Assembly (NCBI GenBank): GCA_965212225.1
Contig: OZ243106.1
Coordinates: forward strand, 2,891,374 to 2,955,373
Source: Phycisphaerales bacterium
Lineage (GTDB): Bacteria; Planctomycetota; Phycisphaerae; Phycisphaerales; UBA1924
DNA: 64,000 nucleotides
Direction: 5' to 3'
The position numbers were made by a program, and so were the translations under genes. Of the stretch, positions 1 through 64,000 are shown one piece after another; the first letter of the stretch is position 1; every line of letters starts with the position of its first letter. The notes beneath the pieces are model-generated. The model worked only from the letters and a program-made list of their open reading frames with translations. It ran no database searches and was not told the origin of the DNA.

Positions 1-97
1 GCCCGTGCTCAAACATCGCGACAGCGAGGTTCCGCAGCGTGGCTGCGCGGTGCGAAGTGGTGCGACCGAGTTTGTGTCCGCCTTTGCGGTGACGCAT
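1..97 (-). CDS. rplQ: 50S ribosomal protein L17, N-terminal fragment running off the window edge
   Basis: Read by hand on the minus strand from ATG at 97: MRHRKGGHKLGRTTSHRAATLRNLAVAMFEHG..., the conserved L17 N-terminus. It lies directly downstream of rpoA as in alpha operons. It is absent from the ORF track because it has no stop in the window. Confidence 0.85.
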   Translation of the reverse strand, partial: MRHRKGGHKLGRTTSHRAATLRNLAVAMFEHG

Positions 98-250
98 GGC
101 TCTATTCTCCGCCCCGGAGTTGTCCCGCCGGCTTTCGCCCGGGTGCTCCGGAGTTGTCTTCGCCGGTTGGAGTCGAACAGACTTCCCGGCTGGTTCGTGC
201 TGAAATTCCTCGTCCGGCTCGCGCCGGTCGGTTGATTCGACACCGGCTGA

Positions 251-1255
251 TCAGCCGGCGATGTGGACGCCTTCGGGCAAGGGCATGCCCAGAGAGAGAT
301 CGAGATCGGCGAGCTTGCGCTTGACCTCACGCAGCGAGGTCTTGCCGAACGAGCGGACCTTGAGCAGGTCGGATTCCGACTTGCTGACCAGTTCCGCCAC
401 CGTGTTGATGCGGGCCGACTCCAGGCAGTTGCTCGCCCGTACCGAGAGGTCCAGTTCGGAGATCGGCATGTTGAGCTTGCGGACCAGCTCGTCGTCGACG
501 GACGCGGCGGCGGCGGCCTCTTCCGAGACACGCTCCTCGCCGGTGTCGAAGTACTGGACGAACGGGTTGAGGTGCTTGCGCAGGATCTTGGCGGCCTCGA
601 CGAGCGCGAGCTCGGGAGTCGTGGTGCCGTTGGTCCAGATCTCCAGCGTCAGCTTGTCGTAGTCCGTCTTCTGGCCGACGCGGGTCTCTTCGACCTTGTA
701 CCGGACGCGCTGCACGGGGCTGTAGATCGCGTCGACCGGGATGATCCCGACCTCGACCTCTTCCGCGGCGTCTTTGTACTGCTCGGCGGCCGGGACGTAT
801 CCGCGTCCCTTGCTGACGGTCAGGTCCATCTCGAAGTCGACCTCATCGGTCAGCGTGCAGATCACCAGGTCCTTGTTGAGGATGGTGATCGCCGTGTCGG
901 CCTCGATCAGGTCGGCGGTGACTTCGCCGGGGCCGGTCGCGGCCAAGCGCATGGTCTTGGGCTCGTCGGAATCGAGCTTCACAACGAGGTTCTTGATGTT
1001 CAGGATGATGTCGGTGACATCTTCCATGACGCCGGGGAGCGAGGTGAACTCGTGCTCGGCGCCGTGGATCTTGACGGACGAGACGGCGGCGCCTTCCAGC
1101 GACGAGAGCAGCACGCGACGGAGCGAGTTGCCCACGGTAGTGCCGAAGCCGCGCTCGAAGGGCTCGACCATAAAGCGGCCGTAGTCCTCGGAAGAGAAAC
1201 GGGTGTCTTCAATTACTTGTGCGGGCAGTTCGAGCCCACGCCAGCGAACACGCAT
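251..1255 (-). CDS. rpoA: DNA-directed RNA polymerase subunit alpha
   Basis: ORF 251..1288. NTD motif FMVEPFERGFGTTVGNSLRRVLLSSLEGAAV and CTD motif ISELDLSVRASNCLESARINTVAELV. Start placed at the internal ATG 1255 (MRVRWRGLELP), preceded by GAGGAG; 1288 is the alternative. Confidence 0.97.
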   Translation of the reverse strand: MRVRWRGLELPAQVIEDTRFSSEDYGRFMVEPFERGFGTTVGNSLRRVLLSSLEGAAVSSVKIHGAEHEFTSLPGVMEDVTDIILNIKNLVVKLDSDEPKTMRLAATGPGEVTADLIEADTAITILNKDLVICTLTDEVDFEMDLTVSKGRGYVPAAEQYKDAAEEVEVGIIPVDAIYSPVQRVRYKVEETRVGQKTDYDKLTLEIWTNGTTTPELALVEAAKILRKHLNPFVQYFDTGEERVSEEAAAAASVDDELVRKLNMPISELDLSVRASNCLESARINTVAELVSKSESDLLKVRSFGKTSLREVKRKLADLDLSLGMPLPEGVHIAG

Positions 1256-1415
1256 GTTCGACTCCTCGGTGTTTCGGCAGGGTGCCAACGGTGACGTCCC
1301 GGCGGTTCACAGTGCGGGGCGTCGCTGCCGATCGACGCTCCGAACTTTCTGTCCGACGAGAAAACGGGAAACGCCGCGATGGCCTGTCGACCATCCCGGC
1401 GGTGAATCGATGCGA

Positions 1416-1793
1416 TCAGACGCGGCGCTTCTTGCGCGGGCGGCAGCCGTTGTGAGGGATCGGCGTGCGATCTTCGATGGCGGTGACCTTCAGCCCGGTG
1501 GACGAGAGGCCGTTGACGGCCGACTCGCGTCCGCCGCCGGCGCCGTTGATCCGGACTTCGAGCTCGACCATGCCCATCTTCCGGGCCTTGGAGCCGGCCG
1601 ACTCGCCGGCGCGGGTCGCGGCGAACGGGGTGGACTTGCGTGAACCCTTGAAGCCGATGGTGCCGGCCGAGTCCCAGCAGACCGCTTCGCCGTTCATGTC
1701 GGTGATGGTCACGATGGTGTTGTTGAACGTCGCCTTGATGTGGGCGATGCCCTTGACCACGTTCTTCCGGACCTTGCGCTGCTTCTTCGCCAT
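1416..1793 (-). CDS. rpsK: 30S ribosomal protein S11
   Basis: [16 protein letters not shown] and [13 protein letters not shown] motifs; synteny. Confidence 0.97.
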
Positions 1794-1962
1794 CTCGCTT
1801 GAATCTCACTATCTGCCAGCCGAGTTGTCCCCACCGAAGAGGTGCTCGACCGGGAATGAAAGGTGCTGTACGCGTCGCGCGGCGCTCGCCGCGAAACTGA
1901 AGGGGTCGGACGCCGGACGGGACCGGACGCTCGCGATCGGACGGACCGACGCGAGCGGCGGA

Positions 1963-2340
1963 TCAGCCCTTGACGCCCTTCTTGCCGGCAACGGTCTTCT
2001 TGCGTCCCTTACGGGTGCGGGCGTTGCACTTGGTGCGCTGGCCGCGGACGGGGAGGCCACGACGGTGGCGATCACCACGGTAGGCCTTGATGTCGCGGAG
2101 GCGCTGGATGTTCTGCTGCACCTGACGACGGAGGGCACCCTCGACGAGGTACTCGGAGTCGAGGAGCTGCGAGATCGAGGCAACCTCGGACTCGGTCAGG
2201 TCCATCGCCTTGGTCGTCGGGTCGAGGCCGAGCTTCGCGATGATCTCATCGGCGTACTTCGGGCCAATGCCGTGGATGTAACGGAAGGCGTATCGGATCG
2301 CCTTCTTGTCAGGAATGTCAACGCCAACGATACGGGGCAT
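1963..2340 (-). CDS. rpsM: 30S ribosomal protein S13
   Basis: MPRIVGVDIPDKK...RGLPVRGQRTKCNARTRKG; synteny. Confidence 0.97.
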   Translation of the reverse strand: MPRIVGVDIPDKKAIRYAFRYIHGIGPKYADEIIAKLGLDPTTKAMDLTESEVASISQLLDSEYLVEGALRRQVQQNIQRLRDIKAYRGDRHRRGLPVRGQRTKCNARTRKGRKKTVAGKKGVKG

Positions 2341-2393
2341 GCTTAAGAACTCCGAGAGTATGCGTCAGGAGAGTGAGCGGCTCTGAACTGTGA

Positions 2394-2510
2394 TCAGCCC
2401 TGAACCTGCTTGTGCTTGGGGTCGGAGGAGCAGATGACGCGCACGACGCCCTTCCGGCGCACGATCTTGCAACCGCTGCAAATCCGCTTCACGCTCGAAC
2501 GAACCTTCAT
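2394..2510 (-). CDS. rpmJ: 50S ribosomal protein L36 (zinc-ribbon C+ form)
   Basis: Hand-translated 38-aa ORF too short for the ORF track: [38 protein letters not shown]. Near-identical pattern to canonical L36, with CxxC...C....H retained. Confidence 0.93.
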
Positions 2511-2700
2511 GACTGACCGCCTTCACAATCGACCGGGACCGCGCCGGGAGGACCCGAGACGCGTGAATCCGTAGGAAACTTCAGGGTTCGCGACTCTGGC
2601 GAGAACGCCAGCGATGCGACCGCGCACGGGTCCCACAACCCGAGCGGGTCGAGCAGAGTATCAAAAACCCGGCTGGCGTGCTGCAGACTGGGGCGCAGAC

Positions 2701-3648
2701 TCAGAATTTTTCAAGAGCAGAACGTCCAGAGACGCCGCCGATGAGCCCGAGATAGTCCACGCGTGGAGTTCCGAGGGTCAGCGGCTCTGGTCCCGATTCC
2801 CCAACCAAAACCATGTATTCTTCATGGCAGGCGACCGCCCCGCTCACGGTCCGCACCGTCCAGCCGTCTTCGCCGGTCACGATCGCGGCCCGCGGGTACG
2901 GCAGGCCCGATCCGTTCACGCTCGGTGGGTCCGGCCAGCCGGTCGCGTCACGGATGACGAGCATGGGCTCGATGGCGAGGATCATGCCGGGCTCGAGGAC
3001 GAAGTCCTGGCCGACAAAGCCGCTCCAGTAGCACGGCACCTTCGGAGGCTCGTGGAGGACCGCGCCGATGCCGTGTCCGACGAACTCGGTGACAAGATCC
3101 CGCTCCATCTCCTGCGTCGCCCGCTCCATCCAGCGTCCGATCTCCGACCAGCGACGCCCCGGTCGGATCAGGTCGATGGCCCCGTCGAGGAGGGCTCTGG
3201 TGTCGTCGATCAGGGCGGCCCGCTCTCGATAGATCTCCCGCTGCTCCTCGTCGGCATCCGGCGGGGGCGGGACGAGAAACGACACCGCCGAATCCCCGCA
3301 GTAGCCGTCCAGGCGAACGCCGACATCAACGGAGACCAGGTCGCACGGCTGCAGCACACGATCGCCGGGGATGCCGTGGACGACTTCATCGTTGACGGAG
3401 ATACAGGCTTCCGCGGGAAACGGCGGCGAGTCGCTCTGGCGGTAGCCGCGGAACAGGCCGGTCGCGCCGTTCGAGCTCAAAACTTCGCTGATCGCCCGGT
3501 CAATGTCGATGGTGGTCGCGCCCGCGACGCAGGTCTGATGCGCGGCTTCGAGAGCGGCGATGACCACTCGCCCCGCGGCGCGACAGCGCTCGACCTCGTC
3601 GGCGGCCTTGATGCGGATGGGCGGACCTGACCAGTGCGGGTTCAACAT
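2701..3648 (-). CDS. map: type I methionine aminopeptidase
   Basis: Metal-ligand contexts DLVSVDVG..DGYCGDSA, FVGHGIG, LAIEPM and HEEYMV. Position after secY as in spc operons. At 315 aa it is longer than typical, with an internal insert and a C-terminal tail. Confidence 0.92.
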   Translation of the reverse strand: MLNPHWSGPPIRIKAADEVERCRAAGRVVIAALEAAHQTCVAGATTIDIDRAISEVLSSNGATGLFRGYRQSDSPPFPAEACISVNDEVVHGIPGDRVLQPCDLVSVDVGVRLDGYCGDSAVSFLVPPPPDADEEQREIYRERAALIDDTRALLDGAIDLIRPGRRWSEIGRWMERATQEMERDLVTEFVGHGIGAVLHEPPKVPCYWSGFVGQDFVLEPGMILAIEPMLVIRDATGWPDPPSVNGSGLPYPRAAIVTGEDGWTVRTVSGAVACHEEYMVLVGESGPEPLTLGTPRVDYLGLIGGVSGRSALEKF

Positions 3649-3726
3649 GGCGAAAAAGTGTAGCCGAAACGCAATCGGGCCCGGCGCATGGCCGGGCCCG
3701 TAGTGGATGCGAGGGATGGAGATCGC

Positions 3727-5154
3727 TCAGCTGCGGGTGCCGCGGATACGCGGGCCCTTGCCCTGGTCGTTGCCGCCGAGGAAGCCGGCGTAGTTGCGCA
3801 TCAGCAGGTTGGCTTCGATGCGCTGGATCAGGTCGAGGCCGACGGACACGACGATCAGCAGGCCGGTGCCGCCGAGGAACGACGCGACCATGAAGTCGAC
3901 GTTGAAACTCGTCTGCACGACCATCGGAATGACCGCGATGATCGACAGGAAGCCGGCACCGACATAGGTGATGCGCTCCATGACCGTCTCGAGGTACTCG
4001 GCGGTGCGTGGGCCGGGACGGAGGCCCGGGATGAACGAGCCGGAGTCTCGGAGCTGCTTGGACATGTCTTCCGGGTTGAACTGCACGGTCGTCCAGAAGT
4101 AGCTGAAGAAGTACACCATGCCGATGTAGAGCAGGATGTAGGGGTACTGGCCCATGACGAAGTTGTCGCCGAGGAACTGCATCAGCCCGCTCCACCAGCC
4201 GCCCTCGCCCTGTGACTGCTGAGCAAGGGCTCCGAAGACAACCGAGGGGAAGATCATGATGGAACTGGCGAAGATGATGGGCATGACGCCGCCGTGGTTC
4301 ACGCGCAGCGGGAGGTAGGAGCGCTGGCCGCCGAAGACGCGACGCCCACGGGTGTGCTTGGCCTGCTGGACCGGGATGCGGCGCTGGGCGACGGTGATGA
4401 GCACCGCACCCGCGACCACGCCGACGAAGGCGCCGAGCAGCAGGATGAGCTGCATCCAGGTGAGTTGGGGATCGGTCTGCGGGATACCGAGCAGCGAGCC
4501 GATGAAGCTGATCTGACCGACCGGCGAGTTCTGGACAAGCCAGAGGAACGCCCCGGGCATCTGGGCGAGGATGCCGGCGGTGATGATGAGCGAGACGCCG
4601 TTGCCGATGCCGTACTTGTCGATCTGCTCACCGAGCCACATCAGGAACACGGTGCCGGCGGTCATGGCGGTGATGGCCATCACCCACCACATGGGGTTGC
4701 CGGCGTAGGCCTCGTAGACGATGCCGCTGCTGGTGATGAAGGTGAGCCAGCCGAACGCCTGAACGATGCAGAGGCCGATCGTGGCGTAACGGGTCCACTC
4801 CTGAATCTTCTGGCGACCGGAGGGGCCCTCTTCCTGCAGCTTCTTGATGGCGGGGACCGCCGACTGGAGGAGCTGGAAGATAATCGCGGCCGAGATGTAG
4901 GGCATGATGCCCATGCCGAAGATCGTGGATTGGCCGAGCGTGCCGCCGGAGAAGATCGAGACAAACTGGGCGACGCGACCGAAGGCCGAGCCGTCGGAGG
5001 TTTCCTGCTCGAAGAAGTCTTTCAGGATCTGCTGGTCGATACCGGGGACCGGCACCCAATAGCCGATTCGGTAGACCACCAGCATGCCGATGGTGAACAG
5101 GAGCTTCTTGCGAAGATCCGGGATCTTGAAGCAGTTCATCAAGGCGTTCAGCAT
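3727..5154 (-). CDS. secY: preprotein translocase subunit SecY
   Basis: 475-aa polytopic protein with GMGIMPYISAAIIFQLL and RQKIQEWTRYATI motifs; synteny after rplO. Confidence 0.97.
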   Translation of the reverse strand: MLNALMNCFKIPDLRKKLLFTIGMLVVYRIGYWVPVPGIDQQILKDFFEQETSDGSAFGRVAQFVSIFSGGTLGQSTIFGMGIMPYISAAIIFQLLQSAVPAIKKLQEEGPSGRQKIQEWTRYATIGLCIVQAFGWLTFITSSGIVYEAYAGNPMWWVMAITAMTAGTVFLMWLGEQIDKYGIGNGVSLIITAGILAQMPGAFLWLVQNSPVGQISFIGSLLGIPQTDPQLTWMQLILLLGAFVGVVAGAVLITVAQRRIPVQQAKHTRGRRVFGGQRSYLPLRVNHGGVMPIIFASSIMIFPSVVFGALAQQSQGEGGWWSGLMQFLGDNFVMGQYPYILLYIGMVYFFSYFWTTVQFNPEDMSKQLRDSGSFIPGLRPGPRTAEYLETVMERITYVGAGFLSIIAVIPMVVQTSFNVDFMVASFLGGTGLLIVVSVGLDLIQRIEANLLMRNYAGFLGGNDQGKGPRIRGTRS

Positions 5155-5368
5155 CGTGTTCGGCCTGGCCTCGGCTCGACGGCTCCCGAGAGGGCTCGGG
5201 TCATCGGGCGGGTTGGAGTTCGGGGACTTGCGGGCTGCTTTCCAAAGAAAGCGGGCGGTACGCCGGACAAACCTTCTGGAATGCCCACGAACCGCCCCTC
5301 ACAGTATCACTGACGCGACCGGGAAGCGAGCGACCGGAACGGCTGGTCGCTCGGTGCCGCCCGGCGGG

Positions 5369-5944
5369 TCACTTCTTCTTCTTGGACCCGGGGCTGGTGC
5401 GCTTGAGCTTCTTGCCAAGGTTCTTGGGAGCCCGGTCGTCGGAGTTGCGGTCAACCCCGCGAACGATGTCACGACGGGTGCCGATTTCCTCGACGGAGCC
5501 GCCGGCATCGGTGATGTGCTTCCGGGCGGAATCGGTGACGCGCTCGACCTTGACGGTGAACTTCACGCCGACCTTTTCGTGGTTGCCCAGATCGCCCAGG
5601 ATCTTGACGGCACGGTCATCTCCACGGACGAGCCCGGTTTCGGCCAGGCGCTCTTTGGTGACCTCGCCGCCCTTGGCGAACTCGGGGTGATCGAGCAGGT
5701 CGCGGAGGTTGACGGTCCAGAAGGGCACCGTGAAGTTGACGTTGGTGAAGCCGCGCTTGGACATGCGCCGGAAGAACGGCATCTGGCCGCCTTCGAACTG
5801 GTGGCGGGCTGAGAAGCCCGAACGCGAGCCGGCGCCCTTGTGACCGCGACCGGAGGTCTTGCCGACACCGGAGGCGCGGCCTCGGCCGACGCGCTTGCGC
5901 TGCTTGTACTTGCCTGCGAGGGCGGTGATTTCGTGAATCATCAT
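5369..5944 (-). CDS. rplO: 50S ribosomal protein L15 (C-terminally extended, Lys-rich tail)
   Basis: KRVGRGRASGVGKTSGRGHKGAGSRSG motif. 191 aa, ending in PGSKKKK. Confidence 0.95.
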   Translation of the reverse strand: MMIHEITALAGKYKQRKRVGRGRASGVGKTSGRGHKGAGSRSGFSARHQFEGGQMPFFRRMSKRGFTNVNFTVPFWTVNLRDLLDHPEFAKGGEVTKERLAETGLVRGDDRAVKILGDLGNHEKVGVKFTVKVERVTDSARKHITDAGGSVEEIGTRRDIVRGVDRNSDDRAPKNLGKKLKRTSPGSKKKK

Positions 5945-6028
5945 GGCGGGTATCTCCCGTCGCCTGTTTCCGTTGTGAACGGAGCGTGTGTTTGGATCTT
6001 TGTACGGGTGGGCTGGACGGTGAAGCGA

Positions 6029-6775
6029 TCAGGAACCGCTGGACTCGGGTGCGGACTCGGACGAACCCGACGACGACCCCGAAGAGCCGCTGTCCTGTCC
6101 GCCGCCGCTGCGACCGCGTCCGGGGCCGCCGGAGCGACCGCCGCGTCCGCCACCACGACCACCGCGTCCGCCGCGACCACGCGAGTCTTCGCCGACGCGG
6201 TTGACCGGGCCGCGCATCTTCTCGGCGTCGGTCGTGCTGGTGGGCATGAAGGCCGAGCCGCGGTCGATGCGTTCGTCAACCTCGGTATCGCCAATCTCGA
6301 CGCCGCGAAGCGTGGCGAACGTGTCCTTGGAGCGGAGTTGGATCAGCCCATCGAGAACAGCCTTGGCGAGGTTCTTGGAGTTGTTGGATCCGGAGGACTT
6401 GGTCATGCAGTCGGTGATGCCCGCGAGTTCGAGCACCGCGCGGACGGTGGCGCCCGCGACCACGCCGGTACCCGGCGAGGCGGGGATGAGCTTCACCGAC
6501 GACGCTCCGTAGCGACCCTGGACCTCGTGGGGGATCGTGCCGCCCTGAAGGTTGACCCGCTTGAGGTTCTTCTTGGCGTCCTTCTGGGCCTTCTCGATGG
6601 CCGCGGGGACCTCGTTGGCCTTGCCATAGCCGAGCCCGATCCGGCCGCCTTTGTCGCCCACGACGACGAGCGAGCCGAAGCTGAAACGGCGGCCACCGGC
6701 CATCGTCGCGGCTGAGCGGAACACGCCGATCGTGTTGCTTTCGAGTTGGTTTGTGTCGTCGAGGAATTCGACCAT
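6029..6775 (-). CDS. rpsE: 30S ribosomal protein S5 with about 80-aa C-terminal RGG/Ser-Gly tail
   Basis: FSFGSLVVVGDKGGRIGLGYGKANEVPAAIEKA core. The tail reads RGRGGRGGRGGGRGGRSGGPGRGRSGGGQDSGSSGSSSGSS. Confidence 0.95.
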   Translation of the reverse strand: MVEFLDDTNQLESNTIGVFRSAATMAGGRRFSFGSLVVVGDKGGRIGLGYGKANEVPAAIEKAQKDAKKNLKRVNLQGGTIPHEVQGRYGASSVKLIPASPGTGVVAGATVRAVLELAGITDCMTKSSGSNNSKNLAKAVLDGLIQLRSKDTFATLRGVEIGDTEVDERIDRGSAFMPTSTTDAEKMRGPVNRVGEDSRGRGGRGGRGGGRGGRSGGPGRGRSGGGQDSGSSGSSSGSSESAPESSGS

Positions 6776-6846
6776 GGCTGCTTACCTGCTATCGGTGAGG
6801 GGCTGTCGGCCCCGGGGGTGTGATCCTGTGAGTCGATACGAAGCGA

Positions 6847-7209
6847 TCAGAACTGGAGGCCGCCTTCGCGTGCCGCGTCCGCAAGAGCCTTGATGCGCCC
6901 GTGGTACTTGAAGCCGGAGCGGTCCATCGCGACATTCGTGATGCCGGCGGCCTTGGCCTTCTCGGCGATCTGCTTGCCGACCATGGCCGCGGCTTCGGAG
7001 TTGCCGCTGGTGGACGAGGAGACGCCCTTGTCGCGGGTCGAAGCGGAAACGATGGTGCGACCGTTGATGTCGTCGATCACCTGCGCGTAGATATGGTTCA
7101 GCGAACGGTAGACCGCCAGACGCGGGCGCGTCGGGGTGCCGCTGATCTTGCGCCGGATGCCGACGCGGCGTCGGTTGCGTCGAACGGCTTTTCTTTTCTG
7201 CCTGTCCAT
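6847..7209 (-). CDS. rplR: 50S ribosomal protein L18
   Basis: [20 protein letters not shown] motif. Start set at the internal ATG 7209 (MDRQKRKAV); ORF maximum is 7257. Confidence 0.95.
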
Positions 7210-7299
7210 CGGAGTGACCTCTTGATTCGGTCCGGGATGCGTTCGAGCCCGGTGCAAAGTGATCTGTTGAAGAAGTGGATTGTTCCCTGGCGAGCCTGA

Positions 7300-7848
7300 T
7301 CAGCTGCCGAACGCCTTGCCCTGCTTGCGGACGACGGTCTCGTCGGCGTACTTGATGCCCTTGCCGTTGTAGGGCTCGGGCTTGCGGGTGGCTCGTACGA
7401 CGGCCGCGAACTGGCCGACCTTCTGCTTGTCAGCACCCTTCACGGTGATGTTCTGCTTGTCGACGGTGACGTCGACGCCCTGCGGGATCGGGACCGCGAT
7501 GGTGTTCGCGAAACCGACCTTGAGGTTCAGGTTCTGCCCGGCGAGCGTCGCGTTGTAGCCGACGCCGACGACTTCGAGTTTCTTCTCGTAGCCCTCGGTC
7601 ACACCGACGACCATGTTCGCCAGGATCGCGCGGGTCGTTCCCCAGAGCGCGAGGACGGGCTTGCTGTTCATGTGCTTGTCGTCGACCGTCACCTCGAGCG
7701 TCTTGTCGTCCTTGTTGTGGGAGACGATGACGCTTGGGTGATGCTCAAACTCGAGCGTGGCGTTGCCGCTGGAGATCTTGATCTTGCGACCGGAGATCTC
7801 CGCGTTTGCCTTCCCGAGTTCGACTGGCTTCTTTCCGAGGCGGGACAT
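7300..7848 (-). CDS. rplF: 50S ribosomal protein L6
   Basis: MSRLGKKPVEL start and two L6 repeats. Start at ATG 7848; ORF maximum is 7866. Confidence 0.95.
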   Translation of the reverse strand: MSRLGKKPVELGKANAEISGRKIKISSGNATLEFEHHPSVIVSHNKDDKTLEVTVDDKHMNSKPVLALWGTTRAILANMVVGVTEGYEKKLEVVGVGYNATLAGQNLNLKVGFANTIAVPIPQGVDVTVDKQNITVKGADKQKVGQFAAVVRATRKPEPYNGKGIKYADETVVRKQGKAFGS

Positions 7849-7975
7849 GGTGTCGTTCCTTCTCATCCGCCCGGGCGGGCGGGGGTGCTACTCGCGACCG
7901 GTGGATTTCGGCTCGCTGAGAATCACGGGTTGTCCGGACGGTCCGTCCGGTGGAAATCCTTCGACGGTTGCTGGA

Positions 7976-8374
7976 TCAGTGGACGTAGGCGAGAACCTCG
8001 CCGCCGACCTTCTTTTCGCGGCACTGGCGATCGCTGAGCACGCCCGACGAAGTCGAGACGATTGAGATGCCCAGACCCTGCAGCGGGCGGTCGAGTTCGT
8101 CGACCTTCTTGTAGACGCGGCAGCCGACCTTCGAGACGCGCTCGATGCGGTTGATGATGGTCTCCCCGCGCGAGCCGTACTTCAGTCGGATGCGGATCTG
8201 GCCCTGGCGGCCGTCCTCGATCACGTCGAAGCCCTCGATGTAGCCCTCGCTCTCAAGGATCGACGCGATACCGCGGCAGACCTTGCTGTTGAGGACCAGG
8301 CAGTCCTTGACGTGGTTCCGGGTGGCGTTGCGGATGCGGGTGAGCATGTCCGCGATCGGGTCGTTCATCGCCAT
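7976..8374 (-). CDS. rpsH: 30S ribosomal protein S8
   Basis: MNDPIADMLTRIRNA N-terminus; synteny. Confidence 0.97.
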   Translation of the reverse strand: MAMNDPIADMLTRIRNATRNHVKDCLVLNSKVCRGIASILESEGYIEGFDVIEDGRQGQIRIRLKYGSRGETIINRIERVSKVGCRVYKKVDELDRPLQGLGISIVSTSSGVLSDRQCREKKVGGEVLAYVH

Positions 8375-8540
8375 GGTGGTTGTTCTTCCGGTGCTGTCTT
8401 GCGGGCTGCGGGCCCGACTCAGTGGTGTCTGGTGTGGCGTGGGTCAGTCGGCTCGGCATGGTTGCCTGCCCGATACCCGACGCCGTCAATGGCCACCTCG
8501 ATGGCCGGCGATCAGTGGCCGGTGGGTTCCGGCCGGTTCC

Positions 8541-8726
8541 TTACCAGCTGGCCTTACGCATGCCGGGGACCTTGCCCTCGAGTGCGAGCTTGCGGAGCAT
8601 GATGCGGCTGACGCGGAACTTGCGATACACGCCTCGGGCGCGACCGGTGATCTCGCACCGACGGACCTTGCGTGAGCTGAACTTGGGAGTCCGATTGCTT
8701 TTGGCGATCTGAGCTTTGGTTGCCAT
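8541..8726 (-). CDS. rpsN: 30S ribosomal protein S14, short 61-aa (type Z length) form lacking the zinc cysteines
   Basis: ...[50 protein letters not shown]. Only one of the four canonical Cys is present. Confidence 0.93.
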
Positions 8727-8744
8727 ATCAGTTTGCTTTCGGGA

Positions 8745-9356
8745 TTAGTTTTCGTCGCTCTTGGCGAAGGGGAATCCGAGTTCGGTCAGCACGAATCTGC
8801 TGACTTCGGCGTTGGAGTTGCTGAACACGAAGTTGATGTTCATGCCGTGGGTGAACGTGGCGCGGGCCATGTCGATCTCGGGGAACACGCCCTGCTCGTT
8901 CAGCCCCATGGAGTAGTTGCCGGCCTTGTCGAAGGAGGTCGCGGGGAGACCGCGGAAGTCCTTGATACGCGGGGCGGCAAGGTTGATCAGGCGATCGAGA
9001 AAGTACCACATCCGCTCGCGGCGAAGGGTGACCATGGCGGCGGTGTCGTAGCCCTCGCGGACCTTGAAGTTCGACACCGACTTGCGGGCCTTGATCACGA
9101 CCGGCTTCTGGCCGGTGATCTTCGTCAGCGTGTCGATGATCTGGTCCTTGATGTTCGCGGGGACCTTGGTGCCCTCGATGTGGCGACCCATGTTCACGTT
9201 GATGACGATCTTCTCGAGCTTGGGCCAGGCGTTCGCGTTGGTGATGCCGAACTGATCCTTGAGCTTCGGAGCGACTTCGCTCTTGAACTGATCGCGCAGG
9301 CGCGGCGCGACGGCCGGGCCGTTGTCTTTGGGATCAACTGTTGCGGACTTCGCCAT
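8745..9356 (-). CDS. rplE: 50S ribosomal protein L5
   Basis: KIVINVNMG and RGLPATSFDKAGNYSMGL motifs; synteny. Confidence 0.96.
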   Translation of the reverse strand: MAKSATVDPKDNGPAVAPRLRDQFKSEVAPKLKDQFGITNANAWPKLEKIVINVNMGRHIEGTKVPANIKDQIIDTLTKITGQKPVVIKARKSVSNFKVREGYDTAAMVTLRRERMWYFLDRLINLAAPRIKDFRGLPATSFDKAGNYSMGLNEQGVFPEIDMARATFTHGMNINFVFSNSNAEVSRFVLTELGFPFAKSDEN

Positions 9357-9446
9357 TGGTGGTGTCCTCTTCTCTCCCGGAGGGGCCGGGAGTCCTGATC
9401 AAACGGTGCCGGGTTCGGAATGGAGCCGGAACGACTGGTGAACTGG

Positions 9447-9788
9447 TTACTTCTTCGCCTTGCGCAGCGGGTCGCCGATCTGCTTGCCGCCCTTGACGGC
9501 GACGCGGACCTTCGAACCGTCGGACTTGGTCTCGAAGCGAACCCGTGAGGGCTTGCCATCGACGGCCGGCGAGACGTTGGAGATGTGGAACGAACGATCG
9601 ACGTCGACCTGGCCGCCCTGCGGGTTGACGCGGGTGGGCTTGACGTTGCGCGTGATGCCCTCGATGCCGGGGCCCTGGACCACGACGCGGTCGTGCTTGT
9701 TGATCATGCGGACGACCTTGCCGGTCTGGCCGCGGAAGCGCCCAGCGGTGATGACAACGTCGTCGCCTTTACGGATATGGCTCGGCAT
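9447..9788 (-). CDS. rplX: 50S ribosomal protein L24
   Basis: KOW motif IRKGDDVVITAGRFRGQTGKV; synteny. Confidence 0.95.
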   Translation of the reverse strand: MPSHIRKGDDVVITAGRFRGQTGKVVRMINKHDRVVVQGPGIEGITRNVKPTRVNPQGGQVDVDRSFHISNVSPAVDGKPSRVRFETKSDGSKVRVAVKGGKQIGDPLRKAKK

Positions 9789-9791
9789 GAC

Positions 9792-10178
9792 TCAGACGAC
9801 CTCCGAAGCGAGAGAAACGATTTTCATGTATCCGCGATCGCGGAGTTCACGGGCGACCGCACCGAAGATGCGGGTCCCCTTGGGGTTGCCGTCGGGCCCG
9901 ATGAGCACGACGGCGTTGTTATCGAAACGGACATAGGAGCCGTCGGCGCGACGCGTCGGGTAGGAGGTCCGAACGACCACCGCCTTGACGATGTCGCCGG
10001 ACTTCACATCCGCGCCCGGGAGGGCCTTCTTGACGGAGCAGACGACGCGATCGCCCACGCCGGCCTGGCGACGGGTGAACTTGCCGCGAGCCGTCGAGCC
10101 ACCCAGTACCCGGATGACGTAGGCGATCTTGGCACCCGAGTTGTCGGCGACTTCGCACCGTGATTCTTGCTGAAGCAT
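9792..10178 (-). CDS. rplN: 50S ribosomal protein L14
   Basis: [17 protein letters not shown]...; synteny. Confidence 0.97.
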
Positions 10179-10285
10179 CGTTAACCTCGAACTTCACTCG
10201 CAGCGGTGTGACCCGCTGATGCGGCGGCTGCCGCGGATATCTGACGAACGGTCATGACCCGGACCCGGGCCTCGACCGGGGTTGA

Positions 10286-10552
10286 TTAGTTGCCCGGGGC
10301 CTTCTCGACGATCCGGACGAGTTCCCAGGACTTGGTCTTGGAGACGGGACGGCACTGCTTGACCTCGACGCGGTCGCCGCGATGCGACTGGTTGTCCTCG
10401 TCGTGCACGTGCAGCACGGTCCGCTTGCGGACGTACTTGCCGTACTTGGGGTGCTTGGCGAGGAACTGCACCACGACGCGACGGGTCTTGTCACGCGCAT
10501 CGGACTCGACGAGTCCGATCTTCGTGCCGGTGATTTTTTCCGAGTCGCTCAT
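10286..10552 (-). CDS. rpsQ: 30S ribosomal protein S17
   Basis: GLVESDARDKTRRVVV...YVKRTVLHVHDE pattern. 4-nt overlap with rpmC. Confidence 0.95.
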   Translation of the reverse strand: MSDSEKITGTKIGLVESDARDKTRRVVVQFLAKHPKYGKYVRKRTVLHVHDEDNQSHRGDRVEVKQCRPVSKTKSWELVRIVEKAPGN

Positions 10553-10758
10553 GAGGCGGCCCCCTGCTTCTTCAGTGCTCGCATGTGCTTTTCAGTCTTC
10601 AGCCGGGCGACGCCTCGGCGGGTTTTCTTGAACAGGCTCGGGTTCTCGATCTTCTCGGTCACCGCCTGCGAACGGAGGTCGAAGAGCTTGCGCTGCATGC
10701 GATCGATTTCGACATCGATCTCTTCGTCTGTGAGTTTGCGTACTTCTTGAGCGTCCAT
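10549..10758 (-). CDS. rpmC: 50S ribosomal protein L29
   Basis: 69-aa helical protein with LTDEEIDVEIDRMQRKLFDLRSQ; synteny between rplP and rpsQ. Confidence 0.93.
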   Translation of the reverse strand: MDAQEVRKLTDEEIDVEIDRMQRKLFDLRSQAVTEKIENPSLFKKTRRGVARLKTEKHMRALKKQGAAS

Positions 10759-10784
10759 TTCCTGGTTCCTTGTGCGTTCGTAGA

Positions 10785-11213
10785 TCAGACGGCGAGGCGG
10801 CGACCGACGAAGCGGCAGCGAACGGGCATCTTCCGCGCGATGCGGACGAGGGTGCCACGAGCGACTTCCTCGGGAACGCCGGCGATCTCGAAGAGCATCG
10901 TGCCGGGCTTCACGCGAGCCGCCCAGTAGTCCGTGTCCGCCTTACCCTTACCCATGCGCTGTTCCAGCGGCTTCTTGGAGACGGGCTTGTCAGGGAACAC
11001 GCGGATGTACACCTTGCCCTGGCGCTTGAGGAAGTGCTGGGCAGCGATACGACCGGCTTCGAGCTGACGCGCGGTCAGCCAGCAGGGCTCGAGCGCCTGG
11101 AGACCGAATTCGCCGTAGGCAACGTAGTTGCCCTTGGTGGCTTTGCGGTCGCTGACGCGACTGGCCCGCCGGAACTCTTTCCGGAACTTCACTCGCTTTG
11201 GCATGCGGGGCAT
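10785..11213 (-). CDS. rplP: 50S ribosomal protein L16
   Basis: [13 protein letters not shown]...[19 protein letters not shown]. Confidence 0.97.
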
Positions 11214-11277
11214 GGGTTAAACCTTCTCAATCAGGACTTCAGTGATCCGTGGGATGATGCGCTCGGCAAGCCGGCGA

Positions 11278-11982
11278 TCAACGGCGTCCGCGAGCGCGGG
11301 GGCGGGCCCCGGCGGCCTTGGACTCGGTTTCCTCGGCAGACTCTTCCGAGTACATGCCTTTGTAGATCCAGACCTTCACGCCGATGGCGCCGTAGGTCGT
11401 GAACGATTCGGCGAAGCCGTAGTCGATGTTCGCCTGCAGCGAGCTCAGCGGCATCGAACCCAGACGCGTGTCCAGGCGGCGGCTCATTTCGGCGCCGCCG
11501 AGACGACCGGCGAGCAGGATGCGGGCACCCTTCGCGCCTGACTGCATCGCGGCTTCGGCACGCATCTTCACGATGCGACGGAACGAGGCACGCTTCTTGA
11601 GCTGCTCGGCAATGCCTTCGGCGATGAGCTGGGCCTCGAGGTCAGGGTTCTTGATCTCCATGATCGAGATCGAGACCTTACGCCCGGTCATGTACTGGAG
11701 CTCTTCGGTCAGGCGGTCGACCTCGGCGCCCTTCGGGCCGATGACCAGACCCGGACGGGCGGTCTTGACGATGACCTTGAGCTCTTCACGCGTACGCTCG
11801 ATGTGGATGTCGGCGACCGCGGCGAAGGGGGGAGTGCGGTTCAGTCGCTTGTCGACGAACTGCCGGATGCGGTAGTCCTCGACGAGCAGCTCGCCGTACA
11901 GCGCCTTCGGGGCGTACCAGCGGGAGCGGTGCGCCTCGGTGATGCCAACGCGGAAACCGAATGGATGAACTTTCTGGCCCAT
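11278..11982 (-). CDS. rpsC: 30S ribosomal protein S3
   Basis: True start MGQKVHPFGFRVGI at ATG 11982, 1 nt after the rplV stop. The 55 upstream codons of ORF 11278..12147 overlap rplV and were rejected. Confidence 0.96.
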   Translation of the reverse strand: MGQKVHPFGFRVGITEAHRSRWYAPKALYGELLVEDYRIRQFVDKRLNRTPPFAAVADIHIERTREELKVIVKTARPGLVIGPKGAEVDRLTEELQYMTGRKVSISIMEIKNPDLEAQLIAEGIAEQLKKRASFRRIVKMRAEAAMQSGAKGARILLAGRLGGAEMSRRLDTRLGSMPLSSLQANIDYGFAESFTTYGAIGVKVWIYKGMYSEESAEETESKAAGARPRARGRR

Positions 11983-11983
11983 A

Positions 11984-12538
11984 TCAGTTGGCCTCCTCGA
12001 CGCTAACGGTGATGTGGCTGGTGCGCTTCTGGATCGGGTGTGCCCGGCCGCGGTCCTTCGGCTGGAACCGCTTGATGATGACGGCACCATCGGCCTTGGC
12101 TTCGGAAACGACCAGGCGGGCGACGTCGGCGTTCGCGGCCTCGGCATCGGCGACTGCCGCGTTCAGAACCTTGCGAACCATGGTGGCGGCACGCTTGGGG
12201 CTGAACTGCAGGAGCGCGTCGGCTTCGGCGAAGCTCCGCCCGCGGATCATCTCGACCACCAGCATCGACTTGCGCTGGCTCGAGCGAGCGAAGCGGAAGG
12301 TGCTCGTGAAGCGGGCAAAGGACAGCGGCGGGACGCCGAGCGCCCCGGCGAGCGCGTCGACCTCTTCGGCCTTCGCGCTCGGGTGATCCTTGCCGGCCAT
12401 CCAGTTGCGAACCTTCTTGAGCGCGAGCCTCTGCTGCTTTTGACCGTCGTTGCTGCGCGGGAGCGCGGCGGCGAGGGTCTCGACATCGATGCCCGAGTCC
12501 TTGATGGCTTTCTTGAACTTATCAGCGTTGATCTTCAC
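11984..12538 (-). CDS. rplV: 50S ribosomal protein L22 with about 75-aa N-terminal HTH-like extension
   Basis: L22 core FRFARSSQRKSMLVVEMIRGRSFAEADALLQFS...RAHPIQKRTSHITV. It is preceded in frame by MKINADKFKKAIKDSGIDVETLAAAL...VRNWMAGKDHPSAKAEEVDALAGALGV. No ATG/GTG/TTG lies near the core start. Confidence 0.93.
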   Translation of the reverse strand: MKINADKFKKAIKDSGIDVETLAAALPRSNDGQKQQRLALKKVRNWMAGKDHPSAKAEEVDALAGALGVPPLSFARFTSTFRFARSSQRKSMLVVEMIRGRSFAEADALLQFSPKRAATMVRKVLNAAVADAEAANADVARLVVSEAKADGAVIIKRFQPKDRGRAHPIQKRTSHITVSVEEAN

Positions 12539-12641
12539 GATCGTCGCCCCAATCCAATCGGCGGATTGCTCCGCTCTGTGCTATCGACGGCTCGCGCCGC
12601 CGGGAAACTGTCTCGAACACGCTGGCACCTGCCGATCGCGA

Positions 12642-12926
12642 TCAGCGACCGGACTTGATGCCTTCCTTCTTGTTGGTGTGGCCTCGGAAGGTTCGCGTGA
12701 GAGCGAACTCGCCGAGCTTGTGACCCACCATATCTTCGGTGATGAACACCTCGTTGAACGCACGGCCGTTGTGGACCTTGAACGTGTGGCCCACGAACTC
12801 CGGGACGATCGTGCAGGCCCGCGACCAGGTCTTGATCGCGTCGCGGTTGCCCGACTCCTTGGCCTTGAGGACCTTGTTGTAGATCCGCTCGTCGACGAAC
12901 GGGCCCTTCTTGAGTGATCGAGCCAT
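12642..12926 (-). CDS. rpsS: 30S ribosomal protein S19
   Basis: [13 protein letters not shown]...[16 protein letters not shown]. Confidence 0.97.
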
Positions 12927-13018
12927 GGCTCGTTCCTTTCGATCTGCAACGGCTGTCGCCGGTGTCTGTCAATCCTGGCCGGAGCCGGGGGAGTGTTCCT
13001 TCGGGACGCCGCTCGCGA

Positions 13019-13873
13019 TCAGCGGAGCTGACCGTAACGCTTGGACTTGCGACGACGGATGATGAGCTTCTCGGAGAACTGCTTGCGATCGCGGGTGCTG
13101 CCGCCCTTGGCCAACGTGCCGGCACGGTTGACGGGAGCGCGACCGCCCTTGGACCGACCCTCGCCGCCGCCCATCGGGTGAGCGTTGTGACTCATGGCCA
13201 TACCGCGGGTCTTCGGGCGACGACCGAGGTGGCGGCTCTTGCCGGCCTTGCCGAGGCGACGCAGGGCGTGGTCGGCGTTGCCGACGCTGCCGACGACCGC
13301 CTTGCACTCGATGCTGACGCGACGGATTTCACCGGAGGGGAGCACGAGCGTGGCGTAGTCGTCTTCCTTGTTGGTCAGACGGGCGCTCATGCCGGCCGAG
13401 CGGCACATCTGTCCGCCCTTGCCCGGCGTCAGTTCGATGCAGTGCAGGTCGAAGCCGGTCGGGATGTACTTGATCTTGAGGCAGTTGCCGACGTCCGGCT
13501 CGATCGAGTCGTTGGAGGTCAGCACCGTGCTTCCATCCTTCACGCCTTTGGGCGCGAGGACGTAACGCTTGACGCCGTCGGCGTACTCGACCAGCGCGAT
13601 GTGGCAGGTGCGGTTCGGATCGTACTCGATGCCGATGACCGTGCCGGGGATGTCGTTGCGATCCGAGCGACGGAAATCGATCTTGCGGTACATCCGCTTG
13701 TGACCGCCGCCGCGACCCTTCACGGTGATCTTGCCCTGGTTGTTGCGACCACCGGTCTTGGTCAGCGGCTCGGTCAGTGACTTCTCCGGCCGGGTCTTGG
13801 TGACCTCGGCGTGGATGTTGACCGACGCGTTGCGTCGCCCGGCACTGGTTGGTCTGTATACGCGAATCGGCAT
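13019..13873 (-). CDS. rplB: 50S ribosomal protein L2
   Basis: GRNNQGKITVKGRGGGHKR and HPMGGGEGRSKGG motifs. Confidence 0.98.
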   Translation of the reverse strand: MPIRVYRPTSAGRRNASVNIHAEVTKTRPEKSLTEPLTKTGGRNNQGKITVKGRGGGHKRMYRKIDFRRSDRNDIPGTVIGIEYDPNRTCHIALVEYADGVKRYVLAPKGVKDGSTVLTSNDSIEPDVGNCLKIKYIPTGFDLHCIELTPGKGGQMCRSAGMSARLTNKEDDYATLVLPSGEIRRVSIECKAVVGSVGNADHALRRLGKAGKSRHLGRRPKTRGMAMSHNAHPMGGGEGRSKGGRAPVNRAGTLAKGGSTRDRKQFSEKLIIRRRKSKRYGQLR

Positions 13874-13936
13874 GGTGTGCTCACTCTCGACCCATTCGTG
13901 CCTCGCCTCAGCGGGCTTTGCGGGTCAGTTTCTGGA

Positions 13937-14215
13937 TCAGAGAATCTCGATGGTGTCCTCGGGGTGCACCTTGACGATGGCCTTCTTGACCGACTTGCCG
14001 CCGATCATCCCGTAGCGGTAGCGGCGGTTGCGCTGCTGCGTGGTCACGGTGTTCACACCGAGCACGCGGACGCTGTAGAGGTCCTCGATGGCCTTCTTGA
14101 TGTCGGTCTTGGTCGCCGTGCGGGAAACAACAAACGCGTGGCGGTTGTGCTCGCCCGACGCGAAGGTCGTCTTCTCGGTCAGCAGCGGTTTCTTGATGAT
14201 GTGGTGGGCTTCCAT
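13937..14215 (-). CDS. rplW: 50S ribosomal protein L23
   Basis: IIKKPLLTEKT N-terminus; synteny. Confidence 0.95.
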   Translation of the reverse strand: MEAHHIIKKPLLTEKTTFASGEHNRHAFVVSRTATKTDIKKAIEDLYSVRVLGVNTVTTQQRNRRYRYGMIGGKSVKKAIVKVHPEDTIEIL

Positions 14216-14904
14216 TACTCGGCCTCCCCGTTCTTCGCGGCCTTGGACTTCTTCACCCGGCTCGCGGTCTTGTCAGTCTTCGAAGAGGGACCGGCCAGCC
14301 ACGCCTCGAGATCGGACTTGGCGATGACCAGGTAACGGTGGTTGAGCAGTTCCCAGCAGGTGAGTTGCTCGGAGTTGCAGAGGCCGACCTCGAGGTTGCG
14401 GGCCGCCAGGCGGGCGTTCAGGTTGTCCGGAGAAACCGCAACGACGCACGAGCGGTCCACGTTCAACTTGCCGAGCAGGTCGGCGAACGCCTTGGTCTTC
14501 GGCGAATCGAAGTTCAGATCGTCCACGACGCGCACTTCGTTGTCGATGAGCTTCGACAGCAGCGCGTTGCGGTTGGCCTTGCGACGCATCTTGACCGGCA
14601 TCGAGAGGCGGTATTCCTCGCGGGTCTTGGTCTTGGCAAACGCCACACCGCCGCCCTTGCGGATCACGGTGCGGTTGTTGCCCATGCGAGCGTTGCCCGT
14701 GCCCTTCTGCTTGTAGAGCTTGCGGGTCGAACCCTCGACCATGCTCCGGCCCTTGGTGCGAGCGGAGCCCTGGCGCTGGTTGGCGTGGTACATGACGAAG
14801 GCCTGCTTGATGAGATCGGGGTTGATCTCACCGCCGAGGACCTGCTCGTCGATGGCGAGCGTCGAGACCTGCTCGCCAGATTTGTTCAGAATGGGGATTT
14901 CCAT
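14215..14904 (-). CDS. rplD: 50S ribosomal protein L4
   Basis: MEIPILNKSGE...KQKGTGNARMG. Start at ATG 14904, preceded by GGAAGG; ORF maximum is 14964. The Lys-rich C-terminal tail overlaps the rplW start by 1 nt. Confidence 0.94.
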   Translation of the reverse strand: MEIPILNKSGEQVSTLAIDEQVLGGEINPDLIKQAFVMYHANQRQGSARTKGRSMVEGSTRKLYKQKGTGNARMGNNRTVIRKGGGVAFAKTKTREEYRLSMPVKMRRKANRNALLSKLIDNEVRVVDDLNFDSPKTKAFADLLGKLNVDRSCVVAVSPDNLNARLAARNLEVGLCNSEQLTCWELLNHRYLVIAKSDLEAWLAGPSSKTDKTASRVKKSKAAKNGEAE

Positions 14905-15146
14905 AACTTCCAGAAAACCTTCCTGCCGCCTCGCCCTTCCGGGCTTCGCCTTGGCTGGTGTCACACGCGGAGTTTCGCGTGGAGGGCCAGCATTGACTCG
15001 GCAACACTAGATCTGACTTGTGTGCGCCCCGTGGTTCCCGCTTTGTCGGGCCTGCGAGGCCGAATGGCGGAGATCGCTCCACCACCCGATCGTTTCTTGA
15101 TGTATCACCGGCACCAGGCCGGACGACGATTCTCTCTAAACGCGAC

Positions 15147-15830
15147 TCAGCCGGCCTTGGCCTTCTGCTTCGCGGCCTTGCCGATGTACAAACGGCTTGG
15201 CTCGGTGATCTCGACAAAGCCCTTGTTGGCACCCGGGACCGACCCCTTGACGAGCAGCAGCCCCTGGTCGGCATCCACCTTCACGACCTCGAGCGAACGA
15301 ACAGAGACCCGCTCGTTGCCCATCTGGCCGGCCATTTTCTTGCCCTTCTTGACCTTCGGACCGGTACCACGGTTGGTCGCATGGCCGCCGATCGAACCGG
15401 CGGAGCGGTGCTTCCGCTCGACGCCGTGAGAGGCTTCCTGACCGGCGAAGTTGTGACGCTTCATGACACCGGCGAAGCCCTTGCCCTTCGAGGTTCCGGC
15501 GACATCGACGAACGCGAACTGTTCGAGCAGGTCGACGCCGAGCTGCTGACCGAGTTCGTACGACGAGACATCGTCTGTGCGGAACTCGCGGTGCAGCCGC
15601 TTCGGAGCCGTCTTGGCCTTGGCGTCGTGCCCGATCATCGGCATGGTGGAATTGCGGGCCTTGAGTTCGCCGAAACCGATCTGAACCGCGTTGTAGCCGT
15701 CGGTCTCTTCGGTCTTGATCTGCGTAACCACGCACGGACCGACCGAGATGACGGTCACCGGAACAGAGACACCGTCTTCGTTGAAGACGCGAGTCATGCC
15801 GAGTTTCTGGCCGAGAAGCTTGAGTGCCAT
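15147..15830 (-). CDS. rplC: 50S ribosomal protein L3
   Basis: LLGQKLGMTRVFNEDG...GTSKGKGFAGVMKRHNF. Confidence 0.97.
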   Translation of the reverse strand: MALKLLGQKLGMTRVFNEDGVSVPVTVISVGPCVVTQIKTEETDGYNAVQIGFGELKARNSTMPMIGHDAKAKTAPKRLHREFRTDDVSSYELGQQLGVDLLEQFAFVDVAGTSKGKGFAGVMKRHNFAGQEASHGVERKHRSAGSIGGHATNRGTGPKVKKGKKMAGQMGNERVSVRSLEVVKVDADQGLLLVKGSVPGANKGFVEITEPSRLYIGKAAKQKAKAG

Positions 15831-15984
15831 TGCTCTTCCGTTTCTGCCGTTGACTCAAACGAGTCGCAGGGTTTGCCTTGCGGCGGTTCGTACCATCAGA
15901 CGGGCAGAGGAACCTGTTGAACTGTCTCGCTCGCTCGCACGAGCACGAAAAAACCGCCCCAGAAAGGGCGGCGGGTACGGCCGG

Positions 15985-16293
15985 TCAGGCCTTGATCTTG
16001 ACGAACACACCGGCAGGAACGACGAGGCGGTTGAGCGCTTCGACAGTGCGGGCGTTTGGTTCGGTGATGTCGATGATGCGCTTGTGCGTCCGGATCTCGA
16101 ACTGCTCGCGCGATTTCTTGTCGATGAACGGGCCACGCAGAACGGTGTAGCGCTCGATGCGCGTGGGCAGCGGAACCGGACCGGCAACCTTCGCGCTCGT
16201 GCGCTTGGCGTGCTCGACGATCTCGCGCGCAGACGCATCCAGGGCCTGGTGGTCGTACGCTTCCATCCGAATTCGAATCTTGCCGCCGGTCAT
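15985..16293 (-). CDS. rpsJ: 30S ribosomal protein S10
   Basis: [22 protein letters not shown]...[20 protein letters not shown]. First gene of the cluster. Confidence 0.97.
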
Positions 16294-16797
16294 TCGATCA
16301 CCGCGTCCGATCTACGAGTTCAGGCCGGCTCTCGCGAGCCGCCGTTCCAGACAAAGATGCTCCCGAGACTCCGGCGACGAGGCGGGTTCAACACCCCCCA
16401 ACGCCATCGCGGCCTCGGACTCCCGCTCCGAACCATCAGTTCATGAGGGAAAAAGCACCACAACCCGACTGCAGACGACACCAGTTCGCCCGAGGCGGAA
16501 GGGCAAAGATAGAAACTTCTCGCCGCTTGTCAACTCGACCCGGCACAGAACCCGGGTACAGGCGGTCAGAAGCCCGCTTTTTGCACATCCGGTCGATGGC
16601 GCACCCGGCCTCGCGAAACCTGATCCGGTGATGTGGCTATGACCCATGCCACGCCCCCTGCTCCGACGATGCTCCCAAGGGTCCGAATTCGGTTATCGGC
16701 CCAAGTCTCCATGTATCATGCCGATGAACCCAACGGCTCGGAAAACGTCTGATTGTCGTCGAGCCAGCACTCTCCCCGCACCGAAGCAAAGACCGCC

Positions 16798-18300
16798 ATG
16801 CCCTATATTAATGCAGATTTTTGTGCCCGCTGCCTGACTGTTTGTATCGCCTGCACCTTCGCGCTCGCCTCGGACGCCGCGCAACCGGCCCCCGAGCCGA
16901 GCCAGCCCCAAGCCGTCGAAGCCCCCGCGGTCAGCGATCCATACTCGCTCGAGGACCTCGGGGTCACCGTCCTGCTCCCGGACGACACCGTCGTCGACAC
17001 GCAGTTCGTCCCCGGCGGTCGCACCAAGGCGGTACTGAAAGCCCCGGACAACACATGGGTCGTCCAGATTTTCAACGCCGTTTCCTCGAACACAACGCTG
17101 ACCATCTCAGAAGTGCTCGACAACTTCGAGGAACAACGCCGCTCCGGTCTTCGTGCCTACCAGAACGCCAACCCCAACTGGTTCCGGGGCGCGAATCCGA
17201 AGTTCTTCACCGAGGATGACCGGGGCCGGAGCCCGCTCGTCGTCTCCGGTCGTCTCGATCCGGAGCAACTGACCATCGGGGGTCAGCCCGCCGGGCGTTT
17301 CTACTGTGACACCCCGCTCATCGAACCGAACATCGCGACGGGCTACACCGTGTTCCGTCGCACGCCCGGCACCTTCATCATTTTCCAGCTCGACTGCCTC
17401 GATAAGTCCTTCGCACGCTCTCGCCAGGTCTACGAGACGATCGTCGCCAGCGTCACCTTCGAGGACCCCGAACAGACGAACGCGGAAAGGGCCACCGCGC
17501 TGCTCGCCGGGAAGAGATTCCTTGAATCGGTAAGCAACGAAGACATCGAGGCGGTGCTGTCCGATGAGCCCGCCTTCTACCGGTTCTACAAGCCGGCCCC
17601 CACCGGCCTCCCTTCAGACGCCACGGAGATCGGTTGGCAGCGAGTGCAGATGCGACGCGGCCAGCGAGGCGAACTCGAACCCGGCAAGCCCAAGTCCAAC
17701 TGGACCGCCGCAGATCGCGAGGTCGGATTCCTCGTCAGGATCGACGGCGAGTTCACATTCGGAAGAAACCAGATCGAGATGTACGCGGCGTATTTCCTCG
17801 ATCGGGAGCGAACCAACGAAGCGATCTCCACCATGACCCGGAACCGAGTCAACGGAGAACTGGTGGCCGAACGCGTGGTGACCGTGATTCGACGCGACCG
17901 AATGATGACGCTCAGCAGCGTACAGACCGCGAGCCCGGCCGAAACCCGGGACTGGTCGGTGCCGGAGGAGTACATCTCGCGTGTTGAACTCGAACTGCTC
18001 CCGCGACTGGTGGCCCTGAAGACCCCCGCCGATTCCCCGACCGAGTTCGACTTCGGCTACTTCCACTTCAACGTGGAAAACCAGCGGCTGCAGCTGCGCC
18101 GTGACAAGTTCTCCAACCTGAACCTCGTCAAGGGGTGGGAATACCGATCAGAACCCGGGCCACGCATCAAGGCGGTCGAGGCCACGCTCGACACCGAAGG
18201 CAACCTGATCCGGCGCGAACTCGCCGACGGTACGGTCATGGAATCGATCGAACCCGAACGACTCCGCGAACTGCAGAGCAGCGCACCGACAAATCGGTAG
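16798..18300 (+). CDS. hypothetical exported protein (500 aa)
   Basis: ORF 16753..18300, which opens with TTG. ATG at 16798 gives a Cys-rich signal-like N-terminus, MPYINADFCARCLTVCIACTFALASDAA. No recognisable domain. Confidence 0.7.
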   Translation: MPYINADFCARCLTVCIACTFALASDAAQPAPEPSQPQAVEAPAVSDPYSLEDLGVTVLLPDDTVVDTQFVPGGRTKAVLKAPDNTWVVQIFNAVSSNTTLTISEVLDNFEEQRRSGLRAYQNANPNWFRGANPKFFTEDDRGRSPLVVSGRLDPEQLTIGGQPAGRFYCDTPLIEPNIATGYTVFRRTPGTFIIFQLDCLDKSFARSRQVYETIVASVTFEDPEQTNAERATALLAGKRFLESVSNEDIEAVLSDEPAFYRFYKPAPTGLPSDATEIGWQRVQMRRGQRGELEPGKPKSNWTAADREVGFLVRIDGEFTFGRNQIEMYAAYFLDRERTNEAISTMTRNRVNGELVAERVVTVIRRDRMMTLSSVQTASPAETRDWSVPEEYISRVELELLPRLVALKTPADSPTEFDFGYFHFNVENQRLQLRRDKFSNLNLVKGWEYRSEPGPRIKAVEATLDTEGNLIRRELADGTVMESIEPERLRELQSSAPTNR

Positions 18301-18306
18301 GCCTGA

Positions 18307-19656
18307 TCAGCCGTCCACGCCGTCGTCGGCCGGCATCTCCGGCTGGGAGGGCTCTTCGCCGCGGAGTTCCATCGCGCGCGCCTCGTAACGCTCGCTCAGA
18401 ATCGCCGCGACATCACCCGTCCCGGCGAAGCTGCTCGACGCCTCGCTGTAAGCGCTCGCGGCCTCTCCGGAGGCGCGCTCGGCCTCGGCACGGAACTCCT
18501 CGGCAACGGACGCGAATCGTTCGACGCCTTCCGCCCCGGTCTGAACGAGGTACTCAGCGCTGGCGGCGATTCGCGCCGCCGTCTGCGCCCGCAGTTCGAG
18601 AGCACGGGCCTGCGCCGCGAAGTGTTCGCCGGCGGCAGAACGGGCCAGGTCGCCCATCCCACGGGCCTGACGCGCCATCGAGGCGGCGCTGCCCAATTCG
18701 GAAGTCGCGCCCTCGACCGCTTCGACGAACTCCGCGCGGTATGTCTCGATCACCGCGTTCAAACGAGAGCGGTAGTCTTCAAGCGTCTCACGAGTGACCT
18801 GTTGGCGCTCGGATCGCTGCTGATTGACCTGCGCGTCGATGAGCGAAATCCGCTCCAAACCGTTGGTCTGAATGGCTCGCAGCCGCCGCTGATCTTCGAT
18901 GATCGATTCGACCTGCGCGATCGCCGCTTCAAGGCTGTTGACCGTCAGTTCCTTCTCTGCCGCGGCACGCTCATACGCCTCCGCGCCGCGCGCCTTGGTG
19001 ACCGCCTGGCTAATCAGTTCGGCGCGGCGCATCGGCTCCGCGTCAAGCGACTCATCGCGCAGATCCGCCTCTTCGAGGCGCTCCGCACGGGCCGAGCCCA
19101 TGAGTTGATCGATCTCGTTCTGGACCTCGGCGAGTTCTTCGGCCAGTTCGTCGCGGTCACCCTCGAGTTCCCGGATCTCGGCATCGATGCCGCGGATCTG
19201 CTCCTCGATGCCGCTGATCGCCTCGCTCGCGTCCGGGCCGACCAGAGTGATCGCGAACGCCTTGTTCGAGTTGTACTCCCGAGCGACCGCGTCGGCCCGG
19301 GTGAGGTCGAAGCTGATCTGAGCCGCGAGAGCGCTCGCCCTGTTCAGATCGATCTCGGCGAGCGCAGAATTCGCTCGGGCCAGCATGAGTTGTGCCGGGG
19401 CCTTCGCGTCACCCTCGACCTCGCGCATCGCGTTGTTCAATTTCGTGACGACCGCTTGAAGATCAGCCTGCCGGGTCTCCGAGCCCGCGGTGATCACCGT
19501 CATCATGTCGCGGGCTTCGCTGATCGCCTGCTCGTACTGGCTGTCGGCGCGTTCGCAGGCGCCCAGCCCGAGCGCGAGCCCGGCGAGAAGCGAACACATC
19601 GCGGCACGAGAAACGGCGGAACGATGGAAAGCGAGTCGAACGGAGCGCTGGATCAT
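18307..19656 (-). CDS. hypothetical lipoprotein, Ala/Glu/Arg-rich coiled coil
   Basis: Lipobox LLAGLALGLGAC after the ATG at 19656. The remainder is heptad-like and helical. ORF maximum is 19695. Confidence 0.7.
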   Translation of the reverse strand: MIQRSVRLAFHRSAVSRAAMCSLLAGLALGLGACERADSQYEQAISEARDMMTVITAGSETRQADLQAVVTKLNNAMREVEGDAKAPAQLMLARANSALAEIDLNRASALAAQISFDLTRADAVAREYNSNKAFAITLVGPDASEAISGIEEQIRGIDAEIRELEGDRDELAEELAEVQNEIDQLMGSARAERLEEADLRDESLDAEPMRRAELISQAVTKARGAEAYERAAAEKELTVNSLEAAIAQVESIIEDQRRLRAIQTNGLERISLIDAQVNQQRSERQQVTRETLEDYRSRLNAVIETYRAEFVEAVEGATSELGSAASMARQARGMGDLARSAAGEHFAAQARALELRAQTAARIAASAEYLVQTGAEGVERFASVAEEFRAEAERASGEAASAYSEASSSFAGTGDVAAILSERYEARAMELRGEEPSQPEMPADDGVDG

Positions 19657-19818
19657 GCGAAAGTCTCGTCTGGCGTTGGTCGAGGCAAGCATCACACCGA
19701 TGCCGCAGAACGGGCCTCCCAGCCCTCGCGGGCGGAGGCGGCTGGCAGTGTAGCAAAGGCCCGGCAGACCCGGCAGAGGCCCAGAAAACGGTCAGCCCGA
19801 GAGGGCAGCACCTCGGCT

Positions 19819-21195
19819 TCAGCGTTCGACCGGCTGTTCGCCGGGATTCGGAGACGCCGGCTGCCCATCCGACTCCTCGAACGGGTTGTACTCGATCGGA
19901 TAATCCGGTCGGGGCTGGTACATCATCCGCATCCAGGCCACCGCCGCCCGATACTGGGGCGATCGGTCGTTCACGAACACCGGACGCCACCCCTTCACGT
20001 CCGGGTGCGGATAGAGCACGTCTTCGCGAGGCAGGGCCATCTGCAGCAGGAGCGAATCCGTCGGATTGGTGTAGTCGATCATCGGCACCGGGCGTCGCGT
20101 GTCGAAACGGTCAAGCAGAAGGAAATTGCTGTAAACCGTGGGCTCCGAGTTCGGCGAGCGGTTGAGCAGACGCAGCCGCCCCGCCTCGCTGCCCCCGTGG
20201 CACCGGGTCGTGGCGCACCGATTGGTCAGCCAGCGCGCGCTGATGTCGTTGCGGAACTTCTGCATCGACTCCGGCTGCCCGAGCACCCGCACCTCCTTGT
20301 ACAGATCGCGGGCACCCACGCGGAACATGATGTCCAGGATCTCCACCGGGGTCTTGCGATAAAAGGCCTCTTTACCCTCGCGCGTGATGGGTACGAGCGG
20401 GTGCTCGGCGTACCGCTTCAGAATCTCATCAACGGTCGATCGCTGAATGATCAGGCGAGGCTCGGCCTTGAGGTCGATCTCATAGACCTTGATCAGGTTG
20501 ATCTGCTCTTCCGAGAGCGTTTCGAAGTTGTTCCGGTCCGGCATCGACGAGCGATCACGCGGCGTCTCCGGAGCCTCGATGGGGTTCTCGCCCTCACCGG
20601 AGCGCTGGCGCTGCTCTCGGAGTTCCTGCAGAACGATCAGTTGCTCGACGACCTTCGCAAGTCGCCGGGCCTCCTCGTTGTCCGGGTCTCGGCTGAGGAT
20701 GCCCTCCAGCTCTCGCATCGCCTCGTCATAAAGGGTGTGCCGCTCGAGATAGCGCACGAGCGCGAGCAATCTCGGCAGATCGTCGTCGCGGATCGTGGGC
20801 CGGATGTCCCGATACCGCTGGGCGGGCGTCAATCGAACGGTCACGGATACGACGCGCTCACGATCGAGCGGGAGCAAAACGCCACGAATGCTGAGAATCA
20901 GCTGATTCTCTGTCTGCGCCTCAAGGGTGCCGTCGAAGAACGCCTCGCCCTTGTCGACGACGACGCGGACATCGTCGCCCGGTTCCGGCACCGCGTTCGG
21001 GTCCAGCGAAACCTCGTCCTCTTCGGTCGGAGCCGCCGCGTCCTGCGCAGCGCCTGATGCCACCCAGGCGCCGCCGGCAAGCAGCGACAGCACCATGAGG
21101 CCGATGCCCAGCCCGAGCGCGACCTGGCCGCGGCGCCATCGCGCCAAACGCGGAGCCCCGGTGCATCGCGGTCCAGGTTGGCGGCTGCTCAGCAT
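19819..21195 (-). CDS. hypothetical membrane-anchored protein with TPR-like middle and a degenerate PSCyt-like C-x4-CHGG segment
   Basis: ATG 21195 preceded by GAGGAG. N-terminal TM segment VALGLGIGLMVLSLLAGGAWV. C-terminal half contains RCATTRCHGGSEAGRLRLL. Confidence 0.7.
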   Translation of the reverse strand: MLSSRQPGPRCTGAPRLARWRRGQVALGLGIGLMVLSLLAGGAWVASGAAQDAAAPTEEDEVSLDPNAVPEPGDDVRVVVDKGEAFFDGTLEAQTENQLILSIRGVLLPLDRERVVSVTVRLTPAQRYRDIRPTIRDDDLPRLLALVRYLERHTLYDEAMRELEGILSRDPDNEEARRLAKVVEQLIVLQELREQRQRSGEGENPIEAPETPRDRSSMPDRNNFETLSEEQINLIKVYEIDLKAEPRLIIQRSTVDEILKRYAEHPLVPITREGKEAFYRKTPVEILDIMFRVGARDLYKEVRVLGQPESMQKFRNDISARWLTNRCATTRCHGGSEAGRLRLLNRSPNSEPTVYSNFLLLDRFDTRRPVPMIDYTNPTDSLLLQMALPREDVLYPHPDVKGWRPVFVNDRSPQYRAAVAWMRMMYQPRPDYPIEYNPFEESDGQPASPNPGEQPVER

Positions 21196-21268
21196 CGATT
21201 CTCGCTCCTCAGCCCGGCAGATCGGAGACCCGGGCACCATTCTTCAGACGCCCGGATAGACCGGAAGT

Positions 21269-21733
21269 TCATCGGCTTACACGCCCATTGACCACAACCA
21301 GACCCAGCAGACTCTGGGAATCCGGATCGGTCTCAAACTGCGCCAGCACCACGTTCTTCGGCCGCTGGGTCGCGAAGAACCCGCCCGCACGGAATCTCGC
21401 CCCGTACCGATTGCGGAACTCGTGCAGATCGATCCGGATGGTCTCTCCGACATCGATCCCGTCAACGACATAGGAAAACTCTTGGTTGAGCCAGACCCTT
21501 GTGGTCTCGAATCGCTGGGCGGTGGTGTTCGTCAGGCTGATCGCGTCCGCATCGCGGATCGCCTGGATGTTCAGCACCTCCGACTGGTGCTTCTCGCCCG
21601 GATAGGCGGGGAACTCGTTCAAGCCGACCACCCGCTGATCGCCCGCGCACGACGCCAAGCCTCCGATCATGGCGACAATCAGTGCCGATGCCAGCCCAAT
21701 CCTCAGCCCGAGTTGCATGCTCGATCGCTTCAT
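21269..21733 (-). CDS. small hypothetical lipoprotein
   Basis: MKRSSMQLGLRIGLASALIVAMIGGLASC lipobox; GGAGA RBS. 28 nt upstream of the next gene on the same strand. Confidence 0.65.
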   Translation of the reverse strand: MKRSSMQLGLRIGLASALIVAMIGGLASCAGDQRVVGLNEFPAYPGEKHQSEVLNIQAIRDADAISLTNTTAQRFETTRVWLNQEFSYVVDGIDVGETIRIDLHEFRNRYGARFRAGGFFATQRPKNVVLAQFETDPDSQSLLGLVVVNGRVSR

Positions 21734-21793
21734 GCGTTCTCCATTGAATCCGCGCGAACATCTCGCTCGCACCTGACGCATACTGTACCCGGA

Positions 21794-23035
21794 ATGAGCT
21801 GCGAAACCGCCTCACGCAACGCCACACCGCCCCAGCGGGCCTCCGCCGAGCACCTCGCCCCCGGCGCGAGCGCGATCGATCCGCGCGAATTCGCCGCCTC
21901 CTACACGCCCGACCCACGCCTCAGCCAGATCATCTCCGGCTTCGACGCTCCCTTTTTCCAGGCCGGGCTCGCCGGGTACTCCGACGCCGCCATGCGCATC
22001 GTCGCACGGCGCCACGGCTGCCCGATGTGCATCACCGAGGCCCTGCTCGATCGCACGCTCATCGCCGGCGGACGCGGCTTCGCCAAGGCCGACCTCGGCG
22101 ACATCGCCGACAACATCCCGGGCGGCGCCGAAGACACCCCCCTCGTCGGGCAGATCATGGGCTCCAACGCGGACGAAATGGCGGCCGCCGCCGTCAAGAT
22201 GGTCGAGCAGGCCAAACGCCCCAACCACGAGTACCGCAAACTCGCCCAACGGGGCCTCGCCGGTGCCCCCGAGGGCAAACAGGTCACTCCCGGCGACGAC
22301 ACCCCCGGCTTCGCCTCCATCGATGTCAACCTCGCCTGCCCCGTCAAGAAGATCTCCAAGAAGGCCCGGGGCGGGCATTGGCTGCGCGAGCCCGATGGGG
22401 CCATCGACATCCTCAAAGCCGTGCGCGAGGCCCTGCCGCCTGAGCAGGTGACCAGCGTCAAGATGCGCCGCGGCTTCGACGACACCCCCGACGCGGAGCG
22501 AAACTTCTACCGAATTTTCGACGCGGCCTACGAGATGGGCTACGGCTTCGTCACCGTCCACGGGCGCACCGTCGAGCAGAAGTACATCGGCCCGAGCCGC
22601 TGGCCCTTCCTGAAGTCGCTCGTCGAGGCCCGCCCAGATCGGCCGATCTTCGGTTCCGGCGATGTCTGGGACGCCGACGAGATCTTCCGCATGCTCGCCT
22701 ACACCGGCGTCCACGCCGTCTCGGTCGCTCGCGGCTGCATCGGCAACCCGTGGATCTTCCGCCAGGCCCGCCAGATGCTCGCCGGCGAAGCGGTCACCCG
22801 GCCCACCATCGCCGAGCAGCGCGAGGTGCTGCTCCAGCACTTCGACCTGTCGGTCGCCGTCAACGGCGAGAACCGAGCCGGTCCGATGATGCGCAAGTTC
22901 GGGATCAAGTTCGCCACGCACCACCCGACGCCCGAGGCCGTAAAGCAGCGATTCTGCCGGGTCAGCAACACTGATGAATGGCGAGCAGTCCTCGACGACT
23001 TCTACGCCGGCGAACCTGCCGGCATGCCCACCTGA
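21794..23035 (+). CDS. dus: tRNA-dihydrouridine synthase
   Basis: FFQAGLAGYSDAAMRIVARRHG and IDVNLACPVKK (catalytic Cys context), plus a TIM-barrel Dus pattern. The part of ORF 21422..23035 upstream of 21794 overlaps the opposite-strand lipoprotein gene and was rejected. Confidence 0.85.
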   Translation: MSCETASRNATPPQRASAEHLAPGASAIDPREFAASYTPDPRLSQIISGFDAPFFQAGLAGYSDAAMRIVARRHGCPMCITEALLDRTLIAGGRGFAKADLGDIADNIPGGAEDTPLVGQIMGSNADEMAAAAVKMVEQAKRPNHEYRKLAQRGLAGAPEGKQVTPGDDTPGFASIDVNLACPVKKISKKARGGHWLREPDGAIDILKAVREALPPEQVTSVKMRRGFDDTPDAERNFYRIFDAAYEMGYGFVTVHGRTVEQKYIGPSRWPFLKSLVEARPDRPIFGSGDVWDADEIFRMLAYTGVHAVSVARGCIGNPWIFRQARQMLAGEAVTRPTIAEQREVLLQHFDLSVAVNGENRAGPMMRKFGIKFATHHPTPEAVKQRFCRVSNTDEWRAVLDDFYAGEPAGMPT

Positions 23036-23084
23036 TCGGGCTGTTCTCGGACCCGACTCGCGTTGCCCATTTTCCCCCGTAGGT

Positions 23085-23921
23085 ATGTCTACCCCCTCAT
23101 TTCCTTCTTTCGGGTGGTCTATCCCGAGCAAACGCTCGGATCCGGCGCATGCTTCCCTTGGAGCAAGCAAAGAGCCGAACGAGGACCCCCCCGTGCGCCA
23201 ACCAGTCCGAGCCTTTTATACAGAGACCCCGGTGGACAGCCTCCCGTCCTCCGACCTGTACGCCCCGGCTCGGACCACCTTCGGCGAATACCGCTTCCAG
23301 CACGCCTCCGACCCCGGCCCCCTGCTCTCGGGCGATCTCGTCGATTTCATCCCGTCCACGGACGGTCTCGCCACGGTCTGCTTCGGCGACGCGTCGGGCC
23401 ACGGCTTCCGTGCGGCGATGACCAGTTCGCTGACCCGCACGGTCCTCCGCGCGAAGGACGCCGACGCCACGCCCTCCGGGCTCGTGCGTCGAGCCAATAC
23501 CCTGCTCACACGACTCCGCAGCCGTCCCCGCTTCGTGTCGCTGTGGATCGGCAGCTTCGGGGCCAACGGTTCCATTTCGTTCATCGACGCCGGGCATGGC
23601 CACTGGTTCATCCTCGACGCCGAGGGCCAACTCCGTGCGATCTCGGCTGTGGGCAACATCCCGATCGGCATCGATCCCGCGATCGATTACGCCCCTGAGC
23701 AGATCACGCTGGACCACGGAGATCGTCTGGTGCTCTTCTCCGACGGCATCGTCGAACAGCGCAATCGCACCGGCGAGGAGTTCGGCCTGCGCCGGCTCCT
23801 CAGCGCGGTCCGCAACGCCGCGTCCGACGCCGCGGAATCGGTCATCCGAGCCGCGCGTCAGCACAGCGAAACCGCTTCACTGCTCGACGACGCGAGCATC
23901 GCGATCGTCGAACGAATCTGA
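23085..23921 (+). CDS. PP2C-family (SpoIIE/RsbU-like) serine phosphatase
   Basis: GDASGHGFRAAM, IDAGHG and LVLFSDGIVE motifs. Start uncertain; ORF begins at 22974. Confidence 0.8.
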   Translation: MSTPSFPSFGWSIPSKRSDPAHASLGASKEPNEDPPVRQPVRAFYTETPVDSLPSSDLYAPARTTFGEYRFQHASDPGPLLSGDLVDFIPSTDGLATVCFGDASGHGFRAAMTSSLTRTVLRAKDADATPSGLVRRANTLLTRLRSRPRFVSLWIGSFGANGSISFIDAGHGHWFILDAEGQLRAISAVGNIPIGIDPAIDYAPEQITLDHGDRLVLFSDGIVEQRNRTGEEFGLRRLLSAVRNAASDAAESVIRAARQHSETASLLDDASIAIVERI

Positions 23922-23928
23922 AACCGGA

Positions 23929-24924
23929 TCACACGCGATCGTCGTCCGGGGTCGCCGCGACCACGCGCGGGTTGTGCCCGGACGGCTCGATGTGGATCAG
24001 CACCGACGCGACCGCCGGCATCTCGCGCCGCACCACATCTTTCACCTTCCCGGTCAGGTCGTGCGCATCCTTCACGGTCATCTGCGGGTCCACCTCGGCG
24101 TGCATGATCACCCGGTACAGGCGCCCCGTCTTCCGCGCCTCGCAGCGCTCGACCGCGGTGATGCCCTCTACGCGCATCGCCGCCTGTGTGCATCGCGTGG
24201 CGACCGATGCGTCGTTGCGATCGATCAGTTCGTGGTACGGCTCGCGCAGCAACAGGACGCCGTTGACGCCGATCGCCAGCGACGCCGCGAGGGCCGCCCA
24301 GTCATCGGCGACGGCCCATTCTGGCCCGCCGATCAGCGCGATCGAGATCCCGATGAAGGCCAGTGCGCTGGTGATCGCGTCGGACCGGTGGTGCCAGGCG
24401 TCGGCGTGTCCCGCGCTGCTCGCGGCACCCTTCGCCGCTCGGCGCGTGACCCGGAACATGGTCTCCTTCACCACCACCACGACCACCAGCACGACCAGCG
24501 TGAATGAAGCCGGCATCTCGTGCGGCGTGCGGATCTGGTGGATCGCCTCCGCCGCGATCCCGATACCCGCGACGATGATCAGCACCCCCACCGCGAGCGC
24601 GGCGAGCGCCTCGGCCTTGCCGTGCCCGAACGGGTGCTCCTCATCGGGAGGCCGACGCCCGTAGCGCAGCCCGCCCCAGATCACTGCTGACCCGGCGATG
24701 TCTGCCATGGATTCGACGGCATCGGCCACCAGCGCGAACGAGTTGCCGAGGATGCCCGCGAGCAGTTTGGCCCCCGCGAGCATCGCGTTGACGAGGATGC
24801 CGACGAGTGCGATCCGCTGGGGCGCGTCGAGGGGGTCAGGCGCGGGAGATTTGGGAGCCGGGGCGGGCATGGTGGGCAGGGTATCGGGCGGCGCTCGGGT
24901 TTGGCTTGACGAGTCAGACGGCAC
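23929..24924 (-). CDS. cation diffusion facilitator (CDF) family metal efflux transporter
   Basis: NSFALVADAVESMADIAGS...HPFGHGKAEALAAL motifs, six TMs and a C-terminal cytoplasmic domain. GTG start at 24924; alternative ATG at 24870. Confidence 0.88.
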   Translation of the reverse strand: MPSDSSSQTRAPPDTLPTMPAPAPKSPAPDPLDAPQRIALVGILVNAMLAGAKLLAGILGNSFALVADAVESMADIAGSAVIWGGLRYGRRPPDEEHPFGHGKAEALAALAVGVLIIVAGIGIAAEAIHQIRTPHEMPASFTLVVLVVVVVVKETMFRVTRRAAKGAASSAGHADAWHHRSDAITSALAFIGISIALIGGPEWAVADDWAALAASLAIGVNGVLLLREPYHELIDRNDASVATRCTQAAMRVEGITAVERCEARKTGRLYRVIMHAEVDPQMTVKDAHDLTGKVKDVVRREMPAVASVLIHIEPSGHNPRVVAATPDDDRV

Positions 24925-24983
24925 GCGATCCGGCCTCTGGCCTCTGCCGGCCTATCAACCGGATGCTACGATGCCCGTCCCCC

Positions 24984-25070
24984 GGTGCGGTGGCCGAGCG
25001 GCTGAAGGCGCTCGACTTGAAATCGAGTAAACCCGAAAGGGTTTCGTGGGTTCGAATCCCACCCGCACCG
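24984..25070 (+). tRNA. tRNA-Ser (anticodon UGA)
   Basis: Hand-folded. Acceptor GGTGCGG/CCGCACC, 3-bp D stem GCC/GGC, anticodon arm CTCGA-CTTGAAA-TCGAG, long variable arm AAACCC-GAAA-GGGTTT, T arm GTGGG-TTCGAAT-CCCAC. No encoded CCA. Confidence 0.9.
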
Positions 25071-25122
25071 CTTCTTTCGCCCCGTTCCGGCCGAATCCCG
25101 AGGCCGCGTCAAGGATGCACGC

Positions 25123-26280
25123 ATGGACCCGGCCGAACCCGCCCAGCCCGAGACGCCGGACACCCCCGTCGCGCCGGATTCCCTGCCGCCCCACCCGACG
25201 CTGACCGAGTATTTCCGCCAGCTCGGCCCGGTCGTCGGCTTACTGATCCTGCTCTCGCTGTCGGCCCCGGCGATCTTTGGCACCTTCGTGCTTGGGTATG
25301 GGGCGGTGAGCGCGTTCAGCGCGAACGCCAACCCCAACGATCCAAACGCCCCCGACTACCACCCGCTGGCGGGCGACTGGGCGGGCGAGGGGCTGTCGCT
25401 GAAGATCCGCGTGGACGACGACCAGGCACCGCCCGTGACCGGCGAGGCGTCGTGGAACGACATCGACCTCGCCTTCGAGCTCGCGACTCGCGACCTGCCA
25501 GCCAGCGCCGAGGCCACCACCGAGCAGGGCGCCACCTACGAAGTCACCCTGCGCGAATCCGAGCGTGGGGCGTCCATTGCCATCGGCTCACCCGATGCGC
25601 AAGCCCCCGCCTTCGAGCTCACGCGCCAGCAATCGCTCGTCGGCGAACTCATCGACACCGCGGGCATCGCCCTCGCCGCCCTGATCATCGCCCTGCTCTT
25701 CGCGCTCTTCACCGGCTCGGCCCTGCTCCCGACCTACGCCCTCTCCTTCGCGTCGGGCGTGTTCTTCGGCCCGGTCTGGGGCTCGCTGGTCGCGATGTGC
25801 GGCGTAACGTTTGGCGCGCTCGTCGGCTACGGCTGGGGCATCCTGCTCGCACGGAAGCGGGTCATGCGCGTCGTCGAGGCGAACCCGCGCGTCAAGCTCA
25901 TCCGCTCGGCCATCGTTGATCGCTCGCTCAAGGACGAGACCATCGCCGTCACGCTGATCCGGATCCCGCCGAACTCCCCGTTCGCGCTCACGAACCTGAT
26001 CATGTCCTCGCTCCACGTGCGCTTCGTGCCCTATTTCGTCGGCACGCTCGTCGGCATCGCCCCGCGCACGCTCATCGCGGTCTTCCTCGGCGTGGGCATC
26101 GGCGAGATCGCTGAGGCCAAGTCCGCGGGCGGGCGCCTGCGCATCGGCATCAGCGTGGCCGTGGGCATCGCGGTGTTCTACTTCATCTACCGGCTGTTCA
26201 GTCGCTGGGTGAAGGAACGCCTTGCCCAGACTGCCGCGCAGGCGATGCCCGAAGCCGAAATTCGCCCCGACTCCGCGTAA
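25123..26280 (+). CDS. TVP38/TMEM64 (DedA-related) family membrane protein with about 130-aa extra-membrane insert
   Basis: LLPTYALSFASGVFFGPVWGSLVAMCGVTFGALVGYGWG...IRIPPNSPFALTNLIMS pattern is typical of the family. Confidence 0.7.
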   Translation: MDPAEPAQPETPDTPVAPDSLPPHPTLTEYFRQLGPVVGLLILLSLSAPAIFGTFVLGYGAVSAFSANANPNDPNAPDYHPLAGDWAGEGLSLKIRVDDDQAPPVTGEASWNDIDLAFELATRDLPASAEATTEQGATYEVTLRESERGASIAIGSPDAQAPAFELTRQQSLVGELIDTAGIALAALIIALLFALFTGSALLPTYALSFASGVFFGPVWGSLVAMCGVTFGALVGYGWGILLARKRVMRVVEANPRVKLIRSAIVDRSLKDETIAVTLIRIPPNSPFALTNLIMSSLHVRFVPYFVGTLVGIAPRTLIAVFLGVGIGEIAEAKSAGGRLRIGISVAVGIAVFYFIYRLFSRWVKERLAQTAAQAMPEAEIRPDSA

Positions 26281-26363
26281 ACCGCGAGTGGCACCGCTGG
26301 TATCCCACGCTAGGATCGGGCTTTCGTCCGACCATTTCCGTCTGTTTGCGAGGAGATCCCACC

Positions 26364-29183
26364 ATGCGCCGATCGATGTCCGTCCTGCCTCTCGTGCTCT
26401 GTGGTCTGCTCGCTCAGGACATCGCCGCCGCAGCTGGCAACCCGTCCTCGCTCCCGTCCGCCTCGCCCGTCCCCGCCGGTGAACAGCCCTTCAACTTCCG
26501 TTTCGACGGCATGACCGGCAACCTGACCTACAACGACGCGGTCCCCAGCGTGCAAGACTTCCTCGGCTACGCCACCGGCGAACACTTCACCCGCCACAGC
26601 GACACCATCGCCTACGCCAAGGCCCTCGCCGATGCCTCCGATCGCGTCCTCTACACGCCCTACGGCCAGACCCACCAGCGCCGCGAACTCGGCATCCTGA
26701 CCGTTTCTTCGCCGCGCAACCTTTCGCGTCTCGACAGCATCCTTGAGCGAAATCGCTCGCTGGCGAACCCCGACGACATCGACTCGGCGCGCATGCTCGA
26801 GATCGCCGGCTCCAACCCCGCCGTCGTCTGGCTGAGCTTCAACGTCCACGGCAACGAGGCCTCCTGCACCGAGGCCGCGCAGGAAGTCGCCTACGCCCTC
26901 GCCGCCTCGACCAACCCCGAGGTCGAGCGCGTGCTCGAAAACGTCGTCGTCGTCATCGACCCGTGCCTGAACCCCGACGGACGCTCGCGCTACATCAACT
27001 GGTACGACCAGATCGTCGGCGTCACGCCCGACCCGAACCCCGATGCGCGCGAGCACGACGAGCCGTGGCCCTCCGGTCGCGCCAACCATTACCTGTTCGA
27101 CCTCAACCGCGACTGGGTCTGGGGCACGCAGCCCGAATCGCGCCAGCGCATGGCGATGTACCGGCAGTACATGCCGCAGGTCCACATCGACTACCACGAG
27201 CAGGGCACGCACTCGCCCTACTTCCTCGGCGCGGGCGATACGCCATACAACGTGAACATCCCCGCCGAGTCCAAGGACTGGTTCGACCGCCTCGGGCGCG
27301 CCAGCGCTGAGGCCTTCGATCGCAACGGCCTGCCCTACGCCACCAAGGAACGCTTCGACTACCTCTACCCCGGCTACGGCAAGGTGACGCCCGTCTACCA
27401 CGGCGCGGTCTCCCTGCTCACCGAGCAGGCCGGACACGGGCGGGCCGGCCTGACCATCGACGTCGAAGCCGCGAACACACCCGGCTACAACCTCTCCCTG
27501 CAGGACCGTGCGCGGAACCACTACATCACCGCGATGTCCTACATCGAGCACACCGCCCAGAACCGTCAGGCCCAGATCGAACGATTCGCCCGCTACTTCC
27601 GCGATTCGAACGCCGGCCCCTCCGACACCATCGCCGGCTTTGTTTTCGACGCCGACAACGACCCCGCCAAACTCGCCAAGCTCTGGGACCTCTGCTCGCT
27701 CCACGGCTTCGAGGTCCATCGCCTGACCCGAAGCGTCGAGGTGCCGGGCGAGACCGTGCGCACCTATTACCCGCCGTTCTCCACTGACCAGCAGAGCGTC
27801 TCACTCGATGCGGGCTCCTGGTTCATCCCGACCGCGCAGCCGATGGGTCGCTACGTCCTCACCACCCTGGAACGCGAGACCTTCGTGGAGGACCGCGACA
27901 CCTACGACATCACGAGCTGGTCCTACCCGGTCATGCTCGGCCTCGACGCGATGGAAGTGACGCATCCGCTCGACCCTGGCACCCTCGAACGCGTGGAGTC
28001 CTACGACCCGTACGCGTATGTCGGGCTCGTCGACCCCGTCGACTTCGCGAGCTACTACGCATTCTTCATCGCCTCGGACGACCACCGCTTCCCCGAGGCG
28101 CTCGCCATGGCCGCGGAGCACCACCTCGTCGCGCGCCTGACCGGGGACGCCATCACGCTCCGCGCCAGCGGCACTGTGCCAGCCGGATCCCTTCTAGTGA
28201 TGCCCAGCCGCAACGACACCGAGAATGTCCGCGAATTCGCAAGCCGCGCGTTCAGGGCCGGCTTCAGCATGCACGCCACCGACACCGGCTACCCCGCCTC
28301 CGGCCCCGCCGTCGGCAACAACGCCAACCGGCGCTTCATGCCCGCGAAGATCGTCCTCGCCTCCGGCTCGCCCCTGAGTTCACTGAGCTTCGGCCACACC
28401 TGGCACATGCTCGACCATGTCTCCCCCACCGACTACACCGCCGTCAACGTCGACAGCCTCGGCTCGGTCGACTGGGAAGACGTCAACGTCCTCGTGCTCC
28501 CCAGCGGCTGGCTCGGCTCGACCATCTCCGGCTCGACCCTCGACGCCCTGAGGTCCTGGGTCCGCTCCGGCGGCACCGTCGTCGCCCTCAGCAGTTCGGC
28601 CCGCTGGGCCTCGTCCGAACTCGTCGGGCTCGATTCCGATGAGAACGTCGACGCCGACTCCGACGCCGATCCGCTTCCCTGGGACACCACCGACCAGACC
28701 AAGTCCGCCGATGTGCACACGCTCACCTACGCCGAGCGCGAGCAGCGCGGCGTCGACCGGCGCGTCCCCGGCGCCCTCCTCGCCGCGACCATCGACACCA
28801 CCCACCCGCTCAGCGCCGGTCTCGACGAGCGCGTCGGCTTCCACGTGTTCTCCGGATCGCCGCTCCCAGTGGACTCCGGCGGCTACGTGCTCGCCCGTTT
28901 CGACGAGTTCACCCCGACCGACGACATCGAATCGCAGACCTTCTCCCCGCGCATCGGCGGCAGCATCTCCCCCGCCAACCTCCAGCGCCTCTCCGGCCAG
29001 CCCGCCGTCACCCACCATCGCGTCGGTCGCGGCAACGTCGTCTGCTTCGCCAGCGACCCGACCAACCGCGGCATGAACCACGCGGGGATGCGCGTGCTCC
29101 TCAACGCCATCCACCTCGGCCCCTCGATGTCCGGAGCCCAGCCGCTGGGCGAGGATGACGATTCCGAAGTTCAGGGCGACTGA
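26364..29183 (+). CDS. secreted M14-family zinc carboxypeptidase, large multidomain
   Basis: NVHGNEAS (HxxE zinc site), NPDGR and IDYHEQG motifs. Signal peptide MRRSMSVLPLVLCGLLAQDIAAA. GAGGAG RBS before ATG 26364. Confidence 0.85.
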   Translation: MRRSMSVLPLVLCGLLAQDIAAAAGNPSSLPSASPVPAGEQPFNFRFDGMTGNLTYNDAVPSVQDFLGYATGEHFTRHSDTIAYAKALADASDRVLYTPYGQTHQRRELGILTVSSPRNLSRLDSILERNRSLANPDDIDSARMLEIAGSNPAVVWLSFNVHGNEASCTEAAQEVAYALAASTNPEVERVLENVVVVIDPCLNPDGRSRYINWYDQIVGVTPDPNPDAREHDEPWPSGRANHYLFDLNRDWVWGTQPESRQRMAMYRQYMPQVHIDYHEQGTHSPYFLGAGDTPYNVNIPAESKDWFDRLGRASAEAFDRNGLPYATKERFDYLYPGYGKVTPVYHGAVSLLTEQAGHGRAGLTIDVEAANTPGYNLSLQDRARNHYITAMSYIEHTAQNRQAQIERFARYFRDSNAGPSDTIAGFVFDADNDPAKLAKLWDLCSLHGFEVHRLTRSVEVPGETVRTYYPPFSTDQQSVSLDAGSWFIPTAQPMGRYVLTTLERETFVEDRDTYDITSWSYPVMLGLDAMEVTHPLDPGTLERVESYDPYAYVGLVDPVDFASYYAFFIASDDHRFPEALAMAAEHHLVARLTGDAITLRASGTVPAGSLLVMPSRNDTENVREFASRAFRAGFSMHATDTGYPASGPAVGNNANRRFMPAKIVLASGSPLSSLSFGHTWHMLDHVSPTDYTAVNVDSLGSVDWEDVNVLVLPSGWLGSTISGSTLDALRSWVRSGGTVVALSSSARWASSELVGLDSDENVDADSDADPLPWDTTDQTKSADVHTLTYAEREQRGVDRRVPGALLAATIDTTHPLSAGLDERVGFHVFSGSPLPVDSGGYVLARFDEFTPTDDIESQTFSPRIGGSISPANLQRLSGQPAVTHHRVGRGNVVCFASDPTNRGMNHAGMRVLLNAIHLGPSMSGAQPLGEDDDSEVQGD

Positions 29184-29206
29184 CCCGCAGCGCGTACACT
29201 GCCCAC

Positions 29207-30490
29207 ATGCCCAGCGTCATCATCTACGACGACGGCGCAGCCGATCTGCGCCCGCTCACCGACCTCCGCGCCGCCTTCGATATCCGCACCGGTGCCCTCA
29301 CCACACGAGAGCGCCTCACCGTGCTCCTCGAGCAGGTGGCCGAGTGCCCGGTCGCGGCCCTGATCGCGCCCACCGCCATCGCACCGCTCGTCGCCGAGCG
29401 CTCCCGCTACCCGGTCAACCCCGACGACCTCCGCGCGGTCTGCGCGGATGCCTCGGACGACGACTCGGTCTTCGTCATCAACGGACGGGCCGTCCTGCCC
29501 CCCGCCAACCTCGGCGAACTCGAGGTCGGCCAGGCCTTCATCGACGAGCACGAGGGCGAGTCCGGCTCACTGATCGGCGCGCACCTGTCGATCGACGACG
29601 CCATCGCCTTCCTCGAAGACCTCTCAACGCTCCCCGCCGACCTCGAAACCGCCGCGTCGCTCGAGCGCGTTCTCATGCGCCATCCGTGGGACGTGATCGC
29701 CATGCGCGACCACGCCATGCTCATCGACCTCGCCATGCTCCTCTCCGGCGAGTCGCAGGAACTCCCCGAGGGCGTCGTCGCCATCGAGGGCGACGACGAA
29801 CCTTCCATCCGCATTGCGCCCGACGCGATTATCTACCCGACGGTCGTCCTCGACGCCTCCGAGGGCCCGATTGTCATCGACGACGGCGCGACCGTCCGCC
29901 CGCAGGCCATCATCCGAGGGCCCGCCTACATCGGCATCCAGTCCACCGTGCTGGATCGCGCCCTCATCAAGCCCCACACCGCCATCGGCCCCATCTGCAA
30001 AGTCGCTGGCGAAGTCGGCGGCAGCATTTTCCAGGGCTTTGCCAACAAGGCCCACGAGGGCCACCTCGGCGACAGCTGGGTCGGCGAGTGGGCCAACCTC
30101 GGCGCCGACACCACCAACTCCAACCTGCTCAACACCTACGACCATGTCGTCATGCAGACCGTCTCCGCGAGCGAAGGCGGACGCAAGCAGCGCACCGGCC
30201 TGCAGTTCCTCGGCTGCCTCGTCGGAGACCACACCAAGACCGCCATCAACACCACCATCATGACCGGCTCCTGCTTCTCGACCGGCACCATGATCGCCAC
30301 GACCGCCGCGCCGCCTGCGTTCACCGAGCGCTTCGCCTGGTGCACCGACACCGGCATCCGCCGCTTCCGCATGAACAAGTTCATCGACATTGCACGCACC
30401 GTCATGGCCCGTCGCGGCATCGAACCCTCCGAGGACTACATCGCGCGCCTGAACGCCCTCGCAGCCGCAAGCGGAGGCGACGAATCGTGA
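29207..30490 (+). CDS. putative sugar nucleotidyltransferase-like protein with left-handed beta-helix (NTP_transf_4/GlmU-like)
   Basis: N-terminus VIIYDDGAADLRPLTDLRAAFDIRTGALT. Hexapeptide-repeat C-terminal half (IHPSAIIYPTVVLD-type repeats, KVAGEVGGSIFQGFANKAHEGHLGDSWVGEWANLGA). Confidence 0.7.
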   Translation: MPSVIIYDDGAADLRPLTDLRAAFDIRTGALTTRERLTVLLEQVAECPVAALIAPTAIAPLVAERSRYPVNPDDLRAVCADASDDDSVFVINGRAVLPPANLGELEVGQAFIDEHEGESGSLIGAHLSIDDAIAFLEDLSTLPADLETAASLERVLMRHPWDVIAMRDHAMLIDLAMLLSGESQELPEGVVAIEGDDEPSIRIAPDAIIYPTVVLDASEGPIVIDDGATVRPQAIIRGPAYIGIQSTVLDRALIKPHTAIGPICKVAGEVGGSIFQGFANKAHEGHLGDSWVGEWANLGADTTNSNLLNTYDHVVMQTVSASEGGRKQRTGLQFLGCLVGDHTKTAINTTIMTGSCFSTGTMIATTAAPPAFTERFAWCTDTGIRRFRMNKFIDIARTVMARRGIEPSEDYIARLNALAAASGGDES

Positions 30491-33372
30491 AGACCCTCTA
30501 CGTCATCGACGCCTACGCCCAGTTCTTCCGCGCCTACCACGCCATCCGCACGCCGATGACTTCCCCGGTCACCAAGGAGCCGACCAACGCCACCTACGGC
30601 TTCGTCGGCATGCTCCTCAAACTCCTCGCGAACCACCACCCCGACTACCTCGTCGTCGCCACCGATGTCTCCGGCGATCGCGGCACCTTCCGCTCCGAGC
30701 TCTACCCCGCCTACAAAGCCAACCGCTCCGAGCCGCCCGACGACCTCAAGCCCCAGGCCGAGCGCTGCGTGTCCATCCTCGAAACCCTCGGCGTGCCCGT
30801 CCTCGGGCTGGAGGGCTACGAGGCCGACGATGTCATCGCCACCATCGCCCGACGCATCGGCGAGGAAACCCCCGGCGTGCGCGTGCGCATCGTCTCCAAG
30901 GATAAGGACCTCCAGCAGCTGCTCACCCCCACCGACGACACCATGGGCGGTGTGGAGATGTTCGACGTCCACACCGACGAGCACATCGACGTCGCCAAAC
31001 TCCTGAAAAACAAGGGCGTCACCCCCGAGCAGGTCGTCGACATGCTCGCGCTCATGGGCGACACGGTCGACAACGTCCCCGGCGTGCCCGGCGTCGGCCC
31101 GAAGACCGCCGCCCAGCTCATCGCCGAGTTCGGCACCCTCGACGCCGTCATCGCCGAGGCCACCTCCGACGCCCCGAAGAAGGATTGGAAGATCAAGGGC
31201 AAGCGCCGCGAGAACATCGCCGCGGCGGCCGAAACCCTCCCGCTCTCAAAGCAGCTCGTCCAGTTGCGCGACGACCTCGACCTGCCCTTCGACCTCCAGA
31301 CCGCAGCGACCGCGCAGTTCAACATTGTCGCGCTGCAGCCGCTGCTCGAGGAACTCGGCTTCGGGCGCTACCAGAGCGAACTGAAGTCGCTGCTCGGCGG
31401 AACACCGTCCGATGCTGCTTCAACCGTTGAGGCAAAGCCGACGGCGAAATCCAAAGCCGCAACCCGAGACGAGGCCGAGGGCACGCTCTTCGCCGCAAGC
31501 GATTCGGAAGAAGTCAGCGAGACGCTCAACGCGCATCGCGCTCGCGACACCAACTACGAAACCGTGGCCACGAAGACGCAGCTCAAGCAACTCGCCAAAG
31601 CCCTCAAAGCCGCCGACCTGATCGCCGTCGACACCGAAACCACCTCGATCCACGCCATGCAGGCCGAACTCGTCGGCCTCAGCTTCGCCACCGAGCCCGG
31701 CAGCGCGTGGTATGTCCCCGTCCGATCGCCGGATCCCGGTAAGCACCTCGACGCCGACACCGTCCTTGATACGCTCCGCCCGATCCTCGAATCGGACAAG
31801 CACCCCAAGACCGGTCACAACCTCAAGTACGACCTGCTCGTCCTCCGGCGCGCCGGCATCCGCCTCCGGGGCATCGCCTGCGACACCATGGTCGCCTCCT
31901 ACCTCATCGACGCCTCGCGCTCCTCACACTCGATGGACGCTCTCGCTCTCGCCGAGCTCGGCCACTCCTGCATCCCCATCAAAGACTTGATCGGCACCGG
32001 CAAGAACCAAAAACGCTTCGACGAGGTCCCGCTCGATACCGCCGCCGAGTACGCCGCCGAAGACGCCGATGTTTCCCTCCGCCTCTACCACGCCCTGATG
32101 CCGCAGCTCTCCGGCGACCTGCGCGAACTCTTCGACGACGTCGAGATGCCCCTGGTCGCGGTGCTCGCTGAACTGGAGTTCAACGGCATCCTCTGCGACC
32201 CCGACGAACTCGATCGCCAGCGCGAGCGCCTCATCGTCCGCATCGAGGAACTCCGCGCCGACCTCGAAGCCGCGGCACCGCGCCCCTTCAACCCCGACTC
32301 CCCGAAGCAACTCTCGGCCATCCTTTTCAACAAACCCGATGACGCCGAGCCCGGCCTCGGGATCAAGCCCCTGAAGAAGATCAAGACCGGCTATTCCACC
32401 GACGCCGAGACCCTCGAAAAGCTCGCGCTCGACCCCACCATCGACAGCCCGATCCCGGCCCTCATCGTCGAGTACCGCCAGCTCACCAAGCTCGTCTCCA
32501 CATACCTCCTCGCATTGAAGGAGGCCATCCATCCCGAGACGCACCGCATCCACCCCAGCTTCAACCAGACCGTCGCCGTCACCGGGCGCCTGAGTTCGTC
32601 CGACCCCAACCTCCAGAACATCCCCATCCGCACGCCCATCGGGCGCGAGATCCGGCGCGCTTTCGTCGCCCCTGAGGGCTCGGTCCTCATCTCTGCCGAC
32701 TACTCCCAGATCGAACTCCGCCTGCTCGCCCACCTCTCGGGTGACAAGGCCTTGATCGACGCCTTCCACGCCGATGCGGATATCCACCGCGCCGTCGCCG
32801 CCCAGATCCACGGCATTTCGCCCGAGCAGGTCACCGACGAGCAGCGGTCCGGCGCCAAGATGGTCAACTTCGGCATCGTCTACGGCATCACCGCCTTCGG
32901 CCTCGCCCGTCGCCTCGGCATCGGCAACTCCGAAGCCGCGACCATCATCGAGGAGTACAAGGCCCGCTTCCCCGGCATCACCACCTTCCTCGACCAATGC
33001 GTCGACGAGGCCAAAGCCACCGGAGCCGTCGAAACCATCCTGCACCGGCGTCGCCCGATCCCCGACATCACCAGCAATCAGCCCGCTCGACGCGCCTTCG
33101 CCGAGCGCACCGCCATCAACACCGTCGTCCAGGGCTCCGCCGCCGACCTCATCAAACTCGCGATGATCAACCTCTACCGCGACCTGCCAGAATCCCACCC
33201 CGACGCTCGCCTGCTCCTCCAGATCCACGACGAACTCGTTCTCGAGACCCCGGAAGCCCGGGCCGAAGCCGTCAGCGCCACCGTCCGGCAGTCGATGGAG
33301 ACCGCCATGGAGCTCGCCGTTCCCCTGAAGGTCGACATCGGCTGGGCGAATTCGTGGTACGACGGCAAGTAG
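30487..33372 (+). CDS. polA: DNA polymerase I
   Basis: GTG start at 30487 inside the upstream stop (GTGA). 5'-nuclease LYVIDAYAQFFRAYHA, 3'-5' exo AVDTETTS, and pol motifs RRAFVAPEG..ISADYSQIELRLLAH, KMVNFGIVYG and QIHDELVLE. The 5' 1.3 kb of ORF 29155..33372 is rejected. Confidence 0.96.
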   Translation: MKTLYVIDAYAQFFRAYHAIRTPMTSPVTKEPTNATYGFVGMLLKLLANHHPDYLVVATDVSGDRGTFRSELYPAYKANRSEPPDDLKPQAERCVSILETLGVPVLGLEGYEADDVIATIARRIGEETPGVRVRIVSKDKDLQQLLTPTDDTMGGVEMFDVHTDEHIDVAKLLKNKGVTPEQVVDMLALMGDTVDNVPGVPGVGPKTAAQLIAEFGTLDAVIAEATSDAPKKDWKIKGKRRENIAAAAETLPLSKQLVQLRDDLDLPFDLQTAATAQFNIVALQPLLEELGFGRYQSELKSLLGGTPSDAASTVEAKPTAKSKAATRDEAEGTLFAASDSEEVSETLNAHRARDTNYETVATKTQLKQLAKALKAADLIAVDTETTSIHAMQAELVGLSFATEPGSAWYVPVRSPDPGKHLDADTVLDTLRPILESDKHPKTGHNLKYDLLVLRRAGIRLRGIACDTMVASYLIDASRSSHSMDALALAELGHSCIPIKDLIGTGKNQKRFDEVPLDTAAEYAAEDADVSLRLYHALMPQLSGDLRELFDDVEMPLVAVLAELEFNGILCDPDELDRQRERLIVRIEELRADLEAAAPRPFNPDSPKQLSAILFNKPDDAEPGLGIKPLKKIKTGYSTDAETLEKLALDPTIDSPIPALIVEYRQLTKLVSTYLLALKEAIHPETHRIHPSFNQTVAVTGRLSSSDPNLQNIPIRTPIGREIRRAFVAPEGSVLISADYSQIELRLLAHLSGDKALIDAFHADADIHRAVAAQIHGISPEQVTDEQRSGAKMVNFGIVYGITAFGLARRLGIGNSEAATIIEEYKARFPGITTFLDQCVDEAKATGAVETILHRRRPIPDITSNQPARRAFAERTAINTVVQGSAADLIKLAMINLYRDLPESHPDARLLLQIHDELVLETPEARAEAVSATVRQSMETAMELAVPLKVDIGWANSWYDGK

Positions 33373-33447
33373 CCCGACCGGAGCCCCAAAGCCCGGCCCA
33401 GTAATCCCCAAACCGCCCGAATCCGCCCCTTCAGACGCCTTCGCGCC

Positions 33448-33475
33448 TTGACACCCACGCCGGATCCGATACATT
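33448..33475 (+). promoter_or_regulatory. candidate sigma70-type promoter for tRNA-Asp (TTGACA-N16-TACATT)
   Basis: TTGACA at 33448..33453 and TACATT at 33470..33475, about 36 nt upstream of the tRNA 5' end. Confidence 0.45.
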
Positions 33476-33511
33476 TCCCTTCCCGCTCGCCCCGGCGATC
33501 GGGTCCCCTTT

Positions 33512-33585
<74 letters not shown>

Positions 33586-33594
33586 CTTCGTAGG

Positions 33595-33625
33595 ACCCCC
33601 GCTTATGCGGGGGTTTCTTCGTTTT
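33595..33625 (+). terminator. intrinsic terminator after tRNA-Asp
   Basis: ACCCCCGC-TTAT-GCGGGGGT hairpin followed by TTTCTTCGTTTT. Confidence 0.8.
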
Positions 33626-33689
33626 GGCTCCTCGACGCTCGTGCCCGTAGGGCAATCAGCGGCGCGGCGTGACCGCCCGGCTCCCTCGG

Positions 33690-34889
33690 TCACCTTTGGC
33701 GAGTCTCGCGGAGAGCGTATCCGTACTTCGGTGTGATCGGTGATGGCGTCTCGGAGTTCAGTTCGACCCACGCACGCGCCGGCCAGTGTGGTTCACGCAG
33801 GAGTTGACGCCCCAGCAGGATCAGGTCGGCGCGGCCTTCGGCGATGATCGCGTTCGCCTGGGCGGGCTCGGTGATCAGCCCCACGGCTCCCGTGGCGATC
33901 CCGGCTTCACGCCGGATCCGCTCAGAGAACGGGACCTGGTAGTCCGGCCCGACCGGGATCCGGGCGTTGCGCGTCGCTCCGCCGGTCGAGCAGTCAATGA
34001 GATCTACGCCTTCCTCTTTGAGCAGCCCCGACGCCTTCACGGAGTCGTCCAGTGTCCAGCCGCCCTCGGCCCAGTCGGTGCACGAGAGACGCACGAATAG
34101 CGGGACATCCTCGGGAAGCGCGCCCCGAACGGCGCGGGTCGTCTCGAGCAGGAACCGGACCCGGTTCTCGAACGAACCGCCGTAATCGTCCGACCTATCG
34201 TTCATGAACGGCGACAGGAAGCTGTGACCGAGGTACCCGTGCGCGAAGTGCAGTTCGATCACCTGGAATCCCGCATCGATCGACCGCTCCGCCGCCGCCG
34301 CGAAGGACCCGGTGATGGCGCGAATCTCGTCGACCGTCAGCTCGTGCGGCACCGGACCTCCTCGGCCGTACCGCTTCGCGCTGGGACCGACCGGCATCCA
34401 GCCACCTTGATCGAGCGGCACGAATCCGTTCCGATCGCGGTCGAACGGGCCGTACCGAGAAGCCTTGACCCCGGCGTGAGCGAGTTGGATCCCGGGCACC
34501 GCGCCATGCTCGCTCACGAAGTCCGTCACCCGGCGCAGCGCGGGAACATGCTCGTCCTTCCAGACGCCGAGGCAACTGGGCGTGATGCGTCCCTCCGGTT
34601 CGACCCCGGTGGCCTCCGCGATCAACAACCCGGCGCCGCCGACCGCACGGGCCGCGTGATGGGCCAGGTGCCAGTCGTTGGCGAAGCCGTCCTCGCTCGA
34701 GTACTGGCACATCGGCGACATCGCGATGCGATTGCGCAGCGTCACGCCACGCAGCCGGAGCGGCTTGAACAGATCCGCAGTGTTACCGTCTTGATCCGCA
34801 CGGACTGTCTGGCCAAATCCCTGCCGGCTCGCCGTGGCGATAGTGACTCCAGCGGCGAGAGCGGTCTGGCAAAATGTACGTCGGTCCAT
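33690..34889 (-). CDS. Old Yellow Enzyme family NADH:flavin oxidoreductase with Tat-type signal
   Basis: NRIAMSPMCQY, HAARAVGGAGLL, IELHFAHGYLGHSFLSP and GRQLLREPHW motifs. N-terminus MDRRTFCQTALAAGVTIATA carries a twin-arginine RRxF. ORF maximum is 34931. Confidence 0.85.
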   Translation of the reverse strand: MDRRTFCQTALAAGVTIATASRQGFGQTVRADQDGNTADLFKPLRLRGVTLRNRIAMSPMCQYSSEDGFANDWHLAHHAARAVGGAGLLIAEATGVEPEGRITPSCLGVWKDEHVPALRRVTDFVSEHGAVPGIQLAHAGVKASRYGPFDRDRNGFVPLDQGGWMPVGPSAKRYGRGGPVPHELTVDEIRAITGSFAAAAERSIDAGFQVIELHFAHGYLGHSFLSPFMNDRSDDYGGSFENRVRFLLETTRAVRGALPEDVPLFVRLSCTDWAEGGWTLDDSVKASGLLKEEGVDLIDCSTGGATRNARIPVGPDYQVPFSERIRREAGIATGAVGLITEPAQANAIIAEGRADLILLGRQLLREPHWPARAWVELNSETPSPITPKYGYALRETRQR

Positions 34890-35050
34890 GGGGTGTAAAT
34901 CCTCTCGAGACGGGGCGGGAACAGGAGACACCTGACGGGTCGAGCAGGCCTGATACTAGCGGGCACGGCGTGCGTCGGAAGCCGCCGTCTTTTGCCGGTG
35001 CGACCCGACGTGCAGTTCGGCGTTGGGGTAACGTGTCCGTGAGGAGCCAC

Positions 35051-36187
35051 ATGACCAACATCCGCCGGATCGACACGATGCTCTATCGAACCTTGATCGC
35101 CATCCTGCTCGCGGCCGTGGCTTTCGGCTGCGCTGGACCTTCCCAGGGCCCGACGCTCATCGTGCCGACCATCGACGTGGGATCACACGACGGCGCGCGG
35201 GTCGCCATGCCAACCGACAACGGTCGCGTCGAGCTGCTTTACCTCGCCGCATCGATGTCCGATGCGGACCTGTCCGCCCTCAACGCCGTCGCCCCGAATG
35301 TGCGCTGCGTGGTACCGGATTCCCCTGAGGACGCGCTTCGGCTCGCGCCCGCAGCCCACGGTGCAGACGGGCGACTCTGCACGCCAGAGTTCCTCGCCGC
35401 GGCGGATCAACTGAAGTGGGTTCAGTCGCCGTCGGCCGGCGTCGCCTGGCTGCTCGAGCGCGAGGGCATGGATGACCCGGACATCGTGCTGACGAACATG
35501 CAGGGGGTTCACGGCCCGGCGATCGCCGAGCACGTCTTCGGCATGCTGCTCTCCCTGACGCGTGACCTGCGTTACTACCAGCAGCCCGAGCAACAGGGAA
35601 CCTGGAACCGCAGAGGCAGTTCGATCGAGCCCGTTGCCCTCAGTGGCCGCACGATGCTCGTGGTCGGACTCGGTGGCATCGGTCAAGAGGTCGCCCGGCG
35701 AGCCAAGGGCTTCGACATGACCGTCCTCGCGACGCGACGCAGCCGGACGCAACCGCCGCATTACGTGGACCGACTCGGGACCGCGGACGATCTCGATGAG
35801 TTCCTTCCGCTCGCCGATGTCGTTGTGCTCTGTGTCCCGTTGACGGATGAGACTGAGGGAATGATCGACGCGGCGGCTCTCGCCCGGATGCAACCCGGGT
35901 CGTATCTCGTCAATATCGCTCGCGGGCGGATAGTGGACCAAGACGCCCTGGTCGATGCCCTCGATCGAGGCCATCTCGCCGGCGCATGCCTGGACGTCAC
36001 CACGCCCGAGCCGCTCCCAGCGGATCATCCGCTCTGGGGCATGCCAAATGTGGTCATCACGCCGCACGTCGCCGGTCGCGCGTCCCTTACCGGCGCCCGG
36101 CAACGGGCGCTGCTGTTCGAGAATGTCCGTCGCTTCGGTGCCGGCGAGCCACTCCTGAACGTGGTCGACAAGGCCGCGGGATACTGA
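35051..36187 (+). CDS. D-isomer-specific 2-hydroxyacid dehydrogenase family protein with lipoprotein-type signal
   Basis: GAGGAG RBS 4 nt before ATG 35051. MTNIRRIDTMLYRTLIAILLAAVAFGC lipobox. NAD fold VVGLGGIGQEVARRA, then NIARGRIVD and TPHVAG catalytic contexts. Confidence 0.82.
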   Translation: MTNIRRIDTMLYRTLIAILLAAVAFGCAGPSQGPTLIVPTIDVGSHDGARVAMPTDNGRVELLYLAASMSDADLSALNAVAPNVRCVVPDSPEDALRLAPAAHGADGRLCTPEFLAAADQLKWVQSPSAGVAWLLEREGMDDPDIVLTNMQGVHGPAIAEHVFGMLLSLTRDLRYYQQPEQQGTWNRRGSSIEPVALSGRTMLVVGLGGIGQEVARRAKGFDMTVLATRRSRTQPPHYVDRLGTADDLDEFLPLADVVVLCVPLTDETEGMIDAAALARMQPGSYLVNIARGRIVDQDALVDALDRGHLAGACLDVTTPEPLPADHPLWGMPNVVITPHVAGRASLTGARQRALLFENVRRFGAGEPLLNVVDKAAGY

Positions 36188-36200
36188 GGACCCCTCCGCC

Positions 36201-37613
36201 GTGACGAAGCGCAGCGAATCCGGGAACGATTCCGACGCATCGCGCTCACTGGGCGGTCGCCTCCTGGCGCTGATCAATCTGCGTCCGTCCGAGGTCGCCC
36301 CGGTGCTGCTCGCCGGGCTCATGTTCTTCTGCATCCTGTACGGCTATTTCTTCATTCGCCCAGTGCGCGAAGCCTTCGGCGTCGAGCGGGGAATGGACGA
36401 ACTGCGGTCGCTGTTCTTCGCAACCATGGCCGCGTCGCTGGCCCTGAGCCCGGTCTTCTCGTGGCTGGTCGGCCGCTTCGACCGGCGCATCTTCCTGCCG
36501 GTCGCATACGGATCGATCGTCGTGATGTTGCTGGGCTTCGCTTTCTACCGCGCCGCCGGCGGCGACGAAGCGGTCACCGCCTGGACCGGTCGGATCTTCT
36601 TCGTCTGGCTCAGCGTCATCAACCTGTTCATGGTCGGGCTGTTCTGGTCGCTGATGAGCGACTGCTTCCGGCCGGAGGATGCCCGACGGGTGTTCCCGTC
36701 CGTCGCCGTCGGCGGCACGCTCGGAGCACTGCTCGGCTCGGCCTCCGCGTGGGCCGTGTCCGGGTATCCATTCGAGATGTTCGGCCGTGATCTCTTCGAC
36801 CTCGGCATCACGCTCAGCCCCCCAACAATGATGACCGTCGCCGCGGTGTTCGTTGGGCTGGCCGGCGCCATCTCGGTGGTGCTCAGCCTGATTCGACCTC
36901 ATGCCGATCCGGGTGGCGACGTGGTCGACGACAGCCCGAATCGTCCGCGCCGTTCCGCCCTCCGCGAGGCCGTCGACGGTCTCTGGCTGGCAATGCGCTC
37001 GCGCTACCTGCTGGTTATCGCCTCGTACATCGCGCTGCTGGCCGTCCTGACGACACTGCTCTACTTCGAGCAGGCCGAGGTGGTCATCAACGCCGAGGAC
37101 TCCGAGTCTGGCCGCGTCGGGATCTTCGCGAGCATCGACTTCTGGACGCAGTTCGCCACCCTCGTGCTGCAACTGGTAGTGACCGCGCGTCTCCTGCGCT
37201 GGATCGGCGTCGGCTGGGCTCTGGCGCTGCTACCGATGATCGCGCTGGGCGGCTGCATCGTGCTGGCCATGGGCGAGCAGGCGGGCTGGGCCGCGGCCAC
37301 CATGCTCGGCATCATCACCGTTGTGCAGGCGGTCTTCCGCGCGGGGCGCTACGCCATTGCCCGGCCGTCTCGCGAGACGCTGTTCACAGTCCTCGACCGT
37401 GACGAGAAGTACAAGGCGAAGAACCTGATCGACACGTTCGTGTACCGCGCCGGCGACTTCGCCGGGGTGGGCGTCGACGCGGCGTTGGCGAAGATTGGGG
37501 TGGTGTCGATGATGGCCTTGGCCGTGACAGTTGCCCCAATCGCGATCGTGATGGCGGGGCTCGCGCTGTGGCTCGGCAGCGAGCAAACGCGCCGGGCGAA
37601 CACGGATGCGTGA
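36201..37613 (+). CDS. MFS-type transporter resembling the Tlc/Npt (ATP:ADP antiporter-like) family
   Basis: About 12 TMs. N-terminal LRPSEVAPVLLAGLMFFCILYGYFFIRPVREAFGV resembles the family's conserved start. GTG start. Substrate cannot be inferred. Confidence 0.6.
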   Translation: MTKRSESGNDSDASRSLGGRLLALINLRPSEVAPVLLAGLMFFCILYGYFFIRPVREAFGVERGMDELRSLFFATMAASLALSPVFSWLVGRFDRRIFLPVAYGSIVVMLLGFAFYRAAGGDEAVTAWTGRIFFVWLSVINLFMVGLFWSLMSDCFRPEDARRVFPSVAVGGTLGALLGSASAWAVSGYPFEMFGRDLFDLGITLSPPTMMTVAAVFVGLAGAISVVLSLIRPHADPGGDVVDDSPNRPRRSALREAVDGLWLAMRSRYLLVIASYIALLAVLTTLLYFEQAEVVINAEDSESGRVGIFASIDFWTQFATLVLQLVVTARLLRWIGVGWALALLPMIALGGCIVLAMGEQAGWAAATMLGIITVVQAVFRAGRYAIARPSRETLFTVLDRDEKYKAKNLIDTFVYRAGDFAGVGVDAALAKIGVVSMMALAVTVAPIAIVMAGLALWLGSEQTRRANTDA

Positions 37614-37642
37614 TCCGGCTCAGAACACGCGGATGCACGCGT

Positions 37643-37693
37643 GCCCCAGGCTCTCGATGAGGTGGTTGCGGGTTCGAGTCCCGCCCGCCTTGC
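37643..37693 (+). pseudogene. decayed tRNA-Asp-like 3' fragment (anticodon-loop-to-acceptor region), not foldable as a tRNA
   Basis: 37655..37693 matches 33548..33586 of tRNA-Asp at 35 of 39 positions, including an intact T arm GCGGG-TTCGAGT-CCCGC. No complementary 5' acceptor strand or D arm upstream, and the anticodon stem is mispaired. Confidence 0.6.
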
Positions 37694-37696
37694 TTA

Positions 37697-37719
37697 AAAC
37701 TCCGCCTAGCACGGAGTTT
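37697..37719 (+). terminator. stem-loop downstream of transporter gene and tRNA fragment (possible terminator)
   Basis: AAACTCCG-CCTAGCA-CGGAGTTT, an 8-bp stem, followed by a weak T tract (TCTCT). Confidence 0.4.
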
Positions 37720-37853
37720 CTCTACGCCCACCGGGCCAATGCACCACCCAAAGGTAGGTATTTGCTTTCCGTTTGGAATGGTCCAGTTTGCGCGGGGGAA
37801 CCCGCGCTGCCCATGCTACGATCACCGAGTTGTCCGATCGCGAAACCATAAAG

Positions 37854-40800
37854 ATGACCGGCAACGGATCGCGTGCTCGTATCCTCGTGGAAAACGATGA
37901 TGCCGCGACCGCGGACGCTATCGCGCGGGTGCTCCGCGAAAGCGGCTTCGCGGTCGAGTCCGTCGCAGAACGATCCGAACCGGCAAACGGTACCAACGCT
38001 GTCATCGTCGAATGCGACCAGCCTGAGGCCATGCGTCGGGCAGGGAAGACGCGGCAGGAATCCGAGGACCGCTGGGCGTTCGTCCGCCGCGCCACCGGTG
38101 TCGGGTACTGGTACTGCGACCTGCCATTCGATGCGCTCCACTGGGACGAACACGTCAAAGCCCACTTCCACCTGCCGGCCGACGCCTCCGTCACCATCGA
38201 TACCTTTTACGATCGCTTACACCCGGACGACCGGCAGCGCACCCGCGACGCTATCGCGCACGCGATCGAGCATCGCACCATCTACGACATCGAGTACCGC
38301 ACCGTCGATCCGGACACCGGCGCTATCAAGTGGATCCGCGCCATCGGCCGCGCGGACTACGCCCCCGACGGCACTCCCAAGCGCTTCGACGGCGTCACGA
38401 TCGATGTCTCAAACGGCAAACGGGCCTCGGAGCAGGCGGCTGAAGCCGCAGACCGTCTGACGCTGATCGCTGACGCGATGCCGGCACTGATCGCCTACGT
38501 CGACGCCGACGCCCGCTACCGGTTCAACAACCGAGGGTATGAACAGTGGTTCGGCCACGACCGCGACGATATCCACGGCCGCCTGGTGAGCGAGGTAGTC
38601 GGCGACGACGCGTACGCCGTCATCGAACCGCATGTCCGAAAAGCCCTGGACGGAGAGCGCGTCAGTTTCGAGGCGGAGATCCCATTCTCCGATGACCAGC
38701 GACGGACCGTGCACTGCGACTATGTTCCTGACGAACGCGCCGACGGATCCGTCGCCGGGTTCTACGCCCTGATCACCGACATCACGCTGCGCCGCCAGCA
38801 CGACAGGGCCAGCGCCCGTCTCGCCGCCATCGTCCAGTCCTCGAGCGACGCGATCATCAGCAAGACGCTCGACGGCGTGATCGAGTCATGGAACGAGGGC
38901 GCAGAGCGGATATTCGGCTACACCGCCGAAGAAGCGATCGGTCGCCCGGTGACCATGCTGATACCCGAAGATCGATTGGGCGAGGAAACCCAGATCATCG
39001 GCGCCATCCGCACCGGTCAGCGCATCGAGCACTACGAAACAATCCGCCGGCGGAAAGACGGCTCGCTGGTGAACATCTCGCTTACCGTGTCCCCGGTGCT
39101 CGATTCGAACGGTCGCATCATCGGCGCTTCGAAGATTGCGCGGGACATCACCGAGCGCACGCGATTCGAGAACGCCCTCCGTGAGAGCGAATCCCGGTTC
39201 AAGGCCATGGCCAACACCGCACCGGCCATGCTGTGGGTCACCGACGCGGACGGAACCGCGACTTTCCTCTCTCGCGGCTGGCATGAGTTTACCGGTCGAC
39301 CGCAGCACGGCGGCCTCGACGCCGACTGGTTCGAAGCGGTGCATCCGCAGGACCGACGCGAGTTCCAGCGGTCGCTCCTCGACGCGAACCGTCGGCGGGA
39401 AGCGTTCTCGATCGACTACCGGTTGCGACGCCACGACGGGATGTACCGGTGGTGCATAGCGCACGGCAGGCCTCGATTCGACAACGACGAGCGGTATCTC
39501 GGCTTCGTCGGCTCCGTGATCGATGCGCACGAACGCAAGAAGGCCGAGCTCGAACGGAGCGCGCAATCGCGCATCCTCGAGATGATCGCGAGCGAGGAGC
39601 CGCTCGCTGAGATCCTGAACGAGCTCGTCCGCTCCGCCGAGCAGCAGATACCCGGCACGACCGGATCGATCCTCCTGCTTGATCCCGATGGCAAGAGACT
39701 CCGTCACGGCGCCGCACCAGGGCTCCCCGACGCTTACAACCGCGCCATAGACGGCGTCGAGATCGGTCCGGCTGTCGGATCCTGCGGCACCGCGGCATAT
39801 CGTGGCGAGCGTGTCATCGTTGAAGACATCCAATCCGACCCACTCTGGGCAGACTATCGGAAGACCGCAGAAGCACACGGCCTCCGCGCCTGCTGGTCGC
39901 AGCCCATCCTGTCCGCCGACGGTCGAACCATCGGCACCTCCGCGATCTACTTCAACGAACCCAAGCGCCCGATAGATGACGAACTGACGACGCTGCAGGC
40001 CACCGCGCAGTTCGCCGGACTCGCCATCGATCGACATCGCACACTCCAGGCCCTGCGCGACAGCGAAGCGAGGTTCCGCGCATTCACCACCGCGACGTCA
40101 GACGCCGTCTATCGGATGAACGCGGACTGGACCGAGATGCAGCAGCTTCAGGGACAGCAGTTCATCCCCGACACGCTCGAACCGAGCAGGTCCTGGCTCC
40201 AGAGGTACGTGTACGCCGACGATCGACCCGGCGTCCTCGAAGCGATCGACCGCGCGATCCGAACGCGTGAGATGTTCGAGATGGAGCACCGCGTCATACG
40301 CCTGGATGGCTCCATCGGCTGGACGCAGTCTCGCGCCGTACCGATCTTCGACGATCAGGGAACCATCCAGGAGTGGTTCGGTGCCGCGAGCGATGTGACC
40401 GCGCGGAAGCAGGCTGAGGAATCGCTCGAACAGCAGCGACGGCTCTACGAGGGCGTGCTGACAACCACGCCCGACCTCGCCTACATCTTCGACCTCGACC
40501 ACCGTTTCATCTACGCCAACGAAGGCCTCCTCAGGATGTGGGGAAAGACCTGGGATGAAGCGATCGGGAGGAATTGCCTGGAACTCGGATACGAACCGTG
40601 GCACGCGGAGTTGCACGACAAGGAAATCGAGAGAGTCGTGGCCACGAAAACGCCCATCCGCGGGGAAGTACCCTTCACCGGGACCGCGGGCCGTCGAATC
40701 TACGACTACATCTTCACACCGATCCTGAACGACGACGGTGAGGTCATCGCTGTCGCGGGCACAACTCGCGATGTCACCGACATGAAGCTCGCCGAGGAGG

Positions 40801-42974
40801 AGATCCGCGAAGCTCGCTCACGCCTGGAGTCCACCCTCGCCGCCGCAGAGATCGGCACGTGGGAATTCGACATCGTCAAGAATGCCGTGGGGGCCGATCG
40901 AAACCTGGCATTCCTGTTCGGCATGACCACCGAGGAAGCCGACCAGGCACCGGTGGAGCGTTATCTTGAGGCGATTCACGCAGAAGATCGCCCGCGGGTT
41001 GAGCGGTCCATCGCCCGCGCGATCGAATCCGAAGACACCTACGAAGCCGAGTACCGCGTCGTTCCGAGTCCCGGCCAACCCGTTCGCTGGGTGGTCGCGC
41101 GCGGTCGCGTCGAGCGCGATCCCGACGGGACCCCCGTCCGCCTCCCGGGCGTAGTCGTAGACATCACGGAACGAAAGCGTTTCGAAGAAGCGCTTCGCGA
41201 GAGCGAAGATCGGTTCAAGGTGATGGCGAACGCCGCCCCGGCAATGCTCTGGGTCACCGCTCCGGACGGTTCGGCGACCTTCCTGTCACGCGGCTGGTAC
41301 GAGTACACCGGCCAGACCGAACTCGAGGTCGATGGTTTCGGCTGGCTCGAAGGAGTACATCCCGACGATCGGGAACATTCCCATCGCATCTTCGAGGAAG
41401 CGAACGCGAATCAGGACCCGTTCTCGCTCGACTATCGGCTCCGCCGAGCCGACGGCCAGTACCGGTGGTGTATCAGCGCGGGCAAACCGAGTTTCGATGA
41501 AAACGGACGGTTCCTGGGGTACGTCGGATCCGTGATCGATGTCCACGAACGCAAGCAGGCCGAGACCGCCTTGCGCGCCGCTCACGATCAGGTCAAGCAA
41601 GCGCGTGACTACGCCGAAGCCACCCTCCGGACCTCGCCCGTGCCGCTGCTCGTCCTCGAGAGCGATCTTCGGGTGAGTTCTGCCAACGAGGCCTTCTACG
41701 AGATGTTCGACATGGGGCCGGACGACACCGAGGGCCGCTTCCTCCACGAACTCGGCAACCGCGAATGGGACATCCCCGAACTCCGCGAGCTGCTCGGAAA
41801 AGTCCTTGAGCAATCCGACGGCTTCCAGGGCTTCGAGGTCGAGCCGCACTTTGAAACCATCGGAACCCGCTCCATGCTCCTCAACGCGCGTCTTATGGAC
41901 AACGAGGAGGGAGAACCGGACCGCGTCGTGCTGGTGATGGAAGACATCACCCAGCGACGAGAGCACGAGGAGCGCATGGCGACCGTGATGGCCGAACTGA
42001 ACCATCGCGTCAAGAACACTCTGGCCGTCGTCGACGCGATCGCCAGCCAAACGCTGCGCCACGCAAACAGTCTGAACTCGTTCAAGAAAAGCTTCGGGGA
42101 GCGGCTCCGTGCCATCGCGAACGTCCACAGCCTCCTGACCGGCACCGACTGGACGGGATGCTCTCTCGAAGAAATCGTGCGGAGCGAGATCGATCCGCGC
42201 CGCGCCTCGCCGAATCAAGCATCGATCCGCGGCCCCGCGCTCACGCTCTCGCCGAAGCAGTGCCTGGCGCTCCACATGGTCGTCCACGAACTGGCCACGA
42301 ACGCCATGAAGTACGGTGCGCTCAAGGGCGAGTCCGGACACATTGATATCGCGTGGGAAACGCAAAGCCGCGACGGGGTCCGCTGGCTCAAGTTCGAGTG
42401 GCGGGAGCGATGCGAAGGGAATCTGACCACAAGCGGCGAACCCGGCTACGGCAGCAGCCTGATCGAGCAGACCGTGAACTACGAACTGCGAGGTGAGTTG
42501 GAGAAAGAGCTCGCTCCGAGCGGATTGACATGCACCATCAGCTTTCCGCTCTCCGCGCATGAGCTCCCCGTTCCCGAGAGTCCGTCCGGAGCAACACTCC
42601 AGACGGATTCCACCGAATCGAAACCGCGCGTGCTGGTCGTCGAAGACAACGGCACCATCGCGCAGGTGCTGGTCGACGAACTGGAAGAAATGGGCGTTGA
42701 CGTGGTCGGCCCGGCCAACACACTCGAGAAGGCGATGCAACTGGTTGAAGGGAAGCCCCCCGCCGCCGCGCTCCTCGACGTCGACCTCGACGGAACGAAG
42801 GTATATCCCCTCGCCCGCCTGCTGCGAGAACGCCAGGTGCGTTTCCTTCTACTCACGGGCTACGACAAGGCGGACCTCCCCGAAGACCTTCGGGAGTCGA
42901 CGATCCTCGGCAAACCAATCTGTCCCGACGAACTCAAGGCCATGCTCGGCCAAATCGGGCTGCACTCGCGGTGA
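37854..42974 (+). CDS. giant hybrid sensor kinase: truncated receiver-like N-terminus, multiple PAS/PAC modules, GAF, HWE/HisKA_2-type kinase core, C-terminal receiver
   Basis: Repeated PAS/PAC signatures (e.g. IISKTLDGVIESWNEGAERIFGYTAEEAIG) and a GAF segment (GSILLLDPDG..CGTAAYRGERVIVEDI). H-box ELNHRVKNTLAVVDAIASQT and HELATNAMKYGAL are typical of HWE kinases. Receiver RVLVVEDNG...LLDVDLDG...KP. ATG 37854 chosen; ORF opens at 37773. Confidence 0.9.
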   Translation: MTGNGSRARILVENDDAATADAIARVLRESGFAVESVAERSEPANGTNAVIVECDQPEAMRRAGKTRQESEDRWAFVRRATGVGYWYCDLPFDALHWDEHVKAHFHLPADASVTIDTFYDRLHPDDRQRTRDAIAHAIEHRTIYDIEYRTVDPDTGAIKWIRAIGRADYAPDGTPKRFDGVTIDVSNGKRASEQAAEAADRLTLIADAMPALIAYVDADARYRFNNRGYEQWFGHDRDDIHGRLVSEVVGDDAYAVIEPHVRKALDGERVSFEAEIPFSDDQRRTVHCDYVPDERADGSVAGFYALITDITLRRQHDRASARLAAIVQSSSDAIISKTLDGVIESWNEGAERIFGYTAEEAIGRPVTMLIPEDRLGEETQIIGAIRTGQRIEHYETIRRRKDGSLVNISLTVSPVLDSNGRIIGASKIARDITERTRFENALRESESRFKAMANTAPAMLWVTDADGTATFLSRGWHEFTGRPQHGGLDADWFEAVHPQDRREFQRSLLDANRRREAFSIDYRLRRHDGMYRWCIAHGRPRFDNDERYLGFVGSVIDAHERKKAELERSAQSRILEMIASEEPLAEILNELVRSAEQQIPGTTGSILLLDPDGKRLRHGAAPGLPDAYNRAIDGVEIGPAVGSCGTAAYRGERVIVEDIQSDPLWADYRKTAEAHGLRACWSQPILSADGRTIGTSAIYFNEPKRPIDDELTTLQATAQFAGLAIDRHRTLQALRDSEARFRAFTTATSDAVYRMNADWTEMQQLQGQQFIPDTLEPSRSWLQRYVYADDRPGVLEAIDRAIRTREMFEMEHRVIRLDGSIGWTQSRAVPIFDDQGTIQEWFGAASDVTARKQAEESLEQQRRLYEGVLTTTPDLAYIFDLDHRFIYANEGLLRMWGKTWDEAIGRNCLELGYEPWHAELHDKEIERVVATKTPIRGEVPFTGTAGRRIYDYIFTPILNDDGEVIAVAGTTRDVTDMKLAEEEIREARSRLESTLAAAEIGTWEFDIVKNAVGADRNLAFLFGMTTEEADQAPVERYLEAIHAEDRPRVERSIARAIESEDTYEAEYRVVPSPGQPVRWVVARGRVERDPDGTPVRLPGVVVDITERKRFEEALRESEDRFKVMANAAPAMLWVTAPDGSATFLSRGWYEYTGQTELEVDGFGWLEGVHPDDREHSHRIFEEANANQDPFSLDYRLRRADGQYRWCISAGKPSFDENGRFLGYVGSVIDVHERKQAETALRAAHDQVKQARDYAEATLRTSPVPLLVLESDLRVSSANEAFYEMFDMGPDDTEGRFLHELGNREWDIPELRELLGKVLEQSDGFQGFEVEPHFETIGTRSMLLNARLMDNEEGEPDRVVLVMEDITQRREHEERMATVMAELNHRVKNTLAVVDAIASQTLRHANSLNSFKKSFGERLRAIANVHSLLTGTDWTGCSLEEIVRSEIDPRRASPNQASIRGPALTLSPKQCLALHMVVHELATNAMKYGALKGESGHIDIAWETQSRDGVRWLKFEWRERCEGNLTTSGEPGYGSSLIEQTVNYELRGELEKELAPSGLTCTISFPLSAHELPVPESPSGATLQTDSTESKPRVLVVEDNGTIAQVLVDELEEMGVDVVGPANTLEKAMQLVEGKPPAAALLDVDLDGTKVYPLARLLRERQVRFLLLTGYDKADLPEDLRESTILGKPICPDELKAMLGQIGLHSR
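39147..39548 (+). repeat. internal PAS-module duplication, copy 1 (within kinase gene)
   Basis: Residues ITERTRFENALRESESRFKAMANTAPAMLWVT... align without gaps to copy 2, with 84 of 134 residues identical by hand count. Confidence 0.85.
41160..41564 (+). repeat. internal PAS-module duplication, copy 2 (within kinase gene)
   Basis: ITERKRFEEALRESEDRFKVMANAAPAMLWVT...VGSVIDVHERKQAE; see copy 1. Confidence 0.85.
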
Positions 42975-43030
42975 GAGCCCCGCCCATCGAGAGCCGATGA
43001 TCCGTTGGCTCGCCTTGGTACGCTGGCGGC

Positions 43031-43552
43031 ATGGAACCCCTGCGATGCTACGATTACCTCTTGGCCTCACGCGACCGCGTTTTCGGGTGGCTCCGCGAGT
43101 TGAACGACGACGCGTACAGGTCGGTGCACCCGATCGGCCTCGGATCGATTGCCCGCACGATGCACCACCTCCGGGGCGCTGAGTGGGCCTACATGCACCG
43201 GATTCGCGGCGTCACCGGGCTCCCTCCGAAGCCCACGCCGGAACTCGACCCCGATTGCGACCACCAGACCGCCCTCCCCTTCCCACGCCTCGAAGCGGCG
43301 TGGCGCGACCAGAGCGAGCGTGTCCGCACCGATCTTGAGTCCGTCTCCGACTGGTCGACACCGATGGTTTGCGAAACGAAGTCGGAGGGCGATCCGTACT
43401 TCTACCGCGCCTCTCGCAGCGATTTTTTCACGCAGCTTGTCATCCACGAAGCCCACCACCGCGCTCAAGTCATGCACATGCTCAAACGCCTCGAAGTGGA
43501 GACCGGCGAGATCGACTTCAACGCGCTGATGTGGCAGCGTGTCGAGCCATAG
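43031..43552 (+). CDS. DinB-family (DinB_2/YfiT-like) four-helix-bundle protein
   Basis: ARTMHHLRGAEWAY and LVIHEAHHRAQVMHML, the His-triad contexts typical of DinB superfamily metalloproteins. Confidence 0.7.
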   Translation: MEPLRCYDYLLASRDRVFGWLRELNDDAYRSVHPIGLGSIARTMHHLRGAEWAYMHRIRGVTGLPPKPTPELDPDCDHQTALPFPRLEAAWRDQSERVRTDLESVSDWSTPMVCETKSEGDPYFYRASRSDFFTQLVIHEAHHRAQVMHMLKRLEVETGEIDFNALMWQRVEP

Positions 43553-43588
43553 GGACACATCTCGCAAACCGGAGCACCGGACACCTCG

Positions 43589-44908
43589 CTACCGAATCAC
43601 ACGCAGTTCCGTCTGGCGACCGTCGATGTACTCCACGCGACCATCCTCAAAGACCGCGTCCTCCTCGAGCATGATCCGCACTTCCTGACCGCCCCATTCC
43701 GGCACCTCCTCGACAATGCTCAGTTCGATCGCGTACGCCGTGTTCGCCCGGATCGGGTACTCCCCCGTCCCCGGCACGCCGTCCTGCTTGTCCCACATGC
43801 CGATCGCCGGACCCGCCGCGTGTCCGTGCAAACCCACCGGGTGGCTGTAGACCATCGCGTTGATCCCGCGTGGCTCCGCCTCGCCCAGCGCGAGCTTGAG
43901 CACCTCGTTGCCCGTCCGCCCCTCCTTGAAATGCGAGGTCAGGATGTCCTGCATCTCGTTGCCACGCGCGAACGCCCGGCGCAGCCCCGCCGGCGGCTCC
44001 GTCTCGCCGCGCTTCAGCACATACGCCATCTGCTGCGTGTCCGTGTGCAGACGCAGGTAGCGGATACCAAGATCCAGATGGACCAGATCGCCGCGTCGGA
44101 TGACCTGCTCGCCGCCCGCCATCATGGCCATGAAGTCTCCCTCCGCCGATGCACGCTGCACCGACACGATCGGGTGGAACCAGTCTTCAAGCCCCAGTTC
44201 GTTCACCCGCTCCCGGCACCACCACTTCACATCATCCGTCGTCGTCACCCCCGGCTGGATCACCCGCTCCGACAGCGCCTCGCCGATGATCTCGTGCGCA
44301 ATGCGGCACACCGAAGCGTAGACATCCATCTCCCGCTCCAGACGCGTCTCCAGCCAGCCCACCGCCAGGGGCTCCGCCGACACGATCCGCTCGCGCAACC
44401 CGCTCGGCAGCGCGTCGTGCAGCGCTTCGAACTGCGAGTGCGAAAGGCCGTCCGCGTGCGCCCAGGTCTCGGAGATGTTCAACCCGATCCGCTCGGGATC
44501 GCGGCTCTCGATGATCTCGACCAGCCGCGCCCACTGATCGGGCTGCTCCGCCGGATCCCACGACGCTTCGAACAGGTCCCCCACCGCATACCGCGAAACC
44601 GCCAGACGCTCGACCCCCGCGGGAGCGCCCGGATCGTGGAACACCAGGATCGTCCGCCGGCGCGCCGAGTGCCAGGTCGCCGGCAGCATCGTCTTCAGTA
44701 CCGGATCCTCGTTGTACTCCCGCCCAAGCACGATCCACATGTCCACTTCGTGCTCGCGCATCAGTTCCGGGACGATCCGGTCCAGACGCTCACGCAGCAG
44801 CCCGTCGACCACCGCCGCACGCTCGCGCATGGGCAGGATCACGCCGGGCTTCGCAGCGAGCACGGTGGTTGCCGCGATCAGACTCGCGGCAGCGGTAGTT
44901 CGGATCAT
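43589..44908 (-). CDS. M24-family metallopeptidase (Xaa-Pro aminopeptidase/creatinase-like) with signal peptide
   Basis: GDLVHLDLGIRY..HTDTQ, HPVGLHGHAAGP and AIELS pita-bread metal-site contexts. AAGGAG RBS before ATG 44908 (MIRTTAAASLIAATTVLAA). ORF maximum is 44971. Confidence 0.8.
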   Translation of the reverse strand: MIRTTAAASLIAATTVLAAKPGVILPMRERAAVVDGLLRERLDRIVPELMREHEVDMWIVLGREYNEDPVLKTMLPATWHSARRRTILVFHDPGAPAGVERLAVSRYAVGDLFEASWDPAEQPDQWARLVEIIESRDPERIGLNISETWAHADGLSHSQFEALHDALPSGLRERIVSAEPLAVGWLETRLEREMDVYASVCRIAHEIIGEALSERVIQPGVTTTDDVKWWCRERVNELGLEDWFHPIVSVQRASAEGDFMAMMAGGEQVIRRGDLVHLDLGIRYLRLHTDTQQMAYVLKRGETEPPAGLRRAFARGNEMQDILTSHFKEGRTGNEVLKLALGEAEPRGINAMVYSHPVGLHGHAAGPAIGMWDKQDGVPGTGEYPIRANTAYAIELSIVEEVPEWGGQEVRIMLEEDAVFEDGRVEYIDGRQTELRVIR

Positions 44909-44983
44909 CGGCGGGCTCCTTGTGCCTGAGAACAGGTCCAGTGTACGAGTCGCAGCGAGTCGGAGACGCATCGCTCGGCATCA

Positions 44984-45283
44984 TCACAACTCCGCACGGA
45001 TCACCATCGCATCCGAAATCAGACAAAGCCCCCCGTACCGCTTCAGCAGCGGCTCGATCGCCGCCGCGACCGCATCCACCTGGTCCACGCGGCAGGTCGT
45101 CAGAATACAACAATTCACCTGCGCGTCCGACAACTCCCCCCCGCTGCGCTCCCCGCGATCGCCGTAGCCCGCCGTCGCCTCGAACACCGTCAGACCCGGC
45201 ACATCGAGGCCCTCCAGCACCCGACGCACCTTGCGCACATGCGGCTTGTCAATCACGATCTCGATTCGCTTCACGGTGTGCAC
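44984..45283 (-). CDS. P-II-like signal protein (SbtB-like partner of the upstream permease)
   Basis: 99 aa with a ferredoxin-like beta-alpha-beta pattern: KRIEIVIDKPHVRKVRRVLEGLDVPGLTVFEATAGYG...AAAIEPLL. Lies 18 nt after the SbtA-family gene. Confidence 0.7.
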   Translation of the reverse strand: MHTVKRIEIVIDKPHVRKVRRVLEGLDVPGLTVFEATAGYGDRGERSGGELSDAQVNCCILTTCRVDQVDAVAAAIEPLLKRYGGLCLISDAMVIRAEL

Positions 45284-45301
45284 GAGTGTCGCTCCGATCG
45301 G

Positions 45302-46285
45302 TCAGCCGCCGATGCCCATCACTCCGATGAGCAGGTGGTACATGGGGATGCCAAGAATGATGTTGAACGGGAACGTGATCGCCAGCGCAAGCGTCACATA
45401 GATCGACGGGTTCGCCTCCGGCACCGCAAGACGCATCGCCGCCGGCACCGCGATGTACGACGCCGAACCGAACAGGATCGCCAGCAACAAAGCATCGCCC
45501 GCGCTCAACCCCAGCCCCCAGGCCACGAGCACACCGACCAGCCCCTGGACCACCGCCCCGATCACACTGAAACCGATCAGGAACCAGCCCGCCTCACGAA
45601 TATCACCGATCCGCCGGGCAGCAACCAGTCCCATGTCCAGCAGAAAGAGGCACAGCACGCCCTTGAACGGGTCGTACATGAACGGCTCGATCGCTCGCCA
45701 ACCCTCTTCACCGGAAACAATGCCGATCAGCAGAGAGCCCACGAGCACCAGCACCGCCCCATTCAGCAGCGACTCACGCCACACGCCGCCGCCATCGTCC
45801 GAACCGGCGGTCTGGTCTGGTCCGGTGCGTGACCGGTCGCGCCCCATCGACAGCCGAGCCAGCAAGACGCCGGACACCACCGCCGGTGACTCCATCAGCG
45901 CCATCGACGCGACCATATACCCGGAGTACGCGATCTCTTCCCGGTCCAGAAACGCGATCGCGGTGATGAAAGTCACCGCCGAAATCGAACCGAAGCACGC
46001 CGCCACCGCCGCGGCATCCGGCCCGGTCAATCTCCGGCGAAGCACCGCGAATGTCGCAAAGGGCATCGCGAACGACGCCAACACCGACGCACCCATCGTC
46101 GCCCACGCCCGAGCGTCCAGCCCGCCCAGCGACAGCTTGTAGCCGCCGTATGTGCCGATCGCCATCAGCAGATAAAGCGAGAGCAGACGCACCACCGGCT
46201 TCGGCACATCCAGATCGCTGCCGACGAGAGACGCAAACCCGCCGAGCACAAAGAACAGGATCGGAGGGCTCAGCAGAAGATCCAC
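45302..46285 (-). CDS. sodium-dependent bicarbonate transport family (SbtA/PF05982-like) permease
   Basis: N-terminus MDLLLSPPILFFVLGGFASLVGSDLDVPKPVVRLLSLYLLMAIGTYGGYKL matches the family's conserved start. About 10 TMs. Confidence 0.75.
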   Translation of the reverse strand: MDLLLSPPILFFVLGGFASLVGSDLDVPKPVVRLLSLYLLMAIGTYGGYKLSLGGLDARAWATMGASVLASFAMPFATFAVLRRRLTGPDAAAVAACFGSISAVTFITAIAFLDREEIAYSGYMVASMALMESPAVVSGVLLARLSMGRDRSRTGPDQTAGSDDGGGVWRESLLNGAVLVLVGSLLIGIVSGEEGWRAIEPFMYDPFKGVLCLFLLDMGLVAARRIGDIREAGWFLIGFSVIGAVVQGLVGVLVAWGLGLSAGDALLLAILFGSASYIAVPAAMRLAVPEANPSIYVTLALAITFPFNIILGIPMYHLLIGVMGIGG

Positions 46286-46431
46286 GCGGTGCGCTTCCTC
46301 CCAGATGCGGCTACCGAAGGTACTCCACCACCCCGCCGGAGTCGAGTCTGGCCCGGTGCCAGCGAGCGCCGCGTGCCCGTCCGTTCACCACCGCGCCCGC
46401 CCTGAGCTCCCGCCAGCTCGCATCGTGGGCA

Positions 46432-46463
46432 TAAAAAAACCGGCGCCCTCTCGGGGACGCCGG
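46432..46463 (-). terminator. intrinsic terminator after the PEP-CTERM protein gene
   Basis: Minus strand reads ACCGGCGTCCCCGAGAGGGCGCCGGT followed by TTTTTTTAT. Confidence 0.8.
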
Positions 46464-46491
46464 TCCATCGATTCAATCCAACGATCGTCGA

Positions 46492-47079
46492 TCAGCGACG
46501 ACGACGAACCGCCGCGAGACCCGCGAGACCGAGCAGACCGGCGGCACCCGGCGTCGGGATGATCACCGCGTACGTCCCGAGTACCTGCGCCGACGAGAGG
46601 TCGTCGACCGTATCAGCCGGGAAGTACAGGTTGCCACCCGCCGGAGCGTTCAGCATGTCCGCGTACTCGTTCGGGTCGAGCGTCCAAGTGCCCGAACCGG
46701 TGAAGGCGAGCGAACCCGCCGTGAAGGTGACGGTGATGTCCGTCGACCAACTCCACATGTTCAGGCCGGGATCGGTCCCCCCTCCGCCACGGAAGAGAGC
46801 CGGGCTGTTGTCGGCCGGGTTCTCCGCGTTCGTGATATCTCCCGCGACGAGAGGCGCCGAAAGCGCGCTGCCCGCTCCGCCGTAGAAGTTCTCAAAGTAC
46901 ACGCCAGTGGTATCGCTGCCCGACGCGTTGACCAGCGAAACACCGTTCGTCGCGCTGATAGTCACCTGGTTCGGAACCGACAGATCCACAAGCAACAGGT
47001 GATCGGCCTGAGCGACGCCCGCAAGCATCGACAACGAACCACCGGCGCAGAGCGCCAACTTCCAAGAAGTCTTCGACAT
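46492..47079 (-). CDS. secreted PEP-CTERM-type sorting-signal protein
   Basis: ATG 47079 with GGAGAAGGA RBS and signal peptide MSKTSWKLALCAGGSLSMLAGVAQA. C-terminus IPTPGAAGLLGLAGLAAVRRRR has the P-x-P motif, TM helix and Arg cluster. The upstream 87 codons of ORF 46492..47340 are rejected. Confidence 0.8.
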   Translation of the reverse strand: MSKTSWKLALCAGGSLSMLAGVAQADHLLLVDLSVPNQVTISATNGVSLVNASGSDTTGVYFENFYGGAGSALSAPLVAGDITNAENPADNSPALFRGGGGTDPGLNMWSWSTDITVTFTAGSLAFTGSGTWTLDPNEYADMLNAPAGGNLYFPADTVDDLSSAQVLGTYAVIIPTPGAAGLLGLAGLAAVRRRR

Positions 47080-47403
47080 TTCCTTCTCCTCTTTCCTGAC
47101 TCCGTGTAGCCGCTGTGCAGGCGGCGGCGAACCCCGCAAAGTCGCGGATCGCCTCATGCAAACTACTCCGAAGCCTGTTCCGATCGAAACACGAACTCGA
47201 AAGAATCTGTGAATCCTGCAGTTGAAGCACGACCGACTTAGGCATTCATACTTGCTCTCCACCCCGTTTCGGGCAGCCCGCGTCGATGAGCGCTCGCCGC
47301 CCCTGTCATCCCCAACCGCGATAGCTCCGCCATCCGCCACGCCCAGCGCACAATGGCAATCCCGGTCATCGCAGGACTTCAGTCGGGGTCCGCACGCCCG
47401 CAG

Positions 47404-48009
47404 TCAACAGTTCCGGTACTTGTCGTGCAGCCCGACCCCCGCCTCGACCATCGGCAGGATCTTCTCGATCCGGCTCTGCTTCGTCGCGTCGCGTTTCGCC
47501 TCGGCGATGTAGTTCGCGTACTCCCGCTGCTTGCCCGGTGTCAGCGCGTCGTACCCCTTCCTTGCTTTCGCCCGCTCTTTGAGCGCCGCCGCGAGCTCCG
47601 GCGGCAGGTCCACCGACCCCTTGGTCACCGGCCGTTTCGGCTTGATCTCCTTACCGGCCTCCTGCAGCGCCATCGCCTCCTTGGCGTACGCCGCGATCGC
47701 CTTCGCCTTGATGTCCCGTTTGGACTCCATACGCCATTGGCGCAGTGCCTTGGTCTTCCCTTCCTGCGCATTCGTCAGCACGCCCTCCGGATCGCTGAGC
47801 AGCGCGCCCTGAAAGAACCACAGCCCGAAGTGCTCCTTAAACGCCCCAATGCCAACGAGGTTCTTCCCCCCGTGCGTGTACACCGGAGCCCCCCACTTCA
47901 CCGCCTCTTCCATCCCGGTCCTCAGCAGGATCTCGCGCAGACGCGCGACCTCTTCCCCGAACCGGTCCTGACGCTCGATGTACTCATCCACGGTCTTTGG
48001 TGCAGCCAT
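47404..48009 (-). CDS. DUF1801 plus YdeI/OmpD-associated family protein
   Basis: VDEYIERQ...VKWGAPVYTHGGKNLVGIGAFKEHFGLWFF (DUF1801-like) and LTPGKQREYANYIAEAKRDATKQSRIEKIL (YdeI-like). Confidence 0.7.
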   Translation of the reverse strand: MAAPKTVDEYIERQDRFGEEVARLREILLRTGMEEAVKWGAPVYTHGGKNLVGIGAFKEHFGLWFFQGALLSDPEGVLTNAQEGKTKALRQWRMESKRDIKAKAIAAYAKEAMALQEAGKEIKPKRPVTKGSVDLPPELAAALKERAKARKGYDALTPGKQREYANYIAEAKRDATKQSRIEKILPMVEAGVGLHDKYRNC

Positions 48010-48067
48010 ACCGACATCATGCCGCGTTTCCGACCAGACTCCAAGCGCCACGATCCATCCAAACGCA

Positions 48068-48649
48068 TCATCCCCGCTCGATCACCGCCATCGCCATCCG
48101 CTTCGCCAGACGGGCATACACCCCCGGATCGGAACCGCCGCCCTCGACCTGACCGACCACCCGCGCTGCGACAATCGAACCCTCGAGCAGGATGTTGAGC
48201 TGCTCCGCCAAATCGGCGGGGTCAGTCAGACTCGCCGCGACGCACAGCTCGCGCAAGTACCGAACGATCTCCTGCTTGTGCTCCGATGCCAGCCGGCGCG
48301 GCGCCGAGTCCGCAACCGAGAACTCCGCCGCCGCGTTGATGAACATGCACCCGCAGAACTCCTCGCCGGAGAACCACTGCTCGTGAAAGTCGAAGACCGC
48401 CGCGATCCGTTCACGCGGCTCCTTCGAAGCCGACTCGACAAACTTCATCAGCCGGTTCCGAAAGATCTCATCCCGACGACGCATCGCCGCCAGGATCAGT
48501 TCGTCCTTCGACTTGAAGTGGTTGTACAGCGTCATCCGGCTGATCCCGCCCTCTTTCTGGATGTCGTCCAGACTCGAGGCGTGGAAACCGCAGCGATAGA
48601 AAACTCGCATGGCTGCGTCGATCAATTCATCCCGGCGACTGGGGGGCAT
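48068..48649 (-). CDS. TetR/AcrR family transcriptional regulator
   Basis: HTH region RRDELIDAAMRVFYRCGFHASSLDDIQKEGGISRMTLYNHFKSKDELI. AGGAG RBS 6 nt before ATG 48649; ORF maximum is 48703. Confidence 0.9.
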   Translation of the reverse strand: MPPSRRDELIDAAMRVFYRCGFHASSLDDIQKEGGISRMTLYNHFKSKDELILAAMRRRDEIFRNRLMKFVESASKEPRERIAAVFDFHEQWFSGEEFCGCMFINAAAEFSVADSAPRRLASEHKQEIVRYLRELCVAASLTDPADLAEQLNILLEGSIVAARVVGQVEGGGSDPGVYARLAKRMAMAVIERG

Positions 48650-48672
48650 AAAGACTCCTGACTGAGAAACTA

Positions 48673-48692
48673 CATACGGACCGATCAGTATA
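48673..48692. promoter_or_regulatory. operator-like site 2 (CATACGGACCGATCAGTATA) upstream of tetR
   Basis: 16 of 20 positions identical to the palindrome at 48811..48830. Lies 24-43 nt upstream of the tetR ATG and contains TATACT on the tetR strand. Confidence 0.55.
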
Positions 48693-48804
48693 GTATCCGT
48701 CACAATCCGGTGCCAGCATCGACACGCCGAGACTGAGAAAACAGACGGATTGAGGCTGCCGAAAGAGCAAAGTCAAGGATTTTGGGAAAAAGCATTGAAC
48801 TCGC

Positions 48805-48832
48805 TTGACCTATACTTACCGGTCAGTATACT
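48805..48832 (+). promoter_or_regulatory. sigma70-like promoter TTGACC-N16-TATACT with an embedded 20-bp near-palindrome (candidate TetR operator)
   Basis: TTGACC at 48805..48810 and TATACT at 48827..48832. The palindrome TATACTTACCGGTCAGTATA (48811..48830) is 18 of 20 self-complementary and fills the spacer and -10. It is 125 nt upstream of the CMD-family gene. Confidence 0.65.
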
Positions 48833-48956
48833 TGTCGCGAAGAGCATCGGGTTCCGGATCAGATCCAGCCCCCGCTCACCACAACCCGCGCCATTCGCAC
48901 TCGGCGACCGTTTCGCCCGAGCAGGATGTCGCACCGCCTTCCCAAAGGAGAACCCC

Positions 48957-49526
48957 ATGTCCCGTTTCCCGATCCACACCGCTGAAACCGCCCCCGAAGC
49001 AAAGCCGCTCATCGAGGGTGCCCAGAAGGCGTTCGGTTTCGTGCCGAACCTGCTCGGCATCATGGCCGCAGCGCCCGCCCTGCTCGAGGGCTACATGACC
49101 CTCGCGTCCATCTTCGACAAAACCGATCTCTCCCCCACCGAGCGCCAGATCGTCCTGATGGTCAACAACCGACTCAACGGCTGCACCTACTGCATGGCCG
49201 CGCACACGGCGATCGCAAGCTCCCAGGGCGTGTCCGATGAGGTCATCGAAGCGCTCCGCAACGGCTCGGAACTCGCCGACCCCAAACTCGAAGCCCTGCG
49301 CACCTTCGCCATCCGCATCAACGAAACCCGCGGCTGGCCGGACCAACAGGACATCGACGCTCTCCTGAGCGCCGGCTACACCCAGCGCACCGTCCTCGAG
49401 GTCATCCTCGGCACGTCGCTCAAGGTCATGTCCAACTACACCAACCACATCGCGGGCACGCCGCTCGACAGCGCCTTCAAGGCCGTCGAGTGGACCGATG
49501 CCGATCTCGCCTGCCCCGCTCGCTAA
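48957..49526 (+). CDS. carboxymuconolactone decarboxylase (AhpD-like) family protein
   Basis: [24 protein letters not shown] (CxxC..H AhpD-type motif). The ORF part upstream of 48957 is rejected. Confidence 0.85.
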
Positions 49527-49579
49527 CCGCACGCCCGGCGCTGCTCTCACACTCCAGCGCCGAAGCAAGGAACCCAACC

Positions 49580-50086
49580 ATGAAACCCGAAACCTGCCCG
49601 GCGACCCCGCGGGCCGCGCGATCGCCGCGCCCGCTCCTCCCGCCGTTCACCACCGAAACCGCACTCGCCAAGGTCCGCGCTGCGGAGGACGCCTGGAACA
49701 GCCGCGATCCCGATCGCGTCGCGCTGGCCTACTCCCCCGACAGCGAATGGCGCAACCGCGACACGTTCATCCAGGGACGCGACCAGATCCGCGCCTTTCT
49801 TCAGAACAAGTGGAACCGCGAGCTCGACTACCGACTCGCCAAGTCGCTCTGGGGCTTCCGCGAGAACCGCATCGCCGTCCGCTTCCAGTACGAGTGGCAC
49901 AACCCGGACGGCAACTGGTTCCGCAGCTACGGCAACGAGCTCTGGGAGTTCGACGAAGACGGCCTGATGCGCCGGCGCGAAGCCAGCATCAACGACGTAC
50001 CCATCGCCGCCGACGATCGACGCTTCCACTGGCCCGCCCCCGGACCACGCCCCGCGGATCACGAAGGCATCCCGAACGTGCGCTGA
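49580..50086 (+). CDS. DUF1348 (NTF2/SnoaL-like) family protein
   Basis: [41 protein letters not shown]...[30 protein letters not shown] is the highly conserved DUF1348 pattern. Confidence 0.85.
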
Positions 50087-50139
50087 CCAGCGCACCGAAC
50101 ACTCCATTTTCACCCATACCAAGGAAAGAGAACATTCCA

Positions 50140-51336
50140 ATGCAACGCTTCACACTCATCGCTCTGACCGCCATCATCACCACCCCCCTCGCCGCGCTCG
50201 CCATCCACGGCGAACACGACGGCCACGACCACGCCCCCACCGTCCACTACATCGACGGCCCGCGCCCCGACGCACCCATCCCGCGCCCCGGCGTCGAACT
50301 CACCCGAGGCGACTTCGCCCTGCTCGTCATCGACCCGCAGAACGACTTCCTCAGCCCCGACGGAGTCGCCTGGGGCGTCGTCGGCGAGAGCGTCACCGAG
50401 AACGGAACCGTCGACAACATCGAACGACTCTTCAAGGCCAGCAAGGACGCCGGCGCCCAAGTCTTCGTCAGCCCGCACTATTACTACCCGCACGACCACA
50501 ACTGGCAGTTCGAGGGCGCACTCGAACGGCTCATGCACGACATCGGCATGTTCGACCGCCAGAGCCCCCTCAGCGTCGGCTCGCTCGAGGGTTCGGGTGC
50601 CGACTGGCTCGACCGCTACAAGCCCTACATCAACGACGGCAAGACCATCGTCGTCAGCCCCCACAAGGTCTACGGCCCCGAATCCAACGACCTTACGCTC
50701 CAGCTCCGCAAGGCCGGCATCAGCAAAGTGGTCGTTGCCGGCATGTCCGCCAACCTCTGCGTCGAGTCGCACATGCGCGACCTCATCGAAGAGGGCTTCG
50801 AGGTCGCGATCGTCTCCGACGCCACCGCCGCGGCCAAACTCCCCGGCTACGACGGATTCGAGGCCGCCTTCGTCAACTATCGCATGATCGCCAGCGATGT
50901 GTGGAGCACCGACGAGGCCGTCGCCAAGATCGCCGGTGCCAAGGGCAACCTCGTCAACGTTTCCGGAGCCAGCAACATCGGCCTCGACGGCTTCGACCCC
51001 GTCAGCTTCTTCACCGGCGACACGCCGCGCAACGGATCCCCCATGATCCGCGCCGACCACGCCGGAGCCACCTACCTCTTCGCTACCGAGGCCAACCGGG
51101 ACGCGTTCGCCGCGAACCCCGAACGCTACGCCCCGCAGTACGGCGGCTTCTGCGCCTACGGCGTCTCGCTCGGCATCCTCCTGCCCGTGGACATCACCAC
51201 CGCCCAGGTGCGCAACGGCAAGCTCTACCTCAACGTGAACTCTGACATCCTCAAGAAGTTCAACGCCGACTTCGAAGGCAGCGTCGAGCGGGCCAACACC
51301 AACTGGCCAGCCCTGTTCGACGAACACGCCGAATAA
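50140..51336 (+). CDS. exported isochorismatase-family cysteine hydrolase fused to a C-terminal YHS-like domain
   Basis: AAGGAAAGAG RBS. Signal peptide MQRFTLIALTAIITTPLAALA followed by His-rich HGEHDGHDH. ALLVIDPQNDF and VVVAGMSANLCVESH (isochorismatase D/K/C context). The C-terminal GFDPVSFF...YAPQYGGFCAYG...GKLYLN resembles YHS-domain proteins. Confidence 0.8.
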   Translation: MQRFTLIALTAIITTPLAALAIHGEHDGHDHAPTVHYIDGPRPDAPIPRPGVELTRGDFALLVIDPQNDFLSPDGVAWGVVGESVTENGTVDNIERLFKASKDAGAQVFVSPHYYYPHDHNWQFEGALERLMHDIGMFDRQSPLSVGSLEGSGADWLDRYKPYINDGKTIVVSPHKVYGPESNDLTLQLRKAGISKVVVAGMSANLCVESHMRDLIEEGFEVAIVSDATAAAKLPGYDGFEAAFVNYRMIASDVWSTDEAVAKIAGAKGNLVNVSGASNIGLDGFDPVSFFTGDTPRNGSPMIRADHAGATYLFATEANRDAFAANPERYAPQYGGFCAYGVSLGILLPVDITTAQVRNGKLYLNVNSDILKKFNADFEGSVERANTNWPALFDEHAE

Positions 51337-51457
51337 CCCCCCGCTCTCTCCCTTTCCGGCCGTCGGGGTGGACACACTCCGTCGGCCGATTCGCAGAAGC
51401 GCGACCGCCCCACTTGCCCGCGCGCGACCCGTCCACCAAGGCACGAAGGAGATCCCC

Positions 51458-52147
51458 ATGACTGTCCTGCTGCGTATCGATGCGAGCGCTCGCCTCAACG
51501 GCTCGATCACCCGAGAAATGGCCGACCGGTTCATCGACGGTTGGCGCACAACCGAACCCAACGCGAAGACCCTGTCCAGAGACGTCGGCCGCGAGCCTCC
51601 GTCGATCGTGACTGAAGCATCGATCCGTGCGGGCTTCACCCCTCCCGACCAGCGCACCGCCGACATGAACGACGCCCTCGCGGAATCCATGACCCTCATC
51701 GACGAGCTGCGCCGAGCCGATGTGCTCGTGATGGCAGCGCCGCTCTACAACTACGGCCTCCCGGCATCCTTGAAAGCGTGGATCGATCAGATCGTCCGGC
51801 CCGGTGAAACCTTCTCGTTCGACCTGGAGCGAGGAGATTTCCCGATCCGGAGCACGCTCAGCGGGAAGTCACTGGTCGTGCTCTCCTCCCGAGGCGAGTT
51901 CGGCTTCGAGCCCGGCGGCATCCGTGATGGCTGGAACCACCTGAACCCGAACCTGCGAACAGTGGCCACACGCCTGCTCGGCATCGCCCCGAATGACATC
52001 CACGAGATCGCCTCGGAGTACCAGGAGTTCGGCGACGAACGTCACGACCGCTCGCGTGAGCGGGCCCTCCACGATGCGTCCGAACTCGGTTCTCGCCTCG
52101 CCGCCGCCAGACGATCCCCGTGCAGCAACGAGAAAGTCCCGGCCTGA
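51458..52147 (+). CDS. azoR: FMN-dependent NADH-azoreductase/quinone reductase (AzoR-like)
   Basis: GAAGGAG RBS. LLRIDASAR..GSITR and ADVLVMAAPLYNYGLPASLKAWIDQIVRPGETF flavodoxin-like-fold motifs. Confidence 0.8.
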   Translation: MTVLLRIDASARLNGSITREMADRFIDGWRTTEPNAKTLSRDVGREPPSIVTEASIRAGFTPPDQRTADMNDALAESMTLIDELRRADVLVMAAPLYNYGLPASLKAWIDQIVRPGETFSFDLERGDFPIRSTLSGKSLVVLSSRGEFGFEPGGIRDGWNHLNPNLRTVATRLLGIAPNDIHEIASEYQEFGDERHDRSRERALHDASELGSRLAAARRSPCSNEKVPA

Positions 52148-52196
52148 ACGCTCGGCGGATTCGCGAGCAGCCCGTATCTCCGACGCTCTCTCTCTG

Positions 52197-52238
52197 GCCG
52201 CCCGCCCCGGCCCGTCCCCGGCGGGCGGCTTCTTCGTG
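52197..52238 (+). terminator. intrinsic terminator after the azoR-like gene
   Basis: Perfect 10-bp stem GCCGCCCGCC/GGCGGGCGGC followed by TTCTTCGTG. A second hairpin GCGGGCC-GCGAAA-GGCCCGC at 52255..52274 faces the convergent gene. Confidence 0.6.
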
Positions 52239-52303
52239 CGCAGCGCACATAAGAGCGGGCCGCGAAAGGCCCGCCGTACACAAGGCCCAGTCTCACCCCG
52301 CCC

Positions 52304-53410
52304 TCAACGCCTGCGTCGCGCAAACGCCAGACCGCCGAGCCCGAGCAGCGCCGTCGCGCCCGGAGCCGGGACCAGCGTCATCCGGTACGCCCGGATCTCG
52401 CCGTCGATCAGCGCCGTGCCGACGATCGTGCCGTCCTCGGCGATACCGAGCGCGGACGAGCTCGTGTTCATCGAGATGTCCCAGCCGCTGTCGGCGGGGA
52501 TCAGGTCCTGCAGGCGATACGTCTGATCACCGTCGTACAGGAACGGTACCGCGAACTGCCCGCTCCCGATGCCCACGACCCAGCCGTCCGAGTTCACGCC
52601 ACGCGCGCTCGCCATCGACGTCCCCGCCGGCAACGGGATCTCCTGGCTCGCGCCGCGACCAGCGCTCCAGATGAACGGCGTCGAGCCGGACTGGTTGAAC
52701 GAACTCGAGCCGACCACATGCCCGGCTTCGCTGATGTCAAACGCGATCGTGCCGTTGTCGCCCGGCAGGGCCGGCACCTCGGTCAGCGTGCCGTTGTTGA
52801 TGTTGTAGAGCAGGCCAACGTTGCGCGAGAGCATGTTCGGATCGGTGCCGTTTCCGACCGCGAAGCCCGCGTTGTTCACCCGAAAGGCCGTCGTCATCGA
52901 GGCGCCGCCCGCGGTCGTCGCCGTGATGCGGTTCACCGCTCCGTTGTTCCAGTACGCCGCGACCTCCAGACTGCCCCCGCCGAGCGAGCCGACCACGAAG
53001 CCGCCGTCGTTCACATCGTTGGCGCGTCCAACGCCCAGTCCGTCCATCGAGAGCTGCGTCAGCGAACCGTTCGTCCACTGCAGCGGGATCGCCCCCGAGC
53101 CGAAGAAGGTGTCCGCGCCGACACCGACCACCACGCCGCTGTCGTTCGCACCGTTCGCCACGCCGTACGGCTTGCCCGCGGCGTTCGGAAGCGCCGTCAG
53201 TGCCGATCCGGGGTTCGCGAAGAAAGGCGTGTTGGTCGTGCCCGCCCCCCGCCCGAACGCCACCCCGCCCGGCGAAACCCCGAAGCCCTGCGACGCAAAG
53301 TCCCCGCTCTGCACCAGCCCCAGATCTTCGATCTGGTACACCGGAGCCGCCACCGCCGCCGAAGCACCCAGCCCCGCGGCGAACAGCACTGCAAACCCAT
53401 TCCTGATCAT
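52304..53410 (-). CDS. HAF-repeat extracellular protein with PEP-CTERM sorting signal
   Basis: Signal peptide MIRNGFAVLFAAGLGASAAVA. At least six repeats of the type A.GVN..G.VVG (ANGANDSGVVVG, ANDVNDGGFVVG, AFRVNNAGFAVG, AFDISEAGHVVG, ARGVNSDGWVVG, ALGIAEDGTIVG). C-terminus LVPAPGATALLGLGGLAFARRRR. Confidence 0.85.
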   Translation of the reverse strand: MIRNGFAVLFAAGLGASAAVAAPVYQIEDLGLVQSGDFASQGFGVSPGGVAFGRGAGTTNTPFFANPGSALTALPNAAGKPYGVANGANDSGVVVGVGADTFFGSGAIPLQWTNGSLTQLSMDGLGVGRANDVNDGGFVVGSLGGGSLEVAAYWNNGAVNRITATTAGGASMTTAFRVNNAGFAVGNGTDPNMLSRNVGLLYNINNGTLTEVPALPGDNGTIAFDISEAGHVVGSSSFNQSGSTPFIWSAGRGASQEIPLPAGTSMASARGVNSDGWVVGIGSGQFAVPFLYDGDQTYRLQDLIPADSGWDISMNTSSSALGIAEDGTIVGTALIDGEIRAYRMTLVPAPGATALLGLGGLAFARRRR

Positions 53411-53580
53411 GCTTCAATCCCTCTCTCGCGATGCGTGAACCGACGGGCTGACGCCGAAACCCGGCATCCAAAGAAACCCTACACCTGATCCGCCCGAGCG
53501 TAAGCCTCGGCTTTCCGTTCCAACAAAAAACCGAGGATGGGCCAAAGATTGGACGCGGGCGATCGTTCGGTTCGCGCACG

Positions 53581-53604
53581 AAAAAGGCAGGCGATCTGCC
53601 TGCC
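53581..53604 (-). terminator. intrinsic terminator after the TSCPD-domain gene
   Basis: Minus strand has GGCAGG-loop-CCTGCC followed by TTTTT, 32 nt after the stop. Confidence 0.7.
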
Positions 53605-53635
53605 CGCACCGAGCCATCCAGTCCCCCGCGGTCGC

Positions 53636-54022
53636 CTACCGCCCTACAAACTCCAGTTCCAAGAACCGCGCGATGTAGTCCACCAGGCTCATCGCCTCGG
53701 GGATCTGCGGGTTCGAGGTCGCGCCCATCGGCTCGAAGCGCATCCCCTTGAAACGAACCACCGCGTCCTCGACGCTTAGCCCGTACTGCAGCGCCAGACT
53801 CATCGCGCGGCAGTACGCCTGGCACATGCCGCTGATCGTCGAGCCCTCCTTGCTCATCTTCAGGAACAGCTCGCCCGGCTTGCCGTCCTCGTGCAGGCCG
53901 ATCGTCAGGTAGCCCTCGTGCTTGCCGATCGAGAACTTGTGCGTGAGCGAGCGGCGGGTCTGGGGCAGCGAGCGGCGGGTGGTCTCGGCGGCGGCGGTGG
54001 ACATCGACGAAGGTCTCCTCAA
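53636..54022 (-). CDS. stand-alone TSCPD-domain protein (class II ribonucleotide reductase C-terminal-like), cysteine-less variant
   Basis: LTHKFSIGKHEGYLTIGLHEDGKPGELFLKMSKEGSTISGM...MSLALQYGLSVEDAVVRFKGMRF matches the TSCPD-domain pattern from memory. Confidence 0.65.
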   Translation of the reverse strand: MRRPSSMSTAAAETTRRSLPQTRRSLTHKFSIGKHEGYLTIGLHEDGKPGELFLKMSKEGSTISGMCQAYCRAMSLALQYGLSVEDAVVRFKGMRFEPMGATSNPQIPEAMSLVDYIARFLELEFVGR

Positions 54023-54130
54023 GAAACGCTGGCGAAGGCCCCGAGTCTACACACCGGGTCCGAGAAAAACATCGGCAACGATCCGGAGAACCGCCCAGAA
54101 TTCACTCCGTGCGAGCCGGAGGGCTTCCGC

Positions 54131-55015
54131 TCAGCCCGCGCCCAGCCACATCCACCCCGCCTGCGCCAGCGCCACCACCCCGATCATCGAGGCCATGGCG
54201 ATCCGGCGCGTGCGTCCCGCTCCGGGGTCCAGCCCCAGCACCGCCAGCAGCACGCCGATGATCAGCAGCATCACGTCCGGAAGCAACGCGCCGAAACCGG
54301 GCACGTAGGGTCGGCCCGACAGTTCGAGCGCAATCGCCTGCGACCGCTGGCCGGACCCCCACTCCGGCTGAGCCATCGCCCCACCGACGATCCGCGTGAT
54401 GTTCGCGCAGCCGATGGCGATCCCGGTCGCGATGACCGCGCCGGTCGCCACCGTCGCGACATCGCGCTGGCGCAGCGCCCAGACGATCAGGTGCGCCGAG
54501 ACCAGCCCGAGCGCGACGAGCGCCGAGGCGCCGTCCAACACCGCCCAGCCGATGCACACGCCCGATACAACGCCGAGCAGACCGACCAAGGCGTCCGAGC
54601 CAGTGCGCGGGGCATCACCCGATCGGCGAGCGCGGTCCTCTTCGCTGTTGACCACCCACCACACCGCGAGCGCGAGCAGAAGGAGCAGTTGCCCGTTGAG
54701 CGCGTCGACGCGACCGACCAGACCGGCTCCGCCGAGGATAGCGACCAGCCCGGCCAGCACGCCGACGCCGAGGCGCCCGCCGGTGACCGCACTCTTCGCG
54801 AGCGCGACCAGCAGCGCCAGCACCATCGGCGCGACGATCAACTCCGAAGCGCCGATCGGTACGGCACCTTTACCAATGCTCAGGGCCGCCGCGCACGAGG
54901 CGGAAACGCCGAGCACGACAATCGGCGCGCCGCTGCTGCGAACCGATGCACCAGCACGCTGGGACATCGCGGCGAAAACGAGCGTGGTCAGGATGGCCAG
55001 AGAAAGCGAAAGCAC
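54131..55015 (-). CDS. hypothetical polytopic membrane protein (about 8 TM), last gene of the SecA-like operon
   Basis: Alternating roughly 20-aa hydrophobic segments and short charged loops. GTG start 44 nt after the SecA-like stop, same strand. The opposite-strand ORF is Arg-rich junk. Confidence 0.6.
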   Translation of the reverse strand: MLSLSLAILTTLVFAAMSQRAGASVRSSGAPIVVLGVSASCAAALSIGKGAVPIGASELIVAPMVLALLVALAKSAVTGGRLGVGVLAGLVAILGGAGLVGRVDALNGQLLLLLALAVWWVVNSEEDRARRSGDAPRTGSDALVGLLGVVSGVCIGWAVLDGASALVALGLVSAHLIVWALRQRDVATVATGAVIATGIAIGCANITRIVGGAMAQPEWGSGQRSQAIALELSGRPYVPGFGALLPDVMLLIIGVLLAVLGLDPGAGRTRRIAMASMIGVVALAQAGWMWLGAG

Positions 55016-55059
55016 GAACCCACGAGTGTATCCGGCTGCTGGACCACGCGGATCCTTCC

Positions 55060-57030
55060 TTACTCACGCCCCGCGAAGCCCAGCGCGTCATCCAGCCAGT
55101 CATCGCCCTTGAGTACCTCGCGCCGGCGCGAATAGGCAATCGCCTCAGCCCGGCGCTGGGCCGATCGCTGCACCAGCGTGACCAACCGCTGGCCCGCCCC
55201 GCTGCGAGCCAGTTTCGCCAGCACCGTACGCAGGCGCGGGAAGAAGCGGCGGGCCAGTTCGTCGTCCAGACTCGAAAAGATCACCACTTCACCCGGATCG
55301 CCCTGACGCCCGCATCGCCCGAAAAGCTGGCGATCGATCCGCGCCGAAAGTGCTCGCCCGGTGGCGATGACGCACAGCCCGCCGCGCTCGACACTCTCGG
55401 GCGCGAGCCGGATGTCCGTGCCGCGACCGGCCATGTTGGTCGCGACGGTGACGCGCCCCGGCTCGCCCGCCCGCGCAACGATCGACGCTTCCTCCTCGTG
55501 GCGCACCGCGTTGAGCACTTGGTGCTCGACGCCCCGCTCCCGAAGCAGCACGCTCAGTCGCTCGCTCTCAGCAACGCTCGACGAACCGATCAGGACCGGC
55601 TGGCCGGCCGAAGCGCGGCGGGCGGCTTCGGCGGCGGTCGCCTCATCGCGCTCGATTGCGCCGGTAAACGCGCGGTCCTTCACCACGCGCCGGCGCGAGG
55701 GCCGGTGCGTCGGCATCGGGACCACCGGCGAGCGGTAGATCCGCACGAACTCGCGGCGCGATTCGAGCGCGGTGCCGGACATGCCCGCAAGGTACGGGTA
55801 CATGCGGAAGAACCGCTGGAAACTGATCCGCGCAACCGTCCGCTTGGCGCTGCGCACCTCCAGCCGCTCCTTGGCCTCGACCGCCTGGTGCATGCCGTCG
55901 CGCCATGTCCGATCGGGCATCGTCCGTCCGGTACTCTCGTCGACGATGACCACCGCGCCGTCGCGGACGATGTAGTGCTGGTCGCGCGTGTACAGGTGCT
56001 CGGCGCTCAGGGCTTGCCGGATCATCGCGTCCCGGTCACGCGGCAGCCGCGCTCCCAGCGCGCCACCCGAGGCAAGGCGATCGATCTCGCCGTTCGCGCG
56101 GGCAAGGAGCCGGATCTCTCGGTGCGCGCGATCGACGCTGAAGTGTTCCCCCTCCGTCAGTTCGAGCGCGATCTGACGGGCCTGCTCGTAACTCTCTGCC
56201 CCGGAGGCCGAGCCGTCATCGGCGGAGATCAGCAGCGGCGTGACGGCGTCGTCGATGAGCACGAAGTCGGCCTCATCCACGATCGCGCAGTGCAGGCCCC
56301 GCTGCAGCGGCTGGGCGACCGCGCGGGGACCGGCGATGAGCACGCGCAGAGCATGCGAACCGACGGCGCGGACCTCCCCGAGCGCAAGGCGGTCGCGCAG
56401 GAAGTCCGCGGCGAGTTCGCGGCTGGTCGAGTAGGTGACATCGGCCGAGTAGGCACGCCGGCGATCATCGGTTCCTGATTCGCCGGTGATGGCTTCGACG
56501 CCGAACCCCAGTCGCTCCAGACACGGCCGGGTCCAGTCAGCGTCGCGCGAGGCGAGGTAGTCGTTCGCCGTCACGACGTGGCAGCCTTTCCGCGCCGCGC
56601 CGAGCAGCGGAGACGCCAGCAGCGCGCTGAGCGTCTTGCCCTCACCCGTGGCCATCTCGACCACGCAGCCGTCGACCATCGCCAGCGCCGCCGCGACCTG
56701 CTCGCGGTGCGCCAGCAGGCCGGTTGTGCGCCGGGCGACTTCGGTCACGAGCGCGAGCGCGGCGACCCGCTCTTCTACCGGTGCGTCGGCGATGCGAGCG
56801 GTCAGTGTCGACCGGGCGCGCGTGTCGAGGTCGGCGTCGCTCAGATGTGCCATCGCCTCGTGCTCGCGGAGCACGCGCTCGCCGAGCGCGAGGTAGCGAC
56901 GGGTCCGCGGCAAGCGGCTGCGCACGATCGCGCCCGCTTCACGCGCGAGAAAATCCAGTCCCTCCGGCTCGCGAACCGGCTCGATGGGCGATCCCAATGC
57001 CCGCCAGGTGGCATCCATCGCGCGGGTCAT
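55060..57030 (-). CDS. SecA-like DEAD-motor ATPase lacking the canonical SecA C-terminal third
   Basis: EMATGEGKTL (Walker A), AIVDEADFVLIDDAVTPLLIS, VATNMAGRGTDI and LFGRCGRQGDPG are near-canonical SecA NBD1/NBD2 motifs. Start ATG at 57030 overlaps the upstream stop (ATGA at 57027..57030). Upstream 158 codons of ORF 55060..57504 are rejected. The protein ends about 90 aa after the GRQGDPG motif. Confidence 0.85.
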   Translation of the reverse strand: MTRAMDATWRALGSPIEPVREPEGLDFLAREAGAIVRSRLPRTRRYLALGERVLREHEAMAHLSDADLDTRARSTLTARIADAPVEERVAALALVTEVARRTTGLLAHREQVAAALAMVDGCVVEMATGEGKTLSALLASPLLGAARKGCHVVTANDYLASRDADWTRPCLERLGFGVEAITGESGTDDRRRAYSADVTYSTSRELAADFLRDRLALGEVRAVGSHALRVLIAGPRAVAQPLQRGLHCAIVDEADFVLIDDAVTPLLISADDGSASGAESYEQARQIALELTEGEHFSVDRAHREIRLLARANGEIDRLASGGALGARLPRDRDAMIRQALSAEHLYTRDQHYIVRDGAVVIVDESTGRTMPDRTWRDGMHQAVEAKERLEVRSAKRTVARISFQRFFRMYPYLAGMSGTALESRREFVRIYRSPVVPMPTHRPSRRRVVKDRAFTGAIERDEATAAEAARRASAGQPVLIGSSSVAESERLSVLLRERGVEHQVLNAVRHEEEASIVARAGEPGRVTVATNMAGRGTDIRLAPESVERGGLCVIATGRALSARIDRQLFGRCGRQGDPGEVVIFSSLDDELARRFFPRLRTVLAKLARSGAGQRLVTLVQRSAQRRAEAIAYSRRREVLKGDDWLDDALGFAGRE

Positions 57031-59210
57031 CGCGGCGCACCGAAGCGTTGCTGGAACTCCTGGCGCACCGCTCGGAGCAGCTGAGCACCCAGCGGCTTGG
57101 GATCTCGCACGAGTCTCACCTGCACACGCTGACCGACGAACAGGCCTTCCGACGACTCCGGGTCGAGGATGATCTCGAAGATCGGTTCCTTGGAGGCCGT
57201 GCCGCGCTCGTCGGTCGGGTCGGTTTCCAGCGAGCCGCCGGCGTTCAGCCCGAGTGACGAGGACGGCAGGTCGCGCCGTCCTGCTTCGCTGATGGAGACA
57301 ACACTGCCTGCCAGCTGCTGAGCCGGTCGCATGACGGGGCGGATTTCGACGGGTCGGTCCAGCGCCTCGACGGTCAGCGATGCGGCGGACGCTTGGGTGA
57401 CCACCGCGCGGATGCGCAGGTCGGCGGGGTCCACGATCTGACCGAGTTTCTCGCCGCGGGTGACGTACGCGCCGAGTGCGCGGTCGCCCACCGGTGAGAC
57501 CCATATCCCGTCGAAGGGCGCGACGGTCGTGAGTCGTTCGAGTTCGTCGGTCGTCTGCTTGTACTGACGTTCGAGGACGCGTTCACGCTGAGCCATGATC
57601 GAGGCGGTGGCGGGGTCGTCGAGACTCGCAAGCCGCCCGGTGCGCGTCGCCTCAAGGCGGGCTGCGACCTGGATAAGCACGGCTCGGGTCTCGTCGTTGG
57701 ACTGCTCCAGCAGCGGCTGGCCGGCTTGTACCCGAGCCGCGTCGGCTTCGATCCAGTGCACGAAGCCATCGGTACCGGCAAAGACATCGGCGGCGCGGCG
57801 GGCATCGACCACGCCGTCGATCCGTACCCGGTCTGGCAGCGGGATGGCTAGGACGACCAACGCCGCCGCAGCGAACGCACCGCCGGTGAGAACTGCAGCG
57901 CGCCGGCGGGTCCGGGCGATCTCGCCGGCGTTCGCGAGGTACTTAACGAGCTGGGCGAAGGGCGCGGAGAACAGGATGACCGCCGCGACCAGCGCCAGCA
58001 CCAGACCGAGCGCGAAGAGCTGACCGGCGACGAAGCGGATGATGACCAGCAGCACAACGACGCGGTAGATCGCCGAGGACACGCCGTAGAACGCGAGCCA
58101 GTTGCGGGCCCGGGTGGAGCGCGCCGGGTCCTTCGGTTCACGGGCCTTGAAGGCGTATTTCTTGACGTAGTAGTAGATCGCCTCGCGGCTGCGCTGGTAC
58201 AGGTTCGGCGCTTCGAAAAGATCGGAGAGGATGTAGTAGCCGTCGTAGCGCAGCAGCGGGTTGGCGTTGAACAAGATCGTCGTTACGCCCGCCAACAGGA
58301 CGGCGTTGTAGGCGAGCGTGTTGACCTGCGAGCCCACGCCGGTCGAGGCCCAGACCAGGGCGGCGACCGAGGCGATCGCCACTTCGAAGTACATGCCCGC
58401 GCCGTTGACGATGATCCGGCGCCAGCGGCTGCGCAGCGTCCAAGACGAGGAAGCATCGACGTACGGGATCGGGAGCAGCACGATCAGCAGCACGCCCAGC
58501 TCGTGGCACTCGCCGGCGGCGCCGGTCGATCGCTCGCGCTTGCCGAGCACCTTGCAAGCGAAGCCGTGGCCGAGTTCGTGGGCGAGTTTGATCACGATGA
58601 AGGTGCCGATGAGCCAACCGAGGTTGGCCGGCGCGAGCACCTGCGAGGACGCCTCAACGAACTCGCCGGCTCGGCGTCCGACGGCGAGCAGCGCGGTGAT
58701 CAGCAGCGCGAGCCAGGCCATCGCGCCCCAGCGCGTGAACAGCGGCGACGCGAGCCACGCCCAGCGATCGAGAAAACCGTCGGGGTCGACGAGCGGGAGC
58801 TGCACGAACAGGAAGCTGCGCAGGCGTCCCTTGATCTCACGCGCGGTGCGGCGCCTGCCGCGACGGAGCAGGGCCTCGGCGTCGGCGGGCGCATCGGCGC
58901 TGAGCAGGTTGTTCGAGTAAAGCTGACCGAGGACCTGCACGGCTTCGCCGCGGGTCGGGGCGTGGTCGCCGATGACGCGCTCGCACTCGGCCAGAGCGTC
59001 TTCGACCGTGCGCGAGCCGTCGAGCAGGCCGACGAAGCGGTAGGCGCTCTCGGAGATGCGGTAGTACTGGCTGGACGCGGCATCTTCTATGACGAACCAC
59101 AGCCGGCCCCGGAAGCGCTGGCGGGTGACATCAACGCCGACCCGAAGGCGCGGTTTGAGCGGGGCGAGGCGGTACCATGAGTCGTGCGATGTGCGGCGCT
59201 CGGTCGTCAT
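57027..59210 (-). CDS. M50-family (site-2-protease-like) zinc metalloprotease fused to a C-terminal HlyD-type membrane-fusion domain
   Basis: HELGHGFACK (HExxH) and FNANPLLRYDGYY (NxxPxxxxDG) in a polytopic core. C-terminal 300 aa has an MFP pattern (VFAGTDGFVHWIEADAARVQAGQPLL..coiled coil..VAPFDGIWVSPV). ATG 59210 is 2 nt after the upstream TAG; a GTG at 59219 would overlap it by 7 nt. Confidence 0.82.
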   Translation of the reverse strand: MTTERRTSHDSWYRLAPLKPRLRVGVDVTRQRFRGRLWFVIEDAASSQYYRISESAYRFVGLLDGSRTVEDALAECERVIGDHAPTRGEAVQVLGQLYSNNLLSADAPADAEALLRRGRRRTAREIKGRLRSFLFVQLPLVDPDGFLDRWAWLASPLFTRWGAMAWLALLITALLAVGRRAGEFVEASSQVLAPANLGWLIGTFIVIKLAHELGHGFACKVLGKRERSTGAAGECHELGVLLIVLLPIPYVDASSSWTLRSRWRRIIVNGAGMYFEVAIASVAALVWASTGVGSQVNTLAYNAVLLAGVTTILFNANPLLRYDGYYILSDLFEAPNLYQRSREAIYYYVKKYAFKAREPKDPARSTRARNWLAFYGVSSAIYRVVVLLVIIRFVAGQLFALGLVLALVAAVILFSAPFAQLVKYLANAGEIARTRRRAAVLTGGAFAAAALVVLAIPLPDRVRIDGVVDARRAADVFAGTDGFVHWIEADAARVQAGQPLLEQSNDETRAVLIQVAARLEATRTGRLASLDDPATASIMAQRERVLERQYKQTTDELERLTTVAPFDGIWVSPVGDRALGAYVTRGEKLGQIVDPADLRIRAVVTQASAASLTVEALDRPVEIRPVMRPAQQLAGSVVSISEAGRRDLPSSSLGLNAGGSLETDPTDERGTASKEPIFEIILDPESSEGLFVGQRVQVRLVRDPKPLGAQLLRAVRQEFQQRFGAPR

Positions 59211-59212
59211 CG

Positions 59213-61132
59213 CTACCACCAGAGTCGCATGCGCAGCCAGTCGGCGAGATCGCGGAACAGCACGCCGCCGAGGTTCGTTCGACCGGTGACGATGCGGGCC
59301 TCGCCTCCCATGCCCGGGCGCAGCCAGTCGGGCGGGTCGATCAGACGCACGCGCACGCGGAACACGTTGCGACCATCGACGACCTCGGCGACCGGCGTGA
59401 TCCGGTCGACTTCGAAGGCGATGCGCCGGTCGGGGTACGACGCGGTAGCGAGCCGTCCGGTCTGGCCGACTTCGACATCGGCGATGCGCGATTCGGGCAC
59501 GCCGACCTCGGCGTAAAGGCGCGACAGGTCGGCGATCTCGAACAGCAGTTGCCCGGTCTGGACCGGCGCGCCGACGAGGCGGTCGATGTCGCCGGAGATG
59601 ACGGTGCCGGAGATCGGTGCGACGAGGCGGGCGCGCTCGAGTTGCTGTTCCAGCAGTGCAACGGTGGCCTCGGTCTCCTCGGCGCGTTTCAGGGCGATGG
59701 CGGCTTCGGCGAGTTTGCCTTCCGAGCGGGCCTTGTTGGCCTCGGTCCGCGCGGACGCGGCTGCGGCTTCGTTGGCGGCGAGTTGGAGAGCGATTTGCTC
59801 GGTGGAGAGCGTCGCGAGGACGGATTCACCGGCCGTGACGCGCTGGTCCACTCGGACCTCAACCGAATCGATGAAGCCGTCGAACGGGGCGGGCACGACC
59901 TGACGCTGGAGCGGCGCGATGCTGAACGCGCCTTTCGCTCGCTCGGGGGCGGGGACGACAATCAGGGCGAGCACGGTCAGGGCGACTGCCGCGGCCGCGA
60001 GCTTGATCCAGGTGTGGGTCGGTCCGAGCACGCCGGCGAGCGTGCGGCGCGCGCTGTCGGCGATCTTCGCGCCGATCCAGCGGTCGCGCTCGCGGGCGTC
60101 GAGCAGGCGGGGCGTCACAAGTTCGCAGAGCACGCGCAGGCCGGCGACCTCGTGATCCTGGAACGGTCGCTCGGCATCGCGCTCGACCAGCAGGACCCCC
60201 ACCACGCGTCCCGCGCTGCGCAGGGGCAGGAGCGTCGCGGCCATGGGGCCCGAGTGCTCGGCGTGGGCGCGGAGGGCGCGGGTGATGACCGGCTGCTCGG
60301 GATCGAGGGGCCAGCGCAACTCCGTGTCCTGATCGAAGCACTCTTCCATCGCGCTGACAATGTCCTGCACGAGACGCATGCGCGTGGAAACTTTCTCGGT
60401 GCCGGAGAGGGCCGCGAGTTTGATGTAGGAACCCCGCGAGGCATCGGCACCGTCGGCCGTCTGGTCATCGCCCTCGGTGGCGACCTGCGGGGCGATGTCG
60501 ATCATGCCCAGCGCGACGCGGTCGAGGTTCAGGCGCGAGGTGAGGTCGTTGACGATGCGATACGCGATCGAGCGGAAACGGTGGAGCGGCGAGACCGCGG
60601 TCGCGATGTCGAGCGCAGCGGTGAGTCGCTCGGTGCGTGCCTGCTCGGCGCGCTCGGCGCGGCGCGACTGGCGCAGCGCGGGGACGAGCGTGAGCAGCTC
60701 GAACCTGTCGCGCAGGGCGCGGGCCTGGGCCGGCTCCACATAGGGGAGCAGTGCGGCGAGGTACAGGTTTCCGGGCGCTTCGGGGAGCGGCGCGGCGACG
60801 ACGGTCGCGCGCATGGGTCCCTGGGCGGTGTCGAGGTTGAGGTCCCGCTGGAACCACTCGTGGTCGGATGTGTGGAGTTCGATGGCGGCTTCGGCGGCGC
60901 GGTCGGCCCACGCCGCGGCGGTGGCGGCTTCGGGCCAGATGGCGATCACATCCGCGCCGCGGGCATCGGGGTTGACGCGGACAACGGCGACGGCGGATGC
61001 GCCGCAGGTGCGTGCGGCGAGCGAGGCGAGTTGATTGAAGTATGCGTTGGGAGCGCCCTCGAAGTCGACCAGTCGCTGCACATCTTCGGGCAGTTGGTCG
61101 GCGGTCTGGGATGGGGCGTGGTACTGGCTCAT
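59213..61132 (-). CDS. GAF-domain-containing HlyD-family membrane-fusion (periplasmic adaptor) protein
   Basis: About 370 cytoplasmic residues with two GAF-like segments (e.g. ATLLPLRSAGRVVGVLLVERD), TM WIKLAAAAVALTVLALIVV, then MFP lipoyl/coiled-coil/barrel (VPAPFDGFIDSVEVRVDQRVTAGESVL...LVAPISGTVISGD). Confidence 0.8.
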   Translation of the reverse strand: MSQYHAPSQTADQLPEDVQRLVDFEGAPNAYFNQLASLAARTCGASAVAVVRVNPDARGADVIAIWPEAATAAAWADRAAEAAIELHTSDHEWFQRDLNLDTAQGPMRATVVAAPLPEAPGNLYLAALLPYVEPAQARALRDRFELLTLVPALRQSRRAERAEQARTERLTAALDIATAVSPLHRFRSIAYRIVNDLTSRLNLDRVALGMIDIAPQVATEGDDQTADGADASRGSYIKLAALSGTEKVSTRMRLVQDIVSAMEECFDQDTELRWPLDPEQPVITRALRAHAEHSGPMAATLLPLRSAGRVVGVLLVERDAERPFQDHEVAGLRVLCELVTPRLLDARERDRWIGAKIADSARRTLAGVLGPTHTWIKLAAAAVALTVLALIVVPAPERAKGAFSIAPLQRQVVPAPFDGFIDSVEVRVDQRVTAGESVLATLSTEQIALQLAANEAAAASARTEANKARSEGKLAEAAIALKRAEETEATVALLEQQLERARLVAPISGTVISGDIDRLVGAPVQTGQLLFEIADLSRLYAEVGVPESRIADVEVGQTGRLATASYPDRRIAFEVDRITPVAEVVDGRNVFRVRVRLIDPPDWLRPGMGGEARIVTGRTNLGGVLFRDLADWLRMRLWW

Positions 61133-61256
61133 GGGATCACGGGGCGGACTGCCCGGCGTGTACCAGTATCGACTACTCGGGGCTGATTATCCGAGCGCGA
61201 GAGCCGGAATGCCCGGTTTGCGGGCAAAAAGACCGGTCTGAGAGAGGATGGGGCGA

Positions 61257-61505
61257 TCAGGCGGCCTGCAGGCCGACGCTGTCGCGGAGGATTCGAATCG
61301 CTTCGTCGTGGTGGCGCTCGACCTGCTCGGCGGTCATGTCGACGGCACCGGCGATCTCGGCATCGGTCATCTGCTCGGCGTAGCGGAGCAGGATGATGAG
61401 TCGTTGCACTCCGCTAAGCGACTTGAGCATCGCGTTTCGGAGCAGTTGCGTCGGTTCGGCACCGGTTGAGGCGTGCTCGACGGATGGCGGTGAGTGTGGG
61501 GCCAT
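61257..61505 (-). CDS. small sigma-70 region-4-only HTH protein
   Basis: 82 aa. LSGVQRLIILLRYAEQMTDAEIAGAVDMTAEQVERHHDEAIRILRDSV matches the region 4.2 pattern of ECF/sigma-70 factors, but regions 2 and 3 are absent. Confidence 0.6.
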   Translation of the reverse strand: MAPHSPPSVEHASTGAEPTQLLRNAMLKSLSGVQRLIILLRYAEQMTDAEIAGAVDMTAEQVERHHDEAIRILRDSVGLQAA

Positions 61506-61699
61506 GGGCCTGGTCCTTCCGTGACCGCTTTGGATGTGCGTGCCGCTGAATCCATTCCGCGGCGTCGGTACGATACCAGCCCCGATAACTCACGCAAGTG
61601 TTTTCGTTCTGCCCACCGCTTGCCCACTTTTTGCGCCTTTGCACACCCCCCGGAACCGGGCGCATGGGCTTCACACGATCCGAACCAGCAGGAGCACGC

Positions 61700-62281
61700 A
61701 TGGCCCGCACGCCCTCGACCATGGCCGAACTCGGCACGCCCGCCAACCACTTCAACCTGACCGACACCGTCAGCGGCGAGACGGTCTCGCTCTCGACCTT
61801 CGCCGGGAAGAAGGGGCTGCTGATCATGTTTATCTGCAACCACTGCCCGTTCGTGGTGCATGTGAAGGATCAACTGGCCAAACTCGGCGAGGACTACAAG
61901 GATGCGGACCTCGGGATCGTGGCGATCAGTTCGAACGATGCGGAGAAGTACCCGGATGACAGCCCGGAGAAGATGAAGGCGTTCGCCGCGGCGAACGGGT
62001 TCTCGTTCCCGTATCTGTTCGACGAGGACCAGAGCGTGGCGAAGATGTACAAGGCCTCGTGCACACCGGACTTCTTCCTGTACGACGAATCGCGCCTGCT
62101 GGCGTATCGTGGTCAGCTGGATTCGTCGCGACCGGGCAACGACGAGCCGAACGACGGCGCGGACCTGCGCGCGGCGATCGACGCGGTGCTGCGCGGCGAG
62201 ACACCGAGCGCGGAGCAGATGCCGAGCATCGGTTGCAACATCAAGTGGAAGCCGGGGAACGAGCCGGAGTACTTCGGCTGA
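61700..62281 (+). CDS. thioredoxin-fold AhpC/TSA-like thiol-disulfide oxidoreductase
   Basis: AGGAG RBS 5 nt before ATG 61700. GKKGLLIMFICNHCPFV (CxxC) and ISSND...YPDDSPEKM..FPYLFDEDQSVAK motifs. Confidence 0.8.
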   Translation: MARTPSTMAELGTPANHFNLTDTVSGETVSLSTFAGKKGLLIMFICNHCPFVVHVKDQLAKLGEDYKDADLGIVAISSNDAEKYPDDSPEKMKAFAAANGFSFPYLFDEDQSVAKMYKASCTPDFFLYDESRLLAYRGQLDSSRPGNDEPNDGADLRAAIDAVLRGETPSAEQMPSIGCNIKWKPGNEPEYFG

Positions 62282-62293
62282 TCGGAGGCGGGA

Positions 62294-62821
62294 TCAGCCG
62301 GCGCGGTTGAGCTGATCGGGTTCGAGCGCGAGCTTGAGCGCCTGCGGGAGCGCATCGTGGGCCGTTTTGGTGCGCGATCGAGCGTGCGAGAGCGCGGCGC
62401 GTGCGGCTCTGGCGGATTCGATGCGGTCCTTGGCGCGCTGGGCGAGGACCGCCTTGGCGCGCTTGAACTCGGCGATGCGGGCGCGGTCGGCGGAGGATTC
62501 GGATCCTCGGAGGGATTCGATCTCGTCGTCGATCATGGACTGCTCCTGGCTGATTTCATCGAGGTCGTCACCGACGGAGGCGAGGTTCTGTAGCGCGGCG
62601 GTCTCGGTAGAGAGCGCGACGATCTCGGCGCGCTGGGTGAGGGCAGTGCGCAGGCGCTGGAGGGATCGCTGGACCTCGGGCCTTTCGATGAGTTCGAGCA
62701 GGTCGGCCATGCTGAGCTGCATGCGGGCGGCGATGCCGGGAAGTGTGGCCCCGTCCTGGAGAAGGGCTTTGAGGAGGGTGTCGAGGACGGCGGGGTCGGT
62801 TTGATTGGTTTTTGTTTGCAT
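62294..62821 (-). CDS. hypothetical helical/coiled-coil protein
   Basis: ATG 62821 (MQTKTNQTDPAVLDTLLKALL...). Ala/Arg/Glu-rich helices with no recognisable domain. ORF maximum is 62932. Confidence 0.5.
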   Translation of the reverse strand: MQTKTNQTDPAVLDTLLKALLQDGATLPGIAARMQLSMADLLELIERPEVQRSLQRLRTALTQRAEIVALSTETAALQNLASVGDDLDEISQEQSMIDDEIESLRGSESSADRARIAEFKRAKAVLAQRAKDRIESARAARAALSHARSRTKTAHDALPQALKLALEPDQLNRAG

Positions 62822-62920
62822 GGGGGCATTGTGCAACGCGGGCAGGGTCGAGGCAAGGGGCTTGTTTGGGTTTTTGCAGGGTCGGCGGCAGGGTGGTGTC
62901 ACTGGGCGAGGGTATTGAAT

Positions 62921-62953
62921 GGTGTGATTCAAAATTGAATTTTGGATTACACC
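62921..62953. repeat. AT-rich 33-bp imperfect palindrome in divergent intergenic region
   Basis: GGTGTGATTCAAAATTGAATTTTGGATTACACC; 28 of 33 positions are self-complementary. It lies between the divergent starts at 62821 and 62977 and stands out against the GC-rich background. Confidence 0.6.
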
Positions 62954-62976
62954 ATATCTGCCGATAGAATGCCCAT

Positions 62977-64000
62977 ATGGTCAAGCGGAATCTCACACCC
63001 CGACTCCTTGCCGCGGCGGCATCCTTCCCGGCGGTGACGCTGACCGGGCCTCGCCAGAGCGGGAAGTCCACGCTGTGCCGCGCGTTGTTTCCGGACCATC
63101 CGTACTCGAACCTCGAAGCGCCGGATGTCCGGGAGTTCGCCACCAGCGACCCCAGGGGGTTCCTCGCCCAGTTCCCGAAGGGCGCGATCCTCGACGAGAT
63201 CCAGCGGGTGCCGAACCTCGCTTCGTACCTGCAGCCGATCATCGATGCCGACCCGAAGCCGGGGCGCTGGATCCTCACCGGGTCGCAGAACTTCGCGCTG
63301 CTGGAGTCGGTGAGCCAGTCGCTGGCCGGGCGTTCGGCGGTGCTGCACCTGCTGCCCTTGAGTTACGACGAGATCGCGCGGTTCGACGGTGCCCCGACGG
63401 ATCTCGAGACCGTGCTGCTCTCGGGCGGGTATCCGCGCATCTACGACCAGCGCATCCCCCCCACCGACTGGCTCGCGTCGTATGTCGCCACCTACATCGA
63501 GCGCGATGTGCGCAGCATCACGAATGTCGGCGACCTCGTGACCTTCCAGCGGTTCGTCGAGCTCTGCGCGGGGCGGACGAGCCAGTTGATCAATTACTCA
63601 TCGCTCGCCGCGGATGCGGGCGTGTCGCAGCCGACGGCGAAGTCGTGGCTGTCGGTGCTGGAGGCGAGCTTCATCCTGCATCGGTTGCCGGCGTGGAGCG
63701 GCAACCTGCGCAAACGACTGGTCAAGATGCCCAAGATGCACTTCCACGACTCGGGCCTCGCGTGCTGGCTGCTGGGCATCCGCAGCGCCGACCAGCTCCG
63801 CACGCACCCCTTGCGCGGCCCGATCTTCGAGAGCTGGGTGGTCGGCGAGATCCTCAAGCATCGCACCAACGCGGGGGAACGGGGCGGGCTGTCTTTCTAT
63901 CGCGACCAGCGCGGCCTGGAGGCGGACCTGCTGGTGGACACCCCGGACGGGCTGCGCGTGATCGAGGCCAAGGCGAGCCGCACACTGGCCTCGGATGTGT
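62977..64000 (+). CDS. AAA ATPase of the AAA_14/DUF4143 family (3' end beyond window)
   Basis: Hand-translated; not in the ORF track because there is no stop. MVKRNLTPRLL...VTLTGPRQSGKSTLCRAL (Walker A), AILDEIQRVP (Walker B), SLAGRSAVLHLLPLSYDE, then the DUF4143-type part YIERDVRSI...FQRFVELCAGRTSQLINYSSLAADAGVSQPTAKSWLSVLEASFI. The frame is open to 64000. Confidence 0.85.
   Translation, partial: MVKRNLTPRLLAAAASFPAVTLTGPRQSGKSTLCRALFPDHPYSNLEAPDVREFATSDPRGFLAQFPKGAILDEIQRVPNLASYLQPIIDADPKPGRWILTGSQNFALLESVSQSLAGRSAVLHLLPLSYDEIARFDGAPTDLETVLLSGGYPRIYDQRIPPTDWLASYVATYIERDVRSITNVGDLVTFQRFVELCAGRTSQLINYSSLAADAGVSQPTAKSWLSVLEASFILHRLPAWSGNLRKRLVKMPKMHFHDSGLACWLLGIRSADQLRTHPLRGPIFESWVVGEILKHRTNAGERGGLSFYRDQRGLEADLLVDTPDGLRVIEAKASRTLASDV

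What the first reader, a model, noticed from the sequence alone, without database searches (positions are those of the whole stretch)
54131..61505. Coupled operon: sigma-region-4 HTH, GAF-adaptor, M50-adaptor fusion, truncated SecA-like motor, polytopic membrane protein - candidate uncharacterised export/processing machine
Five consecutive minus-strand genes are packed as one unit. They are an 82-aa sigma-70 region-4-only protein, a GAF-GAF-TM-HlyD-type adaptor (124-nt gap), an M50 protease with its own C-terminal HlyD-type domain, a SecA-like ATPase, and a 294-aa polytopic membrane protein (44-nt gap). The M50 start lies 2 nt after the upstream TAG (or a GTG overlaps it by 7 nt), and the SecA-like ATG overlaps the M50 TGA as ATGA at 57027..57030. 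All catalytic signatures read intact: HELGH and NPLLRYDG in M50; Walker A, DEAD-like box, TNMAGRGTDI and GRCGRQGDPG in the motor. Characterised systems pair membrane-fusion proteins with ABC, RND or MFS energisers. Here the only NTPase is a SecA-type motor that has lost the C-terminal module that engages SecY. No ABC transporter, outer-membrane factor or obvious substrate gene is present in the operon. My hypothesis is that the SecA-like motor delivers an unfolded substrate to an M50 protease/adaptor assembly spanning the envelope. The cytoplasmic GAF domains would gate it and the region-4 protein would act as a regulator. I do not know of a characterised function for this combination.
Basis: partly seen in the sequence, partly recalled or inferred. 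Interest (0 to 1): 0.88.

Follow-up and report, generated by a model that had tools for sequence, protein, structure and literature searches.

The report
SecA-driven secretion module for giant proteins
The five genes are real, but only three form the conserved core of a secretion-like module first described by computer analysis in 2015; related genomes suggest it exports giant proteins that carry an N-terminal "LEPR-XLL" tag, which nobody has tested.

Summary
Five minus-strand genes lie at 54131-61505 with the stated gaps, overlaps and catalytic motifs. Only one GAF domain could be detected.

Three genes form a conserved core: GAF-adaptor, M50 protease-adaptor, and a short SecA without wing/scaffold. 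A short SecA follows the M50 gene in 54 of 54 related loci. A GAF-adaptor precedes it in 62 of 65.

The sigma region-4 protein and the 294-aa membrane protein occur only in this lineage. Both are still under purifying selection.

The module is not new. Kamneva, Poudel and Ward (PLoS One 2015, PMC4452313) described it and proposed the same type-I-secretion-like idea. I found no experimental study.

Three observations are absent from that paper:
- The M50 subunit starts with a PqqD-like peptide-recognition domain.
- Full versions add a 285-aa adaptor, a TolC-like protein and DUF3467.
- In 18 related loci the neighbouring gene encodes a large or giant protein (full-length examples 7,489-12,918 aa; many others cut by contig ends) with an N-terminal LEPR-XLL motif.

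My best reading is a SecA-powered exporter and leader peptidase for LEPR-XLL giant proteins. The window holds a reduced copy, with no cargo, TolC or third adaptor gene in 64 kb.

The parts
61257..61505 (-). Small stand-alone sigma-70 region-4 helix-turn-helix protein (82 aa; relatives are called as 57-83 aa). It is a lineage-specific addition and a putative regulator.
   Evidence: Pfam Sigma70_r4 at 31.3 bits, above the 24.1 cutoff. Present upstream of the module only in close relatives L083-L086. dN/dS 0.14-0.30.
59213..61132 (-). GAF-adaptor (639 aa): an N-terminal (by inference cytoplasmic) region with one detectable GAF domain (aa 188-339), one hydrophobic stretch that looks like a membrane helix, and a periplasmic membrane-fusion (HlyD-type) domain (aa ~411-608). 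Core component.
   Evidence: Pfam GAF 3.1e-10, HlyD_D23 9.3e-23, HlyD_3 1e-19. Found upstream of the M50 gene in 62 of 65 related loci. No second GAF is detectable.
57027..59210 (-). M50 protease-adaptor fusion (727 aa from the ATG): a PqqD-like peptide-recognition domain, a polytopic M50-type metalloprotease and a C-terminal membrane-fusion domain. Core component.
   Evidence: The best NCBIfam hit is the daptide intramembrane metalloprotease NF041824, at 148.8 bits against a cutoff of 300. The AlphaFold2 model has mean pLDDT 84.1.
58914..59135 (-). PqqD-like / RiPP-recognition-element (RRE)-like domain of the M50 subunit (aa ~26-99).
   Evidence: PqqD scores 20 bits in this protein, below the 23.4 cutoff. 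It matches 43 of 45 family members at E <= 0.01. The AF2 model shows three strands plus three helices here. NCBI names some homologues 'PqqD family peptide modification chaperone'.
58566..58580 (-). HELGH zinc-binding motif (H211, E212, H215).
   Evidence: Invariant in the 45-sequence alignment A2.
58239..58268 (-). NANPLLRYDG motif (N315-G324); D323 would be the third zinc ligand by analogy with site-2 proteases (from memory).
   Evidence: N315, N317, P318, L319 and D323 are invariant in A2.
57108..57830 (-). Membrane-fusion (adaptor) domain of the M50 subunit (aa ~461-701), with a short alpha-hairpin at aa 506-558.
   Evidence: Foldseek against the PDB: MexA, MacA and AcrA at E about 1e-11. 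HlyD_3 1.4e-6.
55060..57030 (-). Short SecA-like ATPase (656 aa): NBD1, preprotein cross-linking domain and NBD2. It ends inside the scaffold helix, so the wing domain, two-helix finger and C-terminal tail are absent. Core component, translationally coupled to M50 through ATGA.
   Evidence: SecA_DEAD 2.1e-79, SecA_PP_bind 3e-27, P-loop_SecA 1.8e-47, and SecA_SW absent in 0 of 20 members. Aligns to residues 62-603 of 780-840-aa SecA structures. Below every NCBIfam SecA and SecA2 cutoff.
55063..55125 (-). Conserved C-terminal tail of the short SecA (aa 636-656, RREVLKGDDWLDDALGFAGRE); a candidate docking motif.
   Evidence: R636, V639, L640, D643, W645, L650, F652 and A653 are invariant in A1. 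The same tail is seen in other phyla.
54131..55015 (-). 294-aa polytopic membrane protein of unknown family; a lineage-restricted addition.
   Evidence: No Pfam or NCBIfam hit. Only 6 representatives among 1.84 billion proteins. Found in 4 related loci only. dN/dS 0.15-0.66.
53636..54022 (-). TSCPD-domain small protein, possibly the last gene of the transcript.
   Evidence: Pfam TSCPD 7.6e-15. Follows the membrane gene in L083, L085 and L086, but is separated from it in L084.
53585..53605 (-). Terminator-like hairpin followed by a T-run; the first one downstream of the gene block.
   Evidence: This is a consensus match only.

Best explanation
The core triad is one copy of a widespread envelope-spanning export machine related to type I secretion. 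A SecA-derived ATPase replaces the ABC transporter.

The proposed mechanism has five steps:
1. The cargo is a very large, non-Sec protein. Its N-terminus carries a basic stretch followed by the LEPR-XLL motif ([F/L]-E-x-[L/M]-E-x-R-x-L-L-[S/T]-A).
2. The cytoplasmic PqqD-like recognition domain at the N-terminus of the M50 subunit binds this leader.
3. The short SecA keeps its nucleotide-binding domains and polypeptide clamp but lacks the parts that engage SecY. It docks on the M50 and GAF-adaptor subunits and threads the unfolded chain.
4. The intramembrane M50 site (HELGH / NPLLRYDG) removes the leader.
5. The adaptor domains of the M50 subunit and the GAF-adaptor form the periplasmic duct to a TolC-like channel. 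Complete systems add a 285-aa adaptor.

The GAF domain may gate assembly or activity in response to a small ligand.

What is shown: domain content, motif conservation, strict synteny, and adjacency of LEPR-XLL giant genes in related genomes. What is inferred: leader recognition by the PqqD-like domain, leader cleavage, the route through the membrane, and GAF gating.

The window holds a reduced version. It has no cargo gene, TolC or third adaptor within 64 kb, and it carries two lineage-specific genes. Its cargo and outer parts must be encoded elsewhere, or its role has shifted.
For: - Synteny: a short SecA follows the M50-adaptor gene in 54 of 54 loci, and a GAF-adaptor precedes it in 62 of 65. 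The triad occurs in Planctomycetota, Verrucomicrobiota and Alpha-, Beta-, Gamma- and Deltaproteobacteria.
- Accessory genes: a 285-aa adaptor in 48 loci, a TolC-like protein in 24, and DUF3467 in at least 18.
- Conserved sites: the ATPase and protease motifs are invariant. PqqD matches 43 of 45 members. The AF2 model has pLDDT 84 with an RRE-like fold, a membrane helical core and an adaptor domain.
- SecA truncation: SecA_SW is absent in 0 of 20 members.
- Cargo, metagenomic and genomic loci: 12 metagenomic loci plus the cultured planctomycete ZRK34 (7,489 aa) carry a large neighbouring ORF with the LEPR-XLL motif. Ten of the 12 are the very next gene. There are no genuine motifs in 1.14 Mb of control loci. 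Four of six tested N-termini pass NCBIfam NF012209.
- Cargo, plasmids: five of five annotated alphaproteobacterial plasmid loci have a giant gene directly upstream on the same strand. Pontibrevibacter (10,603 aa) and Pseudosulfitobacter (12,918 aa) are named LEPR-XLL by NCBI's PGAP annotation pipeline. Methylosinus (8,847 aa), Mesorhizobium (10,518 aa) and Alisedimentitalea (over 8,148 aa) carry the motif by my translation.
- RTX giants: four loci have RTX-repeat giants directly upstream, including a tight operon in Achromobacter piechaudii.
- A 2015 paper reached the same type-I-like idea independently.
- The window genes are under purifying selection.
Against: - No experiment exists for any member.
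- The window has no LEPR-XLL ORF, RTX ORF, TolC-like gene, 285-aa adaptor or DUF3467. The cargo link rests entirely on other genomes.
- Most related loci show no adjacent giant gene; many are too short to tell.
- The control loci differ in taxonomy from the module loci, so the enrichment is not a clean statistic.
- M50 proteases are not known to form protein-conducting channels, and the path of the chain across the inner membrane is unexplained.
- The PqqD and Peptidase_M50 hits of the window protein are below Pfam gathering scores.
- No complex modelling could be run.
- In M. extorquens AM1 only the GAF gene was expressed in exponential phase.
Confidence: 0.55

Rival explanations
1. The module exports and matures small ribosomal peptides (bacteriocin or RiPP type). 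It would be a functional analogue of peptidase-containing ABC transporters. The PqqD-like domain would bind a short precursor's leader, M50 would cut it, and the adaptors and TolC would release the peptide.
For: The closest curated relatives of the protease part are RiPP leader peptidases: daptide NF041824 at 148.8 bits and YydH/LiaK NF058609 at 26.7 bits. The PqqD-like domain is conserved in the family.
Against: Clustering of flanking ORFs across about 90 loci found no recurrent small precursor gene and no modification enzymes. The recurrent neighbours are large or giant proteins. A SecA-type polypeptide motor is hard to justify for short peptides. Both NCBIfam scores are far below their cutoffs.
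Confidence: 0.1
2. The short SecA is an accessory Sec ATPase (SecA2-like) that still feeds SecYEG. The M50 protein would clear or process signal peptides, and the adaptor domains would only tether the complex.
For: Strong homology to SecA and SecA2 over NBD1, the preprotein cross-linking domain and NBD2. A canonical SecY gene lies in the same window at 3727-5154. The 2015 tree places this clade next to actinobacterial SecA2.
Against: The wing domain, most of the scaffold, the two-helix finger and the C-terminal tail are missing in all 20 members checked. The gene is translationally coupled to M50 and never seen without it in this clade. The neighbouring giant proteins lack Sec-type hydrophobic signal peptides. 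TolC and extra adaptors are co-encoded.
Confidence: 0.07
3. The module is a signalling device based on regulated intramembrane proteolysis. The GAF domain would sense a ligand, M50 would cleave a membrane-anchored regulator, and SecA-like unfolding would assist. Output would run through sigma-type regulators such as the region-4 protein in the window.
For: M50 proteases classically cleave anti-sigma factors (established knowledge). A region-4 protein sits upstream here. ECF-type sigma genes follow the short SecA in L167 and L169.
Against: Sigma-type genes are not conserved with the module. Three adaptor-type proteins and TolC have no role in such a pathway. The PDZ domains typical of RseP-type proteases were not detected.
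Confidence: 0.07
4. In this particular lineage the triad is a stripped-down remnant that has been repurposed. It may work with the lineage-specific 294-aa membrane protein and may no longer export LEPR-XLL proteins.
For: There is no 285-aa adaptor, TolC, DUF3467 or cargo gene within 64 kb, nor in relatives L083-L086. The 294-aa protein and the region-4 protein are unique to this clade.
Against: All catalytic motifs are intact and dN/dS is 0.05-0.27 for the three core genes. The 2015 study notes that partner genes missing from a locus are often elsewhere in the genome. Only 64 kb of this genome is visible.
Confidence: 0.15

Closest known systems
Secondary SecA_DEAD / type-I-secretion-related module of Kamneva, Poudel & Ward (PLoS One 2015, PMC4452313)
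   Same: It has the same three core genes: a GAF+HlyD protein, a Peptidase_M50+HlyD protein and a SecA_DEAD protein lacking wing/scaffold. The phyla are the same and so is the proposed role (SecA as ATPase, M50 as membrane part).
   Different: The window copy lacks the fourth gene of that module, the ~285-aa HlyD/biotin-lipoyl protein, and has two extra lineage-specific genes. The paper does not mention the PqqD-like domain, DUF3467, RTX or any substrate.
Classical type I secretion systems (HlyB-HlyD-TolC) and peptidase-containing ABC transporters
   Same: Both use membrane-fusion adaptors and, in related loci, a TolC-like exit duct. Both handle large, often RTX-repeat, non-Sec cargo encoded next to the machine. 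A leader-processing protease is fused to the inner-membrane component, as in C39-ABC exporters (by analogy, from general knowledge).
   Different: There is no ABC transporter. The only NTPase is SecA-derived. The protease is an intramembrane M50 metalloprotease, not a C39 cysteine protease. The candidate signal is N-terminal (LEPR-XLL), not a C-terminal secretion signal. Two or three different adaptor proteins are present, one carrying a cytoplasmic GAF domain.
SecA and accessory SecA2 ATPases
   Same: NBD1, the preprotein cross-linking domain and NBD2 are present with all ATPase motifs. The protein is about 38-42% identical to canonical SecA over residues ~60-600.
   Different: It ends within the scaffold helix, with no wing domain, two-helix finger or C-terminal linker (SecA_SW in 0 of 20 members). 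It scores below all NCBIfam SecA and SecA2 cutoffs. It is always coupled to an M50-adaptor gene instead of SecY2 or Asp partners.
Site-2 proteases (RseP/SpoIVFB, family M50) and RRE-bearing RiPP metalloproteases (daptide protease NF041824; YydH/LiaK NF058609)
   Same: The HExxH and NxxPxxxxDG motifs sit in a polytopic membrane core. An N-terminal PqqD-like domain is present, as in the daptide protease profile, which aligns to aa 34-418.
   Different: It is fused to a periplasmic membrane-fusion domain. No PDZ domain was detected. It is far below family cutoffs (148.8 against 300; 21.9 against 27.2). Its neighbours are a SecA-like ATPase and giant proteins, not RiPP enzymes or anti-sigma factors.

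Membership tests
Kamneva-2015 secondary SecA_DEAD module | SecA_DEAD protein with the wing/scaffold domain lost | tested here: met
   SecA_DEAD, PP_bind and P-loop_SecA are present. SecA_SW is absent in the window protein and in 0 of 20 homologues.
Kamneva-2015 secondary SecA_DEAD module | Adjacent protein with weak Peptidase_M50 similarity plus HlyD domains | tested here: met
   The gene overlaps the SecA start (ATGA).
Kamneva-2015 secondary SecA_DEAD module | Adjacent GAF + HlyD/biotin-lipoyl protein | tested here: met
   2 nt upstream of the M50 start.
Kamneva-2015 secondary SecA_DEAD module | Separate ~285-aa HlyD/biotin-lipoyl secretion protein in the locus | tested here: not met
   An HMM built from 50 such proteins finds only the two larger adaptor genes in the 64-kb window. 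The paper notes that such partners can be encoded elsewhere.
Classical type I secretion system | ABC transporter as inner-membrane energiser | tested here: not met
   No ABC domain in any of the five proteins, nor in the core genes of related loci.
Classical type I secretion system | Membrane-fusion protein | tested here: met
   Two HlyD-type domains. Foldseek matches to MexA, MacA and AcrA.
Classical type I secretion system | TolC-family outer-membrane factor | tested here: not met
   An HMM from 23 module-linked TolC-like proteins finds nothing in the window. One is present in 24 related loci and in Methylosinus pMSC49a.
SecA / SecA2 (NCBIfam equivalogs) | Full-length score above the curated cutoff, including scaffold/wing | tested here: not met
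   523 bits against cutoff 814 (PRK12904). SecA2 models score 375-452 bits against cutoffs of 725-1100.
Peptidase family M50 (site-2 protease) | HExxH and NxxPxxxxDG motifs in a membrane core | tested here: met
   H211, E212, H215, N315, P318 and D323 are invariant in 45 sequences.
Peptidase family M50 (site-2 protease) | Pfam PF02163 score above the gathering threshold | tested here: inconclusive
   21.9 bits against 27.2 for the window protein. 35 of 45 family members match at E <= 0.01.
Daptide / YydH-type RiPP leader metalloproteases | NCBIfam equivalog cutoff | tested here: not met
   148.8 against 300, and 26.7 against 225. No RiPP genes are nearby.
RRE / PqqD-like leader-binding domains | PqqD profile match and a winged-helix fold of three strands plus three helices | tested here: inconclusive
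   The window protein scores 20 bits, below the 23.4 cutoff. 43 of 45 homologues match. AF2 secondary structure at aa 26-99 fits. Peptide binding was not tested.
LEPR-XLL (NF012209) cargo association | A LEPR-XLL protein encoded with the module | tested here: not met
   No motif-bearing ORF in the window or in L083-L086. The feature is met in 18 related loci.

The most novel reading that the evidence does not exclude
The triad, with its accessory adaptor, TolC and DUF3467, would be the long-missing dedicated secretion system for LEPR-XLL giant proteins of thousands to tens of thousands of residues. It would be a distinct secretion-system type. An N-terminal leader is read by a PqqD-like domain and cut by an intramembrane M50 protease. 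A SecA-derived motor, independent of SecYEG, threads the chain into an adaptor/TolC duct.
Probability: 0.4. Interest if true: 0.85.

Novelty: new member of a known kind. Interest (0 to 1): 0.58.

Why it matters
How bacteria export giant surface or effector proteins of 7,000 to more than 36,000 residues is an open question. [quoted passage not shown]

If the SecA-like/M50/adaptor module is their exporter and LEPR-XLL is its address tag, three things follow:
- A module that has had no experimental study since 2015 gains a cargo and a testable mechanism.
- SecA-type motors would be shown to work outside the SecYEG pathway.
- Thousands of giant genes in Planctomycetota, Verrucomicrobiota and Proteobacteria would gain a predicted secretion route.

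The hypothesis is testable in cultured hosts listed in the 2015 supplement or found here. These include Ruegeria pomeroyi, Methylobacterium extorquens, Bordetella avium, Pseudosulfitobacter and Mesorhizobium ciceri.

For this window alone the yield is modest. It holds a reduced copy of a module that has already been described.

Tried and rejected
- The genome-contig scan with the short-SecA alignment was swamped by canonical SecA, because the patterns fell on shared motifs. Only about 11 of the 80 loci were informative.
- DUF3467 as a SecB-like chaperone: the AF2 model had pLDDT 48 and was unusable. There were no PDB relatives and no literature. The idea is dropped as unsupported.
- The PDB sequence search for the M50-adaptor protein returned nothing. 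Foldseek returned only adaptor-domain matches, so the protease core and the PqqD-like domain were not independently matched.
- A second GAF domain was not detectable.
- A search for a 285-aa adaptor, TolC or DUF3467 in the window with custom HMMs found none. No RTX or LEPR-XLL ORFs were found in the window.
- Ten literature searches found no functional study of the module and nothing later than the 2015 paper. The supplements of the 2026 preprint held no data on Cag_1676.
- Short length alone does not define the family. L015 and L041 carry short SecA-like genes without an M50 neighbour. L035 has a different gene order.
- The sigma-70 promoter scan found nothing.

Full report

Yes. One search lists five minus-strand ORFs at exactly the reported coordinates. 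The junction sequences show the reported spacing:
- a 124-nt gap after the 82-aa gene;
- TAG-CG-ATG between the GAF-adaptor and M50 genes;
- an ATGA overlap at 57027-57030 between M50 and the SecA-like gene;
- a 44-nt gap before the 294-aa gene.

Gene calls in close relatives use the ATG start for M50, giving 726-727 aa.

Pfam and NCBIfam confirm the domains:
- Gene 1: Sigma70_r4.
- Gene 2: one GAF domain plus HlyD_D23 and HlyD_3.
- Gene 3: HlyD_3, weak Peptidase_M50 and weak PqqD.
- Gene 4: SecA_DEAD, SecA_PP_bind and P-loop_SecA, without SecA_SW.
- Gene 5: no hit.

All quoted motifs are present and sit on invariant alignment columns. A second GAF domain could not be detected.

All five genes evolve under purifying selection relative to three relatives. 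dN/dS is 0.05-0.39, and the 294-aa gene reaches 0.66.

The only terminator-like hairpin downstream lies after the next gene, a TSCPD protein, at 53585-53605.

**2. What is conserved and what is not?**

- Homologues of the short SecA are numerous. They are mostly 640-690 aa and come mainly from Planctomycetota and Phycisphaerae.
- Neighbourhoods of two distant homologues, Mucisphaera and a deltaproteobacterium, show the same order: GAF-adaptor, M50-adaptor, short SecA.
- In a genome scan, every locus whose SecA ends with the family's characteristic tail also has the M50-adaptor gene upstream. These include Opitutaceae, Burkholderiales, Gammaproteobacteria and Achromobacter piechaudii.
- Starting from the M50-adaptor protein in metagenomes, 54 of 54 loci with enough downstream sequence carry the short SecA next. 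62 of 65 with enough upstream sequence carry the GAF-adaptor.
- Unbiased clustering of flanking ORFs found three further recurrent partners. These are a ~285-aa signal-peptide adaptor (48 loci), a TolC-like outer-membrane factor (24 loci) and a ~110-130-aa DUF3467 protein (at least 18 loci).
- The region-4 protein and the 294-aa membrane protein occur only in the window's close relatives. The membrane protein has just six representatives among 1.84 billion proteins.
- Custom HMMs find no 285-aa adaptor, TolC or DUF3467 anywhere in the window.

The window therefore holds a reduced triad plus two lineage-specific genes.

**3. Prior art**

Kamneva, Poudel and Ward (PLoS One 2015, PMC4452313) described 'secondary SecA_DEAD domain proteins' that have lost the wing/scaffold domain. 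These are encoded next to Peptidase_M50/HlyD, GAF/HlyD and HlyD/biotin-lipoyl proteins, sometimes with an OEP (TolC-family outer-membrane) protein.

They proposed that the SecA_DEAD protein supplies ATPase activity and the M50 protein the membrane passage of a type-I-like system. They stated that the biological role is completely unknown.

Their S2 table lists cultured hosts: Ruegeria pomeroyi, Methylobacterium, Bordetella avium, Magnetococcus, Rhodopirellula, Phycisphaera mikurensis and others.

Further searches found no functional follow-up. No solved structure exists for the M50-adaptor protein.

**4. New observations about the machine**

- The M50 subunit begins with a PqqD-like domain. 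It is weak in the window protein (20 bits) but matches 43 of 45 family members. It is precomputed for most homologues, and NCBI names some 'PqqD family peptide modification chaperone'.
- An AlphaFold2 model (pLDDT 84.1) shows three strands plus three helices at aa 26-99, then a helical membrane core carrying HELGH and NPLLRYDG. A C-terminal adaptor domain matches MexA, MacA and AcrA.
- The closest curated protease family is the daptide RiPP leader metalloprotease, far below its cutoff.
- The short SecA aligns to residues 62-603 of full-length SecA structures. It ends in a conserved tail, DDWLD..LGFAGRE.
- From memory of SecA structures, this truncation removes the wing domain and the two-helix finger that enters SecY. 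I could not check this with a tool beyond the absent SecA_SW domain.
- The 2015 paper mentions none of PqqD, DUF3467, RTX or a substrate.

**5. Candidate cargo**

Many related loci have a very large ORF beside the module.

*RTX giants.* Four loci carry RTX-repeat giants directly upstream on the same strand. One is a tight operon in Achromobacter piechaudii.

*LEPR-XLL motif in genomic and metagenomic loci.*
- Six other large neighbours share an N-terminal motif, [F/L]-E-x-[L/M]-E-x-R-x-L-L-[S/T]-A. Four of the six pass NCBIfam NF012209, the 'LEPR-XLL domain'.
- A motif scan found 12 such ORFs in 87 module loci. Ten of the 12 are the very next gene, and eight are on the same strand.
- The same scan found none with the extended motif in 67 canonical-SecA control loci covering 1.14 Mb. 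The control is taxonomically different, so adjacency is the stronger argument.
- The cultured planctomycete ZRK34 has a 7,489-aa LEPR-XLL protein divergently adjacent to the module.

*Annotated plasmids.* Five of five loci with visible upstream sequence place a giant gene immediately before the module:

| Host | Giant protein | LEPR-XLL evidence |
|---|---|---|
| Pontibrevibacter | 10,603 aa | named LEPR-XLL by PGAP; its stop overlaps the DUF3467 start by 4 nt |
| Pseudosulfitobacter | 12,918 aa | named LEPR-XLL by PGAP; a SapC gene lies inside the operon |
| Methylosinus C49 | 8,847 aa | N-terminus FDTLEPRVLLNAD; followed by the full set including TolC |
| Mesorhizobium ciceri | 10,518 aa | N-terminus FEALEPRLLLSAD |
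| Alisedimentitalea | over 8,148 aa ('calcium-binding protein') | LEPRLLL lies in frame just upstream of a probably mis-set start |

These N-termini have a basic stretch but no Sec-type hydrophobic core.

[quoted passage not shown] They are flanked by sapC and tolC. A horizontally acquired secA (Cag_1676) is co-expressed with them. I could not verify that Cag_1676 belongs to this family.

**6. Mechanism**

Shown:
- domain architecture;
- invariant ATPase and protease sites;
- strict operonic coupling;
- co-encoded adaptors and TolC;
- adjacency to LEPR-XLL giants.

Inferred:
- The leader is bound by the PqqD-like domain.
- The chain is clamped and pushed by the SecA-like motor, which docks on M50 or the GAF-adaptor through its conserved tail.
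- The leader is removed by the M50 site.
- The chain leaves through a duct of two or three adaptor types to TolC.
- The GAF domain gates the system.
- DUF3467 and SapC may be cargo-handling accessories. The SecB-like idea for DUF3467 found no support.

Weak points are the unexplained route across the inner membrane and the complete lack of experiments.

**7. The window's copy**

It has intact, constrained core genes. No cargo, TolC, third adaptor or DUF3467 lies within 64 kb or in its relatives' flanks. Either the partners are encoded elsewhere, which the 2015 study reports as common, or this lineage uses the triad differently together with its private membrane protein. The region-4 protein is a plausible local regulator. 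ECF sigma genes also follow the module in two other loci, but this is not a conserved feature.

**8. Verdict**

- The instance is a new, reduced member of a described but functionally untested module.
- The added value is the PqqD-like domain, the fuller parts list, and a specific, testable cargo and signal hypothesis (LEPR-XLL giants).

Noticed in passing
L087-L166, L169, L170, L172, L176, L179 (not in the window): DUF3467 proteins (~110-130 aa) recur immediately upstream of the GAF-adaptor gene. In Pontibrevibacter the DUF3467 start overlaps the stop of the giant LEPR-XLL gene by 4 nt. Their function is unknown; the structure prediction failed.
   Followed up: partly
L173 758-1555; L177 22236-23057: SapC family genes accompany the module and giant gene in Alisedimentitalea (divergent upstream) and Pseudosulfitobacter (inside the operon). 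A 2026 preprint reports sapC next to the LEPRxLL giants of Chlorobium chlorochromatii.
   Followed up: partly
L173 ~426-500 (NZ_CP123586.1, upstream of QEZ52_RS00715): The annotated start of the 8,148-aa 'calcium-binding protein' is probably too far downstream. The LEPRLLL motif lies in frame just before the annotated ATG.
   Followed up: yes
Homologues P0011, P0015, P0022, P0115; L172 16222-18138; L177 23050-25074: NCBI annotation names several short SecA proteins 'prepilin peptidase' or 'DEAD/DEAH box helicase'. These look like annotation errors that hide the family.
   Followed up: no
L035 1618-8987; L015; L041: Pirellulaceae and Planctomycetaceae carry other short SecA-like genes with a different tail. 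L035 has a rearranged order (SecA, a 689-aa adaptor-like protein, then a 26%-identical M50-adaptor). L015 and L041 show no M50 neighbour.
   Followed up: partly
L167 12570-14597; L169 12152-13588: ECF-type sigma factor genes lie directly downstream of the short SecA in two planctomycete loci. In L167 they are followed by a small protein and a PDZ protein. This echoes the region-4 protein in the window.
   Followed up: no
window 3727-5154 (-): A canonical SecY gene (Pfam SecY 2e-104) lies in the same window, so the housekeeping Sec channel is present in this organism.
   Followed up: no
window 52304-53410 (-): A 368-aa protein with a DUF3466 match and a weak C-terminal PEP-CTERM motif (16.4 bits, below the 20.7 cutoff) lies just downstream of the TSCPD gene. 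It is conserved there in relatives L083, L085 and L086.
   Followed up: no
window 53636-54022 (-) and 53585-53605: A stand-alone TSCPD-domain protein under very strong constraint (dN/dS 0.05-0.08) follows the operon. It is followed by the only terminator-like hairpin in the region.
   Followed up: partly
window 37773-42974 (+): A 1,733-aa multi-PAS/GAF HWE-type histidine kinase with a receiver domain.
   Followed up: no

Follow-up and report, generated by a model that had tools for sequence, protein, structure and literature searches.

An RRE-M50-HlyD fusion protein encoded with a truncated SecA-like ATPase: a candidate core subunit of a trans-envelope exporter

The gene at positions 57027 to 59210 of the window (the whole 64,000-nucleotide stretch of Phycisphaerales DNA analysed here) is genuine, and its single chain places an intramembrane zinc protease between a putative leader-binding domain and a periplasmic adaptor. 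We consider the chances slightly better than even that, as its sequence suggests, this chain serves an ABC-less trans-envelope exporter, driven by a SecA paralogue, as the inner-membrane core subunit that reads and cleaves the leader. The exporter most likely corresponds to the "secondary SecA_DEAD" genes described by Kamneva et al. in 2015, and the cargo of this gene set, judging from sequence, is probably very large surface proteins with an N-terminal LEPR-XLL tag.

The open frame runs from 57027 to 59219 on the minus strand, with a likely ATG at 59210 that gives a protein of 727 aa. Because GC3 is 0.85 over the entire length in a genome of 68% GC, the frame is taken as real coding sequence, and the protein has full-length homologues at 41-96% identity. 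The features of the gene are as follows.

57027..59210, minus strand: whole gene, RRE(PqqD-like)-M50-HlyD fusion, 727 aa (ORF list, translation, GC3, full-length homologues)
58896..59153, minus strand: cytoplasmic PqqD/RRE-like winged-helix domain, residues ~20-105 (Pfam PqqD, AF2, Foldseek)
57831..58742, minus strand: polytopic M50/site-2-protease-like membrane core, residues ~157-460, 7 TM helices and a re-entrant beta-hairpin (NCBIfam, hydropathy, AF2, PDB fold match, positive-inside count)
58566..58580, minus strand: HELGH zinc-binding/catalytic motif, residues 211-215 (translation, invariance)
58239..58268, minus strand: NANPLLRYDG motif with the third zinc ligand D323, residues 315-324 (translation, invariance)
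57030..57830, minus strand: periplasmic HlyD-type adaptor domain, residues 461-727, with lipoyl part, alpha-hairpin 506-558, beta-barrel and C-terminal helix (Pfam HlyD_3, PDB profiles, Foldseek)
57027-57029, minus strand: stop codon of the gene

The three-part architecture proposed in the sequence-only reading was upheld by profiles, by an AF2 model (pLDDT 81.9) and by fold searches. The cytoplasmic N-domain that it described is present, yet at about 155 aa it is shorter than the 190 or so given there, and a PqqD/RRE-like fold, modelled as a beta3-alpha3 domain at residues 26-99, lies within it. The Pfam PqqD match to this domain (E 9e-4) is under the gathering score, as are the Peptidase_M50 and HlyD_D23 matches to the protein; among 30 homologues, Pfam finds PqqD in 25, M50 in 18 and HlyD_D23 in 15. 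Foldseek searches with the N-terminal 465 residues gave as best match the M. jannaschii S2P structure 3b4r, a weak one (E 0.014, TM 0.41), and also returned the lasso-peptide RRE TbiB1 with its bound leader peptide (probability 0.92-0.99). The PDB profile search found no sequence-level match of the protein to any S2P. In the model the HExxH motif sits on a long helix (194-229), followed by a beta-hairpin (237-252) and a helix break at D323; both M50 motifs lie in membrane helices, at the end that faces the cytoplasm. A topology of N-in, 7 TM, C-out fits hydropathy and the positive-inside rule. H211, E212 and H215, together with N315, N317, P318, L319 and D323, are invariant in two homologue sets (n=30 and n=29). 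After the final TM helix (435-455) the model continues into the lipoyl part, the two-helix hairpin and the beta-barrel. The membrane-fusion-protein fold assigned earlier to this C-terminal domain was borne out: HlyD_3 scores 29.4 over residues 562-644, above its gathering score of 22.2, the PDB profile search matches EmrA (2.7e-7) and MacA, and Foldseek matches MexA, MacA and AcrA (E 4e-11, probability 1.0). Like classical S2Ps (M. jannaschii 3b4r, RseP, SpoIVFB), the protein carries HExxH and NxxPxxxxDG in membrane helices and a re-entrant beta-hairpin, but it has three additional TM helices, and the PDZ or CBS accessory domains of S2Ps give way to an RRE and a membrane-fusion protein.

The sequence-only reading treated the fusion of an M50 core to an adaptor as unusual, which did not hold, as it marks a large conserved family that Kamneva et al. 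had already published in 2015. There are 11,035 representatives at E<=1e-3, and the full-length architecture is shared by no fewer than 3,605 clusters (50% identity; E<=1e-30), nearly all of about 715-735 aa with end-to-end matches. We sampled about 80 loci from at least seven phyla. The M50-HlyD gene was present in 80, the GAF-HlyD gene in 76, the SecA-like gene in 64, a small HlyD gene in 59, an OEP gene in 20 (Pfam OEP confirmed) and DUF3467 in 17, and the conserved order places the M50-HlyD gene after the gene for the GAF-HlyD protein and before that for a truncated SecA-like ATPase. No further family of at least 70 aa occurred in more than 16 of the 80 loci, and there is therefore no conserved ABC, RND or MFS pump. 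The neighbours of the gene in the window are the following.

59213..61132, minus strand: upstream partner, GAF-HlyD adaptor with a cytoplasmic GAF region, one TM helix (372-399) and a periplasmic adaptor (Pfam GAF, HlyD_D23, HlyD_3; hydropathy)
55060..57030, minus strand: downstream partner, truncated SecA-like ATPase of 656 aa with NBD1, PPXD and NBD2 (Pfam SecA_DEAD, SecA_PP_bind, P-loop_SecA)
61257..61505, minus strand: 82-aa sigma-70 region-4 HTH protein, first in the gene row (Pfam Sigma70_r4)
54131..55015, minus strand: 294-aa polytopic membrane protein directly downstream of the SecA-like gene (hydropathy)

The GAF-HlyD, M50-HlyD and SecA-like genes are translationally coupled. The coupling to the upstream adaptor noted earlier is confirmed by the 2 nt between the GAF-HlyD stop and the M50-HlyD start codon and by the direct upstream position of GAF-HlyD in 76 of the 80 loci; the hetero-oligomeric adaptor ring drawn from it is plausible as pure inference. 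The SecA-like start overlaps the M50-HlyD stop as ATGA. This third invariant partner, a likely motor lying directly downstream, went unmentioned in the sequence-only reading. Its GEGKT, DEAD, GRGTD and GRCGRQG motifs are intact in translation, it scores under every SecA/SecA2 equivalog cut-off of NCBIfam, and profile coverage suggests that it lacks the wing domain, the two-helix finger and the C-tail. A canonical SecA is encoded elsewhere in the genome.

The S2P-type motifs, the GAF sensor domain of the partner and the region-4 HTH frame at the head of the gene row could together be read as regulated intramembrane proteolysis, in which the HlyD-like and GAF parts sense a cue from the envelope or the cytoplasm and the M50 core cuts a membrane-tethered regulator (compare RseP and SpoIVFB), with the 82-aa protein as output. 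We regard this as very improbable. The HTH gene was found only in a 97%-identical relative, the 80 loci show no conserved sigma or anti-sigma gene, and it would be left unexplained why a SecA-like ATPase, an OEP and three adaptors keep a fixed order from phylum to phylum. Membership of the HTH protein in the system is thus doubtful, and so is that of the 294-aa membrane protein, which has no Pfam match and whose gene is present only in the same relative. Adaptor and OEP parts of efflux-pump type would also suit tripartite efflux of a non-protein substrate (a lipid, polysaccharide precursor or small molecule) with the M50-like domain as a degenerate transporter scaffold, a reading that is hardly credible given the invariance across phyla of the four catalytic residues (H, E, H, D) and the presence of an RRE and of a SecA preprotein-binding domain, both of which point to a polypeptide.

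A small-peptide route of the RiPP kind, where the leader is bound by the RRE and removed by the M50 core and the peptide leaves through the adaptors (YydH/EpeP, daptide MpaP-type), draws on the homology of the N-domain and M50 core to the NCBIfam daptide-type protease profile (daptide_HExxH, NF041824; E 2e-43, residues 34-418), on a weaker YydH/LiaK match (E 4e-6) and on the PGAP label "PqqD family peptide modification chaperone" of some homologues. EpeP has been proposed to export its own peptide as well as to cleave it (PMC10885120). The scores, however, fall far under the equivalog cut-offs: 148.8 against 300 for the daptide profile, the nearest one, and 26.7 bits against 225 for YydH, so that the YydH analogy of the sequence-only reading is weak. 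The search for leader-peptide-like genes that it suggested found no conserved ORF of 20-75 aa around the 80 loci, the sole clusters being antisense shadows, and the YydH-like peptide reading is weakened for this reason as well. RiPP-modifying enzymes are absent from the conserved neighbours, which instead include a SecA-like motor with its preprotein clamp, and the linked genes encode giants. The RiPP M50 proteases (NF041824; EpeP/YydH, NF058609; TglG/TmoG) act on short peptides and lack a HlyD domain, a SecA-like partner and an OEP. A peptide route is accordingly improbable, while the coupling of cleavage to export remains the best reading.

The giants that occur together with the system, in many cases next to it, carry a conserved N-terminal motif, F-x-L-E-x-L-E-P-R-x-L-L-S-A-D (NCBIfam LEPR-XLL, NF012209), shared by 20 N-termini from five phyla and preceded by a basic stretch of 10-60 aa; NF012209 matches, for example, the N-terminus of the protein at locus L054. 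Of 51 loci with sufficient flank, 9 have a same-strand ORF of at least 900 codons whose end lies no more than 800 nt upstream; in 7 of 56, a similar share, one begins just downstream. These linked ORFs encode cadherin-like, Big_9, PKD, RTX, calpain and cohesin/dockerin domains. In Planctomycetota all 14 genomes with a strong LEPR match are among the 30 system-positive and none among the 91 system-negative (Fisher p 2e-10), and in the betaproteobacterial order of Accumulibacter the system is found in 22 of 24 LEPR genomes (counts 22/2/9/118; p 3e-17), p values that ignore shared ancestry and horizontal co-transfer. LEPR matches also occur in 19 of the 20 genomes from other phyla that carry the system, the longest frame reaching 28,751 aa, and in 0 of 14 control genomes, and system and LEPR gene adjoin on one contig in at least 15 genomes. 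The system is thus coupled to LEPR-XLL giants both genomically and phyletically. A 2026 preprint found the LEPRxLL giants Cag_663 and Cag_665 co-expressed with a "recently acquired" secA, Cag_1676, which may be the SecA-like paralogue. A strong match is missing in 16 of the 30 system-positive Planctomycetota genomes and in 9 of 31 of the Accumulibacter order, six of these nine having a lower-scoring M50-HlyD subtype.

In the Phycisphaerales genome itself the link to a cargo is weak. The cluster comprises just the three core genes; an adaptor of 291 aa and an OEP of 591 aa are unlinked to them and were assigned only by best similarity (34-36%). The sole LEPR-like N-terminus belongs to a 1009-aa protein with the degenerate motif FEQLERRVLLTGD and a cyclophilin domain, encoded 95 kb from the core genes (NF012209 19.3 bits, cut-off 17; custom HMM E ~1).

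Some LEPR-XLL proteins contain RTX repeats, and classical T1SS could export such proteins, which counts against the exporter reading. The cargo, LEPR-XLL or other, might cross by a T1SS ABC transporter or by Sec, and the complex might trim, release or clear N-terminal anchors or clear stalled giants, with the SecA-like protein as unfoldase. RTX repeats, typical of T1SS cargo, are found in several linked giants, no M50 domain, as monomer or oligomer, is known to act as a protein-conducting channel, and the 2026 preprint assigned Cag_663 and Cag_665 to a T1SS. Yet the loci have no conserved ABC transporter while an OEP and three adaptors are conserved, and an outer-membrane duct is hard to reconcile with a trimming enzyme acting purely at the cytoplasmic face; we give an accessory role of this kind a small but real chance.

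The exporter that we favour resembles the T1SS for giant adhesins and RTX proteins (HlyB-HlyD-TolC; LapB-LapC-LapE) in its membrane-anchored HlyD-type adaptor, its TolC-like OEP and the very large repetitive cargo, often with RTX repeats, encoded alongside; both imply one-step export. It differs in having three distinct adaptors, in an intramembrane metalloprotease and SecA-derived motor that would take the place of HlyB, and in a candidate signal, LEPR-XLL, that is N-terminal whereas the T1SS signal is C-terminal. Systems of the colicin V CvaAB-TolC type hold a leader-cleaving protease within the inner-membrane export component, together with a membrane-fusion protein and TolC, and act on substrates with an N-terminal leader; they use a C39 cysteine protease, ABC domains, a double-glycine leader and small-peptide cargo, in contrast to the M50 metalloprotease, RRE, separate SecA-like ATPase, LEPR-XLL leader and giant cargo considered here.

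In the proposed exporter the RRE/PqqD-like domain would bind a short N-terminal leader, the best candidate being the basic stretch and the LEPR-XLL motif after it. The SecA-like ATPase, which retains the preprotein-crosslinking clamp and apparently lacks the SecY-inserting finger, may feed the unfolded chain with its N-terminus leading, and the M50 active site, facing the cytoplasmic leaflet, would cut off the leader. The 7-TM domain might form or line the inner-membrane passage, and the fused HlyD domain, the GAF-HlyD adaptor and the small third adaptor could build a periplasmic duct to the TolC-like OEP, perhaps with the GAF domain as gate.

Kamneva, Poudel and Ward (PLoS One 2015, PMC4452313) described in silico a conserved "secondary SecA_DEAD domain protein" locus, exemplified by META1p2402-2399 of Methylobacterium extorquens AM1, and suggested that SecA_DEAD supplies the ATPase, and M50 the membrane component, of a T1SS-related machine; they mentioned neither a PqqD/RRE domain nor cargo. 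Their locus has GAF+HlyD, Peptidase_M50(+HlyD) and SecA_DEAD in the order of the window and occurs in matching phyla (Planctomycetes, Verrucomicrobia, Proteobacteria, Nitrospirae), but the small HlyD/Biotin_lipoyl protein and the OEP that adjoin it there are missing from the window and have candidates elsewhere in the genome. The M50-HlyD gene set is a widespread one that has been in print, as an in silico description, since 2015.

The open frame of the M50-HlyD fusion encodes 727 aa, and its GC3 of 0.85 overall (0.68-0.91 in every 100-codon block) against about 0.5 in the overlapping frames marks it as a real coding sequence. The gene lies in the middle of a close-packed minus-strand gene row, for which the ORF list and the translations give the following features, in the direction of reading.

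61257-61505, minus strand: 82-aa protein made up solely of a sigma-70 region-4 HTH, first in the gene row
59213-61132, minus strand: GAF-HlyD adaptor, upstream of the fusion, its stop 2 nt from the fusion's ATG
57027-59219, minus strand: open frame of the M50-HlyD fusion, ATG at 59210
58566-58580, minus strand: motif HELGH of the fusion, residues 211-215
58239-58268, minus strand: motif NANPLLRYDG of the fusion, residues 315-324
55060-57030, minus strand: SecA-like ATPase of 656 aa, downstream, with a start/stop overlap (ATGA) with the fusion
54131-55015, minus strand: 294-aa polytopic membrane protein without a Pfam match, directly after the SecA-like gene

The GAF-HlyD protein starts with a cytoplasmic region of about 370 aa containing the GAF domain, followed by a single transmembrane segment. 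The SecA-like ATPase has SecA_DEAD, preprotein-crosslinking and second P-loop domains, and its GEGKT, DEAD, GRGTD and GRCGRQG motifs are all intact. It stops shortly after NBD2, making it a truncated paralogue, and it scores below every NCBIfam SecA/SecA2 equivalog cut-off; a canonical SecA is encoded elsewhere in the same genome (a 1346-codon frame at C1:1623153, where C1 is this genome's contig in genome-scale coordinates). Among the compared loci, the 97%-identical relative (L005, Phycisphaerales bacterium ac7) is the sole other carrier of the 82-aa HTH ORF and the 294-aa protein; with no conservation past this closest relative, the two are not counted as parts of the system.

The window holds several other genes of interest in their own right. 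The 1,738-1,739 aa ORF at 37758-42974 on the plus strand was considered as a cargo candidate and rejected: it encodes a multi-PAS/GAF hybrid histidine kinase, in which about eight PAS domains and one GAF domain are combined with an HWE histidine kinase and a receiver domain. A stand-alone 128-aa protein at 53636-54022 (minus strand) carries a TSCPD domain (Pfam PF12637, E 7.6e-15), which elsewhere stands at the C-terminal end of class II ribonucleotide reductases. Two proteins encoded at 52304-53410 and 46492-47340, both on the minus strand, end in PEP-CTERM-like sorting tails in which VPAPG... or IPTPG... is followed by a hydrophobic helix and then RRRR; the former also has a DUF3466-like repeat region.

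Translation shows both M50 motifs of the fusion exactly as the sequence-only reading had claimed. HELGH is at the cytoplasmic end of the hydrophobic segment 191-210, within the AF2 helix 194-229, and NANPLLRYDG is at a helix break, where the AF2 model has one helix (295-315) stopping at N315 and the next (323-332) opening with D323. Hydropathy and the AF2 model thus place the motifs within membrane helices and not outside them. From Planctomycetota to Proteobacteria, the homologue alignments show no variation at H211, E212, H215, N315, N317, P318, L319 and D323, which indicates that the M50 domain is under selection as an enzyme, with proteolysis as its predicted activity. Peptidase_M50 (PF02163) scores 21.9 bits in the fusion, below its gathering cut-off of 27.2, and matches at E<=1e-3 in 18 of a panel of 30 homologues that are 41-79% identical to it; judged by these profiles, the family is a divergent branch of M50. 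The N-domain and M50 core together (residues 34-418) match NCBIfam NF041824, the daptide-type intramembrane metalloprotease, at E 2e-43 with 148.8 bits against an equivalog cut-off of 300, which makes the fusion a homologue of the daptide protease and not a member of that family. The analogy with YydH that had been drawn earlier fares poorly, as NF058609 (YydH/LiaK epipeptide protease) reaches 26.7 bits, well short of its equivalog cut-off of 225.

The AF2 model of the fusion, built on a 30-sequence alignment (pLDDT 81.9), has seven long membrane helices and, after the HExxH helix, a beta-hairpin (237-252) as the predicted counterpart of the re-entrant loop known from site-2 proteases. When residues 1-465 were modelled separately (pLDDT 83.6), the top PDB match in Foldseek was the M. 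jannaschii S2P 3b4r, a weak match (E 0.014, TMt 0.41, rmsd 13.7). When the family profile was searched against PDB sequences, only adaptors and a marginal PqqD match (E 0.82) came back, and no S2P. The link to the site-2 proteases therefore comes from the motifs and the NCBIfam profile, together with a weak fold match. The N-domain has a beta3-alpha3 topology over residues 26-99 (strands 26-33, 36-43 and 48-52; helices 54-61, 69-83 and 87-99) and matches the lasso-peptide RRE TbiB1 in Foldseek (prob 0.92-0.99, TMt 0.52-0.66), whose structure was solved with its leader peptide. Pfam PqqD scores 20 against a cut-off of 23.4 in the fusion and matches 25 of the 30 homologues. On the model, the N-domain is a three-strand, three-helix winged-helix RRE (PqqD-like) fold, with leader binding as a putative function. 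Residues 1-465 appear to carry the two expected folds, S2P and RRE, but the scores are weak.

The adaptor identity of the C-terminal domain, also claimed from the sequence, is borne out by both profiles and fold. Pfam HlyD_3 is above its gathering score (29.4 versus 22.2, residues 562-644), HlyD_D23 is below its own in the fusion and matches 15 of the 30 homologues, and EmrA and MacA are matched by this part in the family-profile PDB search. Beyond the last transmembrane helix (435-455 in the model), AF2 gives a lipoyl-like domain, then a hairpin of two helices (506-558), and finally a beta-barrel followed by a terminal helix; for this part Foldseek returns MexA, MacA, AcrA and EmrA (E 4e-11, prob 1.0, TMt about 0.6). 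Lysine and arginine are concentrated in the loops 216-265, 333-369 and 428-437, with none or one in the three predicted outer loops, and TM7 (435-457) is directly preceded by RTRRR. Hydropathy, charge distribution and AF2 all fit a predicted topology with the N-terminus in, seven transmembrane helices and the C-terminus out, which would put the active site at the cytoplasmic leaflet and the adaptor in the periplasm. S2P-type catalytic motifs would also suit signalling via regulated intramembrane proteolysis, a reading that we regard as very improbable.

The family is large. At least 2,878 clusters came out of a word-indexed search, nearly all of about 725 aa and aligning end to end, and an exhaustive search of 50%-identity representatives gave 11,035 matches at E<=1e-3, of which 3,605 reached E<=1e-30. 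Among the matches listed, more than 553 loci were confirmed in species-representative genomes, and these matches include Planctomycetota, Verrucomicrobiota, Lentisphaerae, Alpha-, Beta- and Gammaproteobacteria, Desulfobacterota, Nitrospira, Myxococcales and one Flavobacteriales MAG. Across 80 loci, the M50-HlyD fusion (80) is accompanied by its upstream partner GAF-HlyD (76), the SecA-like ATPase (64), a 291-aa small HlyD adaptor (59), a TolC-like OEP (20, Pfam OEP confirmed) and DUF3467 (17), most often in the order (OEP)-smallHlyD-(DUF3467)-GAF-HlyD-M50-HlyD-SecA-like. The DUF3467 protein of about 120 aa (for example 7677-8063 of the homologous locus L003) lies between small HlyD and GAF-HlyD, has no PDB relative by sequence search, and has its sole copy in this genome 230 kb from the window; it might act in the system as a chaperone or cofactor.

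Clustering of neighbours of at least 70 aa around the 80 loci returned only these six families, with no RiPP enzyme and no ABC, RND or MFS inner-membrane transporter among them, so that the HlyD domain of the fusion has no conserved partner transporter of the usual kind there. The operon in this window has no ABC transporter either, and the system differs in this respect from type I secretion, which has one as its inner-membrane engine; a TolC-like OEP, the outer-membrane partner of the adaptor in type I secretion, is adjacent in the 20 of 80 loci counted above. Adaptors and an outer-membrane channel could also serve the efflux of a non-protein substrate, a reading that we find hardly credible beside a SecA-like motor and a conserved M50 site. 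The gene set itself was described in silico by Kamneva 2015 (PMC4452313) as that of a secondary SecA_DEAD, with GAF/HlyD, Peptidase_M50/HlyD and HlyD/Biotin_lipoyl proteins and, in some cases, an OEP. A T1SS-related machine was proposed, in which SecA_DEAD would be the ATPase and M50 would supply the membrane component; its biological role was called 'completely unknown', and neither PqqD nor a cargo was mentioned. Given that description, of which our literature search found no follow-up, the fusion is of a known kind. The row studied here shares with that locus GAF-HlyD, M50(-HlyD) and SecA_DEAD in one row and a canonical SecA elsewhere, whereas the small HlyD/Biotin_lipoyl protein is absent from this window.

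The sequence-only reading had suggested export of a small peptide. An RRE-like domain joined to a relative of the daptide protease is in keeping with this proposal, and it was pursued through 3,089 ORFs of 20-75 aa around the 80 loci, clustered by blastp-short. No conserved small leader-peptide gene was found there, the only clusters being antisense shadows of conserved genes such as SecA, and together with the lack of RiPP enzymes among the conserved neighbours this leaves small-peptide RiPP export, in our view, a poor prospect. Very large ORFs were found instead: a same-strand one ends within 800 nt upstream of the core in 9 of the 51 loci whose flank was long enough, and one starts just downstream in 7 of 56. 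They carry cadherin-like, Big_9, PKD, RTX, calpain and cohesin/dockerin domains. Two of them with complete N-termini start ...LEPRxLLS..., and NF012209, the NCBIfam model of the LEPR-XLL tag of giant proteins, matches one of them. In 20 such N-termini from five phyla, a basic stretch of 10-60 aa is followed by F-x-[LF]-E-x-L-E-P-R-x-L-L-S-A-D. As a separate observation, the giant upstream proteins at 65-3505 of locus L076 (Geobacteraceae MAG) and 2-3457 of L078 (Pseudomaricurvus) are 30% identical and share the ending ...LFEYW(I/T)E(N/D)..., a possible conserved element of the C-terminus.

The tag and the system occur together. Among 121 genomes of Planctomycetota, M50-HlyD is present in 30, and LEPR matches (E<0.01) are found in 14, all within those 30, and in none of the other 91 (Fisher p 1.9e-10, a value that ignores shared ancestry). 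In 151 genomes of the Accumulibacter order, 22 have both, 2 the LEPR match only, 9 the system only and 118 neither (p 3.1e-17, which likewise ignores shared ancestry). The two LEPR-only genomes have one marginal match and one match at a contig edge, and six of the nine system-only genomes carry a lower-scoring M50-HlyD subtype. In system-bearing genomes of other phyla, 19 of 20 have LEPR matches, in frames of 1,000-28,751 aa, against 0 of 14 control genomes, so the pattern recurs in unrelated phyla. A LEPR gene adjoins the system on one contig in at least 15 genomes, and in a Nitrospira genome three tandem LEPR genes lie directly upstream of it. The lower-scoring subtype (E 1e-53 to 1e-90) is mostly without strong LEPR-XLL matches in the same genome (sampled genomes G153, G157, G212, G252, G259 and G260; also G029, G033, G039, G042 and others) and may serve cargo with a different leader. 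A 2026 preprint reported that the giant proteins Cag_663 and Cag_665 of Chlorobium chlorochromatii have LEPRxLL N-termini, and it assigned these proteins to a T1SS; their co-expression cluster includes a 'recently acquired' secA, Cag_1676, a candidate paralogue, and Kamneva 2015 had noted a secondary SecA in one Chlorobi species. Our literature search found no paper tying LEPR-XLL to this gene set and none giving LEPR-XLL giants an export route.

Our results lean, by a modest measure, towards a role of the fusion in a leader-guided, SecA-paralogue-driven, ABC-less trans-envelope exporter, in which it would read the leader through its RRE, remove it through M50 and connect to the outer membrane through HlyD. 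The sequence-only observation of a protease fused to an adaptor is confirmed; its functional interpretation is partly supported, in that cleavage would still be coupled to export. That the gene set forms a separate and widespread route for secretion in diderm bacteria, with a LEPR-XLL leader, is a more tentative proposal, to which we give somewhat less than even chances. In such a pathway the RRE domain would read the short N-terminal leader in the cytoplasm, and the motor-only SecA paralogue would drive the chain, N-terminus first, through or along the S2P-like membrane domain, handling up to tens of thousands of residues. The M50 site would cut off the leader, and three different HlyD adaptors would pass the cargo to a TolC-like channel in one step. 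Here we infer the binding, the cleavage site, the transport direction, the ring composition and the pore. The fusion could also be an accessory for processing or quality control that serves another translocon; we think this rather unlikely, as the loci conserve adaptors and in part an OEP but no ABC transporter.

In this genome the parts of the proposed exporter are dispersed, as follows.

C1:~3070990-3071863: best small adaptor, 291 aa, unlinked to the operon, 34% identity to the family
C1:1158274-1160079: best OEP, 591 aa, unlinked and 1.8 Mb away, assigned by 36% identity only
C1:2850729-2853755: 1009-aa protein, 95 kb from the operon, with the only LEPR-like N-terminus, a degenerate motif FEQLERRVLLTGD

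The 1009-aa protein scores 19.3 bits with NF012209 (cut-off 17), was the one candidate of a purpose-built LEPR HMM on the six-frame genome (E about 1), and has at the same N-terminus the one sub-threshold match to Pfam PF07595 (Planc_extracel) in this genome. It has a cyclophilin domain and no Sec-type hydrophobic signal. With the parts dispersed and the match weak and unlinked, its assignment as cargo in this organism is tentative. The window is a minimal, dispersed version of the system and therefore a poorer model than loci in which cargo, OEP and all adaptors are adjacent.

LEPR-XLL giants, whose lengths run from 1,000 to over 28,000 residues, are present in many environmental and symbiotic bacteria, and adjacency and co-occurrence in several phyla make their export by this system a concrete, testable hypothesis. 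The gene set had been in print solely as the 2015 computer analysis, and the value of the finding is the cargo hypothesis, through which the system can be tested directly. The parts are unexpected: three adaptors and a site-2 protease are combined with a leader reader of RiPP type and a SecA paralogue that seems to lack its SecY-engaging parts. If the hypothesis is true, the system could serve as a tool for the export of very large recombinant proteins, the LEPR-XLL motif would gain a function, the largest class of bacterial proteins would gain its missing export route, and an intramembrane protease would have been recruited as a translocon-cum-leader-peptidase.
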